From Firmicutes bacterium CAG:822 (GTDB taxonomy: Bacteria; Bacillota_I; Bacilli_A; RF39; UBA660): a stretch of 61,561 nucleotides of DNA. This document shows, one piece after another, positions 1 to 61,561 of this stretch. Location: NCBI GenBank assembly GCA_000432855.1, contig HF990865.1, positions 1-61,561 on the forward strand, written 5' to 3'. Numbering within the stretch: the first letter of the stretch is position 1; each line of letters opens with the position of its first letter. The notes under the pieces are model-generated. The model searched no databases. It had not been told where the DNA came from and saw only the letters and a list, made by a program, of their open reading frames with translations. The translations under genes were made by a program, and so were the position numbers.

Positions 1-632
1 GCAAACTTTTACCTTTTACAAAGCAAATTCCTAGTAAATAAAAATAGACTATATTATTCATCATTGAAATATTATCAGCTTTAATTAATCTAGAATAAGT
101 AAAAACTATATCTTACCACATAACACCAAGTAAAAATCTATAATCTCCTATTAATTCTTTTTTAAACAATTTATTACAACATGAAGGACTTTCATAAATT
201 ATCAAATCACAATTATCAGTCATATTATAATATCTTCCATTCAATTTAGAATCATACTTTTTGAACGCAAATGAATCATCATTGACAAAATTTAAAGAGG
301 TTGTAATTATGTCAGGTAAATTATTTTTTTGTGTGGCTTCATACATACTTAAACTAACATAATCATCGGCATCTACAAACCCAATATACTCTCCTCTCAG
401 CTAATGAAAGGCCAACATTTCTGGTCATACTTTGGCTGATATACTCTTCATTGTGATACACGTACAAACAAGGACATTTTTCAGCATAGTCTTTCAATAT
501 TTGTAAACTATCATCATTAGAAGCATCATCAATAGCAATTATTTCTATATCATCAATGGTTTAAGTTTCTAAGCATATCTTAAAGTACATAGAAGCATTA
601 TATACAGGTACAATTACCCTAACCTTTACCAT
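1..632 (-). pseudogene. family 2 glycosyltransferase, decayed; continues past window start
   Basis: Minus-strand reading from ATG 630-632 gives MVKVRVIVPVYNAS..CLET*TIDDIEIIAIDDASNDDS, a GT2 N-terminus. There is an in-frame TAA at 561-563. A frameshift sits in the GAGAGG run near 391-400, after which ..GEYIGFVDADDYV continues in the frame of ORF 113-346. A second in-frame TAA at 113-115 is followed by DIVFTYSRLIKADNIS to the window edge. Confidence 0.75.
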
Positions 633-730
633 AAACTAGCAACTTATAACTTTATTTAATTATAACACAACTGCTAACAAATATTTATGTTAAGAATAAT
701 ATTGAAACTATTAAAAAAATTAAAAAATAA

Positions 731-755
731 AATTCCCTTACAGCTTAAGGGAATT
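731..755 (-). terminator. rho-independent terminator downstream of tRNA-Leu
   Basis: 10-bp stem AATTCCCTTA / TAAGGGAATT with a 5-nt loop. It is followed on the minus strand by a T-rich run. Confidence 0.6.
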
Positions 756-766
756 CGTTTTATATT

Positions 767-852
767 TGGTGCTCGTGGTGGGAATCGAACCCACATGGCC
801 AAAGGCCACACGATTTTGAGTCGTGCGCGTCTACCAATTCCGCCACACAAGC
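767..852 (-). tRNA. tRNA-Leu (anticodon CAA), class II with long variable arm, encoded CCA
   Basis: Reverse complement is GCTTGTGTGGCGGAATTGGTAGACGCGCACGACTCAAAATCGTGTGGCCTTTGGCCATGTGGGTTCGATTCCCACCACGAGCACCA. The acceptor stem GCTTGTG/CACGAGC pairs, the anticodon loop is CTCAAAA, and a GGTTCGATTCC T-loop is present. Confidence 0.93.
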
Positions 853-895
853 AACAAAAATATTATAGCATAAATATTTATAAAATCAAAATATT

Positions 896-1846
896 TTATG
901 CTATAAATAGATAAACATAATACATTATAAATATACAAATCATAAACATAGCTTCTCTTCTGCTAATGACTCTCTCACTTTTAGCAAACACATAAAGGAA
1001 AAGGGAAGACAAAAGTACCACTAAAATATCAATAAAATTAAAACCGCCTAAGTCGACATTACCATAGATAACTACTGGCACTCCTAGAACAACACATATA
1101 TTAAATATATTAGTTCCTATTATATTGCCAACAGCCATATCAAATTCACCTTTTCTAGCACTTGTAACTGTCATAACAAGTTCTGGTAAACTAGTTCCAA
1201 TAACAATAATTACCATCGTTATAATTTTTTTACTTATATTTAATTTATTAGCCAAAGCAACTGCATTATCGACAATTAAATCACTACTAAATATTGTAAT
1301 TAACAAAGCCAAAATAATTAAGAGAATCGACATAAAAGCTCCATACTTTATTTCTTCATCACTTTTATTATCAGCACCTTTTTTTACCAAACCTATTAAA
1401 TAAATTACAAATATACTAAAGAATAAAACTAAAACTAAACCATCAGGTCGAGAAAACACATTACTTGTAATGGGGTCAAACATTCTATCAAGCATTAAAA
1501 TTGAAAACACCGTAGTAATCAAAAGTAAAATTGGTAATTCCTTTTTTATCGTTGCATGCTTAACTTTTATCGGCTTAATAAATGCAGCCACTCCAATAAT
1601 TAAAAGAACATTAACAATACAACTACCAATCACATTAGCAAAAGCTATCTGACCATCGCCATTTTGAACACTTTGAAAAGATATTGCCACCTCAGGTGCA
1701 CATGTGCCAAAAGCCATAATTGTTAGGGCCACTAACATTTTTGGAACATTAAACCTTAAAGCTAAAGAAGAAGCCGCCGTAACCAAAACATCAGCTGCCT
1801 TAACAATTAATATTAGACCAAAAACCAGTAAAATTAGTTCTTTCAT
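896..1846 (-). CDS. Ca2+/Na+ antiporter, CaCA (YrbG-like) family
   Basis: Polytopic membrane protein with two alpha-repeat motifs, FGTCAPEVAIS and IGTSLPELVMT. Confidence 0.8.
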   Translation of the reverse strand: MKELILLVFGLILIVKAADVLVTAASSLALRFNVPKMLVALTIMAFGTCAPEVAISFQSVQNGDGQIAFANVIGSCIVNVLLIIGVAAFIKPIKVKHATIKKELPILLLITTVFSILMLDRMFDPITSNVFSRPDGLVLVLFFSIFVIYLIGLVKKGADNKSDEEIKYGAFMSILLIILALLITIFSSDLIVDNAVALANKLNISKKIITMVIIVIGTSLPELVMTVTSARKGEFDMAVGNIIGTNIFNICVVLGVPVVIYGNVDLGGFNFIDILVVLLSSLFLYVFAKSERVISRREAMFMICIFIMYYVYLFIA

Positions 1847-2421
1847 TCTTCTTCCTTATATTTTGAAGAAAACAATTCCGTAGTTTCCGTAGTTTCTTCT
1901 TTCTCTATTTTTGGTAATTCATCCAATGATTTTAATCCAAAATAATCTAAAAACTGATCAGTTACACCATATAAAATCGGTCTTCCCGGAAGCTCAGATC
2001 TTCCAACCTCTTTAATCAAATTTTTCAAAATAAGTTTTCTCATTACATATACCGAAGAAACACCTCTAATTTCATCAACCATTAACCTGGTTATCGGTTG
2101 ATTATAAGCAATAATAGCTAAAGTTTCTAAGGCGGCTGGACTAATCGTATCCGAAATTTCGGTATCAACTAATTTTTTATAATATTCCGAATGTTCTTTT
2201 TTAGTAACTAATTTATAATTATCGTTATATTTTTCTAAATTTAATCCTCTATCATCTTTACTTAAATCACTAGCATAATCATCTAATATTTTCTGAAATT
2301 CTTCCTCAGAAACATCCAAAACATTAAGTAACTTTTCCTTTGAGATTCCCTCATCACCTACTACAAACAGTAGACCTTCTAAAACAGCTTTTAAATTCAC
2401 TCTACATTTCCCCTTTAGCAA
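1843..2421 (-). CDS. scpB: segregation and condensation protein B
   Basis: LEGLLFVVGDEGIS..AALETLAIIAYNQPITR..IRGV matches ScpB. It overlaps scpA as in the usual operon. Confidence 0.9.
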   Translation of the reverse strand: MLKGKCRVNLKAVLEGLLFVVGDEGISKEKLLNVLDVSEEEFQKILDDYASDLSKDDRGLNLEKYNDNYKLVTKKEHSEYYKKLVDTEISDTISPAALETLAIIAYNQPITRLMVDEIRGVSSVYVMRKLILKNLIKEVGRSELPGRPILYGVTDQFLDYFGLKSLDELPKIEKEETTETTELFSSKYKEEE

Positions 2422-3136
2422 ACAATGTTATTTCATCTAAATTGTTATCTTGTTTAATCTTTAATCTACCACTTTTAGCCAAATCCAATATTGCCAAGAA
2501 AGTAACTACCACATAATCTTTACTTCTAATATCAAACAAATCAGTAAAATATATCTTTTTATCCTTCTCTAATTTACTCATTATGTCATGGCATCTAGCT
2601 CGAACTGAATATTCTTTTCTAGTTACCACTGTATTAAGTGGCTTATCAAGTTCTTTTCTCTTTTTAAAAGCCACAAACGCTTGTACTAAATCATCCAAAG
2701 ATAAGTCATCACTAATTAAAACCTCATCATTTTTAAATTCAGTTAATTCACTAGGCATTTTAGAATACATAAGTTTACGTTCTTCTTCGAGATTCTTAAA
2801 TTTGGAAGCAACTTGCTTATACTTTTGATATTCTATTAATCTATTAATTAATTGTTCCTTAGGATCTTCCTCATAATCATCAGAATCATCATTATTCTCA
2901 TTAGGTAAAAGCTCCCTTGATTTCATCTCAATAAGTTCCGCAGCCATTACTAAATACTCACTATCAATATTTAAATTAAGTATTTCCATACTTTCGATAT
3001 ATTTTAAATATTGATCAGTTATTTCAGCAATATTAATATCAAAAATATCGATATCTGATTCTTTAATTAGATGTAGTAATAAATCTAACGGACCTTGAAA
3101 CTTATCTATCGTAAACTTATAATCCATATCTATCAC
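2402..3136 (-). CDS. scpA: segregation and condensation protein A (kleisin)
   Basis: FQGPLDLLLHLIKESDIDIFDINIAEITDQYL N-terminus typical of ScpA. Confidence 0.9.
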   Translation of the reverse strand: MIDMDYKFTIDKFQGPLDLLLHLIKESDIDIFDINIAEITDQYLKYIESMEILNLNIDSEYLVMAAELIEMKSRELLPNENNDDSDDYEEDPKEQLINRLIEYQKYKQVASKFKNLEEERKLMYSKMPSELTEFKNDEVLISDDLSLDDLVQAFVAFKKRKELDKPLNTVVTRKEYSVRARCHDIMSKLEKDKKIYFTDLFDIRSKDYVVVTFLAILDLAKSGRLKIKQDNNLDEITLFAKGEM

Positions 3137-3229
3137 CTTAGTTATTATAACATTTTCTTTTTTATTTATTCAAGTAAGACTTTATAGGCAAAAATTTAAT
3201 TGTAAAACAATAAACTTAATTATAGAAGG

Positions 3230-3463
3230 ATGATCGTTATGATAGCACGTATTGTTTTTTTCCTAATTGGATTTGGTTTTAGTATAATTGGATTTGTTTT
3301 TATTATAAGTTATTTAAACTTGATGACTATTGGGTATAATTTTTTTGAATATGTAAAATTTATAAGTAGTAGTATTGAATGTTTAATTGGACCTATTGGT
3401 CTAATTATAACATTTCTTGCGATTTTTCTTCCAGGAGGCAAAAAAAATGAACTACATATATGA
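3230..3463 (+). CDS. small membrane protein, unknown function
   Basis: 77-aa ORF with two or three hydrophobic helices. No recognisable motif. Confidence 0.4.
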   Translation: MIVMIARIVFFLIGFGFSIIGFVFIISYLNLMTIGYNFFEYVKFISSSIECLIGPIGLIITFLAIFLPGGKKNELHI

Positions 3464-4085
3464 TGTTGTATTAAACTTTCAAAATGAATATTACGATTTT
3501 TATGATTGGAATAAAAGTGATAACATATATCACATGCGCAAAATTCCGATTCTTAAAATAAGCAGTGCGCAACTTTTAGATATTAAAAACAACACCGTTA
3601 AATTTAACGATGATACCTTTAAAATACTAAATGTTAAAGCCGAGAGATTTAAACAAAACAGTATCTCCAAAGTAAAATATACAATTATTCTTGGTGATGA
3701 ACACGAAACCCTCGCCATAAAACTAAATAAAAATGGTTTAGTTCACCTTAAAAGTTCTTTATTTCCAGATGAACAAGATGACATTATAGAAATTTTAAAA
3801 TTTCAAAATGAAACTAAATTAAATTATCAAATAGTAAAAAGTCATAAAATCAACCCATTTAAAACGAGATTTGAATTAGAACACGAAAATTTCATTCATC
3901 ACGAATTGGATGAAATCTATAAACAAAAAAACATTCAAAAATTAAACTATTTGTGCTTAGAATGTTTCGGTAAACCAGAAAAAAATCCCAATCATGCATA
4001 CGAAAAATTAAAACAAGAAATAAACAATGCCAATGAAAATTTCCAAAAAATATATAATATTTTTAAAATTACAAAACAAAAATAA
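3447..4085 (+). CDS. hypothetical protein
   Basis: ORF 3417-4085. Start moved to the ATG preceded by CCAGGAGGC (MNYIYDVVLNFQNEYYDFYDW..). No family recognised. Confidence 0.55.
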   Translation: MNYIYDVVLNFQNEYYDFYDWNKSDNIYHMRKIPILKISSAQLLDIKNNTVKFNDDTFKILNVKAERFKQNSISKVKYTIILGDEHETLAIKLNKNGLVHLKSSLFPDEQDDIIEILKFQNETKLNYQIVKSHKINPFKTRFELEHENFIHHELDEIYKQKNIQKLNYLCLECFGKPEKNPNHAYEKLKQEINNANENFQKIYNIFKITKQK

Positions 4086-4097
4086 AAGGGATATAAA

Positions 4098-4610
4098 TTA
4101 TCCCGCAACGTTAAAAATAAATGGTAAAGCAATAATAAACACTAAAAGTATTACAAATAAAATTACTAAAAATCTTTTAGTTTCTTTTTTATCTTTAATT
4201 AGTTCCAAATTTTCTTCTTCAGAATTTTCCTTACCTGTACCAGTCATTTCCGGAGTTACTGGTGGAACACCAGAAATAATTGGAGTTTCAGCAGCAGGGG
4301 GCTCAGTAGTCTGCCCTACCGTCGCTGGAGCTTCAGAAGTATTTTCTGATGTTGTAACTTCTGAAGTAACACTAGCCATTACCGGGGTCCCAAAACTTTC
4401 AGAAGTAGTTTCTGGTATTGTAACTTCTGCAGCATTTGAAACTTCTTCGGTAGTATCTTCTGACATTGGAGTTGATGCCTCTGTAATTACAGGACTTTCA
4501 GAGGTGGCAGAAGTAGTATTATCAACTTGATCGGCAAAATCAAAACTATAATTCATATTATCATTCGTTTGACTATCCGCATTATTTATTATATCTTTCT
4601 TATCATCCAT
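4098..4610 (-). CDS. tail-anchored membrane protein with acidic Thr/Ser/Glu-rich disordered N-terminal region
   Basis: Start moved to the ATG after GGAGGG (MDDKKD..). Long T/S/E/P low-complexity stretch and a single C-terminal TM helix (FLVILFVILLVFIIALPFIF). Confidence 0.6.
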   Translation of the reverse strand: MDDKKDIINNADSQTNDNMNYSFDFADQVDNTTSATSESPVITEASTPMSEDTTEEVSNAAEVTIPETTSESFGTPVMASVTSEVTTSENTSEAPATVGQTTEPPAAETPIISGVPPVTPEMTGTGKENSEEENLELIKDKKETKRFLVILFVILLVFIIALPFIFNVAG

Positions 4611-4661
4611 AAAAAATCCCTCCATATTCTAAAACAATTATATCTAAAAAAAATATAAAAG

Positions 4662-4699
4662 TCAAAATAAAACTGATAAGTTTTAAAACCTATCAGTTT
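4662..4699 (-). terminator. recA terminator
   Basis: Stem AAACTGATA / TATCAGTTT overlaps the recA stop codon. A T-rich tract follows on the minus strand. Confidence 0.55.
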
Positions 4700-5697
4700 T
4701 ATTTCATATTATAGTGTTCACGAACCTTTTTATTAATTTCCTCTTCTACTTTAGGATTAGCTTTTAAATATTCTTTAGTATTTTCTTTTCCTTGGCCAAT
4801 TTTTTCACCATTATATGAATACCAAGCACCAGATTTTTGAATAATATCCGCTTCTGCACCTAAATCAATAAGCTCTCCCTCATGTGAAATACCAGTACCA
4901 TACATAATATCTACTTCACAAGTTTTAAATGGTGGAGCCATTTTATTTTTAACCACTTTAACTTTTACCTTATTACCAACAATTTCCGTACCAAGCTTTA
5001 TTTGCTCACTTCTTCTAATATCAAGTCTAATAGAAGAATAAAATTTTAAAGCTCTTCCTCCAGGAGTTACTTCTGGATTACCATAAACAACCCCAACTTT
5101 TTCTCTTAATTGATTAATAAAAATTGCAATAGTGTTTGTTTTATTAATAACACTTGCAAGCTTTCTAAGCGCTTTACTCATAAGTCTAGCTTGAAGACCT
5201 ACTTGTGAATCACCCATTTCACCTTCTATTTCTGCTTTAGGAACTAATGCCGCAACTGAGTCGATTACAATAACACTAATCGCACCACTACGTACCAAAG
5301 CTTCTGTAATCTCTAAAGCTTGTTCACCATTATCTGGTTGTGAAAGTAATAATTCATTAATATCTACACCTAATCTTGCCGCATATTGTGGATCTAAAGA
5401 GTTTTCTGCATCTATAAAAGCAGCTTTTCCTCCAGCCTTTTGTGCTTCAGCAATCGCATGAAGAGCAAACGTAGTTTTACCACTAGACTCAGGTCCAAAT
5501 ATTTCTATAATTCTTCCTTTTGGATATCCTCCAATACCTAAAGCTACATCTAAAGCAATACTACCACTAGAAATTACATCTATCTCTCGATGATCATTAT
5601 CGCCTAAACGCATTAATGATCCTTTACCAAATTGTTTTTCAATATCAGCTAAAACCTGTTTCAAATTTTGATCAGCTTCACTAGTTGATTTTGCCAT
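4699..5697 (-). CDS. recA: recombinase A
   Basis: GPESSGKTT Walker [22 protein letters not shown], and full-length RecA-like sequence. Confidence 0.98.
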
Positions 5698-5803
5698 TTA
5701 TTTTCCTCCTTCGCTCCTACAATCACATTTTATAATATCTAAAATAAATTGTCAACACTTTTACGAACATTTGTTCAAAAAATAATATTTAAAAAAGGAA
5801 CTT

Positions 5804-6403
5804 TTACATTCCTTCGTCAAATATATATTTTTTATTCATTACAAAATATTGAATTCCAGAAATAATTGAAAGAACACAAGCAACAATAAGTAAAAAATCT
5901 GAAATATGAATATTCCATAATTCAAATGGTAAATTATAGAACAAAGTAAGTACAATACCAATCATTAATGAAGCAGTTTTAAATTTACCTGTTTTAATAG
6001 CCGCTACTACATTACCTTTAGAACCGGCCACCATTTTAATTGAATCGACAATTGTATCTCTAACAATAATAACTACTGGAATAAGTGGATGAATAAATCC
6101 TTGTGCACACAAAATAATTAATATTGAATTAACTAAAATCTTATCCGCAATTGCATCCATCATCTTACCAAAGTCAGTAATTAAATTACGAGAACGCGCA
6201 ATATAACCATCTATAAAATCAGTAAGCGAAGCTAAAATAAACAGTATTCCAGCTATTGGATAGCGAATATCCACTCTTATAGATTCGTTAATAAAAAGTT
6301 GTGTTACATTAATTCCCATAGCCGAGAATGGAAATAATAAAATTAAAATAATTAAAAAAGTCATAAAGATTCTTGTCATTGTTAATTTATTTGGTAAATT
6401 CAT
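5804..6403 (-). CDS. pgsA: CDP-diacylglycerol--glycerol-3-phosphate 3-phosphatidyltransferase
   Basis: CDP-alcohol phosphatidyltransferase motif DFIDGYIARSRNLITDFGKMMDAIADK. Its position between the rodZ-like gene and recA matches Bacillus. Confidence 0.9.
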   Translation of the reverse strand: MNLPNKLTMTRIFMTFLIILILLFPFSAMGINVTQLFINESIRVDIRYPIAGILFILASLTDFIDGYIARSRNLITDFGKMMDAIADKILVNSILIILCAQGFIHPLIPVVIIVRDTIVDSIKMVAGSKGNVVAAIKTGKFKTASLMIGIVLTLFYNLPFELWNIHISDFLLIVACVLSIISGIQYFVMNKKYIFDEGM

Positions 6404-6409
6404 AATTTA

Positions 6410-6880
6410 CTACCTACTTTCTGTAATAATAGTTCCTTCGACAAAATCGTCATTTTCGGACGTATTCAAACTAATTATTAAATAAATTATAAGAGCAATT
6501 AAAAGTGCTATAATCACGTAAATTCCAAACATAATAAGTGAAGTTCTATTTTTTCTTTCCATAGTATAAGGTGATTTTATTTTTCTTGTTTCTTTTTTAC
6601 TATTCTTAGCTGCTTTAATATCTTCTAAAGAAAGTCTTGAAGTATAATCAAATAAATACTCATTAAATTCATCGATTAAGTCTTCTTTATCTAAACCTAA
6701 ATATTTTGCATAATCTCTAATAAAATATTTTAAATAAAACATATCTTTAAAAGCTTCCGTATTTCCAGCTTCAATGTTTTCTATTTGAGATGGCCTTAAT
6801 TTTAAATCTTCAGCCACTTCTTCAATTGAAACACCAATGCTTTCTCGGGCTTCTTTTAATTTTGCGCCAATCTCTTTCAT
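6410..6880 (-). CDS. RodZ-like membrane-anchored XRE-type HTH protein
   Basis: N-terminal HTH (IGAKLKEARESIGVSIEEVAEDLKLRPSQIENIE) plus a single TM helix. It lies upstream of pgsA like B. subtilis ymfM/rodZ. Confidence 0.7.
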   Translation of the reverse strand: MKEIGAKLKEARESIGVSIEEVAEDLKLRPSQIENIEAGNTEAFKDMFYLKYFIRDYAKYLGLDKEDLIDEFNEYLFDYTSRLSLEDIKAAKNSKKETRKIKSPYTMERKNRTSLIMFGIYVIIALLIALIIYLIISLNTSENDDFVEGTIITESR

Positions 6881-6904
6881 TATAATCCTTCCTTAATATA
6901 CAAA

Positions 6905-7255
6905 AATAATATTTTATAAGCCATGTTCTGTTCCTATCTCTAGGCGGCAAACATTTATCTATTGCTAAAAGCAATCCCATAAGAAATTCTTATTCTCTCC
7001 TATTAGGTTCCCCTACCAAAATTTGGGTTTCTTACTTGCGGGGTTTACCACGTTTCACTCTTTTATTTCTAAAAGCATCGTCACTGCGGCACTTTATGAA
7101 GCATCACCATATCCAAAGACTTAGGTTAAGCCTCGCCGTTAGTCAAAAAACTACCATAGGTTATTTTTTCCCTATGCACAAACACTACAGTCATCACAGA
7201 CTGTGTAAGCATGGACTTTCCTCTACATTACTAAGAATGCAGCGTTTGCCAAAAT
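6905..7255 (-). ncRNA. rnpB: RNase P RNA (bacterial, probably type B)
   Basis: The minus strand contains the universally conserved P4 halves GAGGAAAGTCCATGC (about 7213-7227) and ACAGAACATGGCTTAT (about 6916-6931). ATAATATTTT / AAAATATTAT could form P1. The plus-strand ORF 7036-7278 is spurious. Confidence 0.88.
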
Positions 7256-7256
7256 A

Positions 7257-7592
7257 TTATTTATTAGTTTCCCCATAAATGATTTTTTCAAGATTAGAAA
7301 GACGTCTTAATAAATCTGCATTAGACACTTCAGTTGGAGACACATTTCTTAAAACATCCAACTTCGTTCTCGCATTACGAACTTCCTGTTTTAATCTAAT
7401 GTTTTCATCAATTAAATCTTTCTTTTCGCGTTCCAAATCCTTAATCATTGAAATCATTTCATCATAATCACTTATTACTTCATCTAAGAATTTATCTACC
7501 TCTTGGGGTCTATAACCTCTCGTATCGATTTTAAACTCTTTTTCCAAAATATCTTTTGGTGTAAGTAATAATCTTTCTTGAAGCACGGTCAT
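7257..7592 (-). CDS. gpsB: GpsB/DivIVA-domain cell-cycle protein
   Basis: Start moved to the ATG after AAGGAGGGG. LLLTPKDILEKEFKIDTRGYRPQEVDKFLDEVISDY is the DivIVA N-domain, followed by a coiled coil. Confidence 0.8.
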   Translation of the reverse strand: MTVLQERLLLTPKDILEKEFKIDTRGYRPQEVDKFLDEVISDYDEMISMIKDLEREKKDLIDENIRLKQEVRNARTKLDVLRNVSPTEVSNADLLRRLSNLEKIIYGETNK

Positions 7593-7673
7593 CCCCTCCT
7601 TAAACATTATCATTTTCTCAAAAAAAAGACTATTTGTCAATGACCATAAATTGCCATATAAATAGTCTTTATA

Positions 7674-8054
7674 TTATTTAGTTTTTTGTCGTTCTTTTTC
7701 ATTTTCCAATTCCACCGCATCATCCACATTTCCACAGACAATAGCTTCTAATAAAGGAGTTAAATCAGGAAGACTATTTTCTTTTTTAACTTCTTCTAAA
7801 CCTTTTAAAATAATCAAAGATTGTAATCCTTTATCAGCATATTTTAAATATTCTAAATTTTGTTTTATTGCAATAGATACAATATCCACATCTTGTTTTA
7901 ACTCTTCACTAGCAAACTCTAAATTACTACCATCTTTAGCTACTGCAAGTAAAACTAACGCTTTATCTTCTGTTATACATCTAGGTGCACAATATAAAGA
8001 TACACCAGCCTCGATTCTTCTTGTCCATTCATTTCTCGAATTTTCGCTAAGCAT
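7674..8054 (-). CDS. DUF4116-like repeat protein
   Basis: Repeats of the type LLAVAKDGSNLEFASEELKQDVDIVSIAIKQNLEYLKYADKGL. The family name is from memory. Confidence 0.45.
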   Translation of the reverse strand: MLSENSRNEWTRRIEAGVSLYCAPRCITEDKALVLLAVAKDGSNLEFASEELKQDVDIVSIAIKQNLEYLKYADKGLQSLIILKGLEEVKKENSLPDLTPLLEAIVCGNVDDAVELENEKERQKTK

Positions 8055-8126
8055 AATTTCACTCTCCTTAAATTTGTACGTATTATAACACCAATAACAA
8101 ATTTGTCAAATCAACACAAATAAAAG

Positions 8127-9875
8127 CTATTCCAAAATAGCTTTTATTCTTCTAACCCCCGCACTACTAGCCTCTTCTTTCTTAATCTTAAAGTGTCCAA
8201 GTTCACCTGTATGACTAACATGTGGGCCACCACATAATTCCATTGAAACGTCACCAATTTTATAAACGGTAACTATATCAGGATATCTATCTATAAATGT
8301 ACATTCCGCACCAGATTTAATAGCTTCATCCTTACTCATTTCTAATTTTTCAACTAGAATATCTTCTTCAATCCATTTATTAACTAAATCTTCTGTTTGC
8401 TTTTTCTCTTCATCAGTCATTTTATGATCACAAGGAAAATCAAATCTTAATCTCTCAGGAGTAATATTACTTCCTAATTGATGAACCTCTGGTCCAATAA
8501 CCACTTTTAAAGCCGCATTTAGTAAATGAGTAGCTGTATGATATTTAGTTTCTATCTCAGTATTTCCAGATAAACCACCTTTAAATTTACCCTTAGAAGC
8601 TGTCCTAGATTTTTCTTGATGTTCTCTAAATTTCTCATAAAATCCATCCACATCGACATCCATACCTCTATCTTTAGCTTCTTCTATTGTAAGTTCAATT
8701 GGAAAACCGTAAGTATCATATAATTTAAAAGATGTATCCTTATTAATAACACTTTCATCAGAATTAACCAATTTTTCGAACTCTCTTAAACCTTTTTCCA
8801 AAGTTCTACTAAACTTCTTTTTCTCGTTAGCTAAAACATCTAAAACTACTTGCTTATTATCTTTTAGCTCACTATAATACTTCTCATATTTACTTATAAT
8901 TAGCAAAGCAATTTGTTCATCAAAATTGCTATTAATATCTATACCGAGTTTTCTAGCTTGACGAATAGCTCTTCTAATTAACCTTCTTAAAATATATCCT
9001 TGATCAGTATTACTTGGTTTAATACCAGCCGGATCTGCCGCAATAAACACGGCAGTTCTAATATGATCAGCTACAATTCTCATTGCTTTCTCATTGCCTT
9101 CATAAGATAAACCAGTAATCTTTTCTAAAAGACTAATTACATCTGACCAAATGGAACTCTTATAGTTATCATCCACACCTTCTAAAACAGCTACGATACG
9201 TTCTAAACCCATACCTGTATCAACGTTTTTCTGTTTTAACTCAGATATATTGCCATTCTCATCTTTATAAAATTCCATAAATACATTATTCCAAATCTCA
9301 ACCCATCTATCATCTTCAGAATCAAATTTTTCTGGAATCTCATCGTCACTTCTAAAATAGAATATTTCTGTATCTCCACCACAAGGACCAGCATCTCCAG
9401 CAATCCAGAAATTATCACCAATACCTAAATAGGCAATTCTATCATCACTAATACCAAGTTCTCTCCAACGATTAGCTGCCACTTCATCGCGTGGAATCTT
9501 ATCATTACCTTCAAATACTGTAACCGCAAGTCTTTCTACTGGAATATTTAAAACTTTAGTCAAAAACTCAAAACTATATCCAATAGCTTCTTCTTTAAAA
9601 TAATCACCTAAACTCCAATTACCTAACATCTCAAAAAAAGTATGATGTGTTTTATCACCGATTTCATCCAAATCAGTCAACCTAACACATTTTTGATAAT
9701 CACAAAGCCTTTTCCCATAAGGATGTTTTTCGCCCATCAAATAAGGTACAAGTGGTTGCATCCCAGCCGTATTAAATAAAACTGTTGGATCGTTTTCTGG
9801 TACTATAGGTGCGCTTGGAATTTGTTTATGTCCATTTTTTTCAAAATATTTTATAAATTCTTCTCTAATATTCAT
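8127..9875 (-). CDS. alaS: alanine--tRNA ligase, compact 582-aa form lacking the C-Ala domain
   Basis: The N-terminus FIKYFEKNGHKQIPSAPIVPENDPTVLFNTAGMQPLVPYLMG is canonical AlaRS. The editing-site motifs HTATH (HxxxH) and CGGPH (CxxxH) are present. The protein ends soon after them. Confidence 0.85.
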   Translation of the reverse strand: MNIREEFIKYFEKNGHKQIPSAPIVPENDPTVLFNTAGMQPLVPYLMGEKHPYGKRLCDYQKCVRLTDLDEIGDKTHHTFFEMLGNWSLGDYFKEEAIGYSFEFLTKVLNIPVERLAVTVFEGNDKIPRDEVAANRWRELGISDDRIAYLGIGDNFWIAGDAGPCGGDTEIFYFRSDDEIPEKFDSEDDRWVEIWNNVFMEFYKDENGNISELKQKNVDTGMGLERIVAVLEGVDDNYKSSIWSDVISLLEKITGLSYEGNEKAMRIVADHIRTAVFIAADPAGIKPSNTDQGYILRRLIRRAIRQARKLGIDINSNFDEQIALLIISKYEKYYSELKDNKQVVLDVLANEKKKFSRTLEKGLREFEKLVNSDESVINKDTSFKLYDTYGFPIELTIEEAKDRGMDVDVDGFYEKFREHQEKSRTASKGKFKGGLSGNTEIETKYHTATHLLNAALKVVIGPEVHQLGSNITPERLRFDFPCDHKMTDEEKKQTEDLVNKWIEEDILVEKLEMSKDEAIKSGAECTFIDRYPDIVTVYKIGDVSMELCGGPHVSHTGELGHFKIKKEEASSAGVRRIKAILE

Positions 9876-10407
9876 GTTCTACCTTCCTCACTACATCAGA
9901 AACTTTTTCTTTTAAATCATCTAAAGTTCCATCGTTATGAATCACATAATCGTAACTATTATACTCATCTAAGGCCACCTCAGTCAAATGTTTTTGTTCT
10001 TTTTCTGATAAAACACTGTCATAACCATCTCTAATAATTCTAATATTAATCACATTATCAAAATTCTTCTTTGGCCATTCCATCTCATTTGGAAAACGCG
10101 CATCAGAAATAGTTATAACATCAAAATAATAGCTATAAACCTCAATATCCTCACAAATTCTTCTAACAAAAAAATCCTTATCTATTTTTTTTCGAATAAT
10201 ATCCGTTCCAAGCTCTTGTAATAACTCTCTAGGTTTAGTTTCCTCATTACCATTCCAATCGCTTATTCTTTTCGCATAATCTTTAATATAACTACCATAA
10301 GCCAAATTAATAACCTTTAAACCTTTTTCCTCATATATCTCTTTTATATCCATAGCCACCGTATCTTTACCATGTCTTGCTTTTCCAGAAATAACATATA
10401 TCTTCAT
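9865..10407 (-). CDS. P-loop kinase, dNMP-kinase-like
   Basis: Start moved to the ATG after AAGGAGAGG. MKIYVISGKARHGKDT is a Walker A motif. The 3' end overlaps the alaS start by 11 nt. Confidence 0.5.
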   Translation of the reverse strand: MKIYVISGKARHGKDTVAMDIKEIYEEKGLKVINLAYGSYIKDYAKRISDWNGNEETKPRELLQELGTDIIRKKIDKDFFVRRICEDIEVYSYYFDVITISDARFPNEMEWPKKNFDNVINIRIIRDGYDSVLSEKEQKHLTEVALDEYNSYDYVIHNDGTLDDLKEKVSDVVRKVEHEY

Positions 10408-10432
10408 AAAACCTCTCCTTATAGAAAAACCA

Positions 10433-11599
10433 CTAAACCGTGGTTTTCTCTTCTTCATCTTTTTCTATAATACCATATTTATTATCATAAAATTTAAATA
10501 CCGTTTTAAGTGCAGCAATCACTGGTGTGGAAATAAGCATACCGACAATTCCAAAGAAATATCCAAACACTAATAATCCAAGAATAATTGTTACAGGATG
10601 TAACTTAGTTGTCTTTGACATAATAAGTGGTTGTAAAAAATTACCTTCCAAAAATTGAATAACCGCTATTGCCACTAAAATCAAAATACCAATTGTTGGA
10701 CTTTGAGTAAATCCAACAATTACTGCTGGTGCGCCACCAATATATGGTCCTGCATAAGGAATAATATTAGTTAATCCACAAAATAATCCAAACAACATTG
10801 GTGCTCGTAAACCGATAATCCAAAAAGCAAGAGAAGAAATTATAAATATAAGTGTACAATCTAATATTGCTCCTTTAACATAGCTTCTAAGTGATACATT
10901 TACATCATCTAATAGAGCTACCGTTGTATCTCTAAACTTTTTAGGAATAAAATTAAATAATTTAGAACTACTATCAAAATTCACAATTAAGAAAAATCCA
11001 ATGATTAATCCTAAAACAAATACTCCAAGTCCAGAAAATAAACCAGAAATAAATCCAAGAATATTTTGTGGTAAAGTTGTTGTAACGTTTGTCGCAAATT
11101 CTTCAAGTGAAGTAAGTGCTTCATGTTTCATCTTTTCAAAATCAATCAAATTAGAGTTATCTAAATTATTAAATAAATCCAAACTCCAAGTTTTCACCGT
11201 ATCAAATACATCAGGAATAATGCGCGCAAACTCACGAACCTGATCGATTAAAAGTGGTATTAATGTCACTAAAACTAGAAAAATTACTAAAAATATTAAT
11301 AAATATGTAATAACAGCTCCAAAAGTTCGTTTAATTCTTTTAGTTTCAAGCCATTTAATAAACGGATCAAATAACCAAGCTATTAGTATACCTATAAAAA
11401 GCGGCAAACAAATTTCTAATATTTTAAGTATAAAATCTAATATTTTTGTTTCTTTAAATAACCTAATTACTACATAAGCAATTGCTGCTATAAGTAAAAG
11501 ATATAGAACCCTTAAAACTTTAGACGCTAAATCAGTAACTTCATTTACCTTTTTAACATCTAAATCTTTACTAACCTTACGTCCAAACATATTCATCAC
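10433..11599 (-). CDS. AI-2E family transporter (PerM/UPF0118)
   Basis: Eight-TM-like profile with NIIPYAGPYIGGAPAVIVG and FLQPLIMSKTTKLHPV motifs. Confidence 0.8.
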   Translation of the reverse strand: MMNMFGRKVSKDLDVKKVNEVTDLASKVLRVLYLLLIAAIAYVVIRLFKETKILDFILKILEICLPLFIGILIAWLFDPFIKWLETKRIKRTFGAVITYLLIFLVIFLVLVTLIPLLIDQVREFARIIPDVFDTVKTWSLDLFNNLDNSNLIDFEKMKHEALTSLEEFATNVTTTLPQNILGFISGLFSGLGVFVLGLIIGFFLIVNFDSSSKLFNFIPKKFRDTTVALLDDVNVSLRSYVKGAILDCTLIFIISSLAFWIIGLRAPMLFGLFCGLTNIIPYAGPYIGGAPAVIVGFTQSPTIGILILVAIAVIQFLEGNFLQPLIMSKTTKLHPVTIILGLLVFGYFFGIVGMLISTPVIAALKTVFKFYDNKYGIIEKDEEEKTTV

Positions 11600-12145
11600 C
11601 TAGACAGTTAACAGTTCTTGTTCTTTTTCTTTTTCTTTTTCATCAATTACTTTATTATACTTATTAATTAATTCTTGAATATCATCCATTAAATTATCTT
11701 TTTCATCATCAGTTAAATCTTCATTTTTCTTTATCTCATTATTACTATCTTGTCTAATATTTCTTAAATTAATTTTTCCCTCTTCCGCAATCTGCTTAAC
11801 TTGTTTAACATATTCTTTTCTAGTTTCTTCAGTTAAAGCCGGAATATTTAAAATAATGCACTCTCCATTATTATTAGGTGTAAGTCCAATATTAGCTTCA
11901 TAAATTCCCTTTTCAATATCACTTAAACTAGATCTATCAAACGGTTTAATCATTAACTGTCTAGCTTCTGGAATTGAAATAGTAGCTAATGACTTAAGTG
12001 GTGTTGGTGTTCCATAATAGCTAACTGTAACACCATCTAAAATAGCTGGATTAGCTCTTCCTGCTCTAACATTTGTAAAACGTTTTTCCATCGTTTCAAT
12101 TGCTTTTTTCATCTTACTTTCTGTTTCATTCAAAACATTGTCCAT
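11600..12145 (-). CDS. frr: ribosome recycling factor
   Basis: Start moved to the ATG after GGAGAGTGA. RFTNVRAGRANPAILDGVTVSYYGTPTPL is canonical Frr. Confidence 0.95.
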   Translation of the reverse strand: MDNVLNETESKMKKAIETMEKRFTNVRAGRANPAILDGVTVSYYGTPTPLKSLATISIPEARQLMIKPFDRSSLSDIEKGIYEANIGLTPNNNGECIILNIPALTEETRKEYVKQVKQIAEEGKINLRNIRQDSNNEIKKNEDLTDDEKDNLMDDIQELINKYNKVIDEKEKEKEQELLTV

Positions 12146-12237
12146 CTTATCACTCTCCAAAATAATTATAATATATTTACCCTTTATTAGCAAGCAAACT
12201 AATAAAAATTTCCTATTATAATTATATGAATTGTCAT

Positions 12238-12382
12238 AAATAATTTTATTAAGTTTTAAAACATAAATTTAATATAAAATAATTTTACTGTACAAAAATA
12301 ATTCTTGAGTTTTAAAAGTTATTTTTATACACAAAAATAATTTTCAAATTTTAAAAGCTATTTCGTTTTACCGAAATAATGT
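12238..12382. repeat. about 3.5 tandem copies of a ~39-bp AT-rich unit (AAAATAATTnnnnnnTTTTAAAAG..)
   Basis: Copies by eye at 12238-12275, 12276-12293 (partial), 12294-12332 and 12333-12372. The array lies between the AAA ATPase gene and frr. Confidence 0.6.
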
Positions 12383-12387
12383 AAAAA

Positions 12388-12411
12388 GAAGCTAATCACA
12401 AAATTAACCTC
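12388..12411 (-). terminator. terminator after the AAA ATPase gene (copy of the ALDH terminator)
   Basis: Minus strand reads TAA-GAGGTTAAT-TTTGTG-ATTAGCTTC-TTTTT. Confidence 0.6.
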
Positions 12412-13614
12412 TTAATCTATTTTATCTGTAAGTAACCAATCAATCATATTGACATGTTTAATGCCATCTCTTGAAAAGTCTTCTTCATCAAGTGACACTA
12501 CATATTTTGGAAAATTATCATTTATATTTTTATATGCACCAAATTCTCTTTCTATAACTTTTTCTCCATCGAGTTTATATGTCACTTGAACATATATCTG
12601 TTCCTCATATCTTTTAGCAATAAAATCAATCTCACCATTTTTAGTTTTTCCAATATAAACATCATAGCCCCTTGCAATCAAATCATTATAAATTACATTT
12701 TCCAAAGCAAAACTTTTATTGATTTCAAAATTATTATTTTTAATCTGTGAAATTCCTAAATCTGTCATGTAATATTTATTAAGTGTTTTTAAAATAGCTT
12801 TCCCGCGAATATCATAACGGTAAACCTTTTTAATAATAAGCGCCTTACAAAGAGCATCTATATAATTATAAAGCGTTTCACTAGATATCTCTCTTCGTTC
12901 AGTTTTTAAAAATCCCATAATATTTTTAAATGAAAATTCCCTTCCTGTTGTATCCACAATATATTGTAAAATCAAATTAAATAACGAAACATCTTTAAGA
13001 CCTAATCTATCAACCACATCTCTTAAAATAATAGAGTCAAAAACACTATATAAATAATTTTTTATATTTTCTTCATCCTCGAAATCCGTTACATTAGGAA
13101 GACCTCCCCATTTAACATAATCCCAAAAAGTATTCTCATCTTTACCATCTTTTAAAGTAAGATCAACATACTCTCTATAAGTAAGCGGATTTATTAAGAA
13201 AGAAACATATCTTCCTGAAAGAACTGTAGAAAGTTCATCAGAAAGTAGCTTACTATTAGAACCCGTAATAAATATACTTATATTTTCAAGCGAAGCTCTA
13301 AGTGAATTTATAACCTTTTCAAAATTTTCTACATTTTGAATTTCATCAAAAAACACATAATACATTTTTTTATCTATAATTTTATCTTTAATATATTTAT
13401 TTAATGCTCTATAGTTTTGCAAATCTTCATACTCAATATATTCAAAATTAACATATATAATATGATCATTACAAATACCTTTGTCACGAAGTTCATCAAT
13501 TATCTGCCTCAAAATAACAGACTTGCCGCATCTTCTAATACCAACTAAAATTTTAACTAAATTACTATCATAAAATCCTCTAATTTTAGATAAATAAAGC
13601 TCTCTTTTTAGCAT
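12412..13614 (-). CDS. AAA-family ATPase (AAA_14 + DUF4143-like)
   Basis: Walker A GIRRCGKSV and Walker B YVFFDEIQ. Overall layout matches stand-alone DUF4143 ATPases; family names are from memory. Confidence 0.7.
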   Translation of the reverse strand: MLKRELYLSKIRGFYDSNLVKILVGIRRCGKSVILRQIIDELRDKGICNDHIIYVNFEYIEYEDLQNYRALNKYIKDKIIDKKMYYVFFDEIQNVENFEKVINSLRASLENISIFITGSNSKLLSDELSTVLSGRYVSFLINPLTYREYVDLTLKDGKDENTFWDYVKWGGLPNVTDFEDEENIKNYLYSVFDSIILRDVVDRLGLKDVSLFNLILQYIVDTTGREFSFKNIMGFLKTERREISSETLYNYIDALCKALIIKKVYRYDIRGKAILKTLNKYYMTDLGISQIKNNNFEINKSFALENVIYNDLIARGYDVYIGKTKNGEIDFIAKRYEEQIYVQVTYKLDGEKVIEREFGAYKNINDNFPKYVVSLDEEDFSRDGIKHVNMIDWLLTDKID

Positions 13615-13692
13615 TTTCCATCACCACTTTAATTATAAAATTATATAAAAGAAATGTCAAGTTTTTTCGGTTAACCGAAAAAAACGCAAAAA

Positions 13693-13714
13693 AGAAGTTA
13701 ATCGAAATTAACCT
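13693..13714 (-). terminator. terminator after the aldehyde dehydrogenase gene
   Basis: Minus strand reads TAA-GAGGTTAAT-TTCG-ATTAACTTC-TTTTTT. Confidence 0.65.
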
Positions 13715-13715
13715 C

Positions 13716-15152
13716 TTAAATAATATTTTTAAGTACAAAAGTCTTAGTTCTACTCATCTCTTCGAAAGTAGTCATAACACCTTCATTACCAATTCCTGAA
13801 TGTTTCCATCCACCAAATGGCATTTCAAATGGTCTAAAGAATGATGCTCCATTGATAACTGCTCCACCACACTCTAACTTATCAGCTACATATTGACATG
13901 TTTTCATATCTTTAGAAAATACACATCCACATAAACCATAACTAGATTGGTTAGCAATCTCAATAGCTTCATCTAAATCTTCAAATTCAATAATTGGAAC
14001 AACTGGTCCAAAAATCTCCATATCTTTAGCTACATCCATATCTTTAGTAACACCATCTAAAATAGTAGGTTCGTAGAAAGCACCTTTACGTCTTCCACCA
14101 AAGACTAATCTAGCTCCTGCAGCTACAGTATCATTAACTTGTTTTTCAACATTAATTGCTGCTTGTTCACTAATTAAGCATCCTAGTTTTGCTTCTGGAT
14201 CACTAGGCATCTTAACTGGAATACCTTTAAATGTTTCTACTAATTTATTTAAAAATTCTTCTTTAACATCTTTATGAATAATAAATCTTTTAGAAGCGCA
14301 GCAAACTTGTCCAGTATTGTAAAGTCTTCCCCAAACAATTTCTTTAACAGCTAAATCAACATCACCATCTTTACATAAGATAAATGCATCATTACCACCT
14401 AACTCTAAAGTTACATGAGTAATATTTTTAGCACATTTAGCCATTGTTTCAGCACCAGCAATCGTTGAACCAGTTAAAGTAACTAATGCTACACCTGGAT
14501 TTTCAGCTAAAGCTTGTACAGCTTCTCCTCCAGCACCATTTAATAAGTTAATAACTCCACCTGGTACTCCTGCTTCTATTAATAGCTCTACATACTTAGT
14601 TAAAGTAAGTGGGTTATGAGCAGAAGGTTTTAAGATAACACTGTTACCCATAAGAAGTGCTGGTGGTACTTTTTGACAGAATAAATCACTTGGGAAATTA
14701 AACGGAATAACTGCCACAACTACTCCTAGTGGATATTGTTCAGTATATTGAATATGATGTTCTTGTCCTGGTTCTACTCCAGCAGGAATAACCTTACCAT
14801 ATTCATGTTTTGCTTTTTCACAAAAAGCTGGAATTCCAATAGAAACATTCGCAATCTCACCGATAGCTTCACTGATAGGTTTACCAGTCTCATCACTTAA
14901 TAACTTAGCAAGTTCATCTTTATGTGCTTCTACAAGTGAAACAAATTTCATTAAAATAGAAGCTCTTTCATGAATAGGTTTTTTCTCCCATTCTTTTTGA
15001 CCTTTTTTAGCAGCCTCTACTGCTCTATCACAGTCCTCCTTAGTCGTATCAGGAACTGTATCAATTAATTCATTTGTAGCTGGATTGTATACTTCAATAA
15101 CTTTACCATCAGAAGCATCAACCCACTCACTACCTATTAAATTTTTAGCCAA
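13716..15152 (-). CDS. NAD(P)-dependent aldehyde dehydrogenase
   Basis: ALDH motifs are present: TLELGGNDA (catalytic Glu), GQVCCASKRF (catalytic Cys) and FGPV. Confidence 0.9.
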   Translation of the reverse strand: MAKNLIGSEWVDASDGKVIEVYNPATNELIDTVPDTTKEDCDRAVEAAKKGQKEWEKKPIHERASILMKFVSLVEAHKDELAKLLSDETGKPISEAIGEIANVSIGIPAFCEKAKHEYGKVIPAGVEPGQEHHIQYTEQYPLGVVVAVIPFNFPSDLFCQKVPPALLMGNSVILKPSAHNPLTLTKYVELLIEAGVPGGVINLLNGAGGEAVQALAENPGVALVTLTGSTIAGAETMAKCAKNITHVTLELGGNDAFILCKDGDVDLAVKEIVWGRLYNTGQVCCASKRFIIHKDVKEEFLNKLVETFKGIPVKMPSDPEAKLGCLISEQAAINVEKQVNDTVAAGARLVFGGRRKGAFYEPTILDGVTKDMDVAKDMEIFGPVVPIIEFEDLDEAIEIANQSSYGLCGCVFSKDMKTCQYVADKLECGGAVINGASFFRPFEMPFGGWKHSGIGNEGVMTTFEEMSRTKTFVLKNII

Positions 15153-16331
15153 TTATTCATTACCTCCAAACGCAGTATAAGAAAGTGATAAACCTCCAAC
15201 AGTATTAGATGAATGATCACCCATACCATATTCACCAAATGTAAATACCATTAAGAATTCTTTATTAGGAATAACCTTCTTAACCTCTGGATAAATTTTA
15301 TCCTCAATTTGTGATAAAGCAAGTCCAAGTCTTCTTCCACCGCAGTGAACTAAGAAATAAGAATTTGCTTCACTTACCATTAATTTATTTAAATTATTAA
15401 TAGTCTCTTCATTAGCTTTTAAAATACCTTCTGGTGTATTAGAAAGCTCTATAACAGCTGTATTTTCAGCTAAATTAGCACCAATATTCATAGATAAATC
15501 ATCATTACCAAACATTGGGTGACGAACAGCTGTAACTTTACCAATAGGGTCTTTTACTCCAAGTGGAGCACAAATAGTTTCAGTAAGTAAATTATTACCC
15601 ATTAAAGACTCTATAGATTTACCAGTCCATTCAGCATATTTCTTTAAAGCTGGCTCATGATCAATTTCCACAAGTGTTCTTTCATCTCTAACTTTAGTAA
15701 TAACACCAACATTATTAGTTTCATGATAAGCACCTGTATAAAGATTCTTCATTTCACCTTTAGTATAGAAAATAGCAATTGTTACACCATCAGCAAATGC
15801 TTCTCCATCATTTAAAATGCTCCATTTTCCCTCAACTGTATTATCAGCAGCTGATCCACCAAATACTGGAACATTACCAATAATATCTTGAATACCTTCT
15901 AAGTATTCTTCTTCATTAGCAGGTGAAGCTGACATAAAGAAGAAATCAGGCTCAACATCTTCTCCTTTAACTTTACTAATAGCCTCTTTAGCTACTCTTC
16001 TGCCTACTTCTCTTGGAGTCTCATCAGTTTGCTTACTACCAGCAGTAACAACCTCTAAATCTCCACCGAAAAGCATCATACCAGAATAACCAGTTTCTTT
16101 ATTTAGATATCCATCTTGTGTACATATAGCAGCTGAAGAAGTACATCCAACAACTGGTACATCACCTAAAACACTTTTGGCTCCCTCCATAATTTTATTT
16201 TGATCTTGCACGCAACTTGTGAATAATAACCCAACTTGTGGATTTTCAATCACATTTGCCATTTTAGCAGTTTCAGCTCCAGATGCAAATGCATCTACAT
16301 TTTCACTGTAACCTACTTTTGTTTTTAACAT
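15153..16331 (-). CDS. stand-alone FIST_N + FIST_C domain protein
   Basis: GLLFTSC..VPVVGCTSSAAI (FIST_N-like) and FLVHCGGRRL..FTFGEYG (FIST_C-like). Its stop abuts the ALDH start. Confidence 0.65.
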   Translation of the reverse strand: MLKTKVGYSENVDAFASGAETAKMANVIENPQVGLLFTSCVQDQNKIMEGAKSVLGDVPVVGCTSSAAICTQDGYLNKETGYSGMMLFGGDLEVVTAGSKQTDETPREVGRRVAKEAISKVKGEDVEPDFFFMSASPANEEEYLEGIQDIIGNVPVFGGSAADNTVEGKWSILNDGEAFADGVTIAIFYTKGEMKNLYTGAYHETNNVGVITKVRDERTLVEIDHEPALKKYAEWTGKSIESLMGNNLLTETICAPLGVKDPIGKVTAVRHPMFGNDDLSMNIGANLAENTAVIELSNTPEGILKANEETINNLNKLMVSEANSYFLVHCGGRRLGLALSQIEDKIYPEVKKVIPNKEFLMVFTFGEYGMGDHSSNTVGGLSLSYTAFGGNE

Positions 16332-16351
16332 TAAATAACCTCCCTTTATTC

Positions 16352-17497
16352 TTAATAAGCTTCATTAAATAAGCCTATTATATCCTCTTTAGTAACCTCT
16401 CTTGGATTACCACCTGTACATGGATCTTTAAATGCTTTCTCAGCCATAACTTCAAAATCCTCTTTTTTAACACCAAGTTCACTTAAGTGTTGTGGAACTC
16501 CAAGTTTAGTCTCTAACTCTCTAACAGCATTTACTACTAAGTCAACACATTCTTCATCACTTTTACCATTAGTATCTAAATCAAATGCTTTAGCCATAGC
16601 TCTATATCTATCTTTAGAGGCTTCACCATTCCATTTTAAAACATAAGGTAAAAATAATGAACATGCAATACCATGTGCGACATCGTAAGTAGCTCCTAAT
16701 TGATGCGCCATTGAATGAACTATTCCAAGTCCAACATTAGAAAAGCCCATACCGGCAATATATTGACTTATACCCATATTAATCATCGCATCTTTGTCTT
16801 TACTAACAGCTTTCTCTAGGTTATGATAAGTCATTTCCATACTCTTTAAATGGAACATATCTGTCATCTCCCAGTGAGCTTTAGTGATATAACCTTCCAT
16901 TGCATGAGTTAAAGCATCAAGTCCAGTTGCCGCAGCTGTCATCTTAGGCATTCCTGCCATAAGTTCCATATCAATAATTGATAAAACTGGAATATCATGC
17001 GGATCAACACAAACCCTCTTAACTACATTTTCCTCATCAGTAATAACATAGTTAATTGTTACCTCTGCTGCTGTCCCAGCTGTTGTAGGTAAAGCAATAA
17101 TAGGTAAACAAGGATTTTTAGTATCAGCCGTACCCTCTAATGAATTGATGTCATAGAATTCAGGATTTTTAATTACAATACCAATACATTTAGCCGTATC
17201 GATAACTGAACCTCCACCGACTGCTACAATAACATCGGCATTCTCCTTTTGACAAAAGTCAATTCCATTTTGGCAATTAGTAATAGTTGGATTAGGTTTA
17301 ACGTCATCAAATATTGCATATGGGACATTACCCTCTAATTCTTTAATTACCATATTAGCTACTCCACAATCCATTAAAGTCTTGTCAGTAACCAATAAAA
17401 CCTTTTTGAAATGTCTCTTCTTAATTTCTGGAACTAATTCTTCTCTAGCTCCCCATCCAAAATAAGAAGTTTCATTCAAAATAATTCTGTTTGCCAT
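16352..17497 (-). CDS. fucO: iron-containing alcohol dehydrogenase, lactaldehyde reductase-like
   Basis: Start moved to the ATG after GGAAGGTGA. MANRIILNETSYFGWGA..VLLVTDKTLMDCGV closely recalls E. coli FucO. GGGSVIDTAK and His-rich metal-site motifs are present. Confidence 0.75.
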   Translation of the reverse strand: MANRIILNETSYFGWGAREELVPEIKKRHFKKVLLVTDKTLMDCGVANMVIKELEGNVPYAIFDDVKPNPTITNCQNGIDFCQKENADVIVAVGGGSVIDTAKCIGIVIKNPEFYDINSLEGTADTKNPCLPIIALPTTAGTAAEVTINYVITDEENVVKRVCVDPHDIPVLSIIDMELMAGMPKMTAAATGLDALTHAMEGYITKAHWEMTDMFHLKSMEMTYHNLEKAVSKDKDAMINMGISQYIAGMGFSNVGLGIVHSMAHQLGATYDVAHGIACSLFLPYVLKWNGEASKDRYRAMAKAFDLDTNGKSDEECVDLVVNAVRELETKLGVPQHLSELGVKKEDFEVMAEKAFKDPCTGGNPREVTKEDIIGLFNEAY

Positions 17498-17700
17498 CAC
17501 ATCACCTTCCATTCTATAATTACATTATACCATTATTAAAAACAGCATTTCTATTTTTTCCACAGTTTTAATCAGAAAGAGTGCCAAAAAGTGTAAAAAA
17601 ATTTTTAATAAAACCTCTCAAAGAAAAATTTCATATGACAAATAGAAAGTAATGATCCATGTTCATGTGGGACAAGTAAGAAGTATAAACATTGATATGG

Positions 17701-17729
17701 AAAAAAATAGGCTCTAAACAAGCCTATTT
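17701..17729 (-). terminator. terminator of the ArsC-family gene
   Basis: Stem AAATAGGCT / AGCCTATTT overlaps the stop codon. Seven T follow on the minus strand. Confidence 0.7.
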
Positions 17730-18062
17730 TAAACTATCATAATTTTTAAACCCCGGAATAATTTTATCACCAACAATAAGGGGTCTTTTTATAAGCATAC
17801 CATCACTAGAAAGTAATTTAATCTTATCCTCAAAACTCATATTATCAAGTTTATCTTTTAAACCAAGTTCTCTATACTTCATACCAGAAGTATTAAAGAA
17901 CTTTTTAATATCAAGTCCACTCTCTTTTATCCAAATACTTAGTTCTTCTTCAGTTGGTGTCTCTAAAACAATATCTCTTAAAGTATATTCAATATTATTA
18001 TCATCAAGCCATTTTTTAGCTTTCTGACATGTTGAACACTTTGGATACCATATAAATAACAT
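17724..18062 (-). CDS. ArsC/Spx/MgsR-family thioredoxin-fold protein
   Basis: N-terminal CSTC (CxxC) motif and ..GMLIKRPLIV C-terminal motif. Confidence 0.7.
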   Translation of the reverse strand: MLFIWYPKCSTCQKAKKWLDDNNIEYTLRDIVLETPTEEELSIWIKESGLDIKKFFNTSGMKYRELGLKDKLDNMSFEDKIKLLSSDGMLIKRPLIVGDKIIPGFKNYDSLK

Positions 18063-18797
18063 TTAATTACTCTCCTTTAATTCATTATACTTATTTATAA
18101 ATTTTTCATATAATTCATCACATTTATCCTTATCCATCTCTTTAGTATCCTCTAAAGGATTAAGATAATTAAGTTCATCATACTTAGAAAAACCTAAATG
18201 ATGAAATGGTAAGAATTCAATTTTCTTAACATTTTTAATCTTTAAAATATACTTAGCTAAACTATTAATATATTCATCACTATCCATCATTCCAGGCACA
18301 ACAACCTGACGAATCCATACATCTTTACCACTCTTATTTAAATCACGAATAAATCTTTCACTCTCAAGCATATTATATCCAGTAAGTTTCTCATAACCAT
18401 TACCATCAGTATACTTAACGTCAAAAATAACTAAATCAACTAAGTCAAGTATCTCCTTATAATCACCAAGTCCCGCACCAGAAGTATCTAAAGCAATATT
18501 AATACCCTCTTCTTTTAATAACTTGCAGCACTCAGTCAAAAAATCTACTTGTAGTAAAGGTTCACCACCGGAGAAAGTTACTCCACCTTTTTTACCAAAA
18601 TAAGGTTTATTACGAATAATTCGCTGAACTAACTCCTCTGGGGTGTAATTATCCTTACCTCTAGTCCACATTTCTGGATTATGACAATACAAACATCTGA
18701 GCTTACATCCAGTCAAAAACACAACCGTTCTAATACCTGGACCATCAACTAAGCCCATTGTCTCAATTGAATCAACTGAACCACTACATTTTTTCAT
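18063..18797 (-). CDS. pflA: pyruvate formate-lyase activating enzyme (radical SAM)
   Basis: CxxxCxxC as [12 protein letters not shown]. Lies downstream of pflB. Confidence 0.93.
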
Positions 18798-21009
18798 GGA
18801 ATGTTCTCGCTATAACTTCTTCTTGTTGTTTTCTAGTAAGTCTATTAAATCTAACCGCATAACCAGATACTCTAATTGTAAGAAGTGGATATTTATCAGG
18901 ATCATTCATTGCTTCAATTAACATTTCTCTATTCAAAACATTAACATTTAAATGATGAGCCCCTTGAACAAAATAACCGTCAAGTAAAGAAACTAAATTC
19001 TCTACTCTCTCTTCTTCAGAGTGTCCTAAAGAAGATGGAACAATACTAAATGTATTAGAAATACCATCACGGCAGCAATTCGCATAATCTAGTTTAGCCA
19101 CTGAATTAAGTGATGCGATAGCTCCACTACTATCTCTTCCATGCATTGGATTAGCTCCAGGTGCGAAAGGTTCACCGGCTTTTCTGCCATCAGGTGTAGT
19201 ACCTGTCTTCTCACCATAAACTACATTAGAAGTAATAGTTAATACTGATAAAGTAGGATGTGCATTTCTATAACATTTATGTTTAGAAAGTTCCTTAAAC
19301 ATCTTATCTAATATTTCTTTTGCAATACTATCTACTCTATCATCATCATTACCATATTTAGGAAAATCACCATCTATCTCAAAATCTACCGCAATACCAT
19401 TTTCATTCCTAATCGGTTTTACTTTCGCATACTTAATAGCTGAAAGTGAATCAGTTGCGACAGAAAGACCAGCCACACCATATGCCATTAGTCTATTAAC
19501 ATCAGTATCGTGTAAAGCCATTTGTCCAGCTTCATAAGCATATTTATCATGCATGTAATGAATAATATTCATCGCATTAGAATAAATTTCTGCTACTTTC
19601 TCAATCATCTTAAAGTAAGCTTCTTTTACCTTATCATAATCAAGTACTTCATCTGTCATTTTTTCAAAACCTTCGACAGCGAGTTCTCCAGTTCTCTCAT
19701 CAACACCACCATTAATCGCATATAAAAGTGACTTAGCTAAATTACATCTAGCTCCAAAGAACTGCATATCCTTACCCTCACGCATAGCTGATACGCAGCA
19801 CGCAATCGCATAATCATCACCATAAATAGGTCTCATTACATCGTCATTTTCATATTGAATAGCATCTGTTTCAATACTCATTTTAGCGCAGTATCTCTTA
19901 AATGCCTCAGGTAATTTAGTAGACCATAAAACTGTCATATTAGGTTCTGGTGAAGTATCCAAATTAGTTAAAGTATTTAAAATTCTATAACTTGTTTTAG
20001 TAACCATGCTTTCTCCCTCATTGGTAATTCCACCAATTGAGCAAGTTACCCAAGTAGGATCTCCAGAGAATAACTCATCATAATCAGGAGTTCTTAAATG
20101 TCTAACAAGTCTAAGTTTAATAACAAATTGATCGATTAATTCTTGAACTTTTTCCTCTGTTATTAACCCTGCTTTTAAATCTCTTTCGAAATAGATATCA
20201 AAAAACGCATCAACACGGCCCAAACTCATAGCCGCACCATTATTTTCTTTAACAGAAGCTAAATATCCAAAATAAGTCCATTGAACTGCCTCTTTAGAAT
20301 TAGTTGCTGGTTTAGAAATATCATAACCATATCTTGCAGCCATTTTCTTAATTTCATCTAAAGCTCTATATTGCATAGAAACTTCTTCTCTAAGTCTGAT
20401 TAAATCATCAGTCATCGGACCGGTTAAATTATTCCAATCCTTTTTCTTCTCAGCCATCAAATAATCGATACCATATAAAGCTACTCTTCTATAATCGCCT
20501 ATAATTCTTCCTCTACCATAAGCATCAGGAAGTCCAGTTAATAATCCATTATGTCTAGCTTTTCTAATATCTTCAGTATAAGCATCAAATACTCCTTGAT
20601 TGTGAGTTTTTCTATATTCATTAAAATATTTATCAACCTCAGGATTTAATTTATAACCATATGCATCCAATTCTTGATAAACCATTCTAATACCACCATA
20701 AGGATTTACCATTCTCTTAAGTGGTGCATTTGTTTGAAGACCAACAATTACATCATCATCTTCATTTATATATCCAGGTTCAAAAGCATTAATTCCACTC
20801 ATATGATCTACATCAATGTCTAAAACATGCTTTTTTAACTCTTCTTTTAGTAAATCAGAACATTTTCCCCAAACACTATCAGTTTTTTTAGTAGTGCCTT
20901 TTAAAAATTCTTCATCACCATCGTATTTTGTATAATTAGATTTAATGAAATCACTAACATTAATTTCATTCATCCATTTTCCTTCTTTAAAATCTTTCCA
21001 TGCTTCCAT
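18784..21009 (-). CDS. pflB: formate C-acetyltransferase (pyruvate formate-lyase)
   Basis: 741 aa. Active-site AIACCVSAM and C-terminal glycyl-radical motif [11 protein letters not shown]. Confidence 0.97.
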
Positions 21010-21120
21010 AACATCATCCTACTTTCCACACAAGATTATAATATTTCAAAAAACCAGAGTCAATAAAAAACATATGTTTCACACAAAAAAATTACAAGTT
21101 TGTGTAAACTCATAATTTAT

Positions 21121-21595
21121 TTATAAACTACTTACCTCCTCATCACCAATTAAAGTAATAGAAAATGTTTTATAACCTATTCTATTTATACTTGAACCGC
21201 AATGATAAACAGCCTTACTATGTAATAGTTTGACTTGAGAGTTATGATCTAGCACCATATTATTGATATATTTTTGCTCAAGTAAATTAGAAGAAATATA
21301 TTTTCTCATAGCTACAAATACATCTATAATAACAATACTTACTTTTGTAGCTACATCAGTTTTTAATATAGCTGCAAGCATAACCACACCTTGCTCTGTA
21401 AATACCGTATGCCCTTTTCTGGAACCACCCTTTGAAGTCGCAATTTGCGACTTCAAAAATTATACTCACTTTCCGTAATTATAAAGCAAAATCTTTCTGG
21501 AAATTTTGCTTTATTTCTATTAACCGCTTCATTTATTCTTCTCGTTTCAGTAGATAAAGCCTAGCCAAATCTCTTATAGCTACCAAATGAACATT
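21121..21595 (-). pseudogene. ORF6N/KilA-N-like DNA-binding protein, frameshifted
   Basis: Three frames must be spliced to read ..IRDLARLY / STETRRINEAVNRNKAKFPERFCFIITESEYNF / KSQIATSKGGSRKGHTVFTEQGVVMLAAIL.. The shifts fall at homopolymer runs. Confidence 0.65.
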
Positions 21596-21831
21596 TATAT
21601 CATCTATGTATTTATCAAATCATTTTTTACACTATATTAGTGTAACTTATCAAATAAATTCCATTAAATATTTTATGTTTACCTGATTTACAATTATAAC
21701 TATATTAGGAAGCAAATACGCAGGAATCTTTTCATTATAATATTTATAACTTAATAATTCAACTACTATTTCTTAGAGATTCATATAATATTCTAATATT
21801 GTAACAATCACAAAAGACATAAACAATATTC

Positions 21832-21860
21832 AAAAAGTCTCTACACATTTGTATAGAGAC
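21832..21860 (-). terminator. terminator downstream of the Abi pseudogene
   Basis: Stem GTCTCTA / TAGAGAC, followed by TTTTT on the minus strand. Confidence 0.6.
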
Positions 21861-21862
21861 CT

Positions 21863-21900
21863 GACGACTTAGAGCTTCGAAAGTTTTCTAAGTACCAATC
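21863..21900. repeat. 38-nt hairpin repeat, copy 1
   Basis: GACGACTTAGAGCTTCGAAAGTTTTCTAAGTACCAATC. The stem is ACTTAGA/TCTAAGT. Confidence 0.8.
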
Positions 21901-21928
21901 ATTAATATTCTATCCAATATAATTAATT

Positions 21929-22795
21929 TTATTCATTAAAAAATCCCATTAAATATAAAATTAAATTAATATCAACAGATTTAATATTATTTTTTAACTT
22001 TTCGATTTCTAAATTAACCAATCTTTCGAACTCATCACTTTTATCTTTATCTAATAAACGTTGAATAGATTTCATAATCATATAAATATTAGTAATTATC
22101 CTTGTTATAATAATTACTATCTATAATTTTAAAAGTAATTAAAAACTTACTATGAAAGGAAAACATTCTATCGTTATGAGCACATATATTCCTAATCATG
22201 GTAATATTTTTCATTACTTGTTTTAAAAAATTATCAGGCACTTTAAACTCTTTACTAATAGTTTGCCTATCTGTTTGTTTCAGCATGCTATATAAACGAC
22301 TTAATTCTCCCCATGTTAAAATTTTAATTAAAACAAAAGGTGGTACAAAACCATATTCATTAATATAATGAGTAATAGCTTCGTGTTTGCCATTTTGTTT
22401 GCTTATTTCTTCATTTATTTTATCAATATTGTCTTGTATTATTTTAGGGTTAATATTAGTATCAAAATTACTTACTAATAAATAATTATTAATACCATAT
22501 TTTGATGATAAAAGTTCAGCCAGTAAAGATTTTATAACCGTTTCTATTTCTAAAATATAAGTTAAAAAATAGAACGAATATTTTTATCAAATTCATATAA
22601 TGAATATATTTCTTCAAAAGTTACATTTTTCTTATAATTATTATCCAAAGTTTTAAACACATCTTTGTATGTATTCACAATAGAATAATAAGAATACTTT
22701 TTAATTTTGTCTAAAGCATAATCTTTATTAGTAACAATAACTCCTCTAGAAATTATATAATCTAATAATTCTTCAGAGCTTTTATATTGTTTCAA
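21929..22795 (-). pseudogene. Abi_2 (AbiD/AbiF-like) abortive-infection protein, two frameshifts
   Basis: The N-terminal ORF 22562-22795 reads ..YSIVNTYKDVF..EFDKNIRSIF. The middle frame reads ..FVPPFVLIKILTWGELSRLYSMLK..MIRNICAHNDRMFSF. The tail, in a third frame, reads ..KSVDINLILYLMGFFNE* and ends at 21929. Confidence 0.7.
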
Positions 22796-22817
22796 TAAAT
22801 CACATCCTTAAAATAAA

Positions 22818-22854
22818 ACGACTTAGGGCTTCAAAAGTTTCCTAAGTACCAATC
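22818..22854. repeat. 38-nt hairpin repeat, copy 2
   Basis: (A)ACGACTTAGGGCTTCAAAAGTTTCCTAAGTACCAATC. The stem is ACTTAGG/CCTAAGT. The A->G and T->C differences from copy 1 are base-paired partners. Confidence 0.8.
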
Positions 22855-23033
22855 GCTTACAATATATCATTTTTTCAAAGCCCTGTCAACTAGTATTCCC
22901 AAGTTCTCAATTAAATTTTCTATTTTTACTTCATCTTTAACTATAGTATTATTCATATCACCCCCTATATATAACATACGACATTTTTAACAAACTTCCT
23001 TTTTCACACAAAAAATAACCGGGAAAAATCTGA

Positions 23034-23298
23034 TTATTTAAAATAAACATCAATTACAAGCTCTACCACACCTTGTTCCGTAAAAACTCTTGTGATATAT
23101 CTACATCCGCCATGAGAACTTACACTTGAGGTCGAAAATTTCGACCTCAAGTTCATCATTTCAAAACTAGTCAAAAGAAAACTAAATCTTTCAAGAAATT
23201 TATCAGGATTGTTTTTTACAGCTTCATTAATTCTTTTTGTTTCAACATGATGAAGTCTAGCTAAATCACTATCTAACATCACTTGTTTTTCTCATCAT
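23034..23298 (-). pseudogene. second ORF6N/KilA-N-like gene, frameshifted at the 5' end and truncated
   Basis: ATGATG after AGAGGTAATT opens MMRKTS.., then an A-run shifts the frame into MLDSDLARLHHVETKRINEAVKNNPDKF..FTEQGVV. The gene stops about 80 aa in, lacking the C-terminal half. Confidence 0.6.
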
Positions 23299-23477
23299 AA
23301 TTACCTCTTGACTTATTTTGATTGATTATATACCACATCATTAATTTTATCAAAATTAAAACAAAAAAATTACAAGTATATAACTCGTAATTTTTAAACC
23401 AACTCATATTCAATTATCTCTCTAGGATTTTTATTATACTCTTCTTCATTTACAAAATATTTTTCAAACTCAGCCAC

Positions 23478-24617
23478 TTATAAATATTTCTTAATTCTAT
23501 CAAATTCCTTAGATTCTCCCAATTTAGTTTTAGCTAAACTTTCAAATAATTTCTTTTGATCACGTGATAACTTCTTAGGTGTAATTACATTTAAAATAAT
23601 AAACATATCACCCTTACGGCCACTATTCACATCAGAAATACCTTTACCTTTAATTCTAAGTTTATCATTACTCTCAGAGCCGGCAGGAATATTAACCTTA
23701 ACCGTTCCATATAAAGTTGGTACCTCTATCTTCGCACCAAGTACTGCGTCAGTAATCGTAACTGGCATATCTAAATAAATATCATTGTCATCACGTTCAA
23801 ATATTGGATGTTTTCTAACATAAAACTCTAAATAAATATCTCCATTAGGTCCACCATTAACTCCAGCTTCACCTTTACCAGAAATTCTAAGTTGATTTCC
23901 AGTGTCTACACCAGCTGGAATAGTAACCTCGATATCTTTATTCTTTTTAACTCTTCCAGTTCCACGGCAAGTCTTACAAGTATCGTCAAAGACTGTACCT
24001 CTTCCACCACATTTATCACAAGTAGTCTTAGTCATAAATGCGCCAAAAAGAGTTTGTTGTTGAGCAGTTACAGTTCCAGAACCATGACACTTATCACAAG
24101 TCTTAGAACCATGACCACCCTTACCATCACAATCTTCACACTTCTCATTTAAAGTTAAATTAATAGTCTTCTTACATCCAAAAGCCGCTTCTTCAAAATC
24201 CAAATCTATTTGAATAACTCTATCAGGTCCTTTTTGACGGCGGTTAGATCTACCACTACCTCTTCCACCAAAACTTCCAAAACCTGATGAAAAACCACCA
24301 CCAAACATACCATCAAAAATATCATCTAAATTGATATCACCAAAATCAAATCCTGAGAAACCACCATATCCAGCTCCTCCAGCGCCAGCGCCTCCACTAA
24401 ATGCCGCATGACCAAATTGATCATATTGCTTACGCTTACTTGCATCAGACAAAACAGCATAAGCCTCCTGAGCTTCCTTAAACTTCTCAGCCGCATCTGG
24501 TTCCTTAGAAACATCCGGATGATATTTCTTAGCTAACTTTCTAAAAGCACTCTTAATCTCTGCTTCACTTGCGTCTTTAGAAACACCCAAAACCTCGTAA
24601 TAATCTCTTTTATTCAT
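23478..24617 (-). CDS. dnaJ: molecular chaperone DnaJ
   Basis: J-domain with HPD, a G/F-rich region, and four CxxCxGxG zinc motifs. Confidence 0.97.
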
Positions 24618-24621
24618 CTAA

Positions 24622-26424
24622 TCACCTACTTCGGTAAATTTCTTTAAATTCATCTATCAAATCTTTAAACATGTCCATAGCTGATTGTATAACATCAGGA
24701 TTATTCATATCCACACCTGAAACCTTTAACTCATCAATCGGATCCATACTGCCACCGAGTGTTAAAAACTTCAAATAATTATTTAACATCTCCTTATCAC
24801 CACTCATTATCTTAGTCGCAATATAACTAGCCGCAGCTAAACCCGTTGCATATTGATAAACATAAAAGTTGTAATAAAAGTGTGGTATCTTCTCCCATTC
24901 ATATCTAATCTCTTTATCGGAAATCATATTATTACCTGAATACTTTTTATAAAGTTCATAGTAATTATCAGAAATAAACTCACTAGTTAAAACATAACCA
25001 TCTTGCTCTTTCCTATGCATCAAATCCTCAAACTCCGCAAACATCGTTTGACGAACAATCGAACCTTTAAATAATTCCATCAAACTATCTAAAATAGCTA
25101 ACTTCTCATTTTTATCATCAGTATGATTAATCAAATATCTAGCCAAAATTAACTCATTAACCTGTGAAGCCACCTCGGCTACAAATATTTTATATTGATG
25201 ATATATATAAGGATTGTTCTTATTAGAATAATAAGAATGCATAGAATGACCAAGCTCATGAGCTAAAGTAGAAACATCGTCAAACTTGCCATTAAAATTC
25301 AAAAGTAAATATGGACAAGATGTATAACATCCCCATGAATATGCTCCACCTTTTTTACCACGGCTTGGCATTACATCAATCCACTTCTCATCAAAAGCCT
25401 TTTTCAAATCATTAATATAATTATCGCCTAAAATAGATAACGCATCCATAACAATATTTTTAGCTTCTTCAAAAGTATAAGACTTACTAGAGTCAGGTAC
25501 CAAAGCTCCATATATATCGTATATATGAAGCTCATCTAACCCCATAACCTCTTTCTTTAAAGCATAATAATCATCCATAATATTAAGGTTATGATGAAGC
25601 ACATCGATTAAATTATCGTAAACTCTGCCATCAATATTACTATCAAATAAAGCCGCTTCACGTGCATCCTTATATCCTCTTCTTAAAGCAATCACGTTAT
25701 CAGTATTTACCTTGCCGCTATAACTAGAGGCAAAAGTATTTTGTAAATTCTCATACTCTTTATAAAGGGTATAAAATGCACTTTTTCTAACCTCTCTATT
25801 ATTATCCATAATATATTTAGAAAAATTAATATTAGATAGTTCTACCTCATTACCATCACCATCTTTAATAACCCCAAATTTCATATCAGAGTTTCTTAAA
25901 TAACTCGCCGTATCTTCAGGATTATTAAGTGATTTACCTAAACTAGAAAGGAGCTCTTCCTCACTATCAGATAAAATATGATCTTTCGTTCGAAGTATAT
26001 TTCTAAACTCATATTCATACATCTTAAGTTCAGATTTTTCATTCATAAATCTATCAAAATCTTCTTTAGAAAGCTTAAGTAACTCTGGAATCACAAAAGC
26101 CGTTTTCGTACTTATCTCTGTAAGTACCTTTTCTATCTTGCCTTTTAACTCTTGATATTTAGAATTACTAGTATCTTCATCGAACTTCAAAGCCGCATAC
26201 ATATAAACTGCATCAGACTTTTTAGAAAACTCTTCATCAAACTTCAAAAACTCATAAATACTATCCGCATTATTAAGCCTACCTTTAAACTCTAAATACT
26301 TATCACCATTAGCTTTAACATATTCAAAGTCTTTAAGCCATTCGTCTTCTGATATATAAATCTTACTTAAATCCCACTTATACTTCTCTTCTACTTCATC
26401 CCTAGTTTTATCTTTTATAATCAT
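24622..26424 (-). CDS. pepF: oligoendopeptidase F (M3B)
   Basis: HELGH zinc motif in TLAHELGHSMHSYYS. The 600-aa length is typical of PepF. Confidence 0.9.
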   Translation of the reverse strand: MIIKDKTRDEVEEKYKWDLSKIYISEDEWLKDFEYVKANGDKYLEFKGRLNNADSIYEFLKFDEEFSKKSDAVYMYAALKFDEDTSNSKYQELKGKIEKVLTEISTKTAFVIPELLKLSKEDFDRFMNEKSELKMYEYEFRNILRTKDHILSDSEEELLSSLGKSLNNPEDTASYLRNSDMKFGVIKDGDGNEVELSNINFSKYIMDNNREVRKSAFYTLYKEYENLQNTFASSYSGKVNTDNVIALRRGYKDAREAALFDSNIDGRVYDNLIDVLHHNLNIMDDYYALKKEVMGLDELHIYDIYGALVPDSSKSYTFEEAKNIVMDALSILGDNYINDLKKAFDEKWIDVMPSRGKKGGAYSWGCYTSCPYLLLNFNGKFDDVSTLAHELGHSMHSYYSNKNNPYIYHQYKIFVAEVASQVNELILARYLINHTDDKNEKLAILDSLMELFKGSIVRQTMFAEFEDLMHRKEQDGYVLTSEFISDNYYELYKKYSGNNMISDKEIRYEWEKIPHFYYNFYVYQYATGLAAASYIATKIMSGDKEMLNNYLKFLTLGGSMDPIDELKVSGVDMNNPDVIQSAMDMFKDLIDEFKEIYRSR

Positions 26425-26469
26425 AATTTTTCCTTTCCATAAAGAGAAAGCTCTAGTCTCCTAGAACTT

Positions 26470-28293
<1,824 letters not shown>

Positions 28294-28304
28294 TCATTCC
28301 TTTC

Positions 28305-28922
28305 TTAATCACTAACTTTGACCATAGCTGGTCTAATAACTTTATCTTTAAGCATATAACCCTTTTGCATAACTTCAACAACCATACCAGGTTCCATACC
28401 TTCAACCTTTTCAGTAAGTACAGCCTGATGAAGTTTAGGGTCAAACTCTTTACCTTTATCATCAATAGCCTTGACATCATACTTCTCTAAAACCTCGACT
28501 AAATGACAATATATCATCTTAAATCCAGCCAAGAATTTTGAAAGCTCATCATCCAAATTCTCATCATCTAGATTAATTGCTCTTTCGAAATTATCAATAG
28601 AAGGTAAAATGTCTTTAACTATATCTTCATTGGCAAACTCAAGCATTCTACTGACTTCTTCATCTTTTCTTTTTCTATAATTAATATTGTCAGCTTTTGC
28701 TTTTAATACCTCTTCTTCTAATTCTTTTATTTTCTTTAAACTTTCTTCTAACTTCTTATCATCATGACATTTGCACTTCTTATCTTTATGCTTGTCACAG
28801 TGTTTATCATGATGTTCATGTTTATCTTCATGTTTATCATAATGCTTTTCATGTTCATGATGTTCTTCGTGTTCATCATGTTCATGTTTTTCATATTTTT
28901 CTTCTTTATCCACTCGTTTCAC
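28305..28922 (-). CDS. grpE: nucleotide exchange factor GrpE with His-rich N-terminal extension
   Basis: The C-terminal two thirds is GrpE-like (..NYRKRKDEE..ILPSIDNFERA..GYMLKDKVIRPAMVKV). GTG start in a GTGA overlap with the hrcA stop. Confidence 0.9.
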   Translation of the reverse strand: MKRVDKEEKYEKHEHDEHEEHHEHEKHYDKHEDKHEHHDKHCDKHKDKKCKCHDDKKLEESLKKIKELEEEVLKAKADNINYRKRKDEEVSRMLEFANEDIVKDILPSIDNFERAINLDDENLDDELSKFLAGFKMIYCHLVEVLEKYDVKAIDDKGKEFDPKLHQAVLTEKVEGMEPGMVVEVMQKGYMLKDKVIRPAMVKVSD

Positions 28923-29908
28923 CTACCTATATTCTCCTTAATGTAATTAAGTAATGCTTCAGCTCGGCCATATTCCATTCTTTTAGGACCAATCAAAGCA
29001 ATTGTTCCTTCTTCACCATCTTTGTAAAAGCTAGTTTTAATAATCGACACATCATCATCAATTGAATTCTCACTACCAATATAAACCTTAATCTCATCAT
29101 CGTCAGTTTTAATACTCTTGATAAGATCCTTATCCTCAAACTTATTTAGTAGATTACGCATCTTACTAACATCGTCAAATTCAGGCTCCATTAATAAATT
29201 ATTAGTTCCACTCATTTTAATGTGTGGTTTACTTGCAAAATCACTAAACGCATTATAAAAGGCATTATATAAAGCTTCATGCTCTTTAACATAACGATTA
29301 ATTATCGGTTTAACCTCAAACTCTAAAACCTGACTTACTTCATCAATTGGAACACCTACAATTAATTTACTAATAATATCGATAGTCTGCTTAACTTCCG
29401 CTTTACTAACATTACCATCAATAACTACATTACGATTTTCTACATGTCCTTTATCGGTAATTACAATAGCAATCATTTTATTATCATCTATCGGCACTAC
29501 CTCAACCTTCGCAATTTTATTGTCACCAGAAGAATGACCTAAAACCACAGCTGTGTAATGCGTAAGCTCTGAAACAATTTCCATACTTTTTGTAATCGCA
29601 TCAGAAAGGACTAATGCATTATTTGAAAATATCTGTTTCAGTTTTAACATATCCTCACCATTAAGTTCTTTAGGTACCATAATATTATCAACATAATATC
29701 TGTACCCTTTATCACTTGGAACTCTACCAGATGAAATATGTGTCTTTTGAATTAAAGAAAGTCCTTCAAGAGTTGCCATCTCATTTCTAACTGTTGCACT
29801 CGAACACTTCATTTTCTTACATAAAGCCTTCGAGCTAACTGGAGTTGCCGTCTTAATATAATTTTCAACAATTAATTTAAGTAATTCTTCCTGTCTCCGA
29901 GTCAGCAT
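28919..29908 (-). CDS. hrcA: heat-inducible transcription repressor HrcA
   Basis: MLTRRQEELLKLIVENYIKTATPVSSKAL.. winged-helix N-terminus. First gene of the dnaK operon. Confidence 0.95.
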   Translation of the reverse strand: MLTRRQEELLKLIVENYIKTATPVSSKALCKKMKCSSATVRNEMATLEGLSLIQKTHISSGRVPSDKGYRYYVDNIMVPKELNGEDMLKLKQIFSNNALVLSDAITKSMEIVSELTHYTAVVLGHSSGDNKIAKVEVVPIDDNKMIAIVITDKGHVENRNVVIDGNVSKAEVKQTIDIISKLIVGVPIDEVSQVLEFEVKPIINRYVKEHEALYNAFYNAFSDFASKPHIKMSGTNNLLMEPEFDDVSKMRNLLNKFEDKDLIKSIKTDDDEIKVYIGSENSIDDDVSIIKTSFYKDGEEGTIALIGPKRMEYGRAEALLNYIKENIGR

Positions 29909-29921
29909 TTAATCACCTCTT

Positions 29922-29948
29922 TTAGCACTCTTTTAATCTGATTGCTAC
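29922..29948. promoter_or_regulatory. CIRCE-like operator 1
   Basis: TTAGCACTC-N9-GATTGCTAC versus consensus TTAGCACTC-N9-GAGTGCTAA. Lies directly upstream of the hrcA RBS. Confidence 0.65.
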
Positions 29949-29967
29949 TTCATTATAGCATTATATG

Positions 29968-29994
29968 CTAGCACTGTCAAGATATGACTGCTAA
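29968..29994. promoter_or_regulatory. CIRCE-like operator 2 (degenerate)
   Basis: CTAGCACTG-N9-GACTGCTAA, with 7/9 and 8/9 matches to the consensus half-sites. Confidence 0.5.
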
Positions 29995-30136
29995 AAATCT
30001 ACAATTTTTTTTATTTTCTTTCAAAACATTACAAAACAGTCCAAAGTAAAATATTTAATTTAACTTCATCATTTAAAAAACACATTATAAAAGCGACTGT
30101 CTTAGCAGTCGCATGATATACTTGCTTTATTTTTTT

Positions 30137-31420
30137 CTAACTTATGACATATGGATTTTCTTGGCTTCCATCTCCTGTTAATGTAATAGATGATGTTAAA
30201 TAAAGGCTAGGAACTACTCCACTACTCATATAAACTAATCGATAACTCATATTTCCAGCATTACTAGGTACACCATATACATCAAACGCATAATTAGAAC
30301 CGCTGTCAAGTGGTGACATCATCCACAAATAACCATCTGACGGTACTATTGATTGCATCCAATTAGTTGTAATACAGCTTTCTCTATTTGTATTATTAAT
30401 ACTCATATTTCCACACTGTTCTTTATTAGAATTTGCTCTTAGATATTCACTTGAAATTATTAAACCAACATTTCCATTCCATGTGGTGCCATTCTCATCA
30501 TTTATTTGATTAGCTAAATCTGTATTACCTGCTGTTACACCACCTATACTCCATGTATAAGAAACTATTTTATCCTTGTTAGTTGTGATTGTTGGTAAAT
30601 AGGTATCATTCAAATATGAATTTAATGTGGCTGGTCTTGCCCAATTATTTAAACCAGAATTATCCTACACCATATCTCCTATACTTTCATTTCTCATTAT
30701 TTTAATTAAACCACTTGAATCTACACTTATTATTCTCCAGGTTTCATTATTAAAAGTTATATAATTATTTGGATCAGCTCCTTTATATGTATATTTTCCA
30801 TCCTCATATTCATCTTTATATAGTCCATCGCCTGAATCTACTACTGGTACATCTTGTCCACCAATAGTTGTAGTCTCTCCTCCAGGTCCTAGTCCTACAC
30901 TTCCTCCATCTGCTTGTTCATAATCCAGTTCCATATCTAATGTACTATCTAAGTCATCCGGTTAACTTGTTACAGCTGGATTATATGTTACTGTAACTTG
31001 CATTGTTACTAGTTCTCCCGCATTTAAAGGATCTCCCTCATTTACTCCAGAAATTGTAAACAAGATTGCACTATTACTTGTATCTGTTTTTGTAATAGTT
31101 TTTAATACTGCATCAATAGTTCCTTGGTTTTCTATTGTTATATTATAAGTAATAGAATCCCCTGGAGACTGTAATGTTGTTCCAAAGGTTGCTGTTGTAT
31201 CTGTATGTGTTGTTACTTCCGATTTATCTTGAGCACCTCCAACAATATTTGATACTTCTATATTTATAATCTTTACTAAGAAATTACTCACAATATTAGA
31301 TGTTCCTGATATTTTTAATTGACTTTGAAATGCCGCATATCCTACAACCATTATAAGTAATATTGCACATAGCCCTATTATTATATAATTACGCTATGTT
31401 CTGTTCAGTCTTTTATTCAT
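30137..31420 (-). pseudogene. secreted/surface protein with N-terminal signal anchor, interrupted by three in-frame stop codons
   Basis: A single frame reads MNKRLNRT*RNYIIIGLCAILLIMVVGYAAFQSQLKISGTSNI..TYNPAVTS*PDDLDSTLDMELDY..ESIGDMV*DNSGLNNWARPATLNSYLNDTYL..ENPYVIS. The stops are TAG 31394-31396, TAA 30962-30964 and TAG 30665-30667. No frameshift is present. Confidence 0.7.
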
Positions 31421-31597
31421 ATTTTCCCTACTTTCTACTACTATTATGAATAACTTTATCATTCTTTTTCACTTTGCCATATCAATATTTTCAATATTAG
31501 CTATTTTAATTATAAAACAAATTTAAACCCAGAACAACAATTTATTTTAATATTTACATAAAATAAAAACAAATAATATTTTAAAATACTACTTGTT

Positions 31598-32299
31598 TTA
31601 TCTTTTTAAAATAAGCTCATCATGTCTTACTAAAAAATCTTTTAAAGCCATTGGTGGATAACTATGGGAAGTTTGTACAACATCATCTACAAACTGATTA
31701 CCTTTAATCCTAGATACTATATCAGGATTTAAAAGTTTATAATAATCATTCTTTTTCATCTTTAAATTTTTCGCAAAATCATAGACATATTCACCATCTT
31801 CAACAAATGAATGAAGATATTTATAATGTTCAAGTGGACTACTTACAAAAGCTGTAGTTATATAGTCATAATCCACACCCAATATAATTGATACCTCATG
31901 ACATTTGGTCGCATACTTTCCCGCATATACCTTACATAAAGTATCAATTGTTTTCTTATCATCACCACGCATACAAGCCTCTTTAATACTATTCACACAA
32001 AGCGAAAAAGAAACATTACCCAAAGAAGTAAATAGTTTTCTATTTCCACCAATCGAACTGTAATCTAAAATATAAGGATGACTATCTAAATAATCATAAG
32101 CTCGTCTAGTTTTCAATAAATTTACCGTATATCTTCCTAAAATAAAATATAAATAACCTTTTCGGTCAACTTTGTAACTAGAACCTTTAACATTCTTATC
32201 TAAATTATAAAAAGGATCAACTTCTGATATATCCAAAAAATTTACAACTTTTAATGCTTCATCAAATTCTTCTGGATCATAATAATCAGTATAAGTCAT
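31598..32299 (-). CDS. hypothetical protein
   Basis: 233-aa ORF with consistent coding bias. No motif recognised. Confidence 0.5.
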   Translation of the reverse strand: MTYTDYYDPEEFDEALKVVNFLDISEVDPFYNLDKNVKGSSYKVDRKGYLYFILGRYTVNLLKTRRAYDYLDSHPYILDYSSIGGNRKLFTSLGNVSFSLCVNSIKEACMRGDDKKTIDTLCKVYAGKYATKCHEVSIILGVDYDYITTAFVSSPLEHYKYLHSFVEDGEYVYDFAKNLKMKKNDYYKLLNPDIVSRIKGNQFVDDVVQTSHSYPPMALKDFLVRHDELILKR

Positions 32300-32365
32300 T
32301 AAAAATCAACTCCGATACAACATTATACCCTCACTCAAAATAAAGTCAAATCAAAAGTACTATTT

Positions 32366-34369
<2,004 letters not shown>

Positions 34370-34427
34370 CTAAATAAACTTCAATTCTAAAAATAAAATT
34401 TTAAAAAACACACCAATAATCGGTGTA

Positions 34428-35351
34428 TTATTTTTTACAAAGTGTTTTACCACTTTCAAATAATTTTTCTGGATATACCCCTTCTTTAATGTATTCATGA
34501 ATGGCCTCTACTAACTCATCTTTATCTTCTCTATAAGTAACTCCATGCCATTTAGAATTAGTTCCTCTAACCTTAAATATAATATTTCTCTTATTTATTT
34601 CACTATTTATAATATCAGGAACTAAGTACTCACTATCTAACTTATCGATATTCTCATCTAAAAATTCAGAAAAATTATCCACAATAATGTCTTTTATTTT
34701 TGGCGTAAATCCAAACAAATTAACAGTAACTAAAGTATCTAAAGAAGTCTCAAACTCATTACTTCCATCTAATGGTTTAGCAATAACATAATTATCGTGA
34801 GCTTCTATTTTACTCTCTTTAATTCCCTCTAAATTACCATTATGAGTTATTGCAATGCCTCTTTTAACACTTCCATTTTTAGATAAAGTATTACCAACCT
34901 CATAGCACAAAGCCAAACCTTCATTTTCACTTGTATTATTTTTAACATAATCAAATAAAACTCTATATGCATCAGAGCCATAGAAATCATCCGCATTTAT
35001 AATAGCAAAAGAACCACTAATTAAATCTCTCGCACTATAAATAGCCGCTCCAGTCCCCCAAGGTTTTACTCTTTCCTCTGGACATTCATAACCACTAGGC
35101 AAATCATTTAATTCTTGAAATGCATATTCTACATTAATCTTATTTTCTATTCTTTTTCCTATAGTTTCTCTAAAGTCATTATAAAAATCTTTTCTAATAA
35201 TAAAGACAACTTTATTAAAACCTGCTTGAATAGCATCATAAACTGAATAATCGATGATAAATTCGCCATTAGGTCCAACCGGTTCCATCTGTTTTAAAGA
35301 ACCAAACCTACTTCCCATGCCAGCCGCCATTACTACTAAAGTATAATCCAA
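34428..35351 (-). CDS. sugar-phosphate nucleotidyltransferase family protein
   Basis: VVMAAGMGSRFG nucleotide-binding loop. TTG start after TAGGGAGG. Confidence 0.65.
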   Translation of the reverse strand: MDYTLVVMAAGMGSRFGSLKQMEPVGPNGEFIIDYSVYDAIQAGFNKVVFIIRKDFYNDFRETIGKRIENKINVEYAFQELNDLPSGYECPEERVKPWGTGAAIYSARDLISGSFAIINADDFYGSDAYRVLFDYVKNNTSENEGLALCYEVGNTLSKNGSVKRGIAITHNGNLEGIKESKIEAHDNYVIAKPLDGSNEFETSLDTLVTVNLFGFTPKIKDIIVDNFSEFLDENIDKLDSEYLVPDIINSEINKRNIIFKVRGTNSKWHGVTYREDKDELVEAIHEYIKEGVYPEKLFESGKTLCKK

Positions 35352-35363
35352 AATAAAACCTCC

Positions 35364-35525
35364 CTATTGATTATTTTTATTAAGCGCACTATAAGTAAGC
35401 GCGAAAACTGCAATACCAATCAAAACAAACGCAAGCCACATAAATGGATTACTATGGTTTTCCTCAAGCCAAGCCTTTGCTGGCTCAATAAACTCATTAA
35501 TTGAATCAATAATTGATAAAATCAT
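35364..35525 (-). CDS. small membrane protein (53 aa), not in the ORF track
   Basis: MILSIIDSINEFIEPAKAWLEENHSNPFMWLAFVLIGIAVFALTYSALNKNNQ* with one TM helix. It fills the pcrA-nucleotidyltransferase gap, and its stop overlaps the next gene's RBS. Confidence 0.4.
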   Translation of the reverse strand: MILSIIDSINEFIEPAKAWLEENHSNPFMWLAFVLIGIAVFALTYSALNKNNQ

Positions 35526-35535
35526 CCTAAATCAC

Positions 35536-37614
35536 CTATACCTTCCTAATACTCTTATGACCTTTCATTATTTTCTTTATTCCATAAGGATGACTAAAAG
35601 CAATTGATAAAACTGAACCTAATGCGACAACCACACCTTCACCATAAGTATCGTGAATAACATGATCACCAACACTATATTCGGCCGTTTTATCGATCAT
35701 CTCCTCTTTATTAAAATGTGCTTTTTCTTCTTTTTCATCCTTTTCTAAATATTCATCACTGATTTCTGCAATAAACCTACTCGGTGGATTACAGTTTGTA
35801 TTTCCATAAAGCATTCTTCTCGCAGCGTTAACTAACATTAACGTCTTCTTAGCTCTCGTTACCGCCACATAACAAAGACGCCTTTCCTCTTCTATTTCAT
35901 CTGGACTATCTAAACAGTTAGAATGTGGAAATAAACCTTCCTCCAAACCGATAATAAATACGTGGTCAAACTCTAATCCCTTAGCCGAATGTATCGTCAT
36001 AAGCGTTACGACATCATTATTGTTTTTGTGTTCTTCCATATCAGAAACTAAACTAATTTCTAGTAAAAACTCTTCCAAAGAAATAACTCCATTATTCTCT
36101 TCAAAATTTTTCGTAATAGACTTAAATTCTTCTAAGTTCTCAAGCCTAACTTCCGCCTCCAAAGTCTTAGAACTCTCAAGTTCTTTTCGCATTCCCGTTT
36201 CTGTTAAAATAAGTTCAACTAACTCTGTAAGCGATATATTTTCGCTTTCTTTTTTTATTCTTTCGATTAATTTCTTAAACTCAAGTTCCTTACCGCTATC
36301 AATAGCCTCATATAAAGACACACCTTTATCTAAAGCTTTAGTGGCTAAGTTCTCGATTGTCTTCGGACCAATCTGTCTTTTTGGAACATTTATAATTCTC
36401 ATCAAACTGACATCGTCATTGGAATTATAAATAAGTTTTAAATAGCTGATTAAATCTTTAATTTCTTTTCGGTTATAGAAATAAAAACTTCCAACTACTT
36501 TATAAGGAATATTTTCCCTAAGCAAAGTTTCTTCCATATTACGAGATTGGGCATTAGTTCTATATAAAACCGCAATAGAAGATTTAGGTTCACCACTAAT
36601 AATTAATTTCTTAATCTCTTCCATGACATAATTAGCTTCATCTTTTTCATCATAAGCTCTGTGATAGCGAATCTTTGGACCATTGTCATTTTTCGTCCAT
36701 AAATTCTTTTCTTTTCGTTGTTTATTGTGTTTAATTATATCATTAGCCACATTCAAAATATTACCTGTCGAACGATAATTTTCTTCTAGTGGAATAACCT
36801 TCGCATCTGGATAATCCTTTTCAAAATTAAGAATATTTCTAAAATTAGCTCCTCTAAATCCATATATTGATTGATCTAAATCACCAACCACACATATATT
36901 TTTATACTTTTTACTAAGCATCTTAATCAAAATATATTGAGCCTCATTAGTATCTTGATACTCATCGACTAATATATATTTAAATCTGTCTTGATACTTT
37001 TCCAAAACATCGGGATATTTTTTAAATAACTTAATCGGAAGTAATAACAAATCATCAAAATCCATTGAATTATTTTTAAGAACCTTTTGTTCATACTTCC
37101 GAAATACTGATAAAACTATCTCTTCATATTCTGAATTCGCAAACCGGCTATAATAATTAGAATCCATCAGTTCATTCTTCGCACTACTTATTTTATTTCT
37201 AATAGCTCGCGGATTATAAACTTTTGGATCCAAATTCATATCTTTTAAAATTTTCTTAATAATCGTTAAACTATCATCACTATCTAAAATTGTAAAATTT
37301 TTATCAAAACCTAATTTATCATAATTTTCTCTAATTAAAAGTAACCCCAAAGAGTGAAATGTCGATATCTGCATCTTATAAGCATCACTACCAAGCATTT
37401 TAAATGCCCTTTCTTTCATCTCTTTAGCAGCTTTATTAGTAAAAGTAATAGCTAATATGTTATAAGGATTAACACCTTCTTCATTAACTAAATAAGCCAG
37501 TTTAGTTGTTAAAACTCTTGTTTTACCACTTCCAGCTCCTGCTAAAACTAGTATTGGACCATCAGGCCACTCAACCGCTTCTTTTTGTTTGTCATTTAAT
37601 GTGCTTAAGTCCAT
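35536..37614 (-). CDS. pcrA: ATP-dependent DNA helicase PcrA (UvrD family)
   Basis: AGAGSGKTRVL Walker A, VDEYQDTN, and C-terminal VGDHVIHDTYGEGVVV. Adjacent to ligA as in many Bacillota. Confidence 0.93.
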   Translation of the reverse strand: MDLSTLNDKQKEAVEWPDGPILVLAGAGSGKTRVLTTKLAYLVNEEGVNPYNILAITFTNKAAKEMKERAFKMLGSDAYKMQISTFHSLGLLLIRENYDKLGFDKNFTILDSDDSLTIIKKILKDMNLDPKVYNPRAIRNKISSAKNELMDSNYYSRFANSEYEEIVLSVFRKYEQKVLKNNSMDFDDLLLLPIKLFKKYPDVLEKYQDRFKYILVDEYQDTNEAQYILIKMLSKKYKNICVVGDLDQSIYGFRGANFRNILNFEKDYPDAKVIPLEENYRSTGNILNVANDIIKHNKQRKEKNLWTKNDNGPKIRYHRAYDEKDEANYVMEEIKKLIISGEPKSSIAVLYRTNAQSRNMEETLLRENIPYKVVGSFYFYNRKEIKDLISYLKLIYNSNDDVSLMRIINVPKRQIGPKTIENLATKALDKGVSLYEAIDSGKELEFKKLIERIKKESENISLTELVELILTETGMRKELESSKTLEAEVRLENLEEFKSITKNFEENNGVISLEEFLLEISLVSDMEEHKNNNDVVTLMTIHSAKGLEFDHVFIIGLEEGLFPHSNCLDSPDEIEEERRLCYVAVTRAKKTLMLVNAARRMLYGNTNCNPPSRFIAEISDEYLEKDEKEEKAHFNKEEMIDKTAEYSVGDHVIHDTYGEGVVVALGSVLSIAFSHPYGIKKIMKGHKSIRKV

Positions 37615-37730
37615 TTACTATCACCACTACCATTATATCAAATTTTTTAAAGAAATTTTAAAAAAAAGAAGGAAAACAGCTAATTGACACCGTATATTAA
37701 TCTATGAAGGGAGGTGAATACCACTAAAAG

Positions 37731-38477
37731 ATGGTTACACATGTATTAGAAAGTATGAATGAAATCATTACAAATGAGTATGACCCAAATCACAAAGCTA
37801 TTGATATAGTTGCCAGTGACCGTAGAGAAACCAATATTATTGCCTTAGAAAGTGGAACTGTAACTACTGTCATAAATAATGTCAAAGGTACAAACCACAA
37901 GAGTCAAGGTTTAGATACCTATGGCAATTATGTCAAAATAAAACAAGATAATGGTAAAACAGCCCTATATGCTCACATGAAATATGGCTCTATCAAAGTA
38001 AATAAAGGACAGTATATTGAAAAAGGTACCGTAATTGGTACCATTGGTGAAACTGGCAACGCCTACGGAAAACATTTGCACTTAGAAATTCAAACATCAA
38101 ACAACATCAAAGAAAACCCAATAATTTCTTTAAACACTCAAGTAGATAACCCTAGTGTTACTGAAAAACAAACTAAAAACATACCTACCTCACAAAATTC
38201 AAATCAAAATAATAATAATACAAAACACACCCCTAAAACAAAAGAAATTATTGAACAAAATATTTCATCCAGCAACACACAAACCGAATATTTAAACGCA
38301 AACAACTATAAACACGGATCAATTGTCGATGCTTTAAAATCAATTGGTATCAATAGCTCATATAACTATCGGAAAAAACTAGCAAAAGCTAATAATATTA
38401 AAAATTATCACGGTTCATACTTTCAAAACATTCAAATGTTAAATCTTTTAAAACAAGGAAAACTTAAAAAAGTCTAG
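37731..38477 (+). CDS. M23 (LytM-type) metallopeptidase with Asn/Gln-rich linker and C-terminal ~55-aa module
   Basis: HKAIDI .. YAHM .. GNAYGKHLHLEI are the M23 zinc-site motifs. The C-terminus GSIVDALKSIGINSSYNYRKKLAKANNIKNYHGSYFQNIQMLNLLK resembles wall-binding tails of lysins (from memory). No signal peptide was seen. Confidence 0.75.
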   Translation: MVTHVLESMNEIITNEYDPNHKAIDIVASDRRETNIIALESGTVTTVINNVKGTNHKSQGLDTYGNYVKIKQDNGKTALYAHMKYGSIKVNKGQYIEKGTVIGTIGETGNAYGKHLHLEIQTSNNIKENPIISLNTQVDNPSVTEKQTKNIPTSQNSNQNNNNTKHTPKTKEIIEQNISSSNTQTEYLNANNYKHGSIVDALKSIGINSSYNYRKKLAKANNIKNYHGSYFQNIQMLNLLKQGKLKKV

Positions 38478-38495
38478 TTATTTAGACTTTTTTTG
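38465..38495. terminator. bidirectional terminator between the M23 peptidase gene and the paralog array
   Basis: AAAAAAGTCTA-GTTATT-TAGACTTTTTTT overlaps both convergent stop codons. Confidence 0.6.
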
Positions 38496-38972
38496 ATTAA
38501 CTTTTTTTAAAAATTGATTTAATGTTTCTTCAAAACCTTTCCCTCTTTCATAATTAAATTCCTTGCTTTCAACAAAGCCATCATCAAAATCCATATCATA
38601 TACAATATCTACATGTGCCTTTGGGATTTGTTTGGCAAGTTCATATATTAATTTAAGTTGTTTTTCACTGATTTCATCAGGTAAAAATAACATACCATAT
38701 TTACCAACACGATTTCCAGAAATATTAATATATACAACATTATTAAGCCAAGTTAAGAAAAAAATTGGTACATTAGGCTCACATCTATCAGTAATCCTTT
38801 GAAAAATCGAAACATTAGGATATTTATCTCTAGCATAATCTAATAAACAATCTACGTGATAATCACACTCACCTATTGGTCCAACAAAATCAACATGACC
38901 GTCTATATCATCACTTTTATCGTTAGTCCCATTAATAATTACCGCTTTATAATCGTCAATTTTTTTATCCAT
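38478..38972 (-). CDS. paralog 1 of an uncharacterised 5-member tandem family
   Basis: MDKKIDDYKAVIING..YHVDCLLDY..VVYINIS..YGMLFLPDEISEKQLKLIYEL. The start overlaps the upstream stop by 8 nt. Confidence 0.7.
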   Translation of the reverse strand: MDKKIDDYKAVIINGTNDKSDDIDGHVDFVGPIGECDYHVDCLLDYARDKYPNVSIFQRITDRCEPNVPIFFLTWLNNVVYINISGNRVGKYGMLFLPDEISEKQLKLIYELAKQIPKAHVDIVYDMDFDDGFVESKEFNYERGKGFEETLNQFLKKVNQKKSK

Positions 38973-39450
38973 TATATGTCCTTCTTTCTTTTTTTGGAGT
39001 TTGTCTTTCTAAAACAAATTTCATTATTTGCTCCTTCATATTCTCATTTTGTAAAACATCTAAATCTTTACCCAGCACCATACCATCAACTAATGCCAAA
39101 TTATAAATAATCGTTACTTTAAAATCATATATTAAATCAATAAATTGTGACAATGTCTTTAACTGCTCATCAGAAATAGTTCTTGGTAAATATAACATTC
39201 CTCGCATTTCATCATCCACTGATACATTAGTAAATATAATATTATTCAACAAAGATAAATAATAAATTGGCAAATTGGGCTCTTTCATATAATCTATATT
39301 TTTAAATCCAGAAATATTTGGATATTTATGAACACCATAATCAATTAAACACTCTGCATGATAATTAAAATTAAAATTATGACCCAAATAAATAATATTC
39401 CCATTGTCCTCAACACCGCCATTTATAATGGCGACCATATATTCATCCAT
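38965..39450 (-). CDS. paralog 2 of the tandem family
   Basis: Start moved to the ATG after AGGTGA. MDEYMVAIING..YHAECLIDY..IIFTNVS..GMLYLPRTISDEQLKTLSQF. Confidence 0.7.
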   Translation of the reverse strand: MDEYMVAIINGGVEDNGNIIYLGHNFNFNYHAECLIDYGVHKYPNISGFKNIDYMKEPNLPIYYLSLLNNIIFTNVSVDDEMRGMLYLPRTISDEQLKTLSQFIDLIYDFKVTIIYNLALVDGMVLGKDLDVLQNENMKEQIMKFVLERQTPKKERRTYNG

Positions 39451-39454
39451 CAAA

Positions 39455-39940
39455 TCACCTAACTTTCCTTTTAACATGAGGTTTCTTATTAAAGAAGTTA
39501 TCTAATGTTTCACAATTTTCCATACCATCAGAATAATTAATAATGTCCTCAGGATAAATTCCATCTTCTTTTCTAATCAAGTTATAATCAATATAAATTG
39601 GTGTTTTTTCAAATGAATTAAATAAATCATATAAAGACACAACTTGCTTTTCACTAATTTGTTTTGGAATATATAATAAACCATAACCCGGCGAGTGTAA
39701 ATAAACTATATCCCCAATCTCATTTAAATAAACTATAATTTCATTATTATTTTTTTTATCATCCGCATTAATAGTTTCCGCCAACTCATTATAATAAGTA
39801 TATAAATAATCTTTTAAGGCATCTAAATGAAATCTATATTCACTAGCCTCTCCAAAAAAACGAATTGCCCCATCTTCATCTTTAGAACCAGTTATAATTA
39901 TTAATTTATAATCATTAACATTAAACATAACTAAAATCAT
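39455..39940 (-). CDS. paralog 3 of the tandem family
   Basis: ..DYKLIIITG..FHLDALKDY..IVYLHSPGYGLLYIPKQISEKQVVSLYDL. ATGA overlap with the upstream stop. Confidence 0.7.
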   Translation of the reverse strand: MILVMFNVNDYKLIIITGSKDEDGAIRFFGEASEYRFHLDALKDYLYTYYNELAETINADDKKNNNEIIVYLNEIGDIVYLHSPGYGLLYIPKQISEKQVVSLYDLFNSFEKTPIYIDYNLIRKEDGIYPEDIINYSDGMENCETLDNFFNKKPHVKRKVR

Positions 39941-40386
39941 CTCCTATGATGTTTAACCGCCAACCTACTCATATATTCTTCCATTGCTTCTTTTAAAGTA
40001 TAATCATTACCCATGCCTATTGGACAATACATAATTGTATCTCCAACTTGCTTTAAATTATAACATATCCCCACTTTTTTATTACCTAAATCAATATTAT
40101 TCAAAGTTTCTAATTGTTCGTCAGTAAGTACAGCAGGAAAATAAAACATCCCAAAATTCATTTCGTTTAAATAAGTAATATCACCAAACATAGCAATTTG
40201 ATAAGCAAGACGTTCTCCCACATTTCCAACAGTTAAATTGTCTGTCTTAATATCTGGAAAATTTAAATGAATATAATCTAATAGATATTTCACATGAAGT
40301 CTTTGCTCATTAACCATTCCCATCACATGGGGTATTCCACTTTCATCAATTATTGTAACCTTACTATCTATTACTCTTTTATCCAT
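39937..40386 (-). CDS. paralog 4 of the tandem family
   Basis: Start moved to the ATG after AAAGGAG. MDKRVIDSKVTIIDESG..LHVKYLLDY..ITYLNEMNFGMFYFPAVLTDEQLETLNN. Confidence 0.7.
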   Translation of the reverse strand: MDKRVIDSKVTIIDESGIPHVMGMVNEQRLHVKYLLDYIHLNFPDIKTDNLTVGNVGERLAYQIAMFGDITYLNEMNFGMFYFPAVLTDEQLETLNNIDLGNKKVGICYNLKQVGDTIMYCPIGMGNDYTLKEAMEEYMSRLAVKHHRR

Positions 40387-40403
40387 GTACACTCTCCTTT
40401 CAT

Positions 40404-40859
40404 TTACCTTTTTAATCGTGAATTCTTCTGTTCAAAGTATTCATTCATAGCCTCACTCAAATTATATTCACCATCTGCCCCAACCATTTCAAAATTTACA
40501 AATGAACCAAAATCAGTAGGATCAAAACATATCGCAATTTTTTCATCACCTAAATCTAAATTTTCAAGAACTGCAACTTGTTGTCTAGAAAGATTATTTG
40601 GAAAATAAAACACGCCATATTTTAAGCCATCATACACATGATTATAAAAAACTACATATCCAAAATTACCAAAATGATATGCATAGACATCTCTTCGGTA
40701 TTCATCTTTCAACAATGATAATTCAGGCGCTGAAGAATAAGCTTTATTAAAATAATCAAATAAATAATCGACATGAAATGTGCCATCTCCGGCCTTTCCC
40801 ATCGTATTTATATTACCATTATCATCTATTAAAGCAACTTTACAATCTTGAATATGCAT
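40404..40859 (-). CDS. paralog 5 of the tandem family
   Basis: MHIQDCKVALIDDNG..FHVDYLFDY..VVFYNH..YGVFYFPNNLSRQQVAVLEN. RBS GGGTGA. Confidence 0.7.
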   Translation of the reverse strand: MHIQDCKVALIDDNGNINTMGKAGDGTFHVDYLFDYFNKAYSSAPELSLLKDEYRRDVYAYHFGNFGYVVFYNHVYDGLKYGVFYFPNNLSRQQVAVLENLDLGDEKIAICFDPTDFGSFVNFEMVGADGEYNLSEAMNEYFEQKNSRLKR

Positions 40860-40952
40860 ATAAAATCACCCACTTCCATTTTACCACATTTTTTTAAAAC
40901 CTTTTATAATTTTATGAATATAATACTATGGAATTAGAAAGGAGAGGGGTTT

Positions 40953-41383
40953 TTGAAAAAATTTATCATTATATTATTAGCTGTCGGCTTAATAATCACC
41001 GGAATTTTTGTTTTCAAACCTAAAAAAGAAGAAACAAGTTTAACAAAAGTGAAGGTGGCCGAAGTAACCCATAGTATCTTTTATGCACCACAGTATATTG
41101 CTCATTCATTAGGATACTTCGAGGAAGAAGGATTAGATGTTGAAATCATATTAACCTCAGGTGCTGATAAAGTTACAGCCGCTGTTTTATCAGGCGATGT
41201 CCAAATCGGCTTCTGTGGTAGTGAATCAACTATCTATGTTTATAATGGCGGACAAAAAGATTATTTAATAAACTTTGCTGGATTAACTAAAAAAGATGGT
41301 AGTTTCTTAGTAGCCAGAGAAAAAACAGATAATTTTAAATTAGAAGATTTAAAAGGAAAACATATTATTGGTGGCCGTGAAGG
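40953..41383 (+). pseudogene. ABC transporter substrate-binding lipoprotein/SBP (NMT1/SsuA-like), 5' fragment split by island
   Basis: TTG start after AGGAGAGGGG, then a signal/anchor helix, then ..AEVTHSIFYAPQYIAHSLGYFEEEGLDVEI... The frame leaves SBP-like sequence after ..KHIIGGREG and stops 6 codons later. Confidence 0.8.
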
Positions 41384-41475
41384 TCTTCGGCTGGTAAACT
41401 TATGATAAAATTTTTACTAAAAAAATATCATAACTTTTTATGCCGATGGGCTTACCGGTTACCAAACTTATAATA

Positions 41476-43038
41476 CTATGCCAATTTAAACTTATAATGA
41501 ATTTCTACTGTTTTATCTTCACTTATAAGTATCTTATCAATTAGATTTACTAATAAATTTCTATTTGGTTTTTCAAAAGATAAATATTCGTTTATCTTTT
41601 TTAATATTTCTTCCTTTTCTTTATTATCATCTTCTGTATCAATATTTTTAAGTTCTTCTTCTAACTCATCTCTTTGATTTTTCCAAGAAACTATTTCATC
41701 TTTGTATTTTATTGTTAAACGGTTAAACATTTCCATATCAATATTACCACTTAACTTATCTTCATATATTTTGTCTATATATGAGTTATTAGTTCTAATT
41801 CTTTTATCTAATACATTGATTTCCTTTTGTTTTTTAATTTTAATATCATTTTTCTTTCTTTCTTCTTCTAACTTATTAGAAAATGAACTGCTATCTACAT
41901 ACTCCTTGCACATCTTTTTAATTTCTTCTAACACAAGATTTTCCAATTTTTTATAATTACAACTGTGTGGAGTACATAAACCATATTTAGAATGAGATAT
42001 ATAATAAGTACAACAACAGTAATATCTTTTCCCATCGCTACTTTTATTTATACCTATTGCGTGTCCACATTCTTTACATACCATAAAGCCAGAAAGTAAT
42101 TGAATATTATTACCAGTAGGTTTGTTTTTGTTTTTCTTTAATAACTCCCCGACTGTATCAAATACTTTTTTATCAATAATTGCTTCGTGGGTATTTTCTG
42201 TAATTATCCATTCTTCTTTAGGCGTTCTAATTTCTTTTTTAGACTTATAATTCAACTTTTTTCTTCTACCTTGAGTAAGATTTCCGATGTATGTTTCATT
42301 TGTAAGCATTTCTTCTATTGTCCTAGGACACCATAATTCATAAGCCGTAGATTTCACACCTCTATTAAGATTTGCATAAACACTAGGGGTAGGAATATGC
42401 TCATCAGAGAATATATTAGCAATTTGCCTTGGGCTTTTACCATTATATGCTAAATCAAACATTCTCTTAATAATAGGTCTAACTTCCTCATCAACAATAA
42501 TTTTATGCTTATCATTAGGGTCTTTTTTATAACCATATACTGCTTTCCAACCTAAAAACTGTCCTTGCTCCTTTTTGGCTCTTACAACTTTTCTAATTTT
42601 CTTAGATGTATCTTTTAAATAGTAATCATTAAACATTAGTTTAAATTGTAAAAACTCTAAACCTGGTGTTTCGTGCAGTGTATCAATATCATCATTTAAA
42701 GCAATATATCTTATACCTCGTTCGGGGAATATTCTTTCGATATATTCCCCCATTGAGATATAATCTCTACCCATACGAGATAAATCTTTGGTAATTATAG
42801 TATTAACCTTACCATGTTCTATATCTGTTATTAGTTTTTTCCAAGAAGGTCTATCAAAATTAGAACCAGTAAAACCATCATCGACATATTCATCAACATA
42901 TTGTAACTTTTCTTTTGTCTTCTCTAAGAATAGATGTAATAAATCTCTTTGATTTGTGATACTCTCGCTTTCCATATTATCGCCATCTTCACGAGATAAC
43001 CTAATATAAAGAGCAACATTAAATGTCTTACCATTCAT
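41476..43038 (-). CDS. large serine recombinase (integrase)
   Basis: Resolvase domain NVALYIRLSREDGD with the catalytic Ser, then a recombinase domain and a Cys-rich zinc ribbon (CKECGH..CCC..C). The C-terminal coiled coil has IYEDKLSGNIDMEMF (DUF4368-like, from memory). Confidence 0.9.
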   Translation of the reverse strand: MNGKTFNVALYIRLSREDGDNMESESITNQRDLLHLFLEKTKEKLQYVDEYVDDGFTGSNFDRPSWKKLITDIEHGKVNTIITKDLSRMGRDYISMGEYIERIFPERGIRYIALNDDIDTLHETPGLEFLQFKLMFNDYYLKDTSKKIRKVVRAKKEQGQFLGWKAVYGYKKDPNDKHKIIVDEEVRPIIKRMFDLAYNGKSPRQIANIFSDEHIPTPSVYANLNRGVKSTAYELWCPRTIEEMLTNETYIGNLTQGRRKKLNYKSKKEIRTPKEEWIITENTHEAIIDKKVFDTVGELLKKNKNKPTGNNIQLLSGFMVCKECGHAIGINKSSDGKRYYCCCTYYISHSKYGLCTPHSCNYKKLENLVLEEIKKMCKEYVDSSSFSNKLEEERKKNDIKIKKQKEINVLDKRIRTNNSYIDKIYEDKLSGNIDMEMFNRLTIKYKDEIVSWKNQRDELEEELKNIDTEDDNKEKEEILKKINEYLSFEKPNRNLLVNLIDKILISEDKTVEIHYKFKLA

Positions 43039-43086
43039 CTTTTAACTCCTTTCTCGGTAGGACACATTAACAAATATATTATAGTA

Positions 43087-43191
43087 TTATTTACTAAAAG
43101 AACCAATCTCTAAGCAGTATTCTATTAGAAACTCCTCCATTATTTGTTGAAGTGTCTTGCCATTTTCATTGAAAACATTAACAATCTTCAT
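43087..43191 (-). CDS. 34-aa ORF upstream of the integrase
   Basis: MKIVNVFNENGKTLQQIMEEFLIEYCLEIGSFSK*. ATG start, but no clear RBS. Confidence 0.25.
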   Translation of the reverse strand: MKIVNVFNENGKTLQQIMEEFLIEYCLEIGSFSK

Positions 43192-43245
43192 AAGAAACCA
43201 CCTAATTAAACTTATGATTTAATTAAATCTATAATACTTATAGAC

Positions 43246-43722
43246 TTAAAACGGGTCTTCTTCTGTATCAATGAATTTACCATTCTCATCATACTTTACC
43301 CTTGGATTTTGTAATTCCTTTTTATTCATCACATTTTCAAGAAAAGTACCATCAAGTAGCATATCTTCGCCTAAAGTTCCTTGATTAATTGTTATTATCT
43401 TTGTATCTTCATCCTCTAATATTGTATAAATTGCTACTAGTTGATGGAGACATTCTGTTAAATCGTTTACATCGCAAGTAATTAAGTAATCAAATTCTCG
43501 GTTTCCTATATTCCTCAAAAAATTCCTCATAGTATTTGAAAAATACGGAAAATAACACCCATTACTATCAAAGTATTTTTTTACAATATTGCAATTGTGT
43601 TCTTCACAGTATTTAACTAGGATTTCTTCTTTTTTCTTCATTTCATCTAAATCACCATCTTCATATCTAATATATAAAGCAACATTTTCAAAACGTTGAT
43701 TTCCTTTCTTTTTAGTCTTCAT
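43246..43722 (-). CDS. resolvase-domain-only paralog lacking the catalytic Ser (1 of 3)
   Basis: FENVALYIRYEDGD..ILVKYCEEHNCNIVKKYFD..DYLITCDVNDLTE..TKIITINQG. The N-terminal strand is near-identical to the integrase's TFNVALYIRLSREDGD, but the LS is missing. Confidence 0.7.
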   Translation of the reverse strand: MKTKKKGNQRFENVALYIRYEDGDLDEMKKKEEILVKYCEEHNCNIVKKYFDSNGCYFPYFSNTMRNFLRNIGNREFDYLITCDVNDLTECLHQLVAIYTILEDEDTKIITINQGTLGEDMLLDGTFLENVMNKKELQNPRVKYDENGKFIDTEEDPF

Positions 43723-44146
43723 TTTTCAACACCTCCAAATCTTTAAAAGAATTTCTATAAATTTTACCTTGCTTAATTGTTTCTATCTCAAAATGTTCTC
43801 GGCTGAACATATCAAAAATCACATTAAACTCGCTAATATTACTACATAATTCAAACATGTCATAGATTATGATTTTATCTAGCTTAGAATAATAACCAGT
43901 TGAATACCTATAAATGATATCCACAACACATTTTAATTTATAAGGTAAATAATCACTTTTACTATTCCTTACGATTTCTTTAATTTCATATTGTTTTTCT
44001 TCACAATACTTTTTCAATTCTTCCTCTTTGTCACAATCTATACTTAAAAACTCACTATTATCATTTCCATCATAATAGTTTTCCGAATCATTATAGATAG
44101 CATAGATTACCACTCTTTCTTGATTAGTTTTTTTTGCTTTTTTCAT
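43712..44146 (-). CDS. resolvase-domain-only paralog lacking the catalytic Ser (2 of 3)
   Basis: ERVVIYAIYNDSE..ELKKYCEEKQYEIKEIV..KIIIYDMFELC..FEIETIKQG. Overlaps the upstream gene by 11 nt. Confidence 0.65.
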   Translation of the reverse strand: MKKAKKTNQERVVIYAIYNDSENYYDGNDNSEFLSIDCDKEEELKKYCEEKQYEIKEIVRNSKSDYLPYKLKCVVDIIYRYSTGYYSKLDKIIIYDMFELCSNISEFNVIFDMFSREHFEIETIKQGKIYRNSFKDLEVLKNED

Positions 44147-44169
44147 TTTCTTTTTCCTCCATTATATTT

Positions 44170-44568
44170 TTAACTTATTATTTCAAGGCTACTATCGAAA
44201 TTAAAATCCAATACATATTCGCCTTGTTTTATTGTTTCAACAATAACATCTACTTGAAGCATATATTCACATATCGCTATTTGTGAATGTAAACCATAGT
44301 TTAAATCATTCAATTCATATAAAATTACTTTTTCAATTTTATGTTTTTTACTCAAATCAATTATTGTATTATACATTTTAAAAATTGCTTTATCCCACAT
44401 AATGTCATCTAAATCAATGTCATTGCTACCTCTGAAAATTTGAACAATTTTGTAATCATTATTTTTACAATAATTTTTCACTAATTTTTCCTTTTCTTTA
44501 TCTCCGTATGGAAAATATACAACTACTTCTGTTTTTTGTTTTTTCAAATCTATTACCTCCCTATTCAA
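44170..44568 (-). CDS. resolvase-domain-only paralog lacking the catalytic Ser (3 of 3)
   Basis: TEVVVYFPYGDKEKEKLVKNYCKNNDYKIVQIF..KVILYELNDLN..VIVETIKQG. Confidence 0.65.
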   Translation of the reverse strand: MNREVIDLKKQKTEVVVYFPYGDKEKEKLVKNYCKNNDYKIVQIFRGSNDIDLDDIMWDKAIFKMYNTIIDLSKKHKIEKVILYELNDLNYGLHSQIAICEYMLQVDVIVETIKQGEYVLDFNFDSSLEIIS

Positions 44569-44677
44569 ACAAAATAATGTTTCGCGAATAAAAATTTACA
44601 TTTTTTTGCTTGCAACATAAGAATATCAAAAAAAATATGGTATAATAAGGAAAAAGCAAAATACTTTTTTTAAGAAA

Positions 44678-45580
44678 GTGTCCGACGCATTATATAGAAA
44701 AGGAAAAATAGATATGTATTATTTTAAATTTAGAGAAGAATTAAGTAAAAATAGGAAAAATATGCCAAAAATATCTTTTGGATATGACTTAAAAGAAAAA
44801 AATAAACCAATATATGATATGTTAGTTTACTTTGATAATTTAACCTCAAATGCAAAAAAAGAATTAGATAAGATATTTGAATACTCAAAACAATTCTCAA
44901 CTAATGGAATAAATAAAGAGGCATGGATAAGGTATGTTGCTGCCTATAAAATAGTTATTCCTGCTATGAGTAAAAAAATTTTGAGAAATGTGCCTCAACC
45001 AACAAATGGTTCTATGGTTTCAATAAAATATGCAGAAAACAAAAAAGAAAAGGAATTACCTTTTAATGATTATAATTCAGTATTCCCCACAATTCCAAAC
45101 ACTGCACCTAGTTTATTTGAAAAACAAATACAATTTAATAAACAAGGTGCCATTGTTACCTTAACTATGTGTAAGGAAGGGACATACGAAAATGATATAG
45201 ATTTACTTTATATGGTTTTAGATTGCTTATTTTCTACAACTATTCCTTATTATATTAAAAAGTGTGAGCTCGAACTATGTGGAAAATATTTTGTACATTC
45301 ACTACCTAATAAGCGAAAATGCAATAGAATGAGATTTGTATATGAGAAACAAACAACTTGTGTTGATGCTGTTAACACTCTTTATCAGCATAAAGAATAT
45401 AGAAGAATAATGCGAAAAGATGCTAAATATTTAAAACACTTTCACAATGATGCAACAAGATATGATATAGATAAATACAATGATGAAAAAAATATAATAA
45501 AAAGTGCCTGTATAAAAAAATTAAATATGAATGACTTTGAAATCTATATAGATAATTTTTATCAGAGTAATAAATTATAA
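44678..45580 (+). CDS. hypothetical protein with C-terminal Cys-rich region
   Basis: The only long plus-strand ORF in the left half of the island. A TGgTATAAT extended -10 lies at about 44636-44650. An alternative ATG start is at 44714. The Cys-rich region is CELELCGKYF..KCNRMRFVYEKQTTC. The 3' end overlaps the resolvase gene by 6 nt. Confidence 0.5.
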   Translation: MSDALYRKGKIDMYYFKFREELSKNRKNMPKISFGYDLKEKNKPIYDMLVYFDNLTSNAKKELDKIFEYSKQFSTNGINKEAWIRYVAAYKIVIPAMSKKILRNVPQPTNGSMVSIKYAENKKEKELPFNDYNSVFPTIPNTAPSLFEKQIQFNKQGAIVTLTMCKEGTYENDIDLLYMVLDCLFSTTIPYYIKKCELELCGKYFVHSLPNKRKCNRMRFVYEKQTTCVDAVNTLYQHKEYRRIMRKDAKYLKHFHNDATRYDIDKYNDEKNIIKSACIKKLNMNDFEIYIDNFYQSNKL

Positions 45581-46165
45581 CTTAATCATATTATAAAAAG
45601 TATTAGGTTTTAGTCCTAGTAATTCCATTGCTTCTTTGCTTTTAATCTCTTTATTTTTCCAACGGCTAACCACAATGTCAAAATCTTGTGGTTTTTCTAT
45701 TCTAGGTCTTCCAAACTTAACTCCATTATTTTTAGCATTAGTAATTCCTTCTTTTTGTCTTTGCTTTATAAAAGTTCTTTCTTGTTCAGCGACATAACTT
45801 AATATTTGTAATACTAAATCACTAATAAAAGTTCCAAGCAAATCTTTATTCTTCCTAGTATCTAATAAAGGCATATCAATAACAACTATATCTGCCTTAA
45901 TATTTTTAGTAATATCTTTCCATTCATCAATGATTTGATTATAATTTCTGCCAAGTCTATCAATAGACTTAATAACCAATAAATCATTTTCTCTTAATAT
46001 ATGTTTTAATGTAATGTAATTTTCTCTATTAAAATCTTTACCACTTTGCTTATCAACATAAATATCTCTCTCATCAATACCATATCCTTTAAATGCTACT
46101 AATTGTCTTTCTTCGTTCTGCTCTTTGCTACTAACTCTAGCATAGCCAAATATTTTACTTTTCAT
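45575..46165 (-). CDS. small serine recombinase (resolvase/invertase) with C-terminal HTH
   Basis: MKSKIFGYARVSSKEQNEERQ.. catalytic motif, SIDRLGRN, and ..EQERTFIKQRQKEGI. Confidence 0.9.
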   Translation of the reverse strand: MKSKIFGYARVSSKEQNEERQLVAFKGYGIDERDIYVDKQSGKDFNRENYITLKHILRENDLLVIKSIDRLGRNYNQIIDEWKDITKNIKADIVVIDMPLLDTRKNKDLLGTFISDLVLQILSYVAEQERTFIKQRQKEGITNAKNNGVKFGRPRIEKPQDFDIVVSRWKNKEIKSKEAMELLGLKPNTFYNMIKL

Positions 46166-46171
46166 ATAAAC

Positions 46172-46402
46172 CTACCTCGCCAAATAATCATTTGCTTCTT
46201 TTAAAACGTTATCAATTATGGAATCATTAACTAACTCATTATAATTAACCTTAATACATTTTCTTTGAAGCTCATCTATAAAATGTACTAAGGCAATAGT
46301 ATAAGGAAAATAATGCTCATTTTCTTCTATGCCAGTTACTAAGGCATCTACATAACCATCACATATCCAATCAACCAATTTTATTAAAATTGACTTATTC
46401 AC
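46172..46402 (-). CDS. 76-aa hypothetical protein upstream of the small resolvase
   Basis: GTG start 9 nt after AAGGAGG (VNKSILIKLVDWICDGYVDALV..). The longer 117-aa ORF in the track has no RBS. Confidence 0.45.
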   Translation of the reverse strand: MNKSILIKLVDWICDGYVDALVTGIEENEHYFPYTIALVHFIDELQRKCIKVNYNELVNDSIIDNVLKEANDYLAR

Positions 46403-46528
46403 TTTATGACACCTCCTTACCATAAATATATAATATATGACTTTCAAAAAAGATACGAGCCGTTTATTTAAAAAAGTAGTAAAACTTTCCAAATATTTGA
46501 AAATAGGTAAGGGCAGTTTTAACAATAC

Positions 46529-46563
46529 AAAAAAGACTTAAATTCTATTAAAATCTAAGTCTT
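46529..46563 (-). terminator. terminator immediately after the reverse transcriptase gene
   Basis: Stem AGACTTA / TAAGTCT, followed by TTTTTT on the minus strand. Confidence 0.65.
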
Positions 46564-46580
46564 TATAAACCTACACAATT

Positions 46581-47888
46581 TTAAACAGGGATATTTCTTA
46601 TAGTATCCATAGCAATTTTAACAAGACTGTCCAGTTTATTTTCTTTAGCAAACTTTAAAACAGAATAATGAAATTCATTATAATAATTTGTTTGTAATAA
46701 AAATATTAACCTCTCTATAAATATTTCTTTTTCTTCTTCATTTATATACCCATATACTTTTTTTAAATAAAACAAACCATTATGTAGCAAAAAATCATCC
46801 GTAGTTACTATTGATAAAATTCTATCTTTATTTTCCTTAGAATAGTTATTCAAGCCAGAAGTTAACATTTTTCTAAGAATTATATCTTCTCTAAATTTAA
46901 CATTATTATCTTTTAATGCAAAAAAAGTATTCGCTGCACTATCGTAGTTTTCTTCCAAAATATCATTTATCATTTCATAGCCATAATATGTTTCTAATTC
47001 TTCCATAGTATATTTATGAACTTTGCTAGCATTTACATTTAAACCAATTTTATTTAACTCATTACAAATACTCAACATTATTCTATTTATATCAGTATCA
47101 TTCCTCGCAAAAATTATTTGGTCATCTGCATATCTTACATATTCAGCCCCTTGTTCTAAGCATAATTCACTAATAATGCTATCATAATCTTGCAAGTAAA
47201 AATTAGCCAATAATCTGGATTGGTCACCAAATTCACTTTGAGGGATACCAACAGTTTTATAATTATAGTTATCAATAGATTTATTCCAATATTTCAAAAA
47301 ATATATTAGTAAATATACTATTTGAGATTTTTTTCTTCCGACCGTTGCTAATAATTTCTTTTCTAAAATATTCAAATTTATATTATCATAAAAATTGGCA
47401 ATATCTAACGAATATGCTACATCATAAACATCAGTTCTAATTTTAGCCCATACTATATTGGAAAATTCCTTCCAGTTTTTATTCCATAACTTTGGGTTGT
47501 AGCTGTTTGTAACATACTCAATTTCTAAATTTTCTAATTCTTTTATCGCATTACCTAATCGCCAGCCACCAAAAGTTCCGTCTATTCTATTAGTAGCAAT
47601 GTCTTCTTCTAGCAACTTTACTAAGAAAAAATATAATGCTTCATCTCTAATTGTTAAACATGGAATAATACGAGCTACATTATTATTTTTATATGTAAAT
47701 ATTCTGCCTCTTAAAATAGAAGGTGAGTAATTTCCATTTATTATATCCTTATATAAATCAATTAAAGTATTTTGAAACTCTTGTTTACTCATTTTTATAG
47801 GAATTAATGTTTCTTTTACAACTTTTTTATAAAAACTATTTGAAAAAACATTTTCAAAACTTTCAAAATCACTAACTATATTATCCAT
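46581..47888 (-). CDS. reverse transcriptase (YADD), stand-alone, Abi/UG-like rather than group II intron or obvious retron
   Basis: RT motifs in order: ARIIPCLTIRDEALYFFLVKLL, TFGGWRLGNA, SLDIANFYDNI (motif A), GIPQSEFGDQSRLLANFYL (motif B), VRYADDQIIFAR (motif C) and LNKIGLNVNASKV (motif D). A ~135-aa helical C-terminal region follows. No maturase-type X domain or endonuclease domain was recognised by eye. Confidence 0.85.
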   Translation of the reverse strand: MDNIVSDFESFENVFSNSFYKKVVKETLIPIKMSKQEFQNTLIDLYKDIINGNYSPSILRGRIFTYKNNNVARIIPCLTIRDEALYFFLVKLLEEDIATNRIDGTFGGWRLGNAIKELENLEIEYVTNSYNPKLWNKNWKEFSNIVWAKIRTDVYDVAYSLDIANFYDNINLNILEKKLLATVGRKKSQIVYLLIYFLKYWNKSIDNYNYKTVGIPQSEFGDQSRLLANFYLQDYDSIISELCLEQGAEYVRYADDQIIFARNDTDINRIMLSICNELNKIGLNVNASKVHKYTMEELETYYGYEMINDILEENYDSAANTFFALKDNNVKFREDIILRKMLTSGLNNYSKENKDRILSIVTTDDFLLHNGLFYLKKVYGYINEEEKEIFIERLIFLLQTNYYNEFHYSVLKFAKENKLDSLVKIAMDTIRNIPV

Positions 47889-47989
47889 CTAATCACCCCA
47901 TAATACTCTTTATTATAACATTAAAATACTAATTATAAGATGGTTTAGTAACATTTACTATTATTTTTTTATTCCTCGCAAATTTCACT

Positions 47990-48028
47990 AAAAAAGGGTA
48001 ACCCAGTATAATTTATACTAAGTTACCT
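47990..48028 (-). terminator. terminator after the ADP-ribosylglycohydrolase gene
   Basis: GGTAAC..AGTATA-aat-TATACT..GTTACC compound stem, followed by TTTTTT on the minus strand. Confidence 0.65.
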
Positions 48029-48104
48029 AAACTACCTTAAACTTACTAATATGCTGTTATTTTTACTAACTATTCAATTTTTAAAACATATATTTTAAAA
48101 CACA

Positions 48105-49079
48105 TTATTTTATAGCATTATAATAGTCATTGCTTAATTTCAATAAATAATCTTTTTTAACTATACTATCTAACCACTTGCTAGGCAAATTACCATAATA
48201 TATACCACTTAAACCACCAACTAATGCTCCAATAGTATCACTATCATTTCCTAAATTGATAGCTTCAATGACACATTTATCATAACTATTATTATTTATA
48301 AAACACCATACTACTGCCTCTAATGTATCAACAACAAAACCCATACTACTAATACTATCTACATCTAATTTACTAATATCGTTATTTAATAATCGGTCAT
48401 AATACTTTATATTTTCCAAGCTAAAATACTTTCTATAATTATATTTTTTTATATTACTATAAGCATTTTCTTTTTCTTCGCCACTTAATAACTCTATAAC
48501 CAACAACACATATATAAAACAACCTAATACACTTATTTCGTGACTATGAGTAAGTGATGATATATCTTTTACTAAATGATATATTTCATCATCATTTAAT
48601 TTCTTATAATAACAATAGTAAGCAATAGGTAATATTCGCATTAAACTACCATTACCATTATAATTAAAACCTTTCATACCACAATCAATTATCTTTTCAT
48701 ATCTTTTATTATGATAATTTCCTAAAGCAAAAAATGTTGCTCTGCCAATGCCGAATGCTTTATCTATGGCAATAAAATCTTTATTTGAAACCCATAAAAT
48801 AAAATTATCCATAATACTTTCATAATTTATTTTGCCTTTATTATCTATAATTGATTTCATTGTAGCAATAACCATACTACTATCATCAGACCAAACACCT
48901 TTTGCACCAATTCTATCACTACTAATCATATCGGTAACTTTATTATTTTTAAATAAATCTCTTTTTTTGAACTCTAATGGAACACCTAAGGCATCACCAA
49001 TTATAAAACCCATTATACCATTTATAACAATATCTTTATTCATTACTTTATACCTCGCAAATTCTACATCTATAAGCAT
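48105..49079 (-). CDS. ADP-ribosylglycohydrolase (ARH/DraG family)
   Basis: GFIIGDALGVPLEF, WSDDSSM, GNGSLMRILP and GNDSDTIGALVGGLSG are the family's metal-site motifs. Confidence 0.8.
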   Translation of the reverse strand: MLIDVEFARYKVMNKDIVINGIMGFIIGDALGVPLEFKKRDLFKNNKVTDMISSDRIGAKGVWSDDSSMVIATMKSIIDNKGKINYESIMDNFILWVSNKDFIAIDKAFGIGRATFFALGNYHNKRYEKIIDCGMKGFNYNGNGSLMRILPIAYYCYYKKLNDDEIYHLVKDISSLTHSHEISVLGCFIYVLLVIELLSGEEKENAYSNIKKYNYRKYFSLENIKYYDRLLNNDISKLDVDSISSMGFVVDTLEAVVWCFINNNSYDKCVIEAINLGNDSDTIGALVGGLSGIYYGNLPSKWLDSIVKKDYLLKLSNDYYNAIK

Positions 49080-49161
49080 TTCTATAAATATATTATAATT
49101 TATTAAAACTATAAAATAAAGCCATAGAACTAACTAAAAAGGACTAATAATAAGCCCTTAA

Positions 49162-49764
49162 TTATAAATCAATATCTACTTTTTCATTACTTAATCTTTT
49201 AGTTAATTTATTTACAAATAATTGTCCCCAACTGTCATATTTTCCTAAACCAAATACAATAGATTTGATTTCTTCGCTATTTTTATCTTTATAAATAATT
49301 ACTAAAAAATAATTATAATAGTTTTTTACTTTTTGACCTATACCAGAGATCGCTCCCAATGCACCTAAGCCAACCATACCACCAACTAATGACCTAGCAA
49401 ATACATTTTTATTTTTAGTATCCATTTGTTTTTTACTCATAATACCAGCATTTACTATTCTATCTAATGATATATTAAAATTACCAATATTAGATATAAC
49501 TGTTAATTCCTCATCATTTACATTTAAAGAACAATTTTCTTCCTCTCGCAAACTGCTTATACCTTCAATATGTTTAATATCTTTTAATTTTAATACTTTC
49601 ATTTTCTTTTCTTTAATAACTTCTTGTTTTACCTCTTTTTGTTTAATAGTGTTATCTTTAACTACCTTATCTTTATTGCCTTTATTCTTAACTGCTTTAA
49701 CAATTAAGTAAATAGGTAATACTACAACTGCGACCCCCAACAACATATAAAATAAATCTTGCAT
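49162..49764 (-). CDS. membrane-anchored protein with Lys-rich linker and internal glycine-zipper segment
   Basis: N-terminal TM helix (LLGVAVVVLPIYLIV), a K/E-rich linker, and a second hydrophobic Gly-rich stretch (LVGGMVGLGALGAISGIG). Confidence 0.5.
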   Translation of the reverse strand: MQDLFYMLLGVAVVVLPIYLIVKAVKNKGNKDKVVKDNTIKQKEVKQEVIKEKKMKVLKLKDIKHIEGISSLREEENCSLNVNDEELTVISNIGNFNISLDRIVNAGIMSKKQMDTKNKNVFARSLVGGMVGLGALGAISGIGQKVKNYYNYFLVIIYKDKNSEEIKSIVFGLGKYDSWGQLFVNKLTKRLSNEKVDIDL

Positions 49765-49898
49765 TTCTTACACCTCTTTCTTTTCTCAACACTTATTCCT
49801 CTTTATTTCGCCGATTATCTCGGCATTATTACCATTTTTCCATTAACTCAATATATTTATATTATTTTCGCCAAACTTACCTAATATCGCTGTTAAAC

Positions 49899-50801
49899 TT
49901 ACTTATTCAAATAATCTAGGAATACCTCTTTAAATCTATCAACCATATCCAATAGCCATACATAAGAACTAGCATTGTCTTTACTACTATTATTGCAACT
50001 AATTCTATTAACTTTTCTATCTTCTAAATATTCCCACTCTAAGCCATTTATCTTATCATCAATTTCAGTTCTATACTGCTCTAACTTTTTATAAATCTCA
50101 TCATTAAATATTTCTAATTGACACCTAATCATATCGCTATTAACACTATGAACTAATTTAATTTTATAATCGCTTGAACCAATACGAATAACATACCAAT
50201 TATAAATTGATGGTCGCTGACTAATATATGTTTTGTCTTTACTTTTGGCATAATCAACAAACCCTTGCCAATATTCCATTTGTTTTAATTCTAAATCGCT
50301 AACATTTTCTTTTGACTGCTGTTTTAATACTTTCGCCCAATTATTAGGTTCACATATTACTTGAAACTTAGGAGCAATAGGGGAATTATCTATTTGCCAC
50401 AATTCCACCTTTACTAAAAATATATTTATCTTTTCAAAACTATTATCATTTAACCACTCAACTGCTTGTTTATGTTCTTCGTTAACATCTTTTACTATCC
50501 ATATAGCAATATCAGCATCTAAACCAGCAGCATATACTAACATTTTTCCTAAATGGTCGTGATTAGTATTCTCTAATTGATTTTCAATAACTATCTTCTT
50601 ATTACTTTCTGTATCTCTTGCATAAATATCAACATTATATCTTCCCACACTCATTTCCGTTTCTATAACCTCAATATCAATGCCTATCTCTTTACTTAGC
50701 AAAGCAATATTTTCTTTCCTAGCCAACCATCTTGTAAAATCCAATGCTTCATGCCTCCAAACTTCTCTTAACTCAATTTTTTCTAATTTTCCAAGTTCCA
50801 T
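49899..50801 (-). CDS. PD-(D/E)XK-like nuclease-fold protein with DUF4268-like C-terminus
   Basis: Start moved to the ATG after GGTGA. ..VGRYNVDIYARD..KIVIENQLENTNHDHLGKMLVYAAG.. is the signature I associate with this family (from memory). Confidence 0.55.
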   Translation of the reverse strand: MELGKLEKIELREVWRHEALDFTRWLARKENIALLSKEIGIDIEVIETEMSVGRYNVDIYARDTESNKKIVIENQLENTNHDHLGKMLVYAAGLDADIAIWIVKDVNEEHKQAVEWLNDNSFEKINIFLVKVELWQIDNSPIAPKFQVICEPNNWAKVLKQQSKENVSDLELKQMEYWQGFVDYAKSKDKTYISQRPSIYNWYVIRIGSSDYKIKLVHSVNSDMIRCQLEIFNDEIYKKLEQYRTEIDDKINGLEWEYLEDRKVNRISCNNSSKDNASSYVWLLDMVDRFKEVFLDYLNK

Positions 50802-50923
50802 ATATAAAATCACCAATATCATTATAACATATTTTATATAATTTTAGACATATAAATATAACTAATATTGCTATCACTCGTTTTTAATATCCTTACAATT
50901 ATATATAGAGGAGGGCGATATAT

Positions 50924-51253
50924 ATGGAAAACAACTTAAAGCAAATACGAAACTCAAAAAAATTACTACAAACTAAAGTTGCTATGGATTTGAATATTAC
51001 CCAAGAAACTATATCTTCTTATGAAACTGGTAGAGTATTCCCAAGTTCCGATATGCTTATTAAACTTGCCAACTACTACAACACATCTATTGACTACTTA
51101 TTATGCCGAACTAAATATGATATGCCTATTGATGATGTTAAACCAAATAATATTTCCGATACTGACTTTATTTTACTTAACAAAATCAATAAATTATCTA
51201 CTACTAATAAAGCCAAAGTAGAAGGTTATATAGATGGCTTAAACGACCATTAA
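50924..51253 (+). CDS. XRE/cI-type HTH transcriptional regulator
   Basis: LKQIRNSKKLLQTKVAMDLNITQETISSYETGRVFPSSDMLIKLANYYNTSIDYLL. Divergent from the nuclease-like gene. Confidence 0.85.
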   Translation: MENNLKQIRNSKKLLQTKVAMDLNITQETISSYETGRVFPSSDMLIKLANYYNTSIDYLLCRTKYDMPIDDVKPNNISDTDFILLNKINKLSTTNKAKVEGYIDGLNDH

Positions 51254-51496
51254 ACTGTTAATGCTATATATCATTTAAAATATATGGCATTTTATTTTAC
51301 CTTAATTTATACTAATGCTTATTTTAAACAATACTATAAATACTTACTCAAATAATATCTATATAAACCTCTTTAATTATCTTTTAATCTTATCTTATAG
51401 TCCTATCTATAATATCATTATAATATCTAAATAATATTATATATCGTGTATATTATATGATAGTAATAATTACTAATACTTTCACTCTAATTCCTT

Positions 51497-52291
51497 TTAA
51501 AATGGGCTATCTTCTTCCACAATTCTTCGGCGTAAACTCATATTTTCCTGTACTTTATTATTTTTTTCTCTTAAATCGTAGTTATCTTGTATCTTAATTA
51601 ACTGGGCTTCTTTCATAAACTTATCGACCATTTTCTTATCTTGTTCTTTGGTTATATTAAAATAAAAGTTCATAATATCTCTATACTTATCTTCTAGTGC
51701 TAATCGTTTTTCATTACCTGTACTCTTTGCGTATCTTAATGCTGTTTTGCATTTCATATAAGTATTATATAAATCTTTTAAACTATAACCTTTCGGAACA
51801 ATGCCATTGCTATTATAATTACAAAACAATATTTCATCGGCTTGGTTAATAAAATATTCTGCTTTCTTAATATTGGTATTCTTCTTATATGTTTTCTTGT
51901 CATATAATTTAGTAACATCAAAATCTTTATATTTCATGCCACCATACCAATTCTTGTCTATGTAATTCTTTATTTCTTCTCTAAAAGCATAAGATGGCTT
52001 AGATACTAATAAAATATGTAAATGCCAATCTACCTCTATATTATTTTTATAAGGATGTATCTCTTTTACCTTTTTAGGGCGACCAACTTTCCCAGTATGT
52101 TCATAATGCACATAGGTACTATTGCCCTCGGTATTACTAATACATACCATTGCTGTTGCCGACCAATTCTTTTTCTTACAAATATATCTAATCTTTTCAA
52201 TTAGTCTTTTCGCATATCTTCTCGCCTCATCTTTATCTTTAAACTTAATATCAATATCAAAACTAGACATTCCTAACTTACTTTTTGCCAT
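51497..52291 (-). CDS. possible HUH-type replication/mobilisation initiator
   Basis: DWHLHILLVSKPSYAF..NYIDKNW resembles the HUH motif 2 of pC194-type Rep proteins, and a later Tyr lies in NIKKAEYFINQ. Weak motif-level evidence only. Confidence 0.3.
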   Translation of the reverse strand: MAKSKLGMSSFDIDIKFKDKDEARRYAKRLIEKIRYICKKKNWSATAMVCISNTEGNSTYVHYEHTGKVGRPKKVKEIHPYKNNIEVDWHLHILLVSKPSYAFREEIKNYIDKNWYGGMKYKDFDVTKLYDKKTYKKNTNIKKAEYFINQADEILFCNYNSNGIVPKGYSLKDLYNTYMKCKTALRYAKSTGNEKRLALEDKYRDIMNFYFNITKEQDKKMVDKFMKEAQLIKIQDNYDLREKNNKVQENMSLRRRIVEEDSPF

Positions 52292-52388
52292 TTTTCCACC
52301 ATTTTTACAAAAACTTAAATGTTAATGTGTTCTACCTTTCCTTATTTTATAAGCATTTTTTACATCATAAGTTTTAATGCCGGTGGGG

Positions 52389-52944
52389 CGGTATGCCTGC
52401 TATGACCTTAGAATATGCCTTAAATATTAATGGTATAAAAAGTGATGAAACAAATATTGACACCAGTATTGACTTTGCTTCTATGTCAGGTGCCTTCATC
52501 GGCGGCACTGGCGATTATGTCGCTCTATTTGAGCCAACCGCCTCAGAACTTGAAAAAGAAGGATATGGTCATATTGTCGCTTCTATTGGCGAATTAGGCG
52601 GCAATGTTCCATATACCACTTACAATGCTAAAAAAAGCTATATTGAACAAAATCCAGATGTCATTGAAGGCTTTACTAAAGCTATTCAAAAAGGTTTAGA
52701 CTATGTCCATAACCACACAAGTGAAGAAATAGCTAAAAACATCAAAGATTACTTCCCTGATACATCTGATGAAGACTTGATCACAATAGTTCAAAGGTAC
52801 AAAGATATCGATTCATGGTATGATACGACCTATATTTCTGAAGATGACTTTAAGCACATTCAAGAAATAGTTAAAAACGCTGGTCAGTTAGATGAAAATG
52901 CACCTTACTCAAAATTAGTCAATAACGAATACACTGAAAAATAA
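52389..52944 (+). pseudogene. ABC transporter SBP, 3' fragment
   Basis: GMPAMTLEYALNINGIKSDE..ALFEPTASELEKEGYGHIVASIG.. continues the 40953 fragment. Its stop overlaps the ATPase start (ATAATG). Confidence 0.8.
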
Positions 52945-53687
52945 TGGATATTTTAAAAGTTAAAGAATTAAGGAAAATTTATCACACTAAAAATAACGAA
53001 ATTTTAGCTGTGGATAATTTTTCTTTGAATTTAAAACAAGGTGAATTCATCGCCATTGTTGGACCTAGTGGTTGTGGTAAAAGTACCATACTTTCCATAT
53101 TATGTGGTTTAGATAAAGCCTCTGGTGGAACCATTGAAATTGATCAAAACTTAAAATTTGGTTACATGCTTCAAGGAGATAACCTCTTTGATTGGCGCAC
53201 CATATATAAGAATTGTTTAATCGGCTTAGAGCTTGAAAACAAACTAACTAAAGAAAACATTGAATATGTTAATAACTTATTAGATACATATGGATTAAAA
53301 GACTTTAAAAAAGCCTATCCTAATAATTTGTCTGGTGGTATGAGACAGAGAGTATCACTTATTAGAACTTTAGCTACTAAACCAGATATATTATTTCTAG
53401 ATGAACCATTTTCGGCTTTAGACTACCAAACTAGATTAGCCGTTTCCGATGATGTATATAAAATCATCAAAAAAGAGAAAAAAAGTGCAATTATGGTTAC
53501 CCATGACTTGTCTGAAGCTATTAGTATGGCTGATAGAGTAATTGTCATGTCACCAAGACCAAGTAAAATTAAAAGCATTTATGAAATAAAACTAACTGGT
53601 AAATCTACACCTATCCAAAATAGAAAAGCTAAAGAATTTGCTTATTATTATGACAAAATTTGGAAGGATATTGATTACCATGTATAG
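52944..53687 (+). CDS. ABC transporter ATP-binding protein (NitT/TauT family)
   Basis: GPSGCGKST Walker A, LSGGMRQRVSL signature, and ILFLDEPFSALD Walker B. Confidence 0.92.
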   Translation: MDILKVKELRKIYHTKNNEILAVDNFSLNLKQGEFIAIVGPSGCGKSTILSILCGLDKASGGTIEIDQNLKFGYMLQGDNLFDWRTIYKNCLIGLELENKLTKENIEYVNNLLDTYGLKDFKKAYPNNLSGGMRQRVSLIRTLATKPDILFLDEPFSALDYQTRLAVSDDVYKIIKKEKKSAIMVTHDLSEAISMADRVIVMSPRPSKIKSIYEIKLTGKSTPIQNRKAKEFAYYYDKIWKDIDYHV

Positions 53688-54465
53688 TAAAGAGCATAAA
53701 GAATATTTAAAAAGAATAAAAATAACCAATTTTCTAGTTCGTCTAACTCAAATATCAATAATTGTTTTATTTATCTTTATTTGGCAATATGCGGCTGATA
53801 ATAACCTTATTAATACTTTTATCGCCTCAAGTCCAAAATCAATCATAGAGACCATAATAAGCTTATATAAAGACGGTTCTTTATTTCATCACATCTGGAT
53901 TACCTTTTATGAAGTTATAATTAGTTTTTTAATTGGCACTATAGGTGGAATTATAATTGCCACTATTCTCTGGAGATTTAAATTCATATCTAGAGTCATC
54001 GATCCATATCTAACTATATTAAATAGTTTACCTAAAGTTTCTCTAGGACCAATTATAATTATTATTGCTGGAGCAAGTACTAATTCTATTATCATCATGG
54101 CTTTATTTATCTCCGTTATTGTAACAATAATAAACGTTCACCAAGCCTTTACTTCCACCGATGAAAATAAAATTAGATTGCTCAAAAGTTTTAAAGCTAA
54201 ACCCTATCAAATTTATTTTAAATTAATTTTACCAAGTAATTATAAAAATCTAATAAGTTCTTGCAAAGTAAATATTGGATTAGTATTTATCGGTGTTATT
54301 ATGGGAGAATTCTTAGTATCAAAAGCTGGTGTTGGATATCTAATTATGTATGGTTCACAAGTATTTAATTTAAATCTAGTAATGACAGGTATTATCTTGC
54401 TTGCTATCATGGCTAGTTTAATGTATTATTTAATTGTTTTCATAGAAAAAAGGCTAACAAAATAG
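53680..54465 (+). CDS. ABC transporter permease (NitT/TauT family)
   Basis: Start moved to the ATG overlapping the ATPase stop. Six-TM profile. Confidence 0.85.
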   Translation: MYSKEHKEYLKRIKITNFLVRLTQISIIVLFIFIWQYAADNNLINTFIASSPKSIIETIISLYKDGSLFHHIWITFYEVIISFLIGTIGGIIIATILWRFKFISRVIDPYLTILNSLPKVSLGPIIIIIAGASTNSIIIMALFISVIVTIINVHQAFTSTDENKIRLLKSFKAKPYQIYFKLILPSNYKNLISSCKVNIGLVFIGVIMGEFLVSKAGVGYLIMYGSQVFNLNLVMTGIILLAIMASLMYYLIVFIEKRLTK

Positions 54466-54532
54466 CCTTTTTTGGTTCTATAATAATATGACATTATTAT
54501 TTAACAAAAATTTTCTTGAATCTTTAGCTTTT

Positions 54533-55216
54533 TTAATTATTTGAACTAGGCATAAACGGAATTAATCTATTCGCAAAATCCTGGAAGTTTTGAGATTGAA
54601 TAATAACTTTACCAGGCCCTACTAACTTGGTTAAAAATAATCCCTCACCACCTAAGAAAATATTTCCAAGACCTTTAATAGTTTCTATTTCATAAGAAAC
54701 AGTTGGTTCAAAAGCTACAACATTTCCACTATCAACTTTTAATACTTCTCCAGGTGCCAAAACTTTTTCGATTGGATCACCGTCAACCTCTAAAAATAAA
54801 GTACCTTGACCAGTAGCCTTTTGTAAAATAAAACCTTCACCACCAAATAAACCAGCACTAAATCTTTTCGTAAAAGCCACTTTAGTATCAACTGATGCTT
54901 CCGCACACAAAAATGCACCTTTTTGAATCATTAGTCCATTACTTCCACTTAAATTCACTTGCATAATACTACCAGGTACTGTCGTTGCAAACGCTACCGT
55001 CGCACCATCTACAGTTGCTGTATAATGGGCCATAAATATTGACTCACCAGTAAACATTCTACCTAAACTGCGCATCACACCACCTTTAGCGTTAGTTTTC
55101 ATTTCAATACCTTCAGTTTGATATGCCATACCACCTGATTGTGTATATACTGTTTCCCCAGCTCTTAGCTTAAGCTCCACCATTGGAACCGTTTGACCTA
55201 CTATTCTACTTTCCAT
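54533..55216 (-). CDS. AIM24/TIGR00266-family protein
   Basis: Start moved to the ATG after TAGGAGG. ..SGGMAYQTEGIEMKT..GESIFMAHYTA..GGEGFILQKATGQGTLFLE. Confidence 0.75.
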   Translation of the reverse strand: MESRIVGQTVPMVELKLRAGETVYTQSGGMAYQTEGIEMKTNAKGGVMRSLGRMFTGESIFMAHYTATVDGATVAFATTVPGSIMQVNLSGSNGLMIQKGAFLCAEASVDTKVAFTKRFSAGLFGGEGFILQKATGQGTLFLEVDGDPIEKVLAPGEVLKVDSGNVVAFEPTVSYEIETIKGLGNIFLGGEGLFLTKLVGPGKVIIQSQNFQDFANRLIPFMPSSNN

Positions 55217-55288
55217 ACATAACCTCCTATTTTGATTATATAGTATCAAATATAATAAGTAAAGAAAAAAACTATGAAACTTCCATAG

Positions 55289-56284
55289 TTATTTCAAAGT
55301 ATCAACCGCTTTCGCATTTAAATCTAAACCAGCCACATCGCCACGTTTATAAGCATAATAAGCTGCCGCTCCAATCATAGCTGCATTATCCGTACAATAT
55401 TTCATCTCCGGAATAATTAAATTAATTCCTTCCTTTTCACACGCTTCAGTTAAACCTTTTCTAAGTCCTTTATTAGCGGCCACTCCCCCAGCCACAATTA
55501 AATTCTTAACATTATAATCTCCCAAAGCTTTCATCGTCTTTTTAACTAATATTTCTACTACCCTGTTTTGAAAAGAACATGCCATATTAGCTGGAATAAT
55601 TTCATTGCCTCTTTGTCTTTCATTATGCGCTAAATTGATTACCGCACTTTTAAGACCACTAAAACTAAAATTATAACTATCATCATTTAAAGGAAGAGGT
55701 AAATCATATGTATCTTCACCCTCAAAAGCTAGTTTATCGACAAGTGGTCCTCCAGGATAAGGTACATTAATAACCCTCGCTACTTTATCATAAGCCTCAC
55801 CAACAGCATCATCTAAAGTACCACCTAATTTTTCAAAACTATAATCTTCTTTCATATAAACAAGTTCTGTATGACCACCACTTACTACTAAAGCAATTAA
55901 CGGAAATTCAAGTCTTTTAACTAAATTGTTCGCATATATATGACCAGCAATATGATGAACTGGTATTAATGGTTTATTATAGATAAAAGCTAAAGTCTTC
56001 GCCGCCATTAAGCCAACTAATAAAGATCCTATTAAACCAGGCCCATAAGTCACAGCAATCGCATCTATGTCTTCCATTTTCATATTCGCCTTTTTTAATG
56101 CTTCATCAATCACTATTGTTATGTTTTCCACATGCATTCTGCTAGCTATCTCAGGAACTACCCCACCATAATTCGCATGCGTATCCATTTGTGACAAAAT
56201 AACTGTACTAATCTCTTCACACCCATCTTTAATAATACTTACACTTGTTTCATCACAACTTGATTCAATTGCTAAAATATACAT
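55289..56284 (-). CDS. tsaD: tRNA N6-adenosine threonylcarbamoyltransferase
   Basis: [18 protein letters not shown].., HHIAGH metal motif. Confidence 0.95.
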
Positions 56285-56288
56285 AATA

Positions 56289-56690
56289 TCACCTCACTTC
56301 TCTAACCATCAAATAAGCATCACCATCCACATAATAATTATGTCTTGTCGCTTTTATTTCAAATTTATTTTTTAAATAAAATTTAATAGCTACTTTATTA
56401 TTCACATTTACCTCTAAGCTAAAGTTTTCCACCATATTATTTTTTAAATCTTCTATAGCATAATCCAGTAACTTTTGACCAATACCTTTTCTTCTATATT
56501 GTTCATCCGTCACAATATAATTGAGTTCAGCTCTCTCATAAATCACACTATAAGAAATAAAACCAATAATATTATCTCCCTCCTTATAACAAAACATTTT
56601 CTCATAAGGAGAGTTTTCCACAATATAATTTGGAAAATACTTTTTAATAAAAGGTAATACTAAATTAATATCATTCACTTTCTCAATCAT
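56289..56690 (-). CDS. rimI: ribosomal-protein-alanine N-acetyltransferase (GNAT)
   Basis: GNAT motif [12 protein letters not shown]. Located between tsaB and tsaD. Confidence 0.75.
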
Positions 56691-57276
56691 GACTTTTTAA
56701 TTTTTCCTCAGCTTCTGTTAATTTCAAATAATTAGGATTTATCGTATGTGGATTAACAGATTCATCATTTTCATGCTTCTTAACAACCTTTAAAACATCA
56801 ATATTTGGTTTTAAAGTTTCAAAATCAAAACTATCATAACTGATATATGGTTTCGCTAAACTATCATTCATTAAAACATAACTATCAGGATATACATTAT
56901 TCAAATCATTATCATATGTTCCAGCAAACACATACCCTCTTCGCGCATTAATCAATGCCGTTCCACCATTACCGCTTGCCATTACTTCCAAAGAAGAAAT
57001 CGGAACAATTGGAATGTTTAATGTATAAGCCATTGTCTTAGCCACTGTTAAACCAACCCTAATACCAGTAAAAGAACCAGGACCAGTTACTGCAAATATC
57101 TTGTCAATATCTTGTGGTTTTAATCCTACATTCTCAAAAGCTTCAGACAAAACAGGCATCATTTTACTAGACGTATCATGATTATCATTATTATTATAAA
57201 TATAAGCTATTTTACCATCATTAATAATAGCGACCACCAAATTAGTAGTCGCTGAATCTATAAATAAATATTTCAA
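56683..57276 (-). CDS. tsaB: tRNA threonylcarbamoyladenosine biosynthesis protein TsaB
   Basis: YLFIDSATTNLVVAI.. and GPGSFTGIRVGLT. Confidence 0.88.
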   Translation of the reverse strand: MKYLFIDSATTNLVVAIINDGKIAYIYNNNDNHDTSSKMMPVLSEAFENVGLKPQDIDKIFAVTGPGSFTGIRVGLTVAKTMAYTLNIPIVPISSLEVMASGNGGTALINARRGYVFAGTYDNDLNNVYPDSYVLMNDSLAKPYISYDSFDFETLKPNIDVLKVVKKHENDESVNPHTINPNYLKLTEAEEKLKSHD

Positions 57277-57722
57277 AGTACGGCCTCACATAATTCTTCA
57301 TATTCTTTGCCATAAGGAGTAACCACCAAAACTCTAGTATTCTCTCCAGCAATTTTAAATTTAATATCAAGTCTTTTTTCAGGTAAAATATCTTTAATCG
57401 TATTAGCCCATTCGATAATCACAACGCCACCTTTAGTAAAATAATCTTCAATTCCAACACCTTCAGTATTACCGTCTAAACGGTAAACATCCATGTGATA
57501 TAAAGGTAGCTCACCGTCATATTCTTTAATTATGTTAAAAGTTGGTGACGTAACTGTTTCAATAATTCCAAGCGCGTTTGCAAAACCTTTAGTAAAAATA
57601 GTTTTTCCACTACCAAGTTCACCATTTAAACAGATAACCATATTAGGAAACTTTTCTGATTCAAGATTTTGAGCTAACTCAATAGTATCCATCTCACTGC
57701 GAGTTGTTAATTTATATTCCAT
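57273..57722 (-). CDS. tsaE: tRNA threonylcarbamoyladenosine biosynthesis ATPase TsaE
   Basis: LNGELGSGKTIFTKG, SPTFNIIKEY and HMDVYRL. Confidence 0.9.
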   Translation of the reverse strand: MEYKLTTRSEMDTIELAQNLESEKFPNMVICLNGELGSGKTIFTKGFANALGIIETVTSPTFNIIKEYDGELPLYHMDVYRLDGNTEGVGIEDYFTKGGVVIIEWANTIKDILPEKRLDIKFKIAGENTRVLVVTPYGKEYEELCEAVL

Positions 57723-57905
57723 AAAATCACCAATAATAGTATATCAAAAAGATAAGAACTAAGACAATACTTTTATATGAATTTTAAAAATATCAAAAAG
57801 TAAATATATAATATAAACATGATGCAACTTTCAAAATGATATACTACGAACAATGACACCTTAGAATTACCAAAATATGGCAAAATATTAATAGATGGTG
57901 ATTAT

Positions 57906-58172
57906 ATGCAGTTTGATAGAAATGATGAAAATTATGTATATGGCTTTATCGGTAAAAATGTCAGAAAATATCGCAAAGCCAAAGGTTTAACTCAAGCCAA
58001 ATTAGCTGAAAAAGCTAACTATTCAAAACAATTTATTTCTAATATTGAAAACAACGTCCATCAGACTTTTTCCATTGGAACGCTATGGAGATTATCTTTA
58101 ATATTAGAAGTAGATATGTACAAATTATGTATTGAAGAAAAGAAAGAAGACGAATATGAAGAAATGTATTAG
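57906..58172 (+). CDS. XRE-family HTH protein
   Basis: IGKNVRKYRKAKGLTQAKLAEKANYSKQFISNIENN. Confidence 0.8.
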   Translation: MQFDRNDENYVYGFIGKNVRKYRKAKGLTQAKLAEKANYSKQFISNIENNVHQTFSIGTLWRLSLILEVDMYKLCIEEKKEDEYEEMY

Positions 58173-58193
58173 CGAAAACTAATACGTTTTTTT
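58166..58193 (+). terminator. terminator of the XRE gene
   Basis: Stem GTATTAG / CTAATAC followed by TTTTTTT. Confidence 0.65.
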
Positions 58194-58213
58194 ATACCAT
58201 TTTAAACAAAAAA

Positions 58214-58322
58214 AAGACTTGCAACGTCCTATTTTCGCATACACTATCGTCGGCGTAGAAGTGCTTAACTTCTGTGTTCGGGATGGGAACAGGTGTATCC
58301 ACTTCGCTATCGTTACAAATCA
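58214..58322 (-). rRNA. rrf: 5S rRNA
   Basis: The minus strand contains ..ACGATAGCGAAGTGGATACACCTGTTCCCATCCCGAACACAGAAGTTAAGCACTTCTACGCCGA... Ends are approximate. Confidence 0.9.
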
Positions 58323-58390
58323 AATATAGAGAAATAATTCTCTGAAAACATGGTAACGTAATAAATATCTCATTAGAGAAAACAATTTAT

Positions 58391-61309
<2,919 letters not shown>

Positions 61310-61504
61310 ACCATTTGATTGTTTTCCTAATTTGATGAGATATTCTAATACAATATACAAGTTACACTCATACATCATAATTACATTACCAAGTTTTCAA
61401 AGAACTATTTCCAGAAAAAAATTCTGTTTGAGAGAATGATCTCTCAAAACTAAGCAAAATGTTTTTAAATAGCTAGATACGTATAAATATAAATCTTTCT
61501 CCAT

Positions 61505-61561
61505 AGAAAGGAGGTGATCCATCCCCACCTTCCGGTAGGGATACCTTGTTACGACTTCACT
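61505..61561 (-). rRNA. rrs: 16S rRNA, 3' end only (gene continues beyond the window)
   Basis: Minus strand reads AGTGAAGTCGTAACAAGGTATCCCTACCGGAAGGTGGGGATGGATCACCTCCTTTCT. Confidence 0.95.

Follow-up and report, generated by a model that had tools for sequence, protein, structure and literature searches.

A conserved five-gene array of diverged paralogs from an unrecognised protein family in Candidatus Coprosoma/CAG-822

RF39/CAG-822 are common uncultured gut bacteria with reduced genomes of 1.3–1.5 Mb, in which each retained gene is costly. The window analysed here, a 61,561-nt stretch of Firmicutes bacterium CAG:822, devotes ~2.4 kb to five diverged copies of one gene without recognisable family or fold. 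What are five such copies kept for? The sequence-only reading of this locus had described five consecutive minus-strand genes at 38478–40859 and had proposed a diversified array of immunity proteins, decoys or sensors, or phage-exclusion factors. The five ORFs were found at these coordinates. All data were taken from MAGs and metagenomes, and a literature search returned nothing beyond the description of Candidatus Coprosoma, in taxonomic terms, as CAG-822/RF39. The features of the locus are listed below.

40953–41405, plus strand: N-terminal part of an NMT1-type ABC substrate-binding gene (Pfam), with the remainder at 52393–52944
40860–40952, no strand: 93-nt intergenic region separating p5 from the divergent ABC binding-protein gene
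40404–40859, minus strand: p5, 151 aa, at the start of the operon (ORF; family HMM E = 2.9e-54)
39937–40386, minus strand: p4, 149 aa with the likelier start ATG 40386; the mechanical ORF (39937–40392) begins at GTG 40392
39455–39940, minus strand: p3, 161 aa, with alternative starts at GTG 39931 and ATG 39928
38965–39450, minus strand: p2, 161 aa from the likelier start ATG 39450; the longer ORF is 38965–39477
38478–38972, minus strand: p1, last gene of the operon, 164 aa
38466–38493, no strand: bidirectional terminator-like hairpin, AAAAAAGTCTA-GTTATT-TAGACTTTTTT, from folding of both strands
37731–38477, plus strand: M23 peptidase gene, convergent, with a C-terminal DUF3597 domain (Pfam)

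With the likelier starts, the junctions proposed by the sequence-only reading were reproduced: 17 nt from the p5 stop to ATG 40386, an ATGA overlap placing the p3 start on the p4 stop, a 4-nt gap from the p3 stop to ATG 39450, and an 8-nt overlap between p2 and p1. Read from the sequence, the p5 ATG is preceded by an SD-like GGGTGA at a distance of 6 nt, and ATG 40386 of p4 by GGAGA at 7 nt. In every genome compared, all array junctions overlap or are at most 18 nt long, and most of them carry SD motifs. Since the junctions overlap or almost touch in all genomes and the array ends in a hairpin terminator, the arrangement fits one translationally coupled transcript that would yield similar amounts of each protein, and the tight coupling of all five genes supports the single operon suggested earlier. 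The region 40860–40952 presumably holds promoters for both directions, with TGgTAAAAT (40886–40878, minus strand; read from the sequence) as an extended -10-like element. A promoter scan of this region found sites no more frequently than in shuffled sequence, so this promoter assignment is presumptive. A search of 37000–41600 against Rfam (E ≤ 1) gave no match.

The similarity of the five proteins was evaluated by blastp (search space of 1e9 residues), with E values of 2.8e-24 for p1–p2, 1.9e-14 for p1–p3 and 1.1e-18 for p4–p5. In addition, hhalign aligned a p1-type profile with a p4/p5-type profile over 143 columns (99.0% probability, E = 2.8e-18); the comparison is non-circular, one profile having been built from p1-type orthologs only and the other from p4/p5-type sequences only. 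AlphaFold2 models of p1 (pLDDT 90.1, pTM 0.87) and p5 (pLDDT 93.5, pTM 0.89) displayed the same order of elements, bb-aaa-bb-a-bb-a. These results confirmed that p1–p5 are true paralogs, related far beyond chance, as had been proposed earlier.

The motif set of the earlier reading holds overall, with three corrections: p3 has His instead of Asn at the close of the [IV][VIT][YF]xN strand, p1 has Phe in place of Tyr in G-M-L-Y, and the offset of the N-terminal Gly is shifted in p1–p3 because of a loop insertion. Among 53 sequences, I13, G31, H39, L43, G93 and P98 are invariant, and among 134 diverse family members I13, H39 and P98 are at least 90% conserved. The core kept by every copy consists of the N-cap His of helix 1 (H-V-D-x-L-x-D-Y), G-x4-P past strand 4, and [ST]-x-x-Q opening helix 4; outside this core, divergence is fast and under relaxed purifying selection. 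Neither a TM segment nor a signal peptide was predicted in p1–p5, and the predictions place all five proteins in the cytoplasm. They are small (149–164 aa) single-domain proteins whose body is acidic (charge -9 to -15 in the window; family mean -9.4) and whose short C-terminal tail is basic (+2 to +6 in the window; family mean +2.4).

Searches for known relatives returned nothing significant. The p1–p5 sequences had no match better than E = 0.01 in Pfam, NCBIfam and PHROGs, all far under the cut-offs, and a Pfam scan of the 134 members matched any given family with at most two of them. PADLOC-DB v2 gave a single spurious 12-bit match (E = 0.018) for p1–p5, and PDB sequence profiles gave noise, the top match being a de novo designed protein (E = 0.055). 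With one query per collection, tblastn found zero matches in 50,697 phage and 72,556 plasmid records, and one query of IMG/VR found no p1-type relative. Separately, one family member carries a Sigma70_r4 match (8e-9).

Foldseek searches of the p1 and p5 models against PDB and BFVD likewise gave no significant match (TM ≤ 0.31); fold membership was taken as E ≤ 1e-3 or TM ≥ 0.5, and no match reached either value. ADF-H/gelsolin-type alpha/beta domains were the sole recurring matches of both models, insignificant at E ≥ 0.1, TM ≤ 0.31 and rmsd 5–10 Å over alignments of at least 100 columns, and are not evidence of a relationship. The models thus predict an alpha/beta fold without detectable relative. 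The order of secondary-structure elements had raised the ideas of a T-fold or pentameric ring and of T3SS-chaperone, SUKH or longin/roadblock folds; none of these appeared among the Foldseek matches, and all were dropped for that reason. Together, the profile searches (Pfam, NCBIfam, PHROGs, PADLOC and PDB) and Foldseek (PDB and BFVD) assigned the family to no well-characterised domain, in agreement with the earlier description of it as unrecognised.

The conserved His could mark small enzymes, or carriers of phosphoryl groups or cofactors, whose paralogs differ in substrate. The combination of a helix-capping His with a Gly/Pro turn and a second helix N-terminus is a geometry common at phosphate and anion sites; all three are present here, with a single N-cap His conserved in at least 90% of members and [ST]-x-x-Q at the second helix N-terminus. 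However, only three positions are near-invariant family-wide, no catalytic constellation or metal-binding Cys/His set was seen, and Foldseek (PDB and BFVD) showed no similarity to any enzyme fold. Moreover, metabolic enzymes rarely diverge this fast at their surface, and nothing metabolic unites the genomic contexts. We therefore regard this explanation as improbable.

The distribution of the array was compared across species and strains. Five genes in the same order were found in all 13 species-level Candidatus Coprosoma/CAG-822 genomes, and among 10 sampled contigs of one species the complete arrays carry all five genes in that order. The setting is constant, with the ABC transporter on one side and the convergent M23 peptidase and pcrA on the other; the neighbours in the window and 14 related genomes are the ABC transporter, M23 peptidase, pcrA, NTase and ligA. 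Outside this group, a sister lineage (L014) has three copies, and among more distant relatives L047/L048 have a single copy at the same ABC/M23/pcrA locus and L015/L016 a single copy directly upstream of pcrA, without the M23 gene. A protein-database search with outside members as queries retrieved 8 clusters, and a scan of metagenome contigs added 2 further loci.

In the family tree, positions 3–5 form clean positional ortholog clades, positions 1 and 2 are a sister pair, and p4 and p5 are sisters. The copy nearest to the single-copy relatives outside the genus is p1, which is also the slowest-evolving and is thus taken as the ancestral type; p5 evolves fastest. The three L014 copies are more alike mutually than to any of p1–p5, which suggests independent expansion or gene conversion, and this fits an advantage of having more copies better than it fits a machine of fixed stoichiometry. 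The operon appears to have been inherited vertically and to have arisen by tandem duplication of one orphan gene ancestrally linked to pcrA. A recent horizontal origin was dropped, given flank-like GC and strict synteny. We infer that the five genes belong to the core genome as a constant set and are not a collection that varies between strains.

Selection on the array was then assessed from substitution rates. In the closest genome pair, dN/dS was 0.14–0.25 for p2–p5 and 0.045 for p1, with housekeeping neighbours at 0.02–0.09, and piN/piS within one species was 0.2–0.5 vs. 0.02–0.10. Non-synonymous divergence (dN) was 5–10 times that of neighbouring genes, and nucleotide identity dropped locally to 80–83% at the array vs. 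90–97% in the flanks. The five genes are under purifying but relaxed selection, and their positional orthologs are retained past saturation of synonymous sites. Balancing selection with deep allelic lineages was dropped, as within-species piS resembles that of the flanks. With housekeeping divergence removed, rates covaried among the five genes (r = 0.45–0.68) and not with the fast-evolving NTase gene (r ~0). Rates of p1–p5 also covaried with that of the M23 gene (r = 0.41–0.61), and rate covariation is confounded by physical linkage and non-independent pairs.

The only array changes seen were point lesions in the p2 ortholog. All five genes are intact in 12 of the 13 Coprosoma/CAG-822 genomes, the exception being L012, in which a 4-bp deletion frameshifts the p2 ortholog; further independent lesions of this ortholog occur in L032, where 289 bp are deleted, and in L038, where its ORF is split. 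Pseudogenisation in close relatives, which the earlier reading had named as evidence against its view, was thus found in part: some strains of other species carry a broken p2 ortholog in an otherwise retained array. We infer that individual members, at least p2, are not strictly essential, and the lesions make an obligate five-subunit complex unlikely. Relaxed constraint and these occasional lesions could also be taken as signs of decaying, functionless duplicates or spurious ORFs. This reading has a negligible chance and is effectively refuted by the intact arrays, by dN/dS values far under 1, by the conservation of SD sites and of couplings, and by the confidence of the fold predictions.

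A more serious alternative concerns the islands beside the array. The operon diverges from the ABC transporter, as had been noted earlier, and Pfam identified the adjacent gene as an NMT1-type binding-protein gene. In the window this gene is split by an 11-kb island (~41385–52386), at whose edge the array had correctly been placed; it is intact (328 aa) in related loci, and L031 is a relative with an empty site. Serine-recombinase islands insert into this neighbouring ABC transporter gene, and three single-copy family members, P0062, P0065 and P0106, which form a related subclade (39–44% mutual identity), lie in or beside such islands at the adjacent ABC locus (P0106 beside, not inside). The minimal island of L043 consists of a recombinase, then a family member, then an exported Endonuclea_NS_2 nuclease 25 nt downstream; Endonuclea_NS_2 is the nuclease family of EsaD.

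These relatives raise the possibility of a standing repertoire of inhibitors or immunity proteins, with each paralog blocking a different enzyme, whether incoming or self-made, whose action is on DNA or on the cell. The targets would be nucleases, recombinases or other effectors of competitors or mobile elements, and the operon an 'orphan immunity' set fixed in the genus. The array consists, like EsaG/DUF600 arrays beside EsaD and SUKH/Imm arrays, of small, acidic, cytoplasmic, fast-evolving tandem paralogs; the gene order in L043 is that of an inhibitor–nuclease pair, and tandem expansion was probably independent in two lineages. Fast non-synonymous evolution (the dN excess and identity dip given above) and the island-borne relatives keep a conflict-type role under consideration. 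However, immunity arrays are typically strain-variable, whereas copy number and order are invariant here across 13 species and 10 contigs of one species, and positional orthologs outlast synonymous-site saturation. No toxin, LXG/WXG or secretion gene adjoins the array in 14 genomes, and the nuclease neighbour occurs in only 1 of ~13 distinct family contexts. In Pfam, models of Imm, SUKH, DUF600, NuiA, ComJ and barstar gave no significant match, the only immunity-family match among 134 members being Imm51 (one member, E = 0.047), and PADLOC gave none. Furthermore, average dN/dS is well below 1, without deep allelic lineages within species. The repertoire explanation is thus considered unlikely, but it is still a serious rival. 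The broader proposal of a diversified immunity, decoy or sensor, or phage-exclusion array is not supported, as it does not fit the fixed copy number and order and is further opposed by the clean clades of positions 3–5, the lack of an adjacent toxin gene or defence-model match, and array GC resembling that of the flanks; variation in copy number between strains was looked for in the same 13 species and 10 contigs and was not found.

On the other side of the array, the M23 gene and p1 meet stop codon to stop codon (38477/38478), and the hairpin, whose arms code for C-terminal residues of both proteins, spans the two stops. The hairpin has an A-tract/stem/T-tract layout with 11–12 bp, folding energies of -10.6 and -10.2 kcal/mol and z-scores of -2.3 and -3.7, and a comparable hairpin was found in 14 of 14 related loci with varying stem sequences. 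The abutting stops and folding on both strands support the bidirectional terminator, shared by the operon and the M23 gene, that had been proposed earlier. Synteny showed the M23–DUF3597 gene to be a conserved partner of p1-type genes in 1-, 3- and 5-copy lineages.

The paralogs might accordingly be dedicated inhibitors, chaperones or regulators that hold this peptidase inactive, or guide it, inside the cell. Its HxxxD and HxH motifs are intact and it has no signal peptide, that is, it is leaderless; the convergent arrangement with abutting or overlapping stops and a common hairpin recurs in the 1-copy (L047/L048), 3-copy (L014) and 5-copy lineages, and the M23 gene is also fast-evolving, covarying with p1–p5. 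However, genes in convergent orientation are not transcribed together, and linkage may account for the covariation. Moreover, L015/L016, L017, L018, L022, L023, L028, L043 and L045 have no M23 neighbour, and a single peptidase leaves five specialised partners unexplained. This explanation is therefore considered quite unlikely.

The explanation that we favour, and hold tentatively, is that p1–p5 are specialised binding modules, expressed together and inherited vertically as a set, which may form mixed oligomers. All five copies would keep the same basic activity, most likely the binding of a ligand or partner, in a pocket that may be built from strand ends and helix N-termini carrying the conserved residues, as placed from secondary structure alone. 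Each copy would be specialised, and the copies would probably act together; mixed oligomers could have descended from a self-associating ancestor. As expected of a complex, the set of genes is constant, their order is conserved and their translation appears coupled, but not every subunit is indispensable, as shown by the p2 ortholog lesions. The array resembles hetero-oligomer operons of paralogs in its fixed number and order, translational coupling and purifying selection on each copy, and differs from them in that p2 can be lost and that one or three copies suffice in sister lineages.

TerD-domain sets (terZABCDEF; B. subtilis yceCDE) are likewise diverged tandem paralogs of a small cytoplasmic domain that stay together in a conserved operon; their role, which has a flavour of stress or conflict, is unclear in mechanism. 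The likeness to the array is one of architecture only: Pfam scans of the 134 members gave no TerD match, indicating no sequence relationship, and ter operons carry membrane proteins, whereas the p1–p5 operon has none.

A core array of fixed number that is fast-evolving, has a new predicted fold and has relatives on islands points to a lineage-specific function invisible to current annotation, and its small, soluble, confidently modelled proteins are a tractable target. The result would be modest if they were mere structural or regulatory accessories. If they instead modulated DNA enzymes or mobile-element integration, a new class of factors would be defined. In this more speculative account, to which we attach a low probability, the family would be a class of new-fold factors that modulate enzymes handling DNA (nuclease, serine recombinase and the helicase PcrA), and its expansion in Coprosoma would provide a standing set of five that controls or resists mobile elements at their integration hot-spot. 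The family does occur in two settings, beside pcrA on the chromosome and carried by islands at the ABC gene.

Five ORFs of 149–164 aa follow one another on the minus strand at 38478–40859 of the window and are named p5 to p1 in the order of transcription (array positions 1–5). With the best start codons chosen for p2 (ATG 39450) and p4 (ATG 40386), the junctions described in the sequence-only reading (an 8-nt overlap, a 4-nt gap, an ATGA overlap and a 17-nt gap) were all reproduced, and Shine-Dalgarno-like motifs were found upstream of the starts. All five proteins can be aligned from end to end and contain the motifs listed in that reading, with two minor corrections: strand 3 of p3 ends in His rather than Asn, and the G-M-L-Y motif of p1 has Phe for Tyr. 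Pairwise BLAST (search space of 1e9 residues) linked p1 to p2 (E = 2.8e-24) and p3 (E = 1.9e-14), and p4 to p5 (E = 1.1e-18), giving two groups weakly connected through p3. In a non-circular test, a profile of p1-type orthologs alone matched a profile of p4/p5-type orthologs alone with 99.0% probability (E = 2.8e-18, 143 columns). Together with a common predicted element order, these results confirmed that the five genes are diverged paralogs.

The nearest genomes are MAGs labelled Candidatus Coprosoma or "uncultured Bacilli", including two complete chromosomes of 1.34 and 1.52 Mb; GTDB genus CAG-822 of the order RF39 is Candidatus Coprosoma (PMC8035907). Exactly five tandem family genes were present in 13/13 species-level genomes of the host group, and in all genomes adjacent array genes overlap or are at most 18 nt apart. 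The flanking order was the same in 14/14 genomes, the last being the more distant L014 (PcrA 79% identical): ABC permease, ATPase and binding protein, the divergent array, a convergent M23 peptidase gene, pcrA, an NTP-transferase gene (undetected in L013 and L014) and ligA. A bidirectional terminator hairpin (38466–38493) lies within the coding ends of the convergent p1 and M23 genes, its A-/T-tracts coding for the Lys-rich C-termini of both proteins, and a comparable hairpin with a differing stem sequence occupies the homologous position in L001–L014 (14/14). In a distance tree, the proteins clustered by array position and not by genome, with clean clades for positions 3, 4 and 5 (p3, p2 and p1) and a fast-evolving sister pair for positions 1 and 2 (p5 and p4). 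Therefore, the duplications are older than the split of the host species. The array had been proposed to be a diversified immunity, decoy or phage-exclusion set; the fixed number of five and the identical gene lengths in 10 sampled contigs of one species (148/153/155/159/172 aa) argue against diversification. Copy number did vary beyond the group, with three family genes in L014.

The p1 gene stands last in the array and evolves most slowly, and it is the copy to which most members outside the genus are nearest. In the related loci L047 and L048, a single p1-like gene (38% identical) lies between the same ABC operon and the same leaderless M23-DUF3597 gene, with which it is convergent and overlapping, and pcrA follows. 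In L015 and L016, a very distant single member follows glycosyltransferase genes and is separated by only 12 nt from pcrA, the next gene downstream. These contexts show that the family has long been linked to pcrA, and they complete a copy-number series from one to three to five. The L014 copies are 32–39% identical to each other and 18–32% to p1–p5, which suggests independent expansion or gene conversion. The remaining single copies occur in unrelated genomic contexts.

The family had been described as unrecognised, and p1–p5 indeed matched nothing in Pfam-A, NCBIfam, PHROGs or PADLOC, while family profiles gave only noise against all PDB sequences. When 134 diverse members were scanned singly against Pfam, no family was matched by more than two of them; one of the 134 (alignment A4) gave a Sigma70_r4 match at E = 8e-9. 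Searched exhaustively with an HMM, 1.84 billion representatives gave 269 matches at E ≤ 1e-3, the best 150 of which are mostly 140–185 aa, the remainder of these being mainly shorter fragments. None of 48 clusters from a word-indexed search of 5.8 billion proteins had a name or domain, none of the NCBI-derived members carries a name, and no relative was found among phage or plasmid records or on IMG/VR contigs. One metagenomic protein, P0150 (257 aa), looks chimeric: its ~150 N-terminal residues are unrelated, and what follows corresponds to the last two-thirds of a p3-type ortholog. A frameshift or an assembly artefact is the probable cause.

The most distant copies, p1 and p5, were modelled using AlphaFold2, and both models were confident (pLDDT 90.1 and pTM 0.87 for p1; pLDDT 93.5 and pTM 0.89 for p5), with the common element order bb-aaa-bb-a-bb-a. 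The Foldseek comparison called for in the sequence-only reading gave nothing at E ≤ 1e-3 in PDB or BFVD for either model, and TM never exceeded 0.31. Gelsolin/cofilin-type domains, the sole recurring names, were far below significance. Six positions are invariant across 53 close members (I13, G31, H39, L43, G93 and P98), and only I13, H39 and P98 are ≥90% conserved across the 134 diverse members. In the models, helix 1 starts at His39, strand 4 contains G93 with P98 just beyond it, and helix 4 begins with [ST]-x-x-Q. From these positions we infer a common pocket where strand ends would meet helix N-termini; an enzymatic or carrier role of the invariant His is improbable. No signal peptide or TM segment was found in p1–p5 (maximum Kyte-Doolittle 19-residue mean ≤1.45). 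The proteins have a pI of 4.7–5.5, a body charge of −9 to −15 and a charge of +2 to +6 in the last 12 residues, a pattern that is family-wide (mean body charge −9.4, mean tail charge +2.4). Taken together, there is strong support for an operon of five paralogs that is ancient, vertically inherited and tightly coupled, and whose orphan family has a predicted fold without a match.

In comparison with L001, the closest genome, dN/dS was 0.14–0.25 for p2–p5 and 0.045 for p1, compared with 0.02–0.09 for the ABC genes, PcrA and LigA; dN of p2–p5 was ~10-fold higher than that of flanking genes at similar or somewhat higher dS, and nucleotide identity was 80–83% across p5–p2 vs. 90–97% in the flanks. 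Within one species, piN/piS was 0.2–0.5 in the array and 0.02–0.10 in the flanks. These data indicated that the genes are real and under purifying selection, although constraint is clearly relaxed. As piS was similar to that of the flanks, no deep allelic lineages were found within this species.

Lesions were confined to the p2 ortholog, which is frameshifted by a 4-bp deletion in L012 (3592–4055) and carries an out-of-frame 289-bp internal deletion in L032 (716–895); these genomes are closely related to each other and to L011, which has an intact copy. In L038 (4538–5017) the ortholog is split, but so is ligA, and this case may be an assembly error. The lesions are independent, and the other four genes are intact where complete (the L032 contig is cut at one end and misses the first array gene). 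In the sequence-only reading, paralogs absent or pseudogenised in close relatives without consequence would have counted as a refutation; the disrupted p2 ortholog of some strains goes part of the way towards this. Not every copy is indispensable, and the lesions argue against an obligate five-subunit machine.

Pairwise distances after removal of housekeeping divergence covaried among p1–p5 (r = 0.45–0.68) and with M23 (0.41–0.61), both values being confounded by linkage, and about 0 with the fast-evolving NTP-transferase gene. That p1–p5 are partners of the leaderless M23 peptidase appears quite improbable.

An 11.0-kb island (41385–52386) interrupts the NMT1-type ABC binding-protein gene, leaving fragments at 40953–41405 and 52393–52944. 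The site is empty in L031 (98–99% nucleotide identity to the window), where 41384 and 52387 are joined with a 3-nt overlap; close relatives thus differ in whether they carry the island. It resembles a defence or accessory island and has the following genes:

41476–43038, large serine recombinase
43246–43722, minus strand, small ORF (158 aa)
43712–44146, minus strand, small ORF (144 aa)
44170–44568, minus strand, small ORF (132 aa)
45575–46165, resolvase
46581–47888, reverse transcriptase (RVT_1)
48105–49079, ADP-ribosylglycohydrolase
49899–50822, DUF4268 protein
50924–51253, HTH_3 regulator

The three successive small ORFs look like mutual paralogs; one has a weak Resolvase N-terminal domain match (E = 3.6e-4, below the Pfam cut-off).

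Three members that form a subclade (P0062, P0065 and P0106; pairwise identity 39–44%) come from other hosts, where they lie inside or next to insertions at this ABC locus, with related serine recombinases (42–59% identical):

L028, 7.7-kb island: serine recombinase (~42% identical to that of the window), arginine-deiminase operon and family member
L043, 3.5-kb island: recombinase (48%), then family member, then Endonuclea_NS_2 nuclease
L045: WecG and family member adjoining a binding-protein fragment, then another island (recombinase 59%)

The binding-protein gene is interrupted at the same residue, ~144, in L028, L043, L044 and the window, where both fragments were seen; only the C-terminal fragment was seen in L045. 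Hosts sharing this site have ABC proteins only 51–75% identical, and the cargo varies (arc operon, exported nuclease or RT island). The L043 nuclease, which has an N-terminal signal/anchor, begins 25 nt after the family member, and this pairing alone among the contexts gives a hint of a specific, inhibitor-like function. The main rival reading, an inhibitor or immunity repertoire, would fit the fast evolution and acidity of the proteins and the island-borne relatives, one with a nuclease neighbour; it is nevertheless unlikely, as copy-number variation within the host group is wholly absent and there are neither toxin neighbours nor immunity-family matches.

Because number, order and coupling are conserved, core residues are retained in each copy and the set belongs to the core genome, we tentatively favour a fixed set of five specialised binding modules, co-expressed from one operon, that would work jointly and may assemble as mixed oligomers. 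Orphan families are frequent in uncultured lineages, and no question of long standing depends on this one; it is still a good target for experiment, given its constant five-gene layout, its new fold and its relatives on islands.

Several neighbouring features were also recorded. In the M23 peptidase (37731–38477, plus strand), the HxxxD and HxH motifs are intact and DUF3597 forms the C-terminal domain; the protein showed no signal peptide or TM segment and evolves fast (60–90% identity where PcrA has 90–98%). Between pcrA and ligA, the NTP-transferase gene (34428–35351, minus strand) is unusually divergent, with dN/dS of 0.09–0.25 and 63–89% identity among orthologs where its neighbours exceed 90%; its ~14% apparent divergence within one species may reflect allele replacement or an alignment offset. 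Finally, GC climbs from ~30% to 45–49% at 58000–61561, consistent with an rRNA operon at the window end.

Follow-up and report, generated by a model that had tools for sequence, protein, structure and literature searches.

Mestre et al. (2022, NAR; PMC9226505) sorted UG/Abi reverse transcriptases (RTs) into 42 groups, of which UG13b is one. According to the text of that paper, it was split off from UG13 by phylogeny and length, and it was predicted to be defensive after inspecting individual loci. The same text describes Class 1 as a 24-group clade whose RTs are fused to helical repeats; it names UG19 and UG21 as Class 1 and treats UG9, UG23, UG7/Drt8, UG22, UG34, and AbiA in the Class 1 sections. 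We found no experimental test of any UG13b member in the literature, either for defense or for polymerase activity.

As stated in the abstract of PMC13174585, Class 1 DRTs perform DNA synthesis without a template, and Class 2 DRTs use a non-coding RNA (ncRNA). Protein priming has been shown for AbiK and Abi-P2 (PMC9508834) and for DRT4 and DRT6 (PMC12783706). DRT4 (UG15) and DRT6 (UG12) are single-gene systems that need no ncRNA, and they combine fingers and palm with helical repeats in place of a thumb. AbiK, Abi-P2, and AbiA, abortive-infection polymerases from lactococci and the P2 prophage, have the same domain plan and perform protein-primed, template-independent ssDNA synthesis. They are larger than the RT described here (~480-600 aa) and belong to other HMM families, and AbiA has an added HEPN domain. 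The priming tyrosines are located in a fingers loop in AbiK and Abi-P2 and in a linker in AbiA. In DRT4, the primer is the absolutely conserved Tyr125, carried by a palm loop that immediately precedes helix alpha5.

Here, we analyzed an RT gene within the window, the whole stretch of 61,561 nt of contig HF990865.1 from Firmicutes bacterium CAG:822. The gene, its product, and the signals around it are the following:

46581..47888, minus strand: CDS of the reverse transcriptase, assigned to UG13b (Class 1 UG/Abi); 435 aa, uninterrupted ATG ORF
Predicted protein parts (residues): fingers/palm ~1-294; YADD 253-256; disordered acidic loop 109-129; C-terminal 10-helix repeat domain 295-431
47894..47899, minus strand: RBS GGGGTG of the RT gene, 5 nt before the ATG
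47912..47920, minus strand: extended -10 promoter element TGTTATAAT of the RT gene, read from the sequence and kept in relatives
46529..46564, minus strand: intrinsic terminator of the RT gene, a 15-bp AT-rich hairpin (46564-46532) plus U-run
47990..48027, minus strand: intrinsic terminator of the upstream ADP-ribosylglycohydrolase (ARH) gene, a 14-bp hairpin (48027-47997) plus T6

The 435-aa protein presents the conserved RT motifs LDIANFYDNI (161-170), GIPQSEFGDQSRLLANFYL (214-232), and YADD (253-256). RVT_1 was the sole Pfam domain (residues 151-304, E 9e-14), and neither Pfam nor NCBIfam displayed a maturase or endonuclease domain. The sequence-only reading had described this ORF with its motif A, motif B, and YADD, and an alignment of 177 UG13b members confirmed their conservation. 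It had also considered that the protein could not be placed in a named group from sequence alone. The profile-HMM check did place it: the PADLOC profile RT_UG13b (PDLC03750) matched at full length (434.6 bits, E 1.1e-130), with residues 7-423 of the protein aligned to positions 2-417 of the 430-position profile. UG19 (102 bits, E 8e-30), UG21, and UG13a came next, with UG19 trailing UG13b by ~330 bits, and further near matches were UG9, UG23, UG7/Drt8, UG22, UG34, and AbiA. The alignment to UG19, a Class 1 group, spans the N-terminus, the RT, and the C-terminal domain (residues 22-421); however, the RT described here lacks the additional HEPN-like C-terminal module that UG19 carries or is paired with. 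NCBIfam scores were below the cut-offs for Drt2 (54.8 vs. 390), Drt3a (41 vs. 200), Drt3b (23 vs. 350), the retron RT model NF038233 (40 vs. 235 bits), and the group II intron RT model TIGR04416 (74 vs. 300 bits).

The text of PMC9226505 does not list UG13b under Class 2, under Class 3, or as unclassified, which leaves Class 1. We regard the protein as almost certainly a UG13b, Class 1 RT, where HMM discrimination serves as a proxy for a tree of RT motifs 1-7, and the class assignment combines elimination from the lists in that text, nearest-neighbor HMMs, and a moderate TM-score (~0.58) rather than phylogeny.

The RT is an ordinary member of this known family, not a new clade. UG13b relatives are 430-470 aa long, and the protein fits the length and architecture of the group, with an RT and a short C-terminal domain only. 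It shares with the group the typical length (~430-465 aa), the invariant motifs, and the organization as a stand-alone gene in defense contexts. Nothing of substance differs; this copy rides a serine-recombinase element in a low-GC gut Firmicute. When compared to group II intron RTs, its motif B presents a 2-residue insertion and a Pro-to-Arg change. The insertion and the short C-terminal domain had been suggested as marks of a new clade, and neither suggestion held. The motif PQxEFGDQSRLLAN is nearly invariant across the 177 members, which come from many phyla (G214, P216, Q217, D222, S224, R225, and N229 each at least 97% conserved), and thus marks the UG13b family; the short C-terminal domain is also family-wide. 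The motif B change falls at the dNTP/primer-handling site, and the acidic disordered loop (109-131) is conserved.

The family is widespread. A word-indexed search retrieved 309 proteins at E <= 1e-5, and ~135 clusters at 50% identity were found among 1.84 billion representatives (E <= 1e-30). Species-level genomes contained 80 loci, and the hosts included Clostridia, Bacilli, Bacteroidota, Cyanobacteria, Patescibacteria, Proteobacteria, Planctomycetota, Verrucomicrobiota, Actinomycetota, and one Thermoplasmata archaeon. At least 23 metagenomic contigs, including one with the label human gut metagenome, encoded an identical RT protein, and dN/dS against relatives of 75-86% identity was 0.09-0.20 (purifying selection). 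Therefore, the RT gene is functional.

At the structural level, in the AlphaFold2 model (pLDDT 86, pTM 0.84; 34-sequence alignment), the fingers and palm extend to residue ~294 and include a disordered loop (109-129), and residues 295-431 form helices only. In this model, a helical-repeat (alphaRep) domain stands in for the thumb, as in DRT4 and DRT6. Using Foldseek against the PDB, the best full-length matches were DRT6 (9wy8, TMq 0.59), DRT4/UG15 (9vdv, 0.58), and UG15 (9l9s, 0.55). AbiA (0.50-0.53), AbiK (0.49), and Abi-P2 (0.41-0.48) also matched, with Foldseek probability 1.0. Each of these best full-length matches is a UG/Abi enzyme of Class 1. The RTs of group II introns and retrons and those of DRT2 mostly scored 0.38-0.48, largely via the palm. 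DRT4 and DRT6 present only 11-14% sequence identity to the RT, which is ~60-100 residues shorter, and sequence searches gave no match to them except for DRT6 at E 0.0016. The sequence search of the PDB gave palm-level matches only, the closest being group II intron RTs (E 6e-15).

When modelled alone, the C-terminal domain presented ten helices and a pLDDT of 95. Foldseek found no significant match for it in the PDB (all E > 0.26), and the repeat domains of neither DRT4 nor AbiK matched it specifically; the Foldseek list held mostly helical-repeat proteins (TPR/IFIT, designed repeats, PUF, HAT). This is in line with the alphaRep description, a shared fold type and little else. Together with the PADLOC assignment, the model bore out the earlier view of a UG/Abi-type RT encoded by a single gene and extended at the C-terminus by helices.

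At the functional level, the best explanation is a stand-alone anti-phage abortive-infection enzyme of the UG13b group, a Class 1 RT-like DNA polymerase, which we consider reasonably probable by analogy with its characterized relatives. As in AbiK, Abi-P2, AbiA, DRT4, and DRT6, the RT would oligomerize to trimers or hexamers, prime from one of its own tyrosines, and polymerize ssDNA without a template, which is the synthesis known for the three Abi enzymes. During infection, a phage factor, such as a ssDNA-binding protein blocking host exonucleases, would let this ssDNA accumulate. The accumulated ssDNA would then arrest the cell, and the infection would be aborted. For the mechanism in this detailed form, we see an even or slightly better than even chance.

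Candidates for the priming residue would be Y125 and Y130, in the palm loop, and Y301, Y302, and Y304, in the RT-to-repeat linker, the region where AbiA primes. The loop at 109-131 has the same topological position as the one bearing the priming tyrosine of DRT4. Unlike that residue, the loop tyrosines are not invariant: Y125 is conserved in 79% and Y130 in 73% of the family, and both are invariant only in the Firmicute clade. Every UG13b member has at least one tyrosine in the disordered loop. Y54 was 100% conserved in the family alignment, and we dropped it as a priming residue since it is the canonical tyrosine of RT motif 1. No other invariant tyrosine was found across the UG13b family.

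Some Class 1 enzymes, DRT3b and DRT7, make defined and not random products, and defined products –protein-templated or homopolymer– were recently found for DRT3, DRT7, and DRT9. UG13b could similarly be a mechanistically distinct Class 1 enzyme that makes a defined product of either type through its atypical motif B and the acidic loop at 109-131. We consider this unlikely; if true, a defined-product UG13b would add a new product type to the defense RT repertoire.

The RT gene has its own signals for transcription. The two terminators proposed around it by the sequence-only reading, at 47990-48028 and 46529-46563, were both found as hairpins with T/U-runs when folded against shuffles. The ARH terminator (dG -16.6, z -3.9) lies 78 nt past the ARH stop codon and insulates the RT unit from read-through. 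The RT terminator (dG -12.7, z -2.5) is conserved in two variants of the element (L009 and L020), and a consensus scanner missed it because the hairpin has fewer than 3 G-C pairs. The extended -10 promoter is also real, but the position first given for it (about 47906-47914) was ~6 nt off, since TGTTATAAT lies at 47920-47912. Relatives have GGAGG at the position of the RBS, and TGnTATAAT plus GGAGG are kept in four element variants (the window, L009, L020, and L100) despite differing upstream genes. From the positions of the -10 element and the RBS (47899-47894), the RT leader is only ~15-20 nt. With a conserved promoter of its own and terminators on both sides, the description as a self-contained transcription unit holds.

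This short leader bears on the possibility that the RT is RNA-templated, resembling either Class 2 DRTs (DRT2, DRT9, or DRT10) or retron RTs, and copies an adjacent ncRNA. Dependence on an ncRNA is common among DRTs, a gap of 216 nt precedes the gene in the window and gaps of 150-470 nt occur in some relatives, and the 108 nt before the ATG fold slightly better than shuffles (z -2.2). However, this 108-nt stretch contains the promoter and the RBS, with nothing else conserved, and folding of the 5' region was unremarkable overall. Flank alignments over six contexts retrieved only the promoter, RBS, and terminator as conserved, and only within the element family; outside it, they retrieved no conserved flanking sequence. 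Rfam at gathering thresholds found only rRNAs, one tRNA, and a class B RNase P in the whole window, and no match anywhere in the island even at E <= 1. The class of this RNase P assigns the host to the low-GC Firmicutes. By Rfam, folding, and flank alignments, we found no intron, retron, or other ncRNA by the RT, and the earlier statements that it has no maturase or endonuclease domain and no intron RNA stood.

The gene arrangement in relatives also argues against an RNA partner. In ~28 of 78 non-redundant UG13b loci, the RT starts at most 15 nt from the upstream gene or overlaps it, with distances that are approximate since the neighbor analysis used crude ATG-only longest-ORF calls. Several loci are tight on both sides: in L071 and L072, the RT lies between hsdS and hsdR, and L021, L055, L060, and L078 are similar. 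Such tight packing makes dependence on a flanking ncRNA gene unlikely, and it fits the generalization, made for Class 1 in the abstract of PMC13174585, of untemplated synthesis. With the Drt2, Drt3, and retron scores far under their cut-offs and a predicted structure that favors Class 1, an RNA-templated RT seems very unlikely, although an RNA template may be supplied in trans.

The neighborhoods of the relatives point to defense. At least 14 of the 78 loci lie directly downstream of type I restriction-modification (R-M) methylase or specificity genes, and Pfam confirmed this context in six of them (L060, L065, L070, L071, L075, and L078). UG13b relatives are often wedged in type I R-M operons with overlapping stop/start codons, and a 75%-identical relative (P0020) is also found directly after type I R-M genes. 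The 82% relative adjoins AbiEii, Fic, and a Z1-domain protein, the 46-48% relatives are followed by a type II restriction endonuclease or a Hypoth_Ymh/PD-Lambda-3_B-like protein, and SRA-HNH is also among the defense-type neighbors. When we clustered the three neighbors on each side across the 78 loci, no universal partner gene appeared. The Hypoth_Ymh/PD-Lambda-3_B-like protein was rejected as a partner, as only one sub-clade (5 loci) has it after the RT; in one locus (L015), a DUF1016 nuclease comes after it, and it may belong to a separate PD-Lambda-3 system. No UG13b relatives were found among IMG/VR or INPHARED phages, and PLSDB plasmids contained only distant RTs. Overall, the RT is likely a defense gene.

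In the window, this gene belongs to an integrative element with the following features:

41396..52374, no strand: carrying integrative element, ~11 kb, with imperfect inverted repeats (I6) at its ends
41476-43038: large serine recombinase of the element, 520 aa
40953-41405 and 52393-52944: fragments of the NMT1-family ABC substrate-binding gene split by the element
48105..49079, minus strand: ARH (gene-caller start 49043, 312 aa), left edge of the cargo slot
46172..46402, minus strand: 76-aa ORF, which, with the small resolvase, borders the cargo slot on the right in every element variant
45575-46165: small resolvase, paired with the 76-aa ORF at the right edge of the cargo slot
49899-50822: DUF4268 protein on the island, PADLOC PDC-S11 match (E 3e-102)

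The GC content of the element is ~25%, compared to ~30% in the flanks, and the same element is inserted in the same NMT1-family gene in at least three different genomic backgrounds. A Rep-like gene of the element has an HUH-like HLHILL motif, read from its translation, and no Pfam or PHROG match. The DUF4268 protein is a second candidate defense gene of the island. The RT occupies a cargo hotspot between ARH, or a Macro-domain gene, and the pair formed by the 76-aa ORF and the resolvase.

An RT on an integrative element with a Rep-like, HUH-like gene and recombinases might serve the element itself –in replication, transfer, or addiction– and not host defense. However, in sister elements, the slot holds other cargo or the RT is missing, and UG13b is mostly located outside such elements, in R-M operons and defense islands of many phyla. 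Its absence from the phage and plasmid collections searched points the same way, and we find a role in the service of the element quite improbable. Its location in a slot with variable cargo lends further weight to the view that the RT is a defense gene that acts autonomously and can be exchanged.

We also considered the adjacent gene as a partner. In this case, the RT and the ADP-ribose hydrolase (ARH or Macro) would form a two-gene system, in which de-ADP-ribosylation controls the RT or its DNA product. In the 86% and 79% RT relatives (P0007 and P0014 loci), a Macro-domain gene replaces ARH directly upstream, 47-53 nt from the RT, and the two Macro proteins are 70% identical, a divergence comparable to that of the RT. 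Thus, two unrelated ADP-ribose-removing folds share the same position, which looked like a pairing with the RT, and we tested it by following the ARH relatives. These relatives sit in the same element backbone with other genes or none in the slot: the 95%-identical ARH precedes an ApeA_NTD1-like gene and one for a Fic protein (PADLOC PDC-S04 match), the 88% one lies directly before the 76-aa/resolvase pair, with no cargo, and the 63% one precedes two unrelated genes. Moreover, the RT relatives at 84%, 82%, and 75% identity lack ARH and Macro, neither was found in the other 80-odd UG13b loci or in any RT relative outside the element family, and a terminator separates ARH from the RT. ARH and Macro are therefore element backbone; ARH was rejected as RT partner, and a two-gene system is highly improbable. 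The sequence-only reading had placed the RT on a mobile island next to defense-like genes, and this was right for the element and for the PDC-S11-matching DUF4268 protein; ARH is not an RT-linked gene.

Finally, the RT shares motifs 1-7 with group II intron RT/maturases, including the motif 1 tyrosine (Y54), and its palm aligns best by sequence with them; however, a remnant of a group II intron, retron, or diversity-generating retroelement has a practically negligible probability, as the TIGR04416 score is far under its cut-off, thumb/X maturase, DNA-binding, and endonuclease domains are lacking, searches of the island retrieved no RNA of an intron or of any other kind and no long pair of template/variable repeats, and the UG13b family is conserved over its full length, with purifying selection.

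Standard tools for defense annotation (PADLOC) would label this RT gene already, so there is little new in the find itself. The carrying element has a use of its own, as a representative of a family of small elements with a serine recombinase and an evident hotspot in which defense genes are exchanged as cargo. The RT is a compact (435 aa), self-contained representative of the widespread UG13b group, whose genes frequently lie within type I R-M operons. An experimental test would reveal whether UG13b, too, makes DNA by protein-primed, untemplated synthesis, and, because the priming site differs in every solved Class 1 enzyme, which tyrosine acts as the primer.

The approximately 11-kb element that carries the UG13b reverse transcriptase (RT) is one of a family of similarly sized integrative elements with serine recombinases, represented in the window (41396-52374) and in the related loci L001-L005, L009, L100, and L113-L122. 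They share a backbone of a Rep-like gene, an HTH_3 regulator, a DUF4268 or 213-aa gene, a 200-aa membrane protein, an ADP-ribosylglycohydrolase (ARH) or a Macro-domain gene, a 76-aa ORF, a small resolvase, and a large serine recombinase. Their cargo hotspot is located after ARH/Macro, and its contents vary: the UG13b RT, an ApeA_NTD1-like gene together with Fic (PDC-S04), DUF4379, unknown genes, or nothing at all.

At L117-L119, the sporulation gene spoIVA is split by a sister element whose large serine recombinase differs, with SpoIVA_ATPase/middle on one flank and SpoIVA_C on the other. The arrangement recalls the intervening elements known from Bacillus and Clostridium sporulation genes.

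Besides the RT, we annotated the following features within the element, directly to the left of its insertion site, and elsewhere in the window:

6912-7257, minus strand: class B RNase P RNA
38478-40859, minus strand: five tandem paralogous ORFs of ~150-170 aa, without annotation
43246-44568, minus strand: three tandem small ORFs (158, 144, and 132 aa), whose starts resemble serine-recombinase catalytic domains
49899-50822, minus strand: DUF4268 protein, full-length match to PADLOC PDC-S11 (E 3e-102)
51497-52291, minus strand: 264-aa conserved protein at the element end, with an HUH-like HLHILL motif
58216-61561, minus strand: rRNA operon (5S, 23S, and the 3′ end of 16S)

PDC-S11 is a PADLOC candidate single-gene defence system, and, by eye, the N-terminal region of the DUF4268 protein seems to carry a nuclease motif of the PD-(D/E)XK type. 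The usual catalytic motif of serine recombinases is Y-x-R-x-S. The catalytic serine is absent from all three small ORFs, which present YIRYEDGD, YAIYNDSE, and YFPYGDKE at that site, and the 158-aa ORF gave a weak Resolvase match (E 4e-4); a role as directionality factors or as degenerate, resolvase-like regulators is possible. The 264-aa protein, a putative relaxase or Rep of the rolling-circle type, had no match in Pfam or PHROG. Outside the element, the five-paralogue array, which also adjoins the element in L002, looks like immunity-type or similar small proteins. The class B RNase P RNA and the rRNA operon show that the host is a low-GC Firmicute or a relative of that group.

Among the RT relatives, a 47-48% identical sub-clade (L015, L024-L027) encodes a 283-284-aa Hypoth_Ymh protein 47-52 nt after the RT, followed in L015 by a DUF1016 nuclease. 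This protein matched PD-Lambda-3_B with an E-value of 7e-64, and a HEPN model gave a weak match. It either belongs to an adjacent PD-Lambda-3 system or has been recruited by the RT sub-clade as an effector of the HEPN type.

Finally, ARH (48105-49079 in the window) and Macro (3958-4455 in L009, 6444-6953 in L100) are unrelated ADP-ribose-removing enzymes. Because they occupy the same backbone position in different element variants, and the window ARH has a further match to the phage family phrog_6572 (E 4e-66), we suggest that de-ADP-ribosylation is a requirement of the element itself, possibly as a countermeasure against a toxin or defence that acts by ADP-ribosylation.
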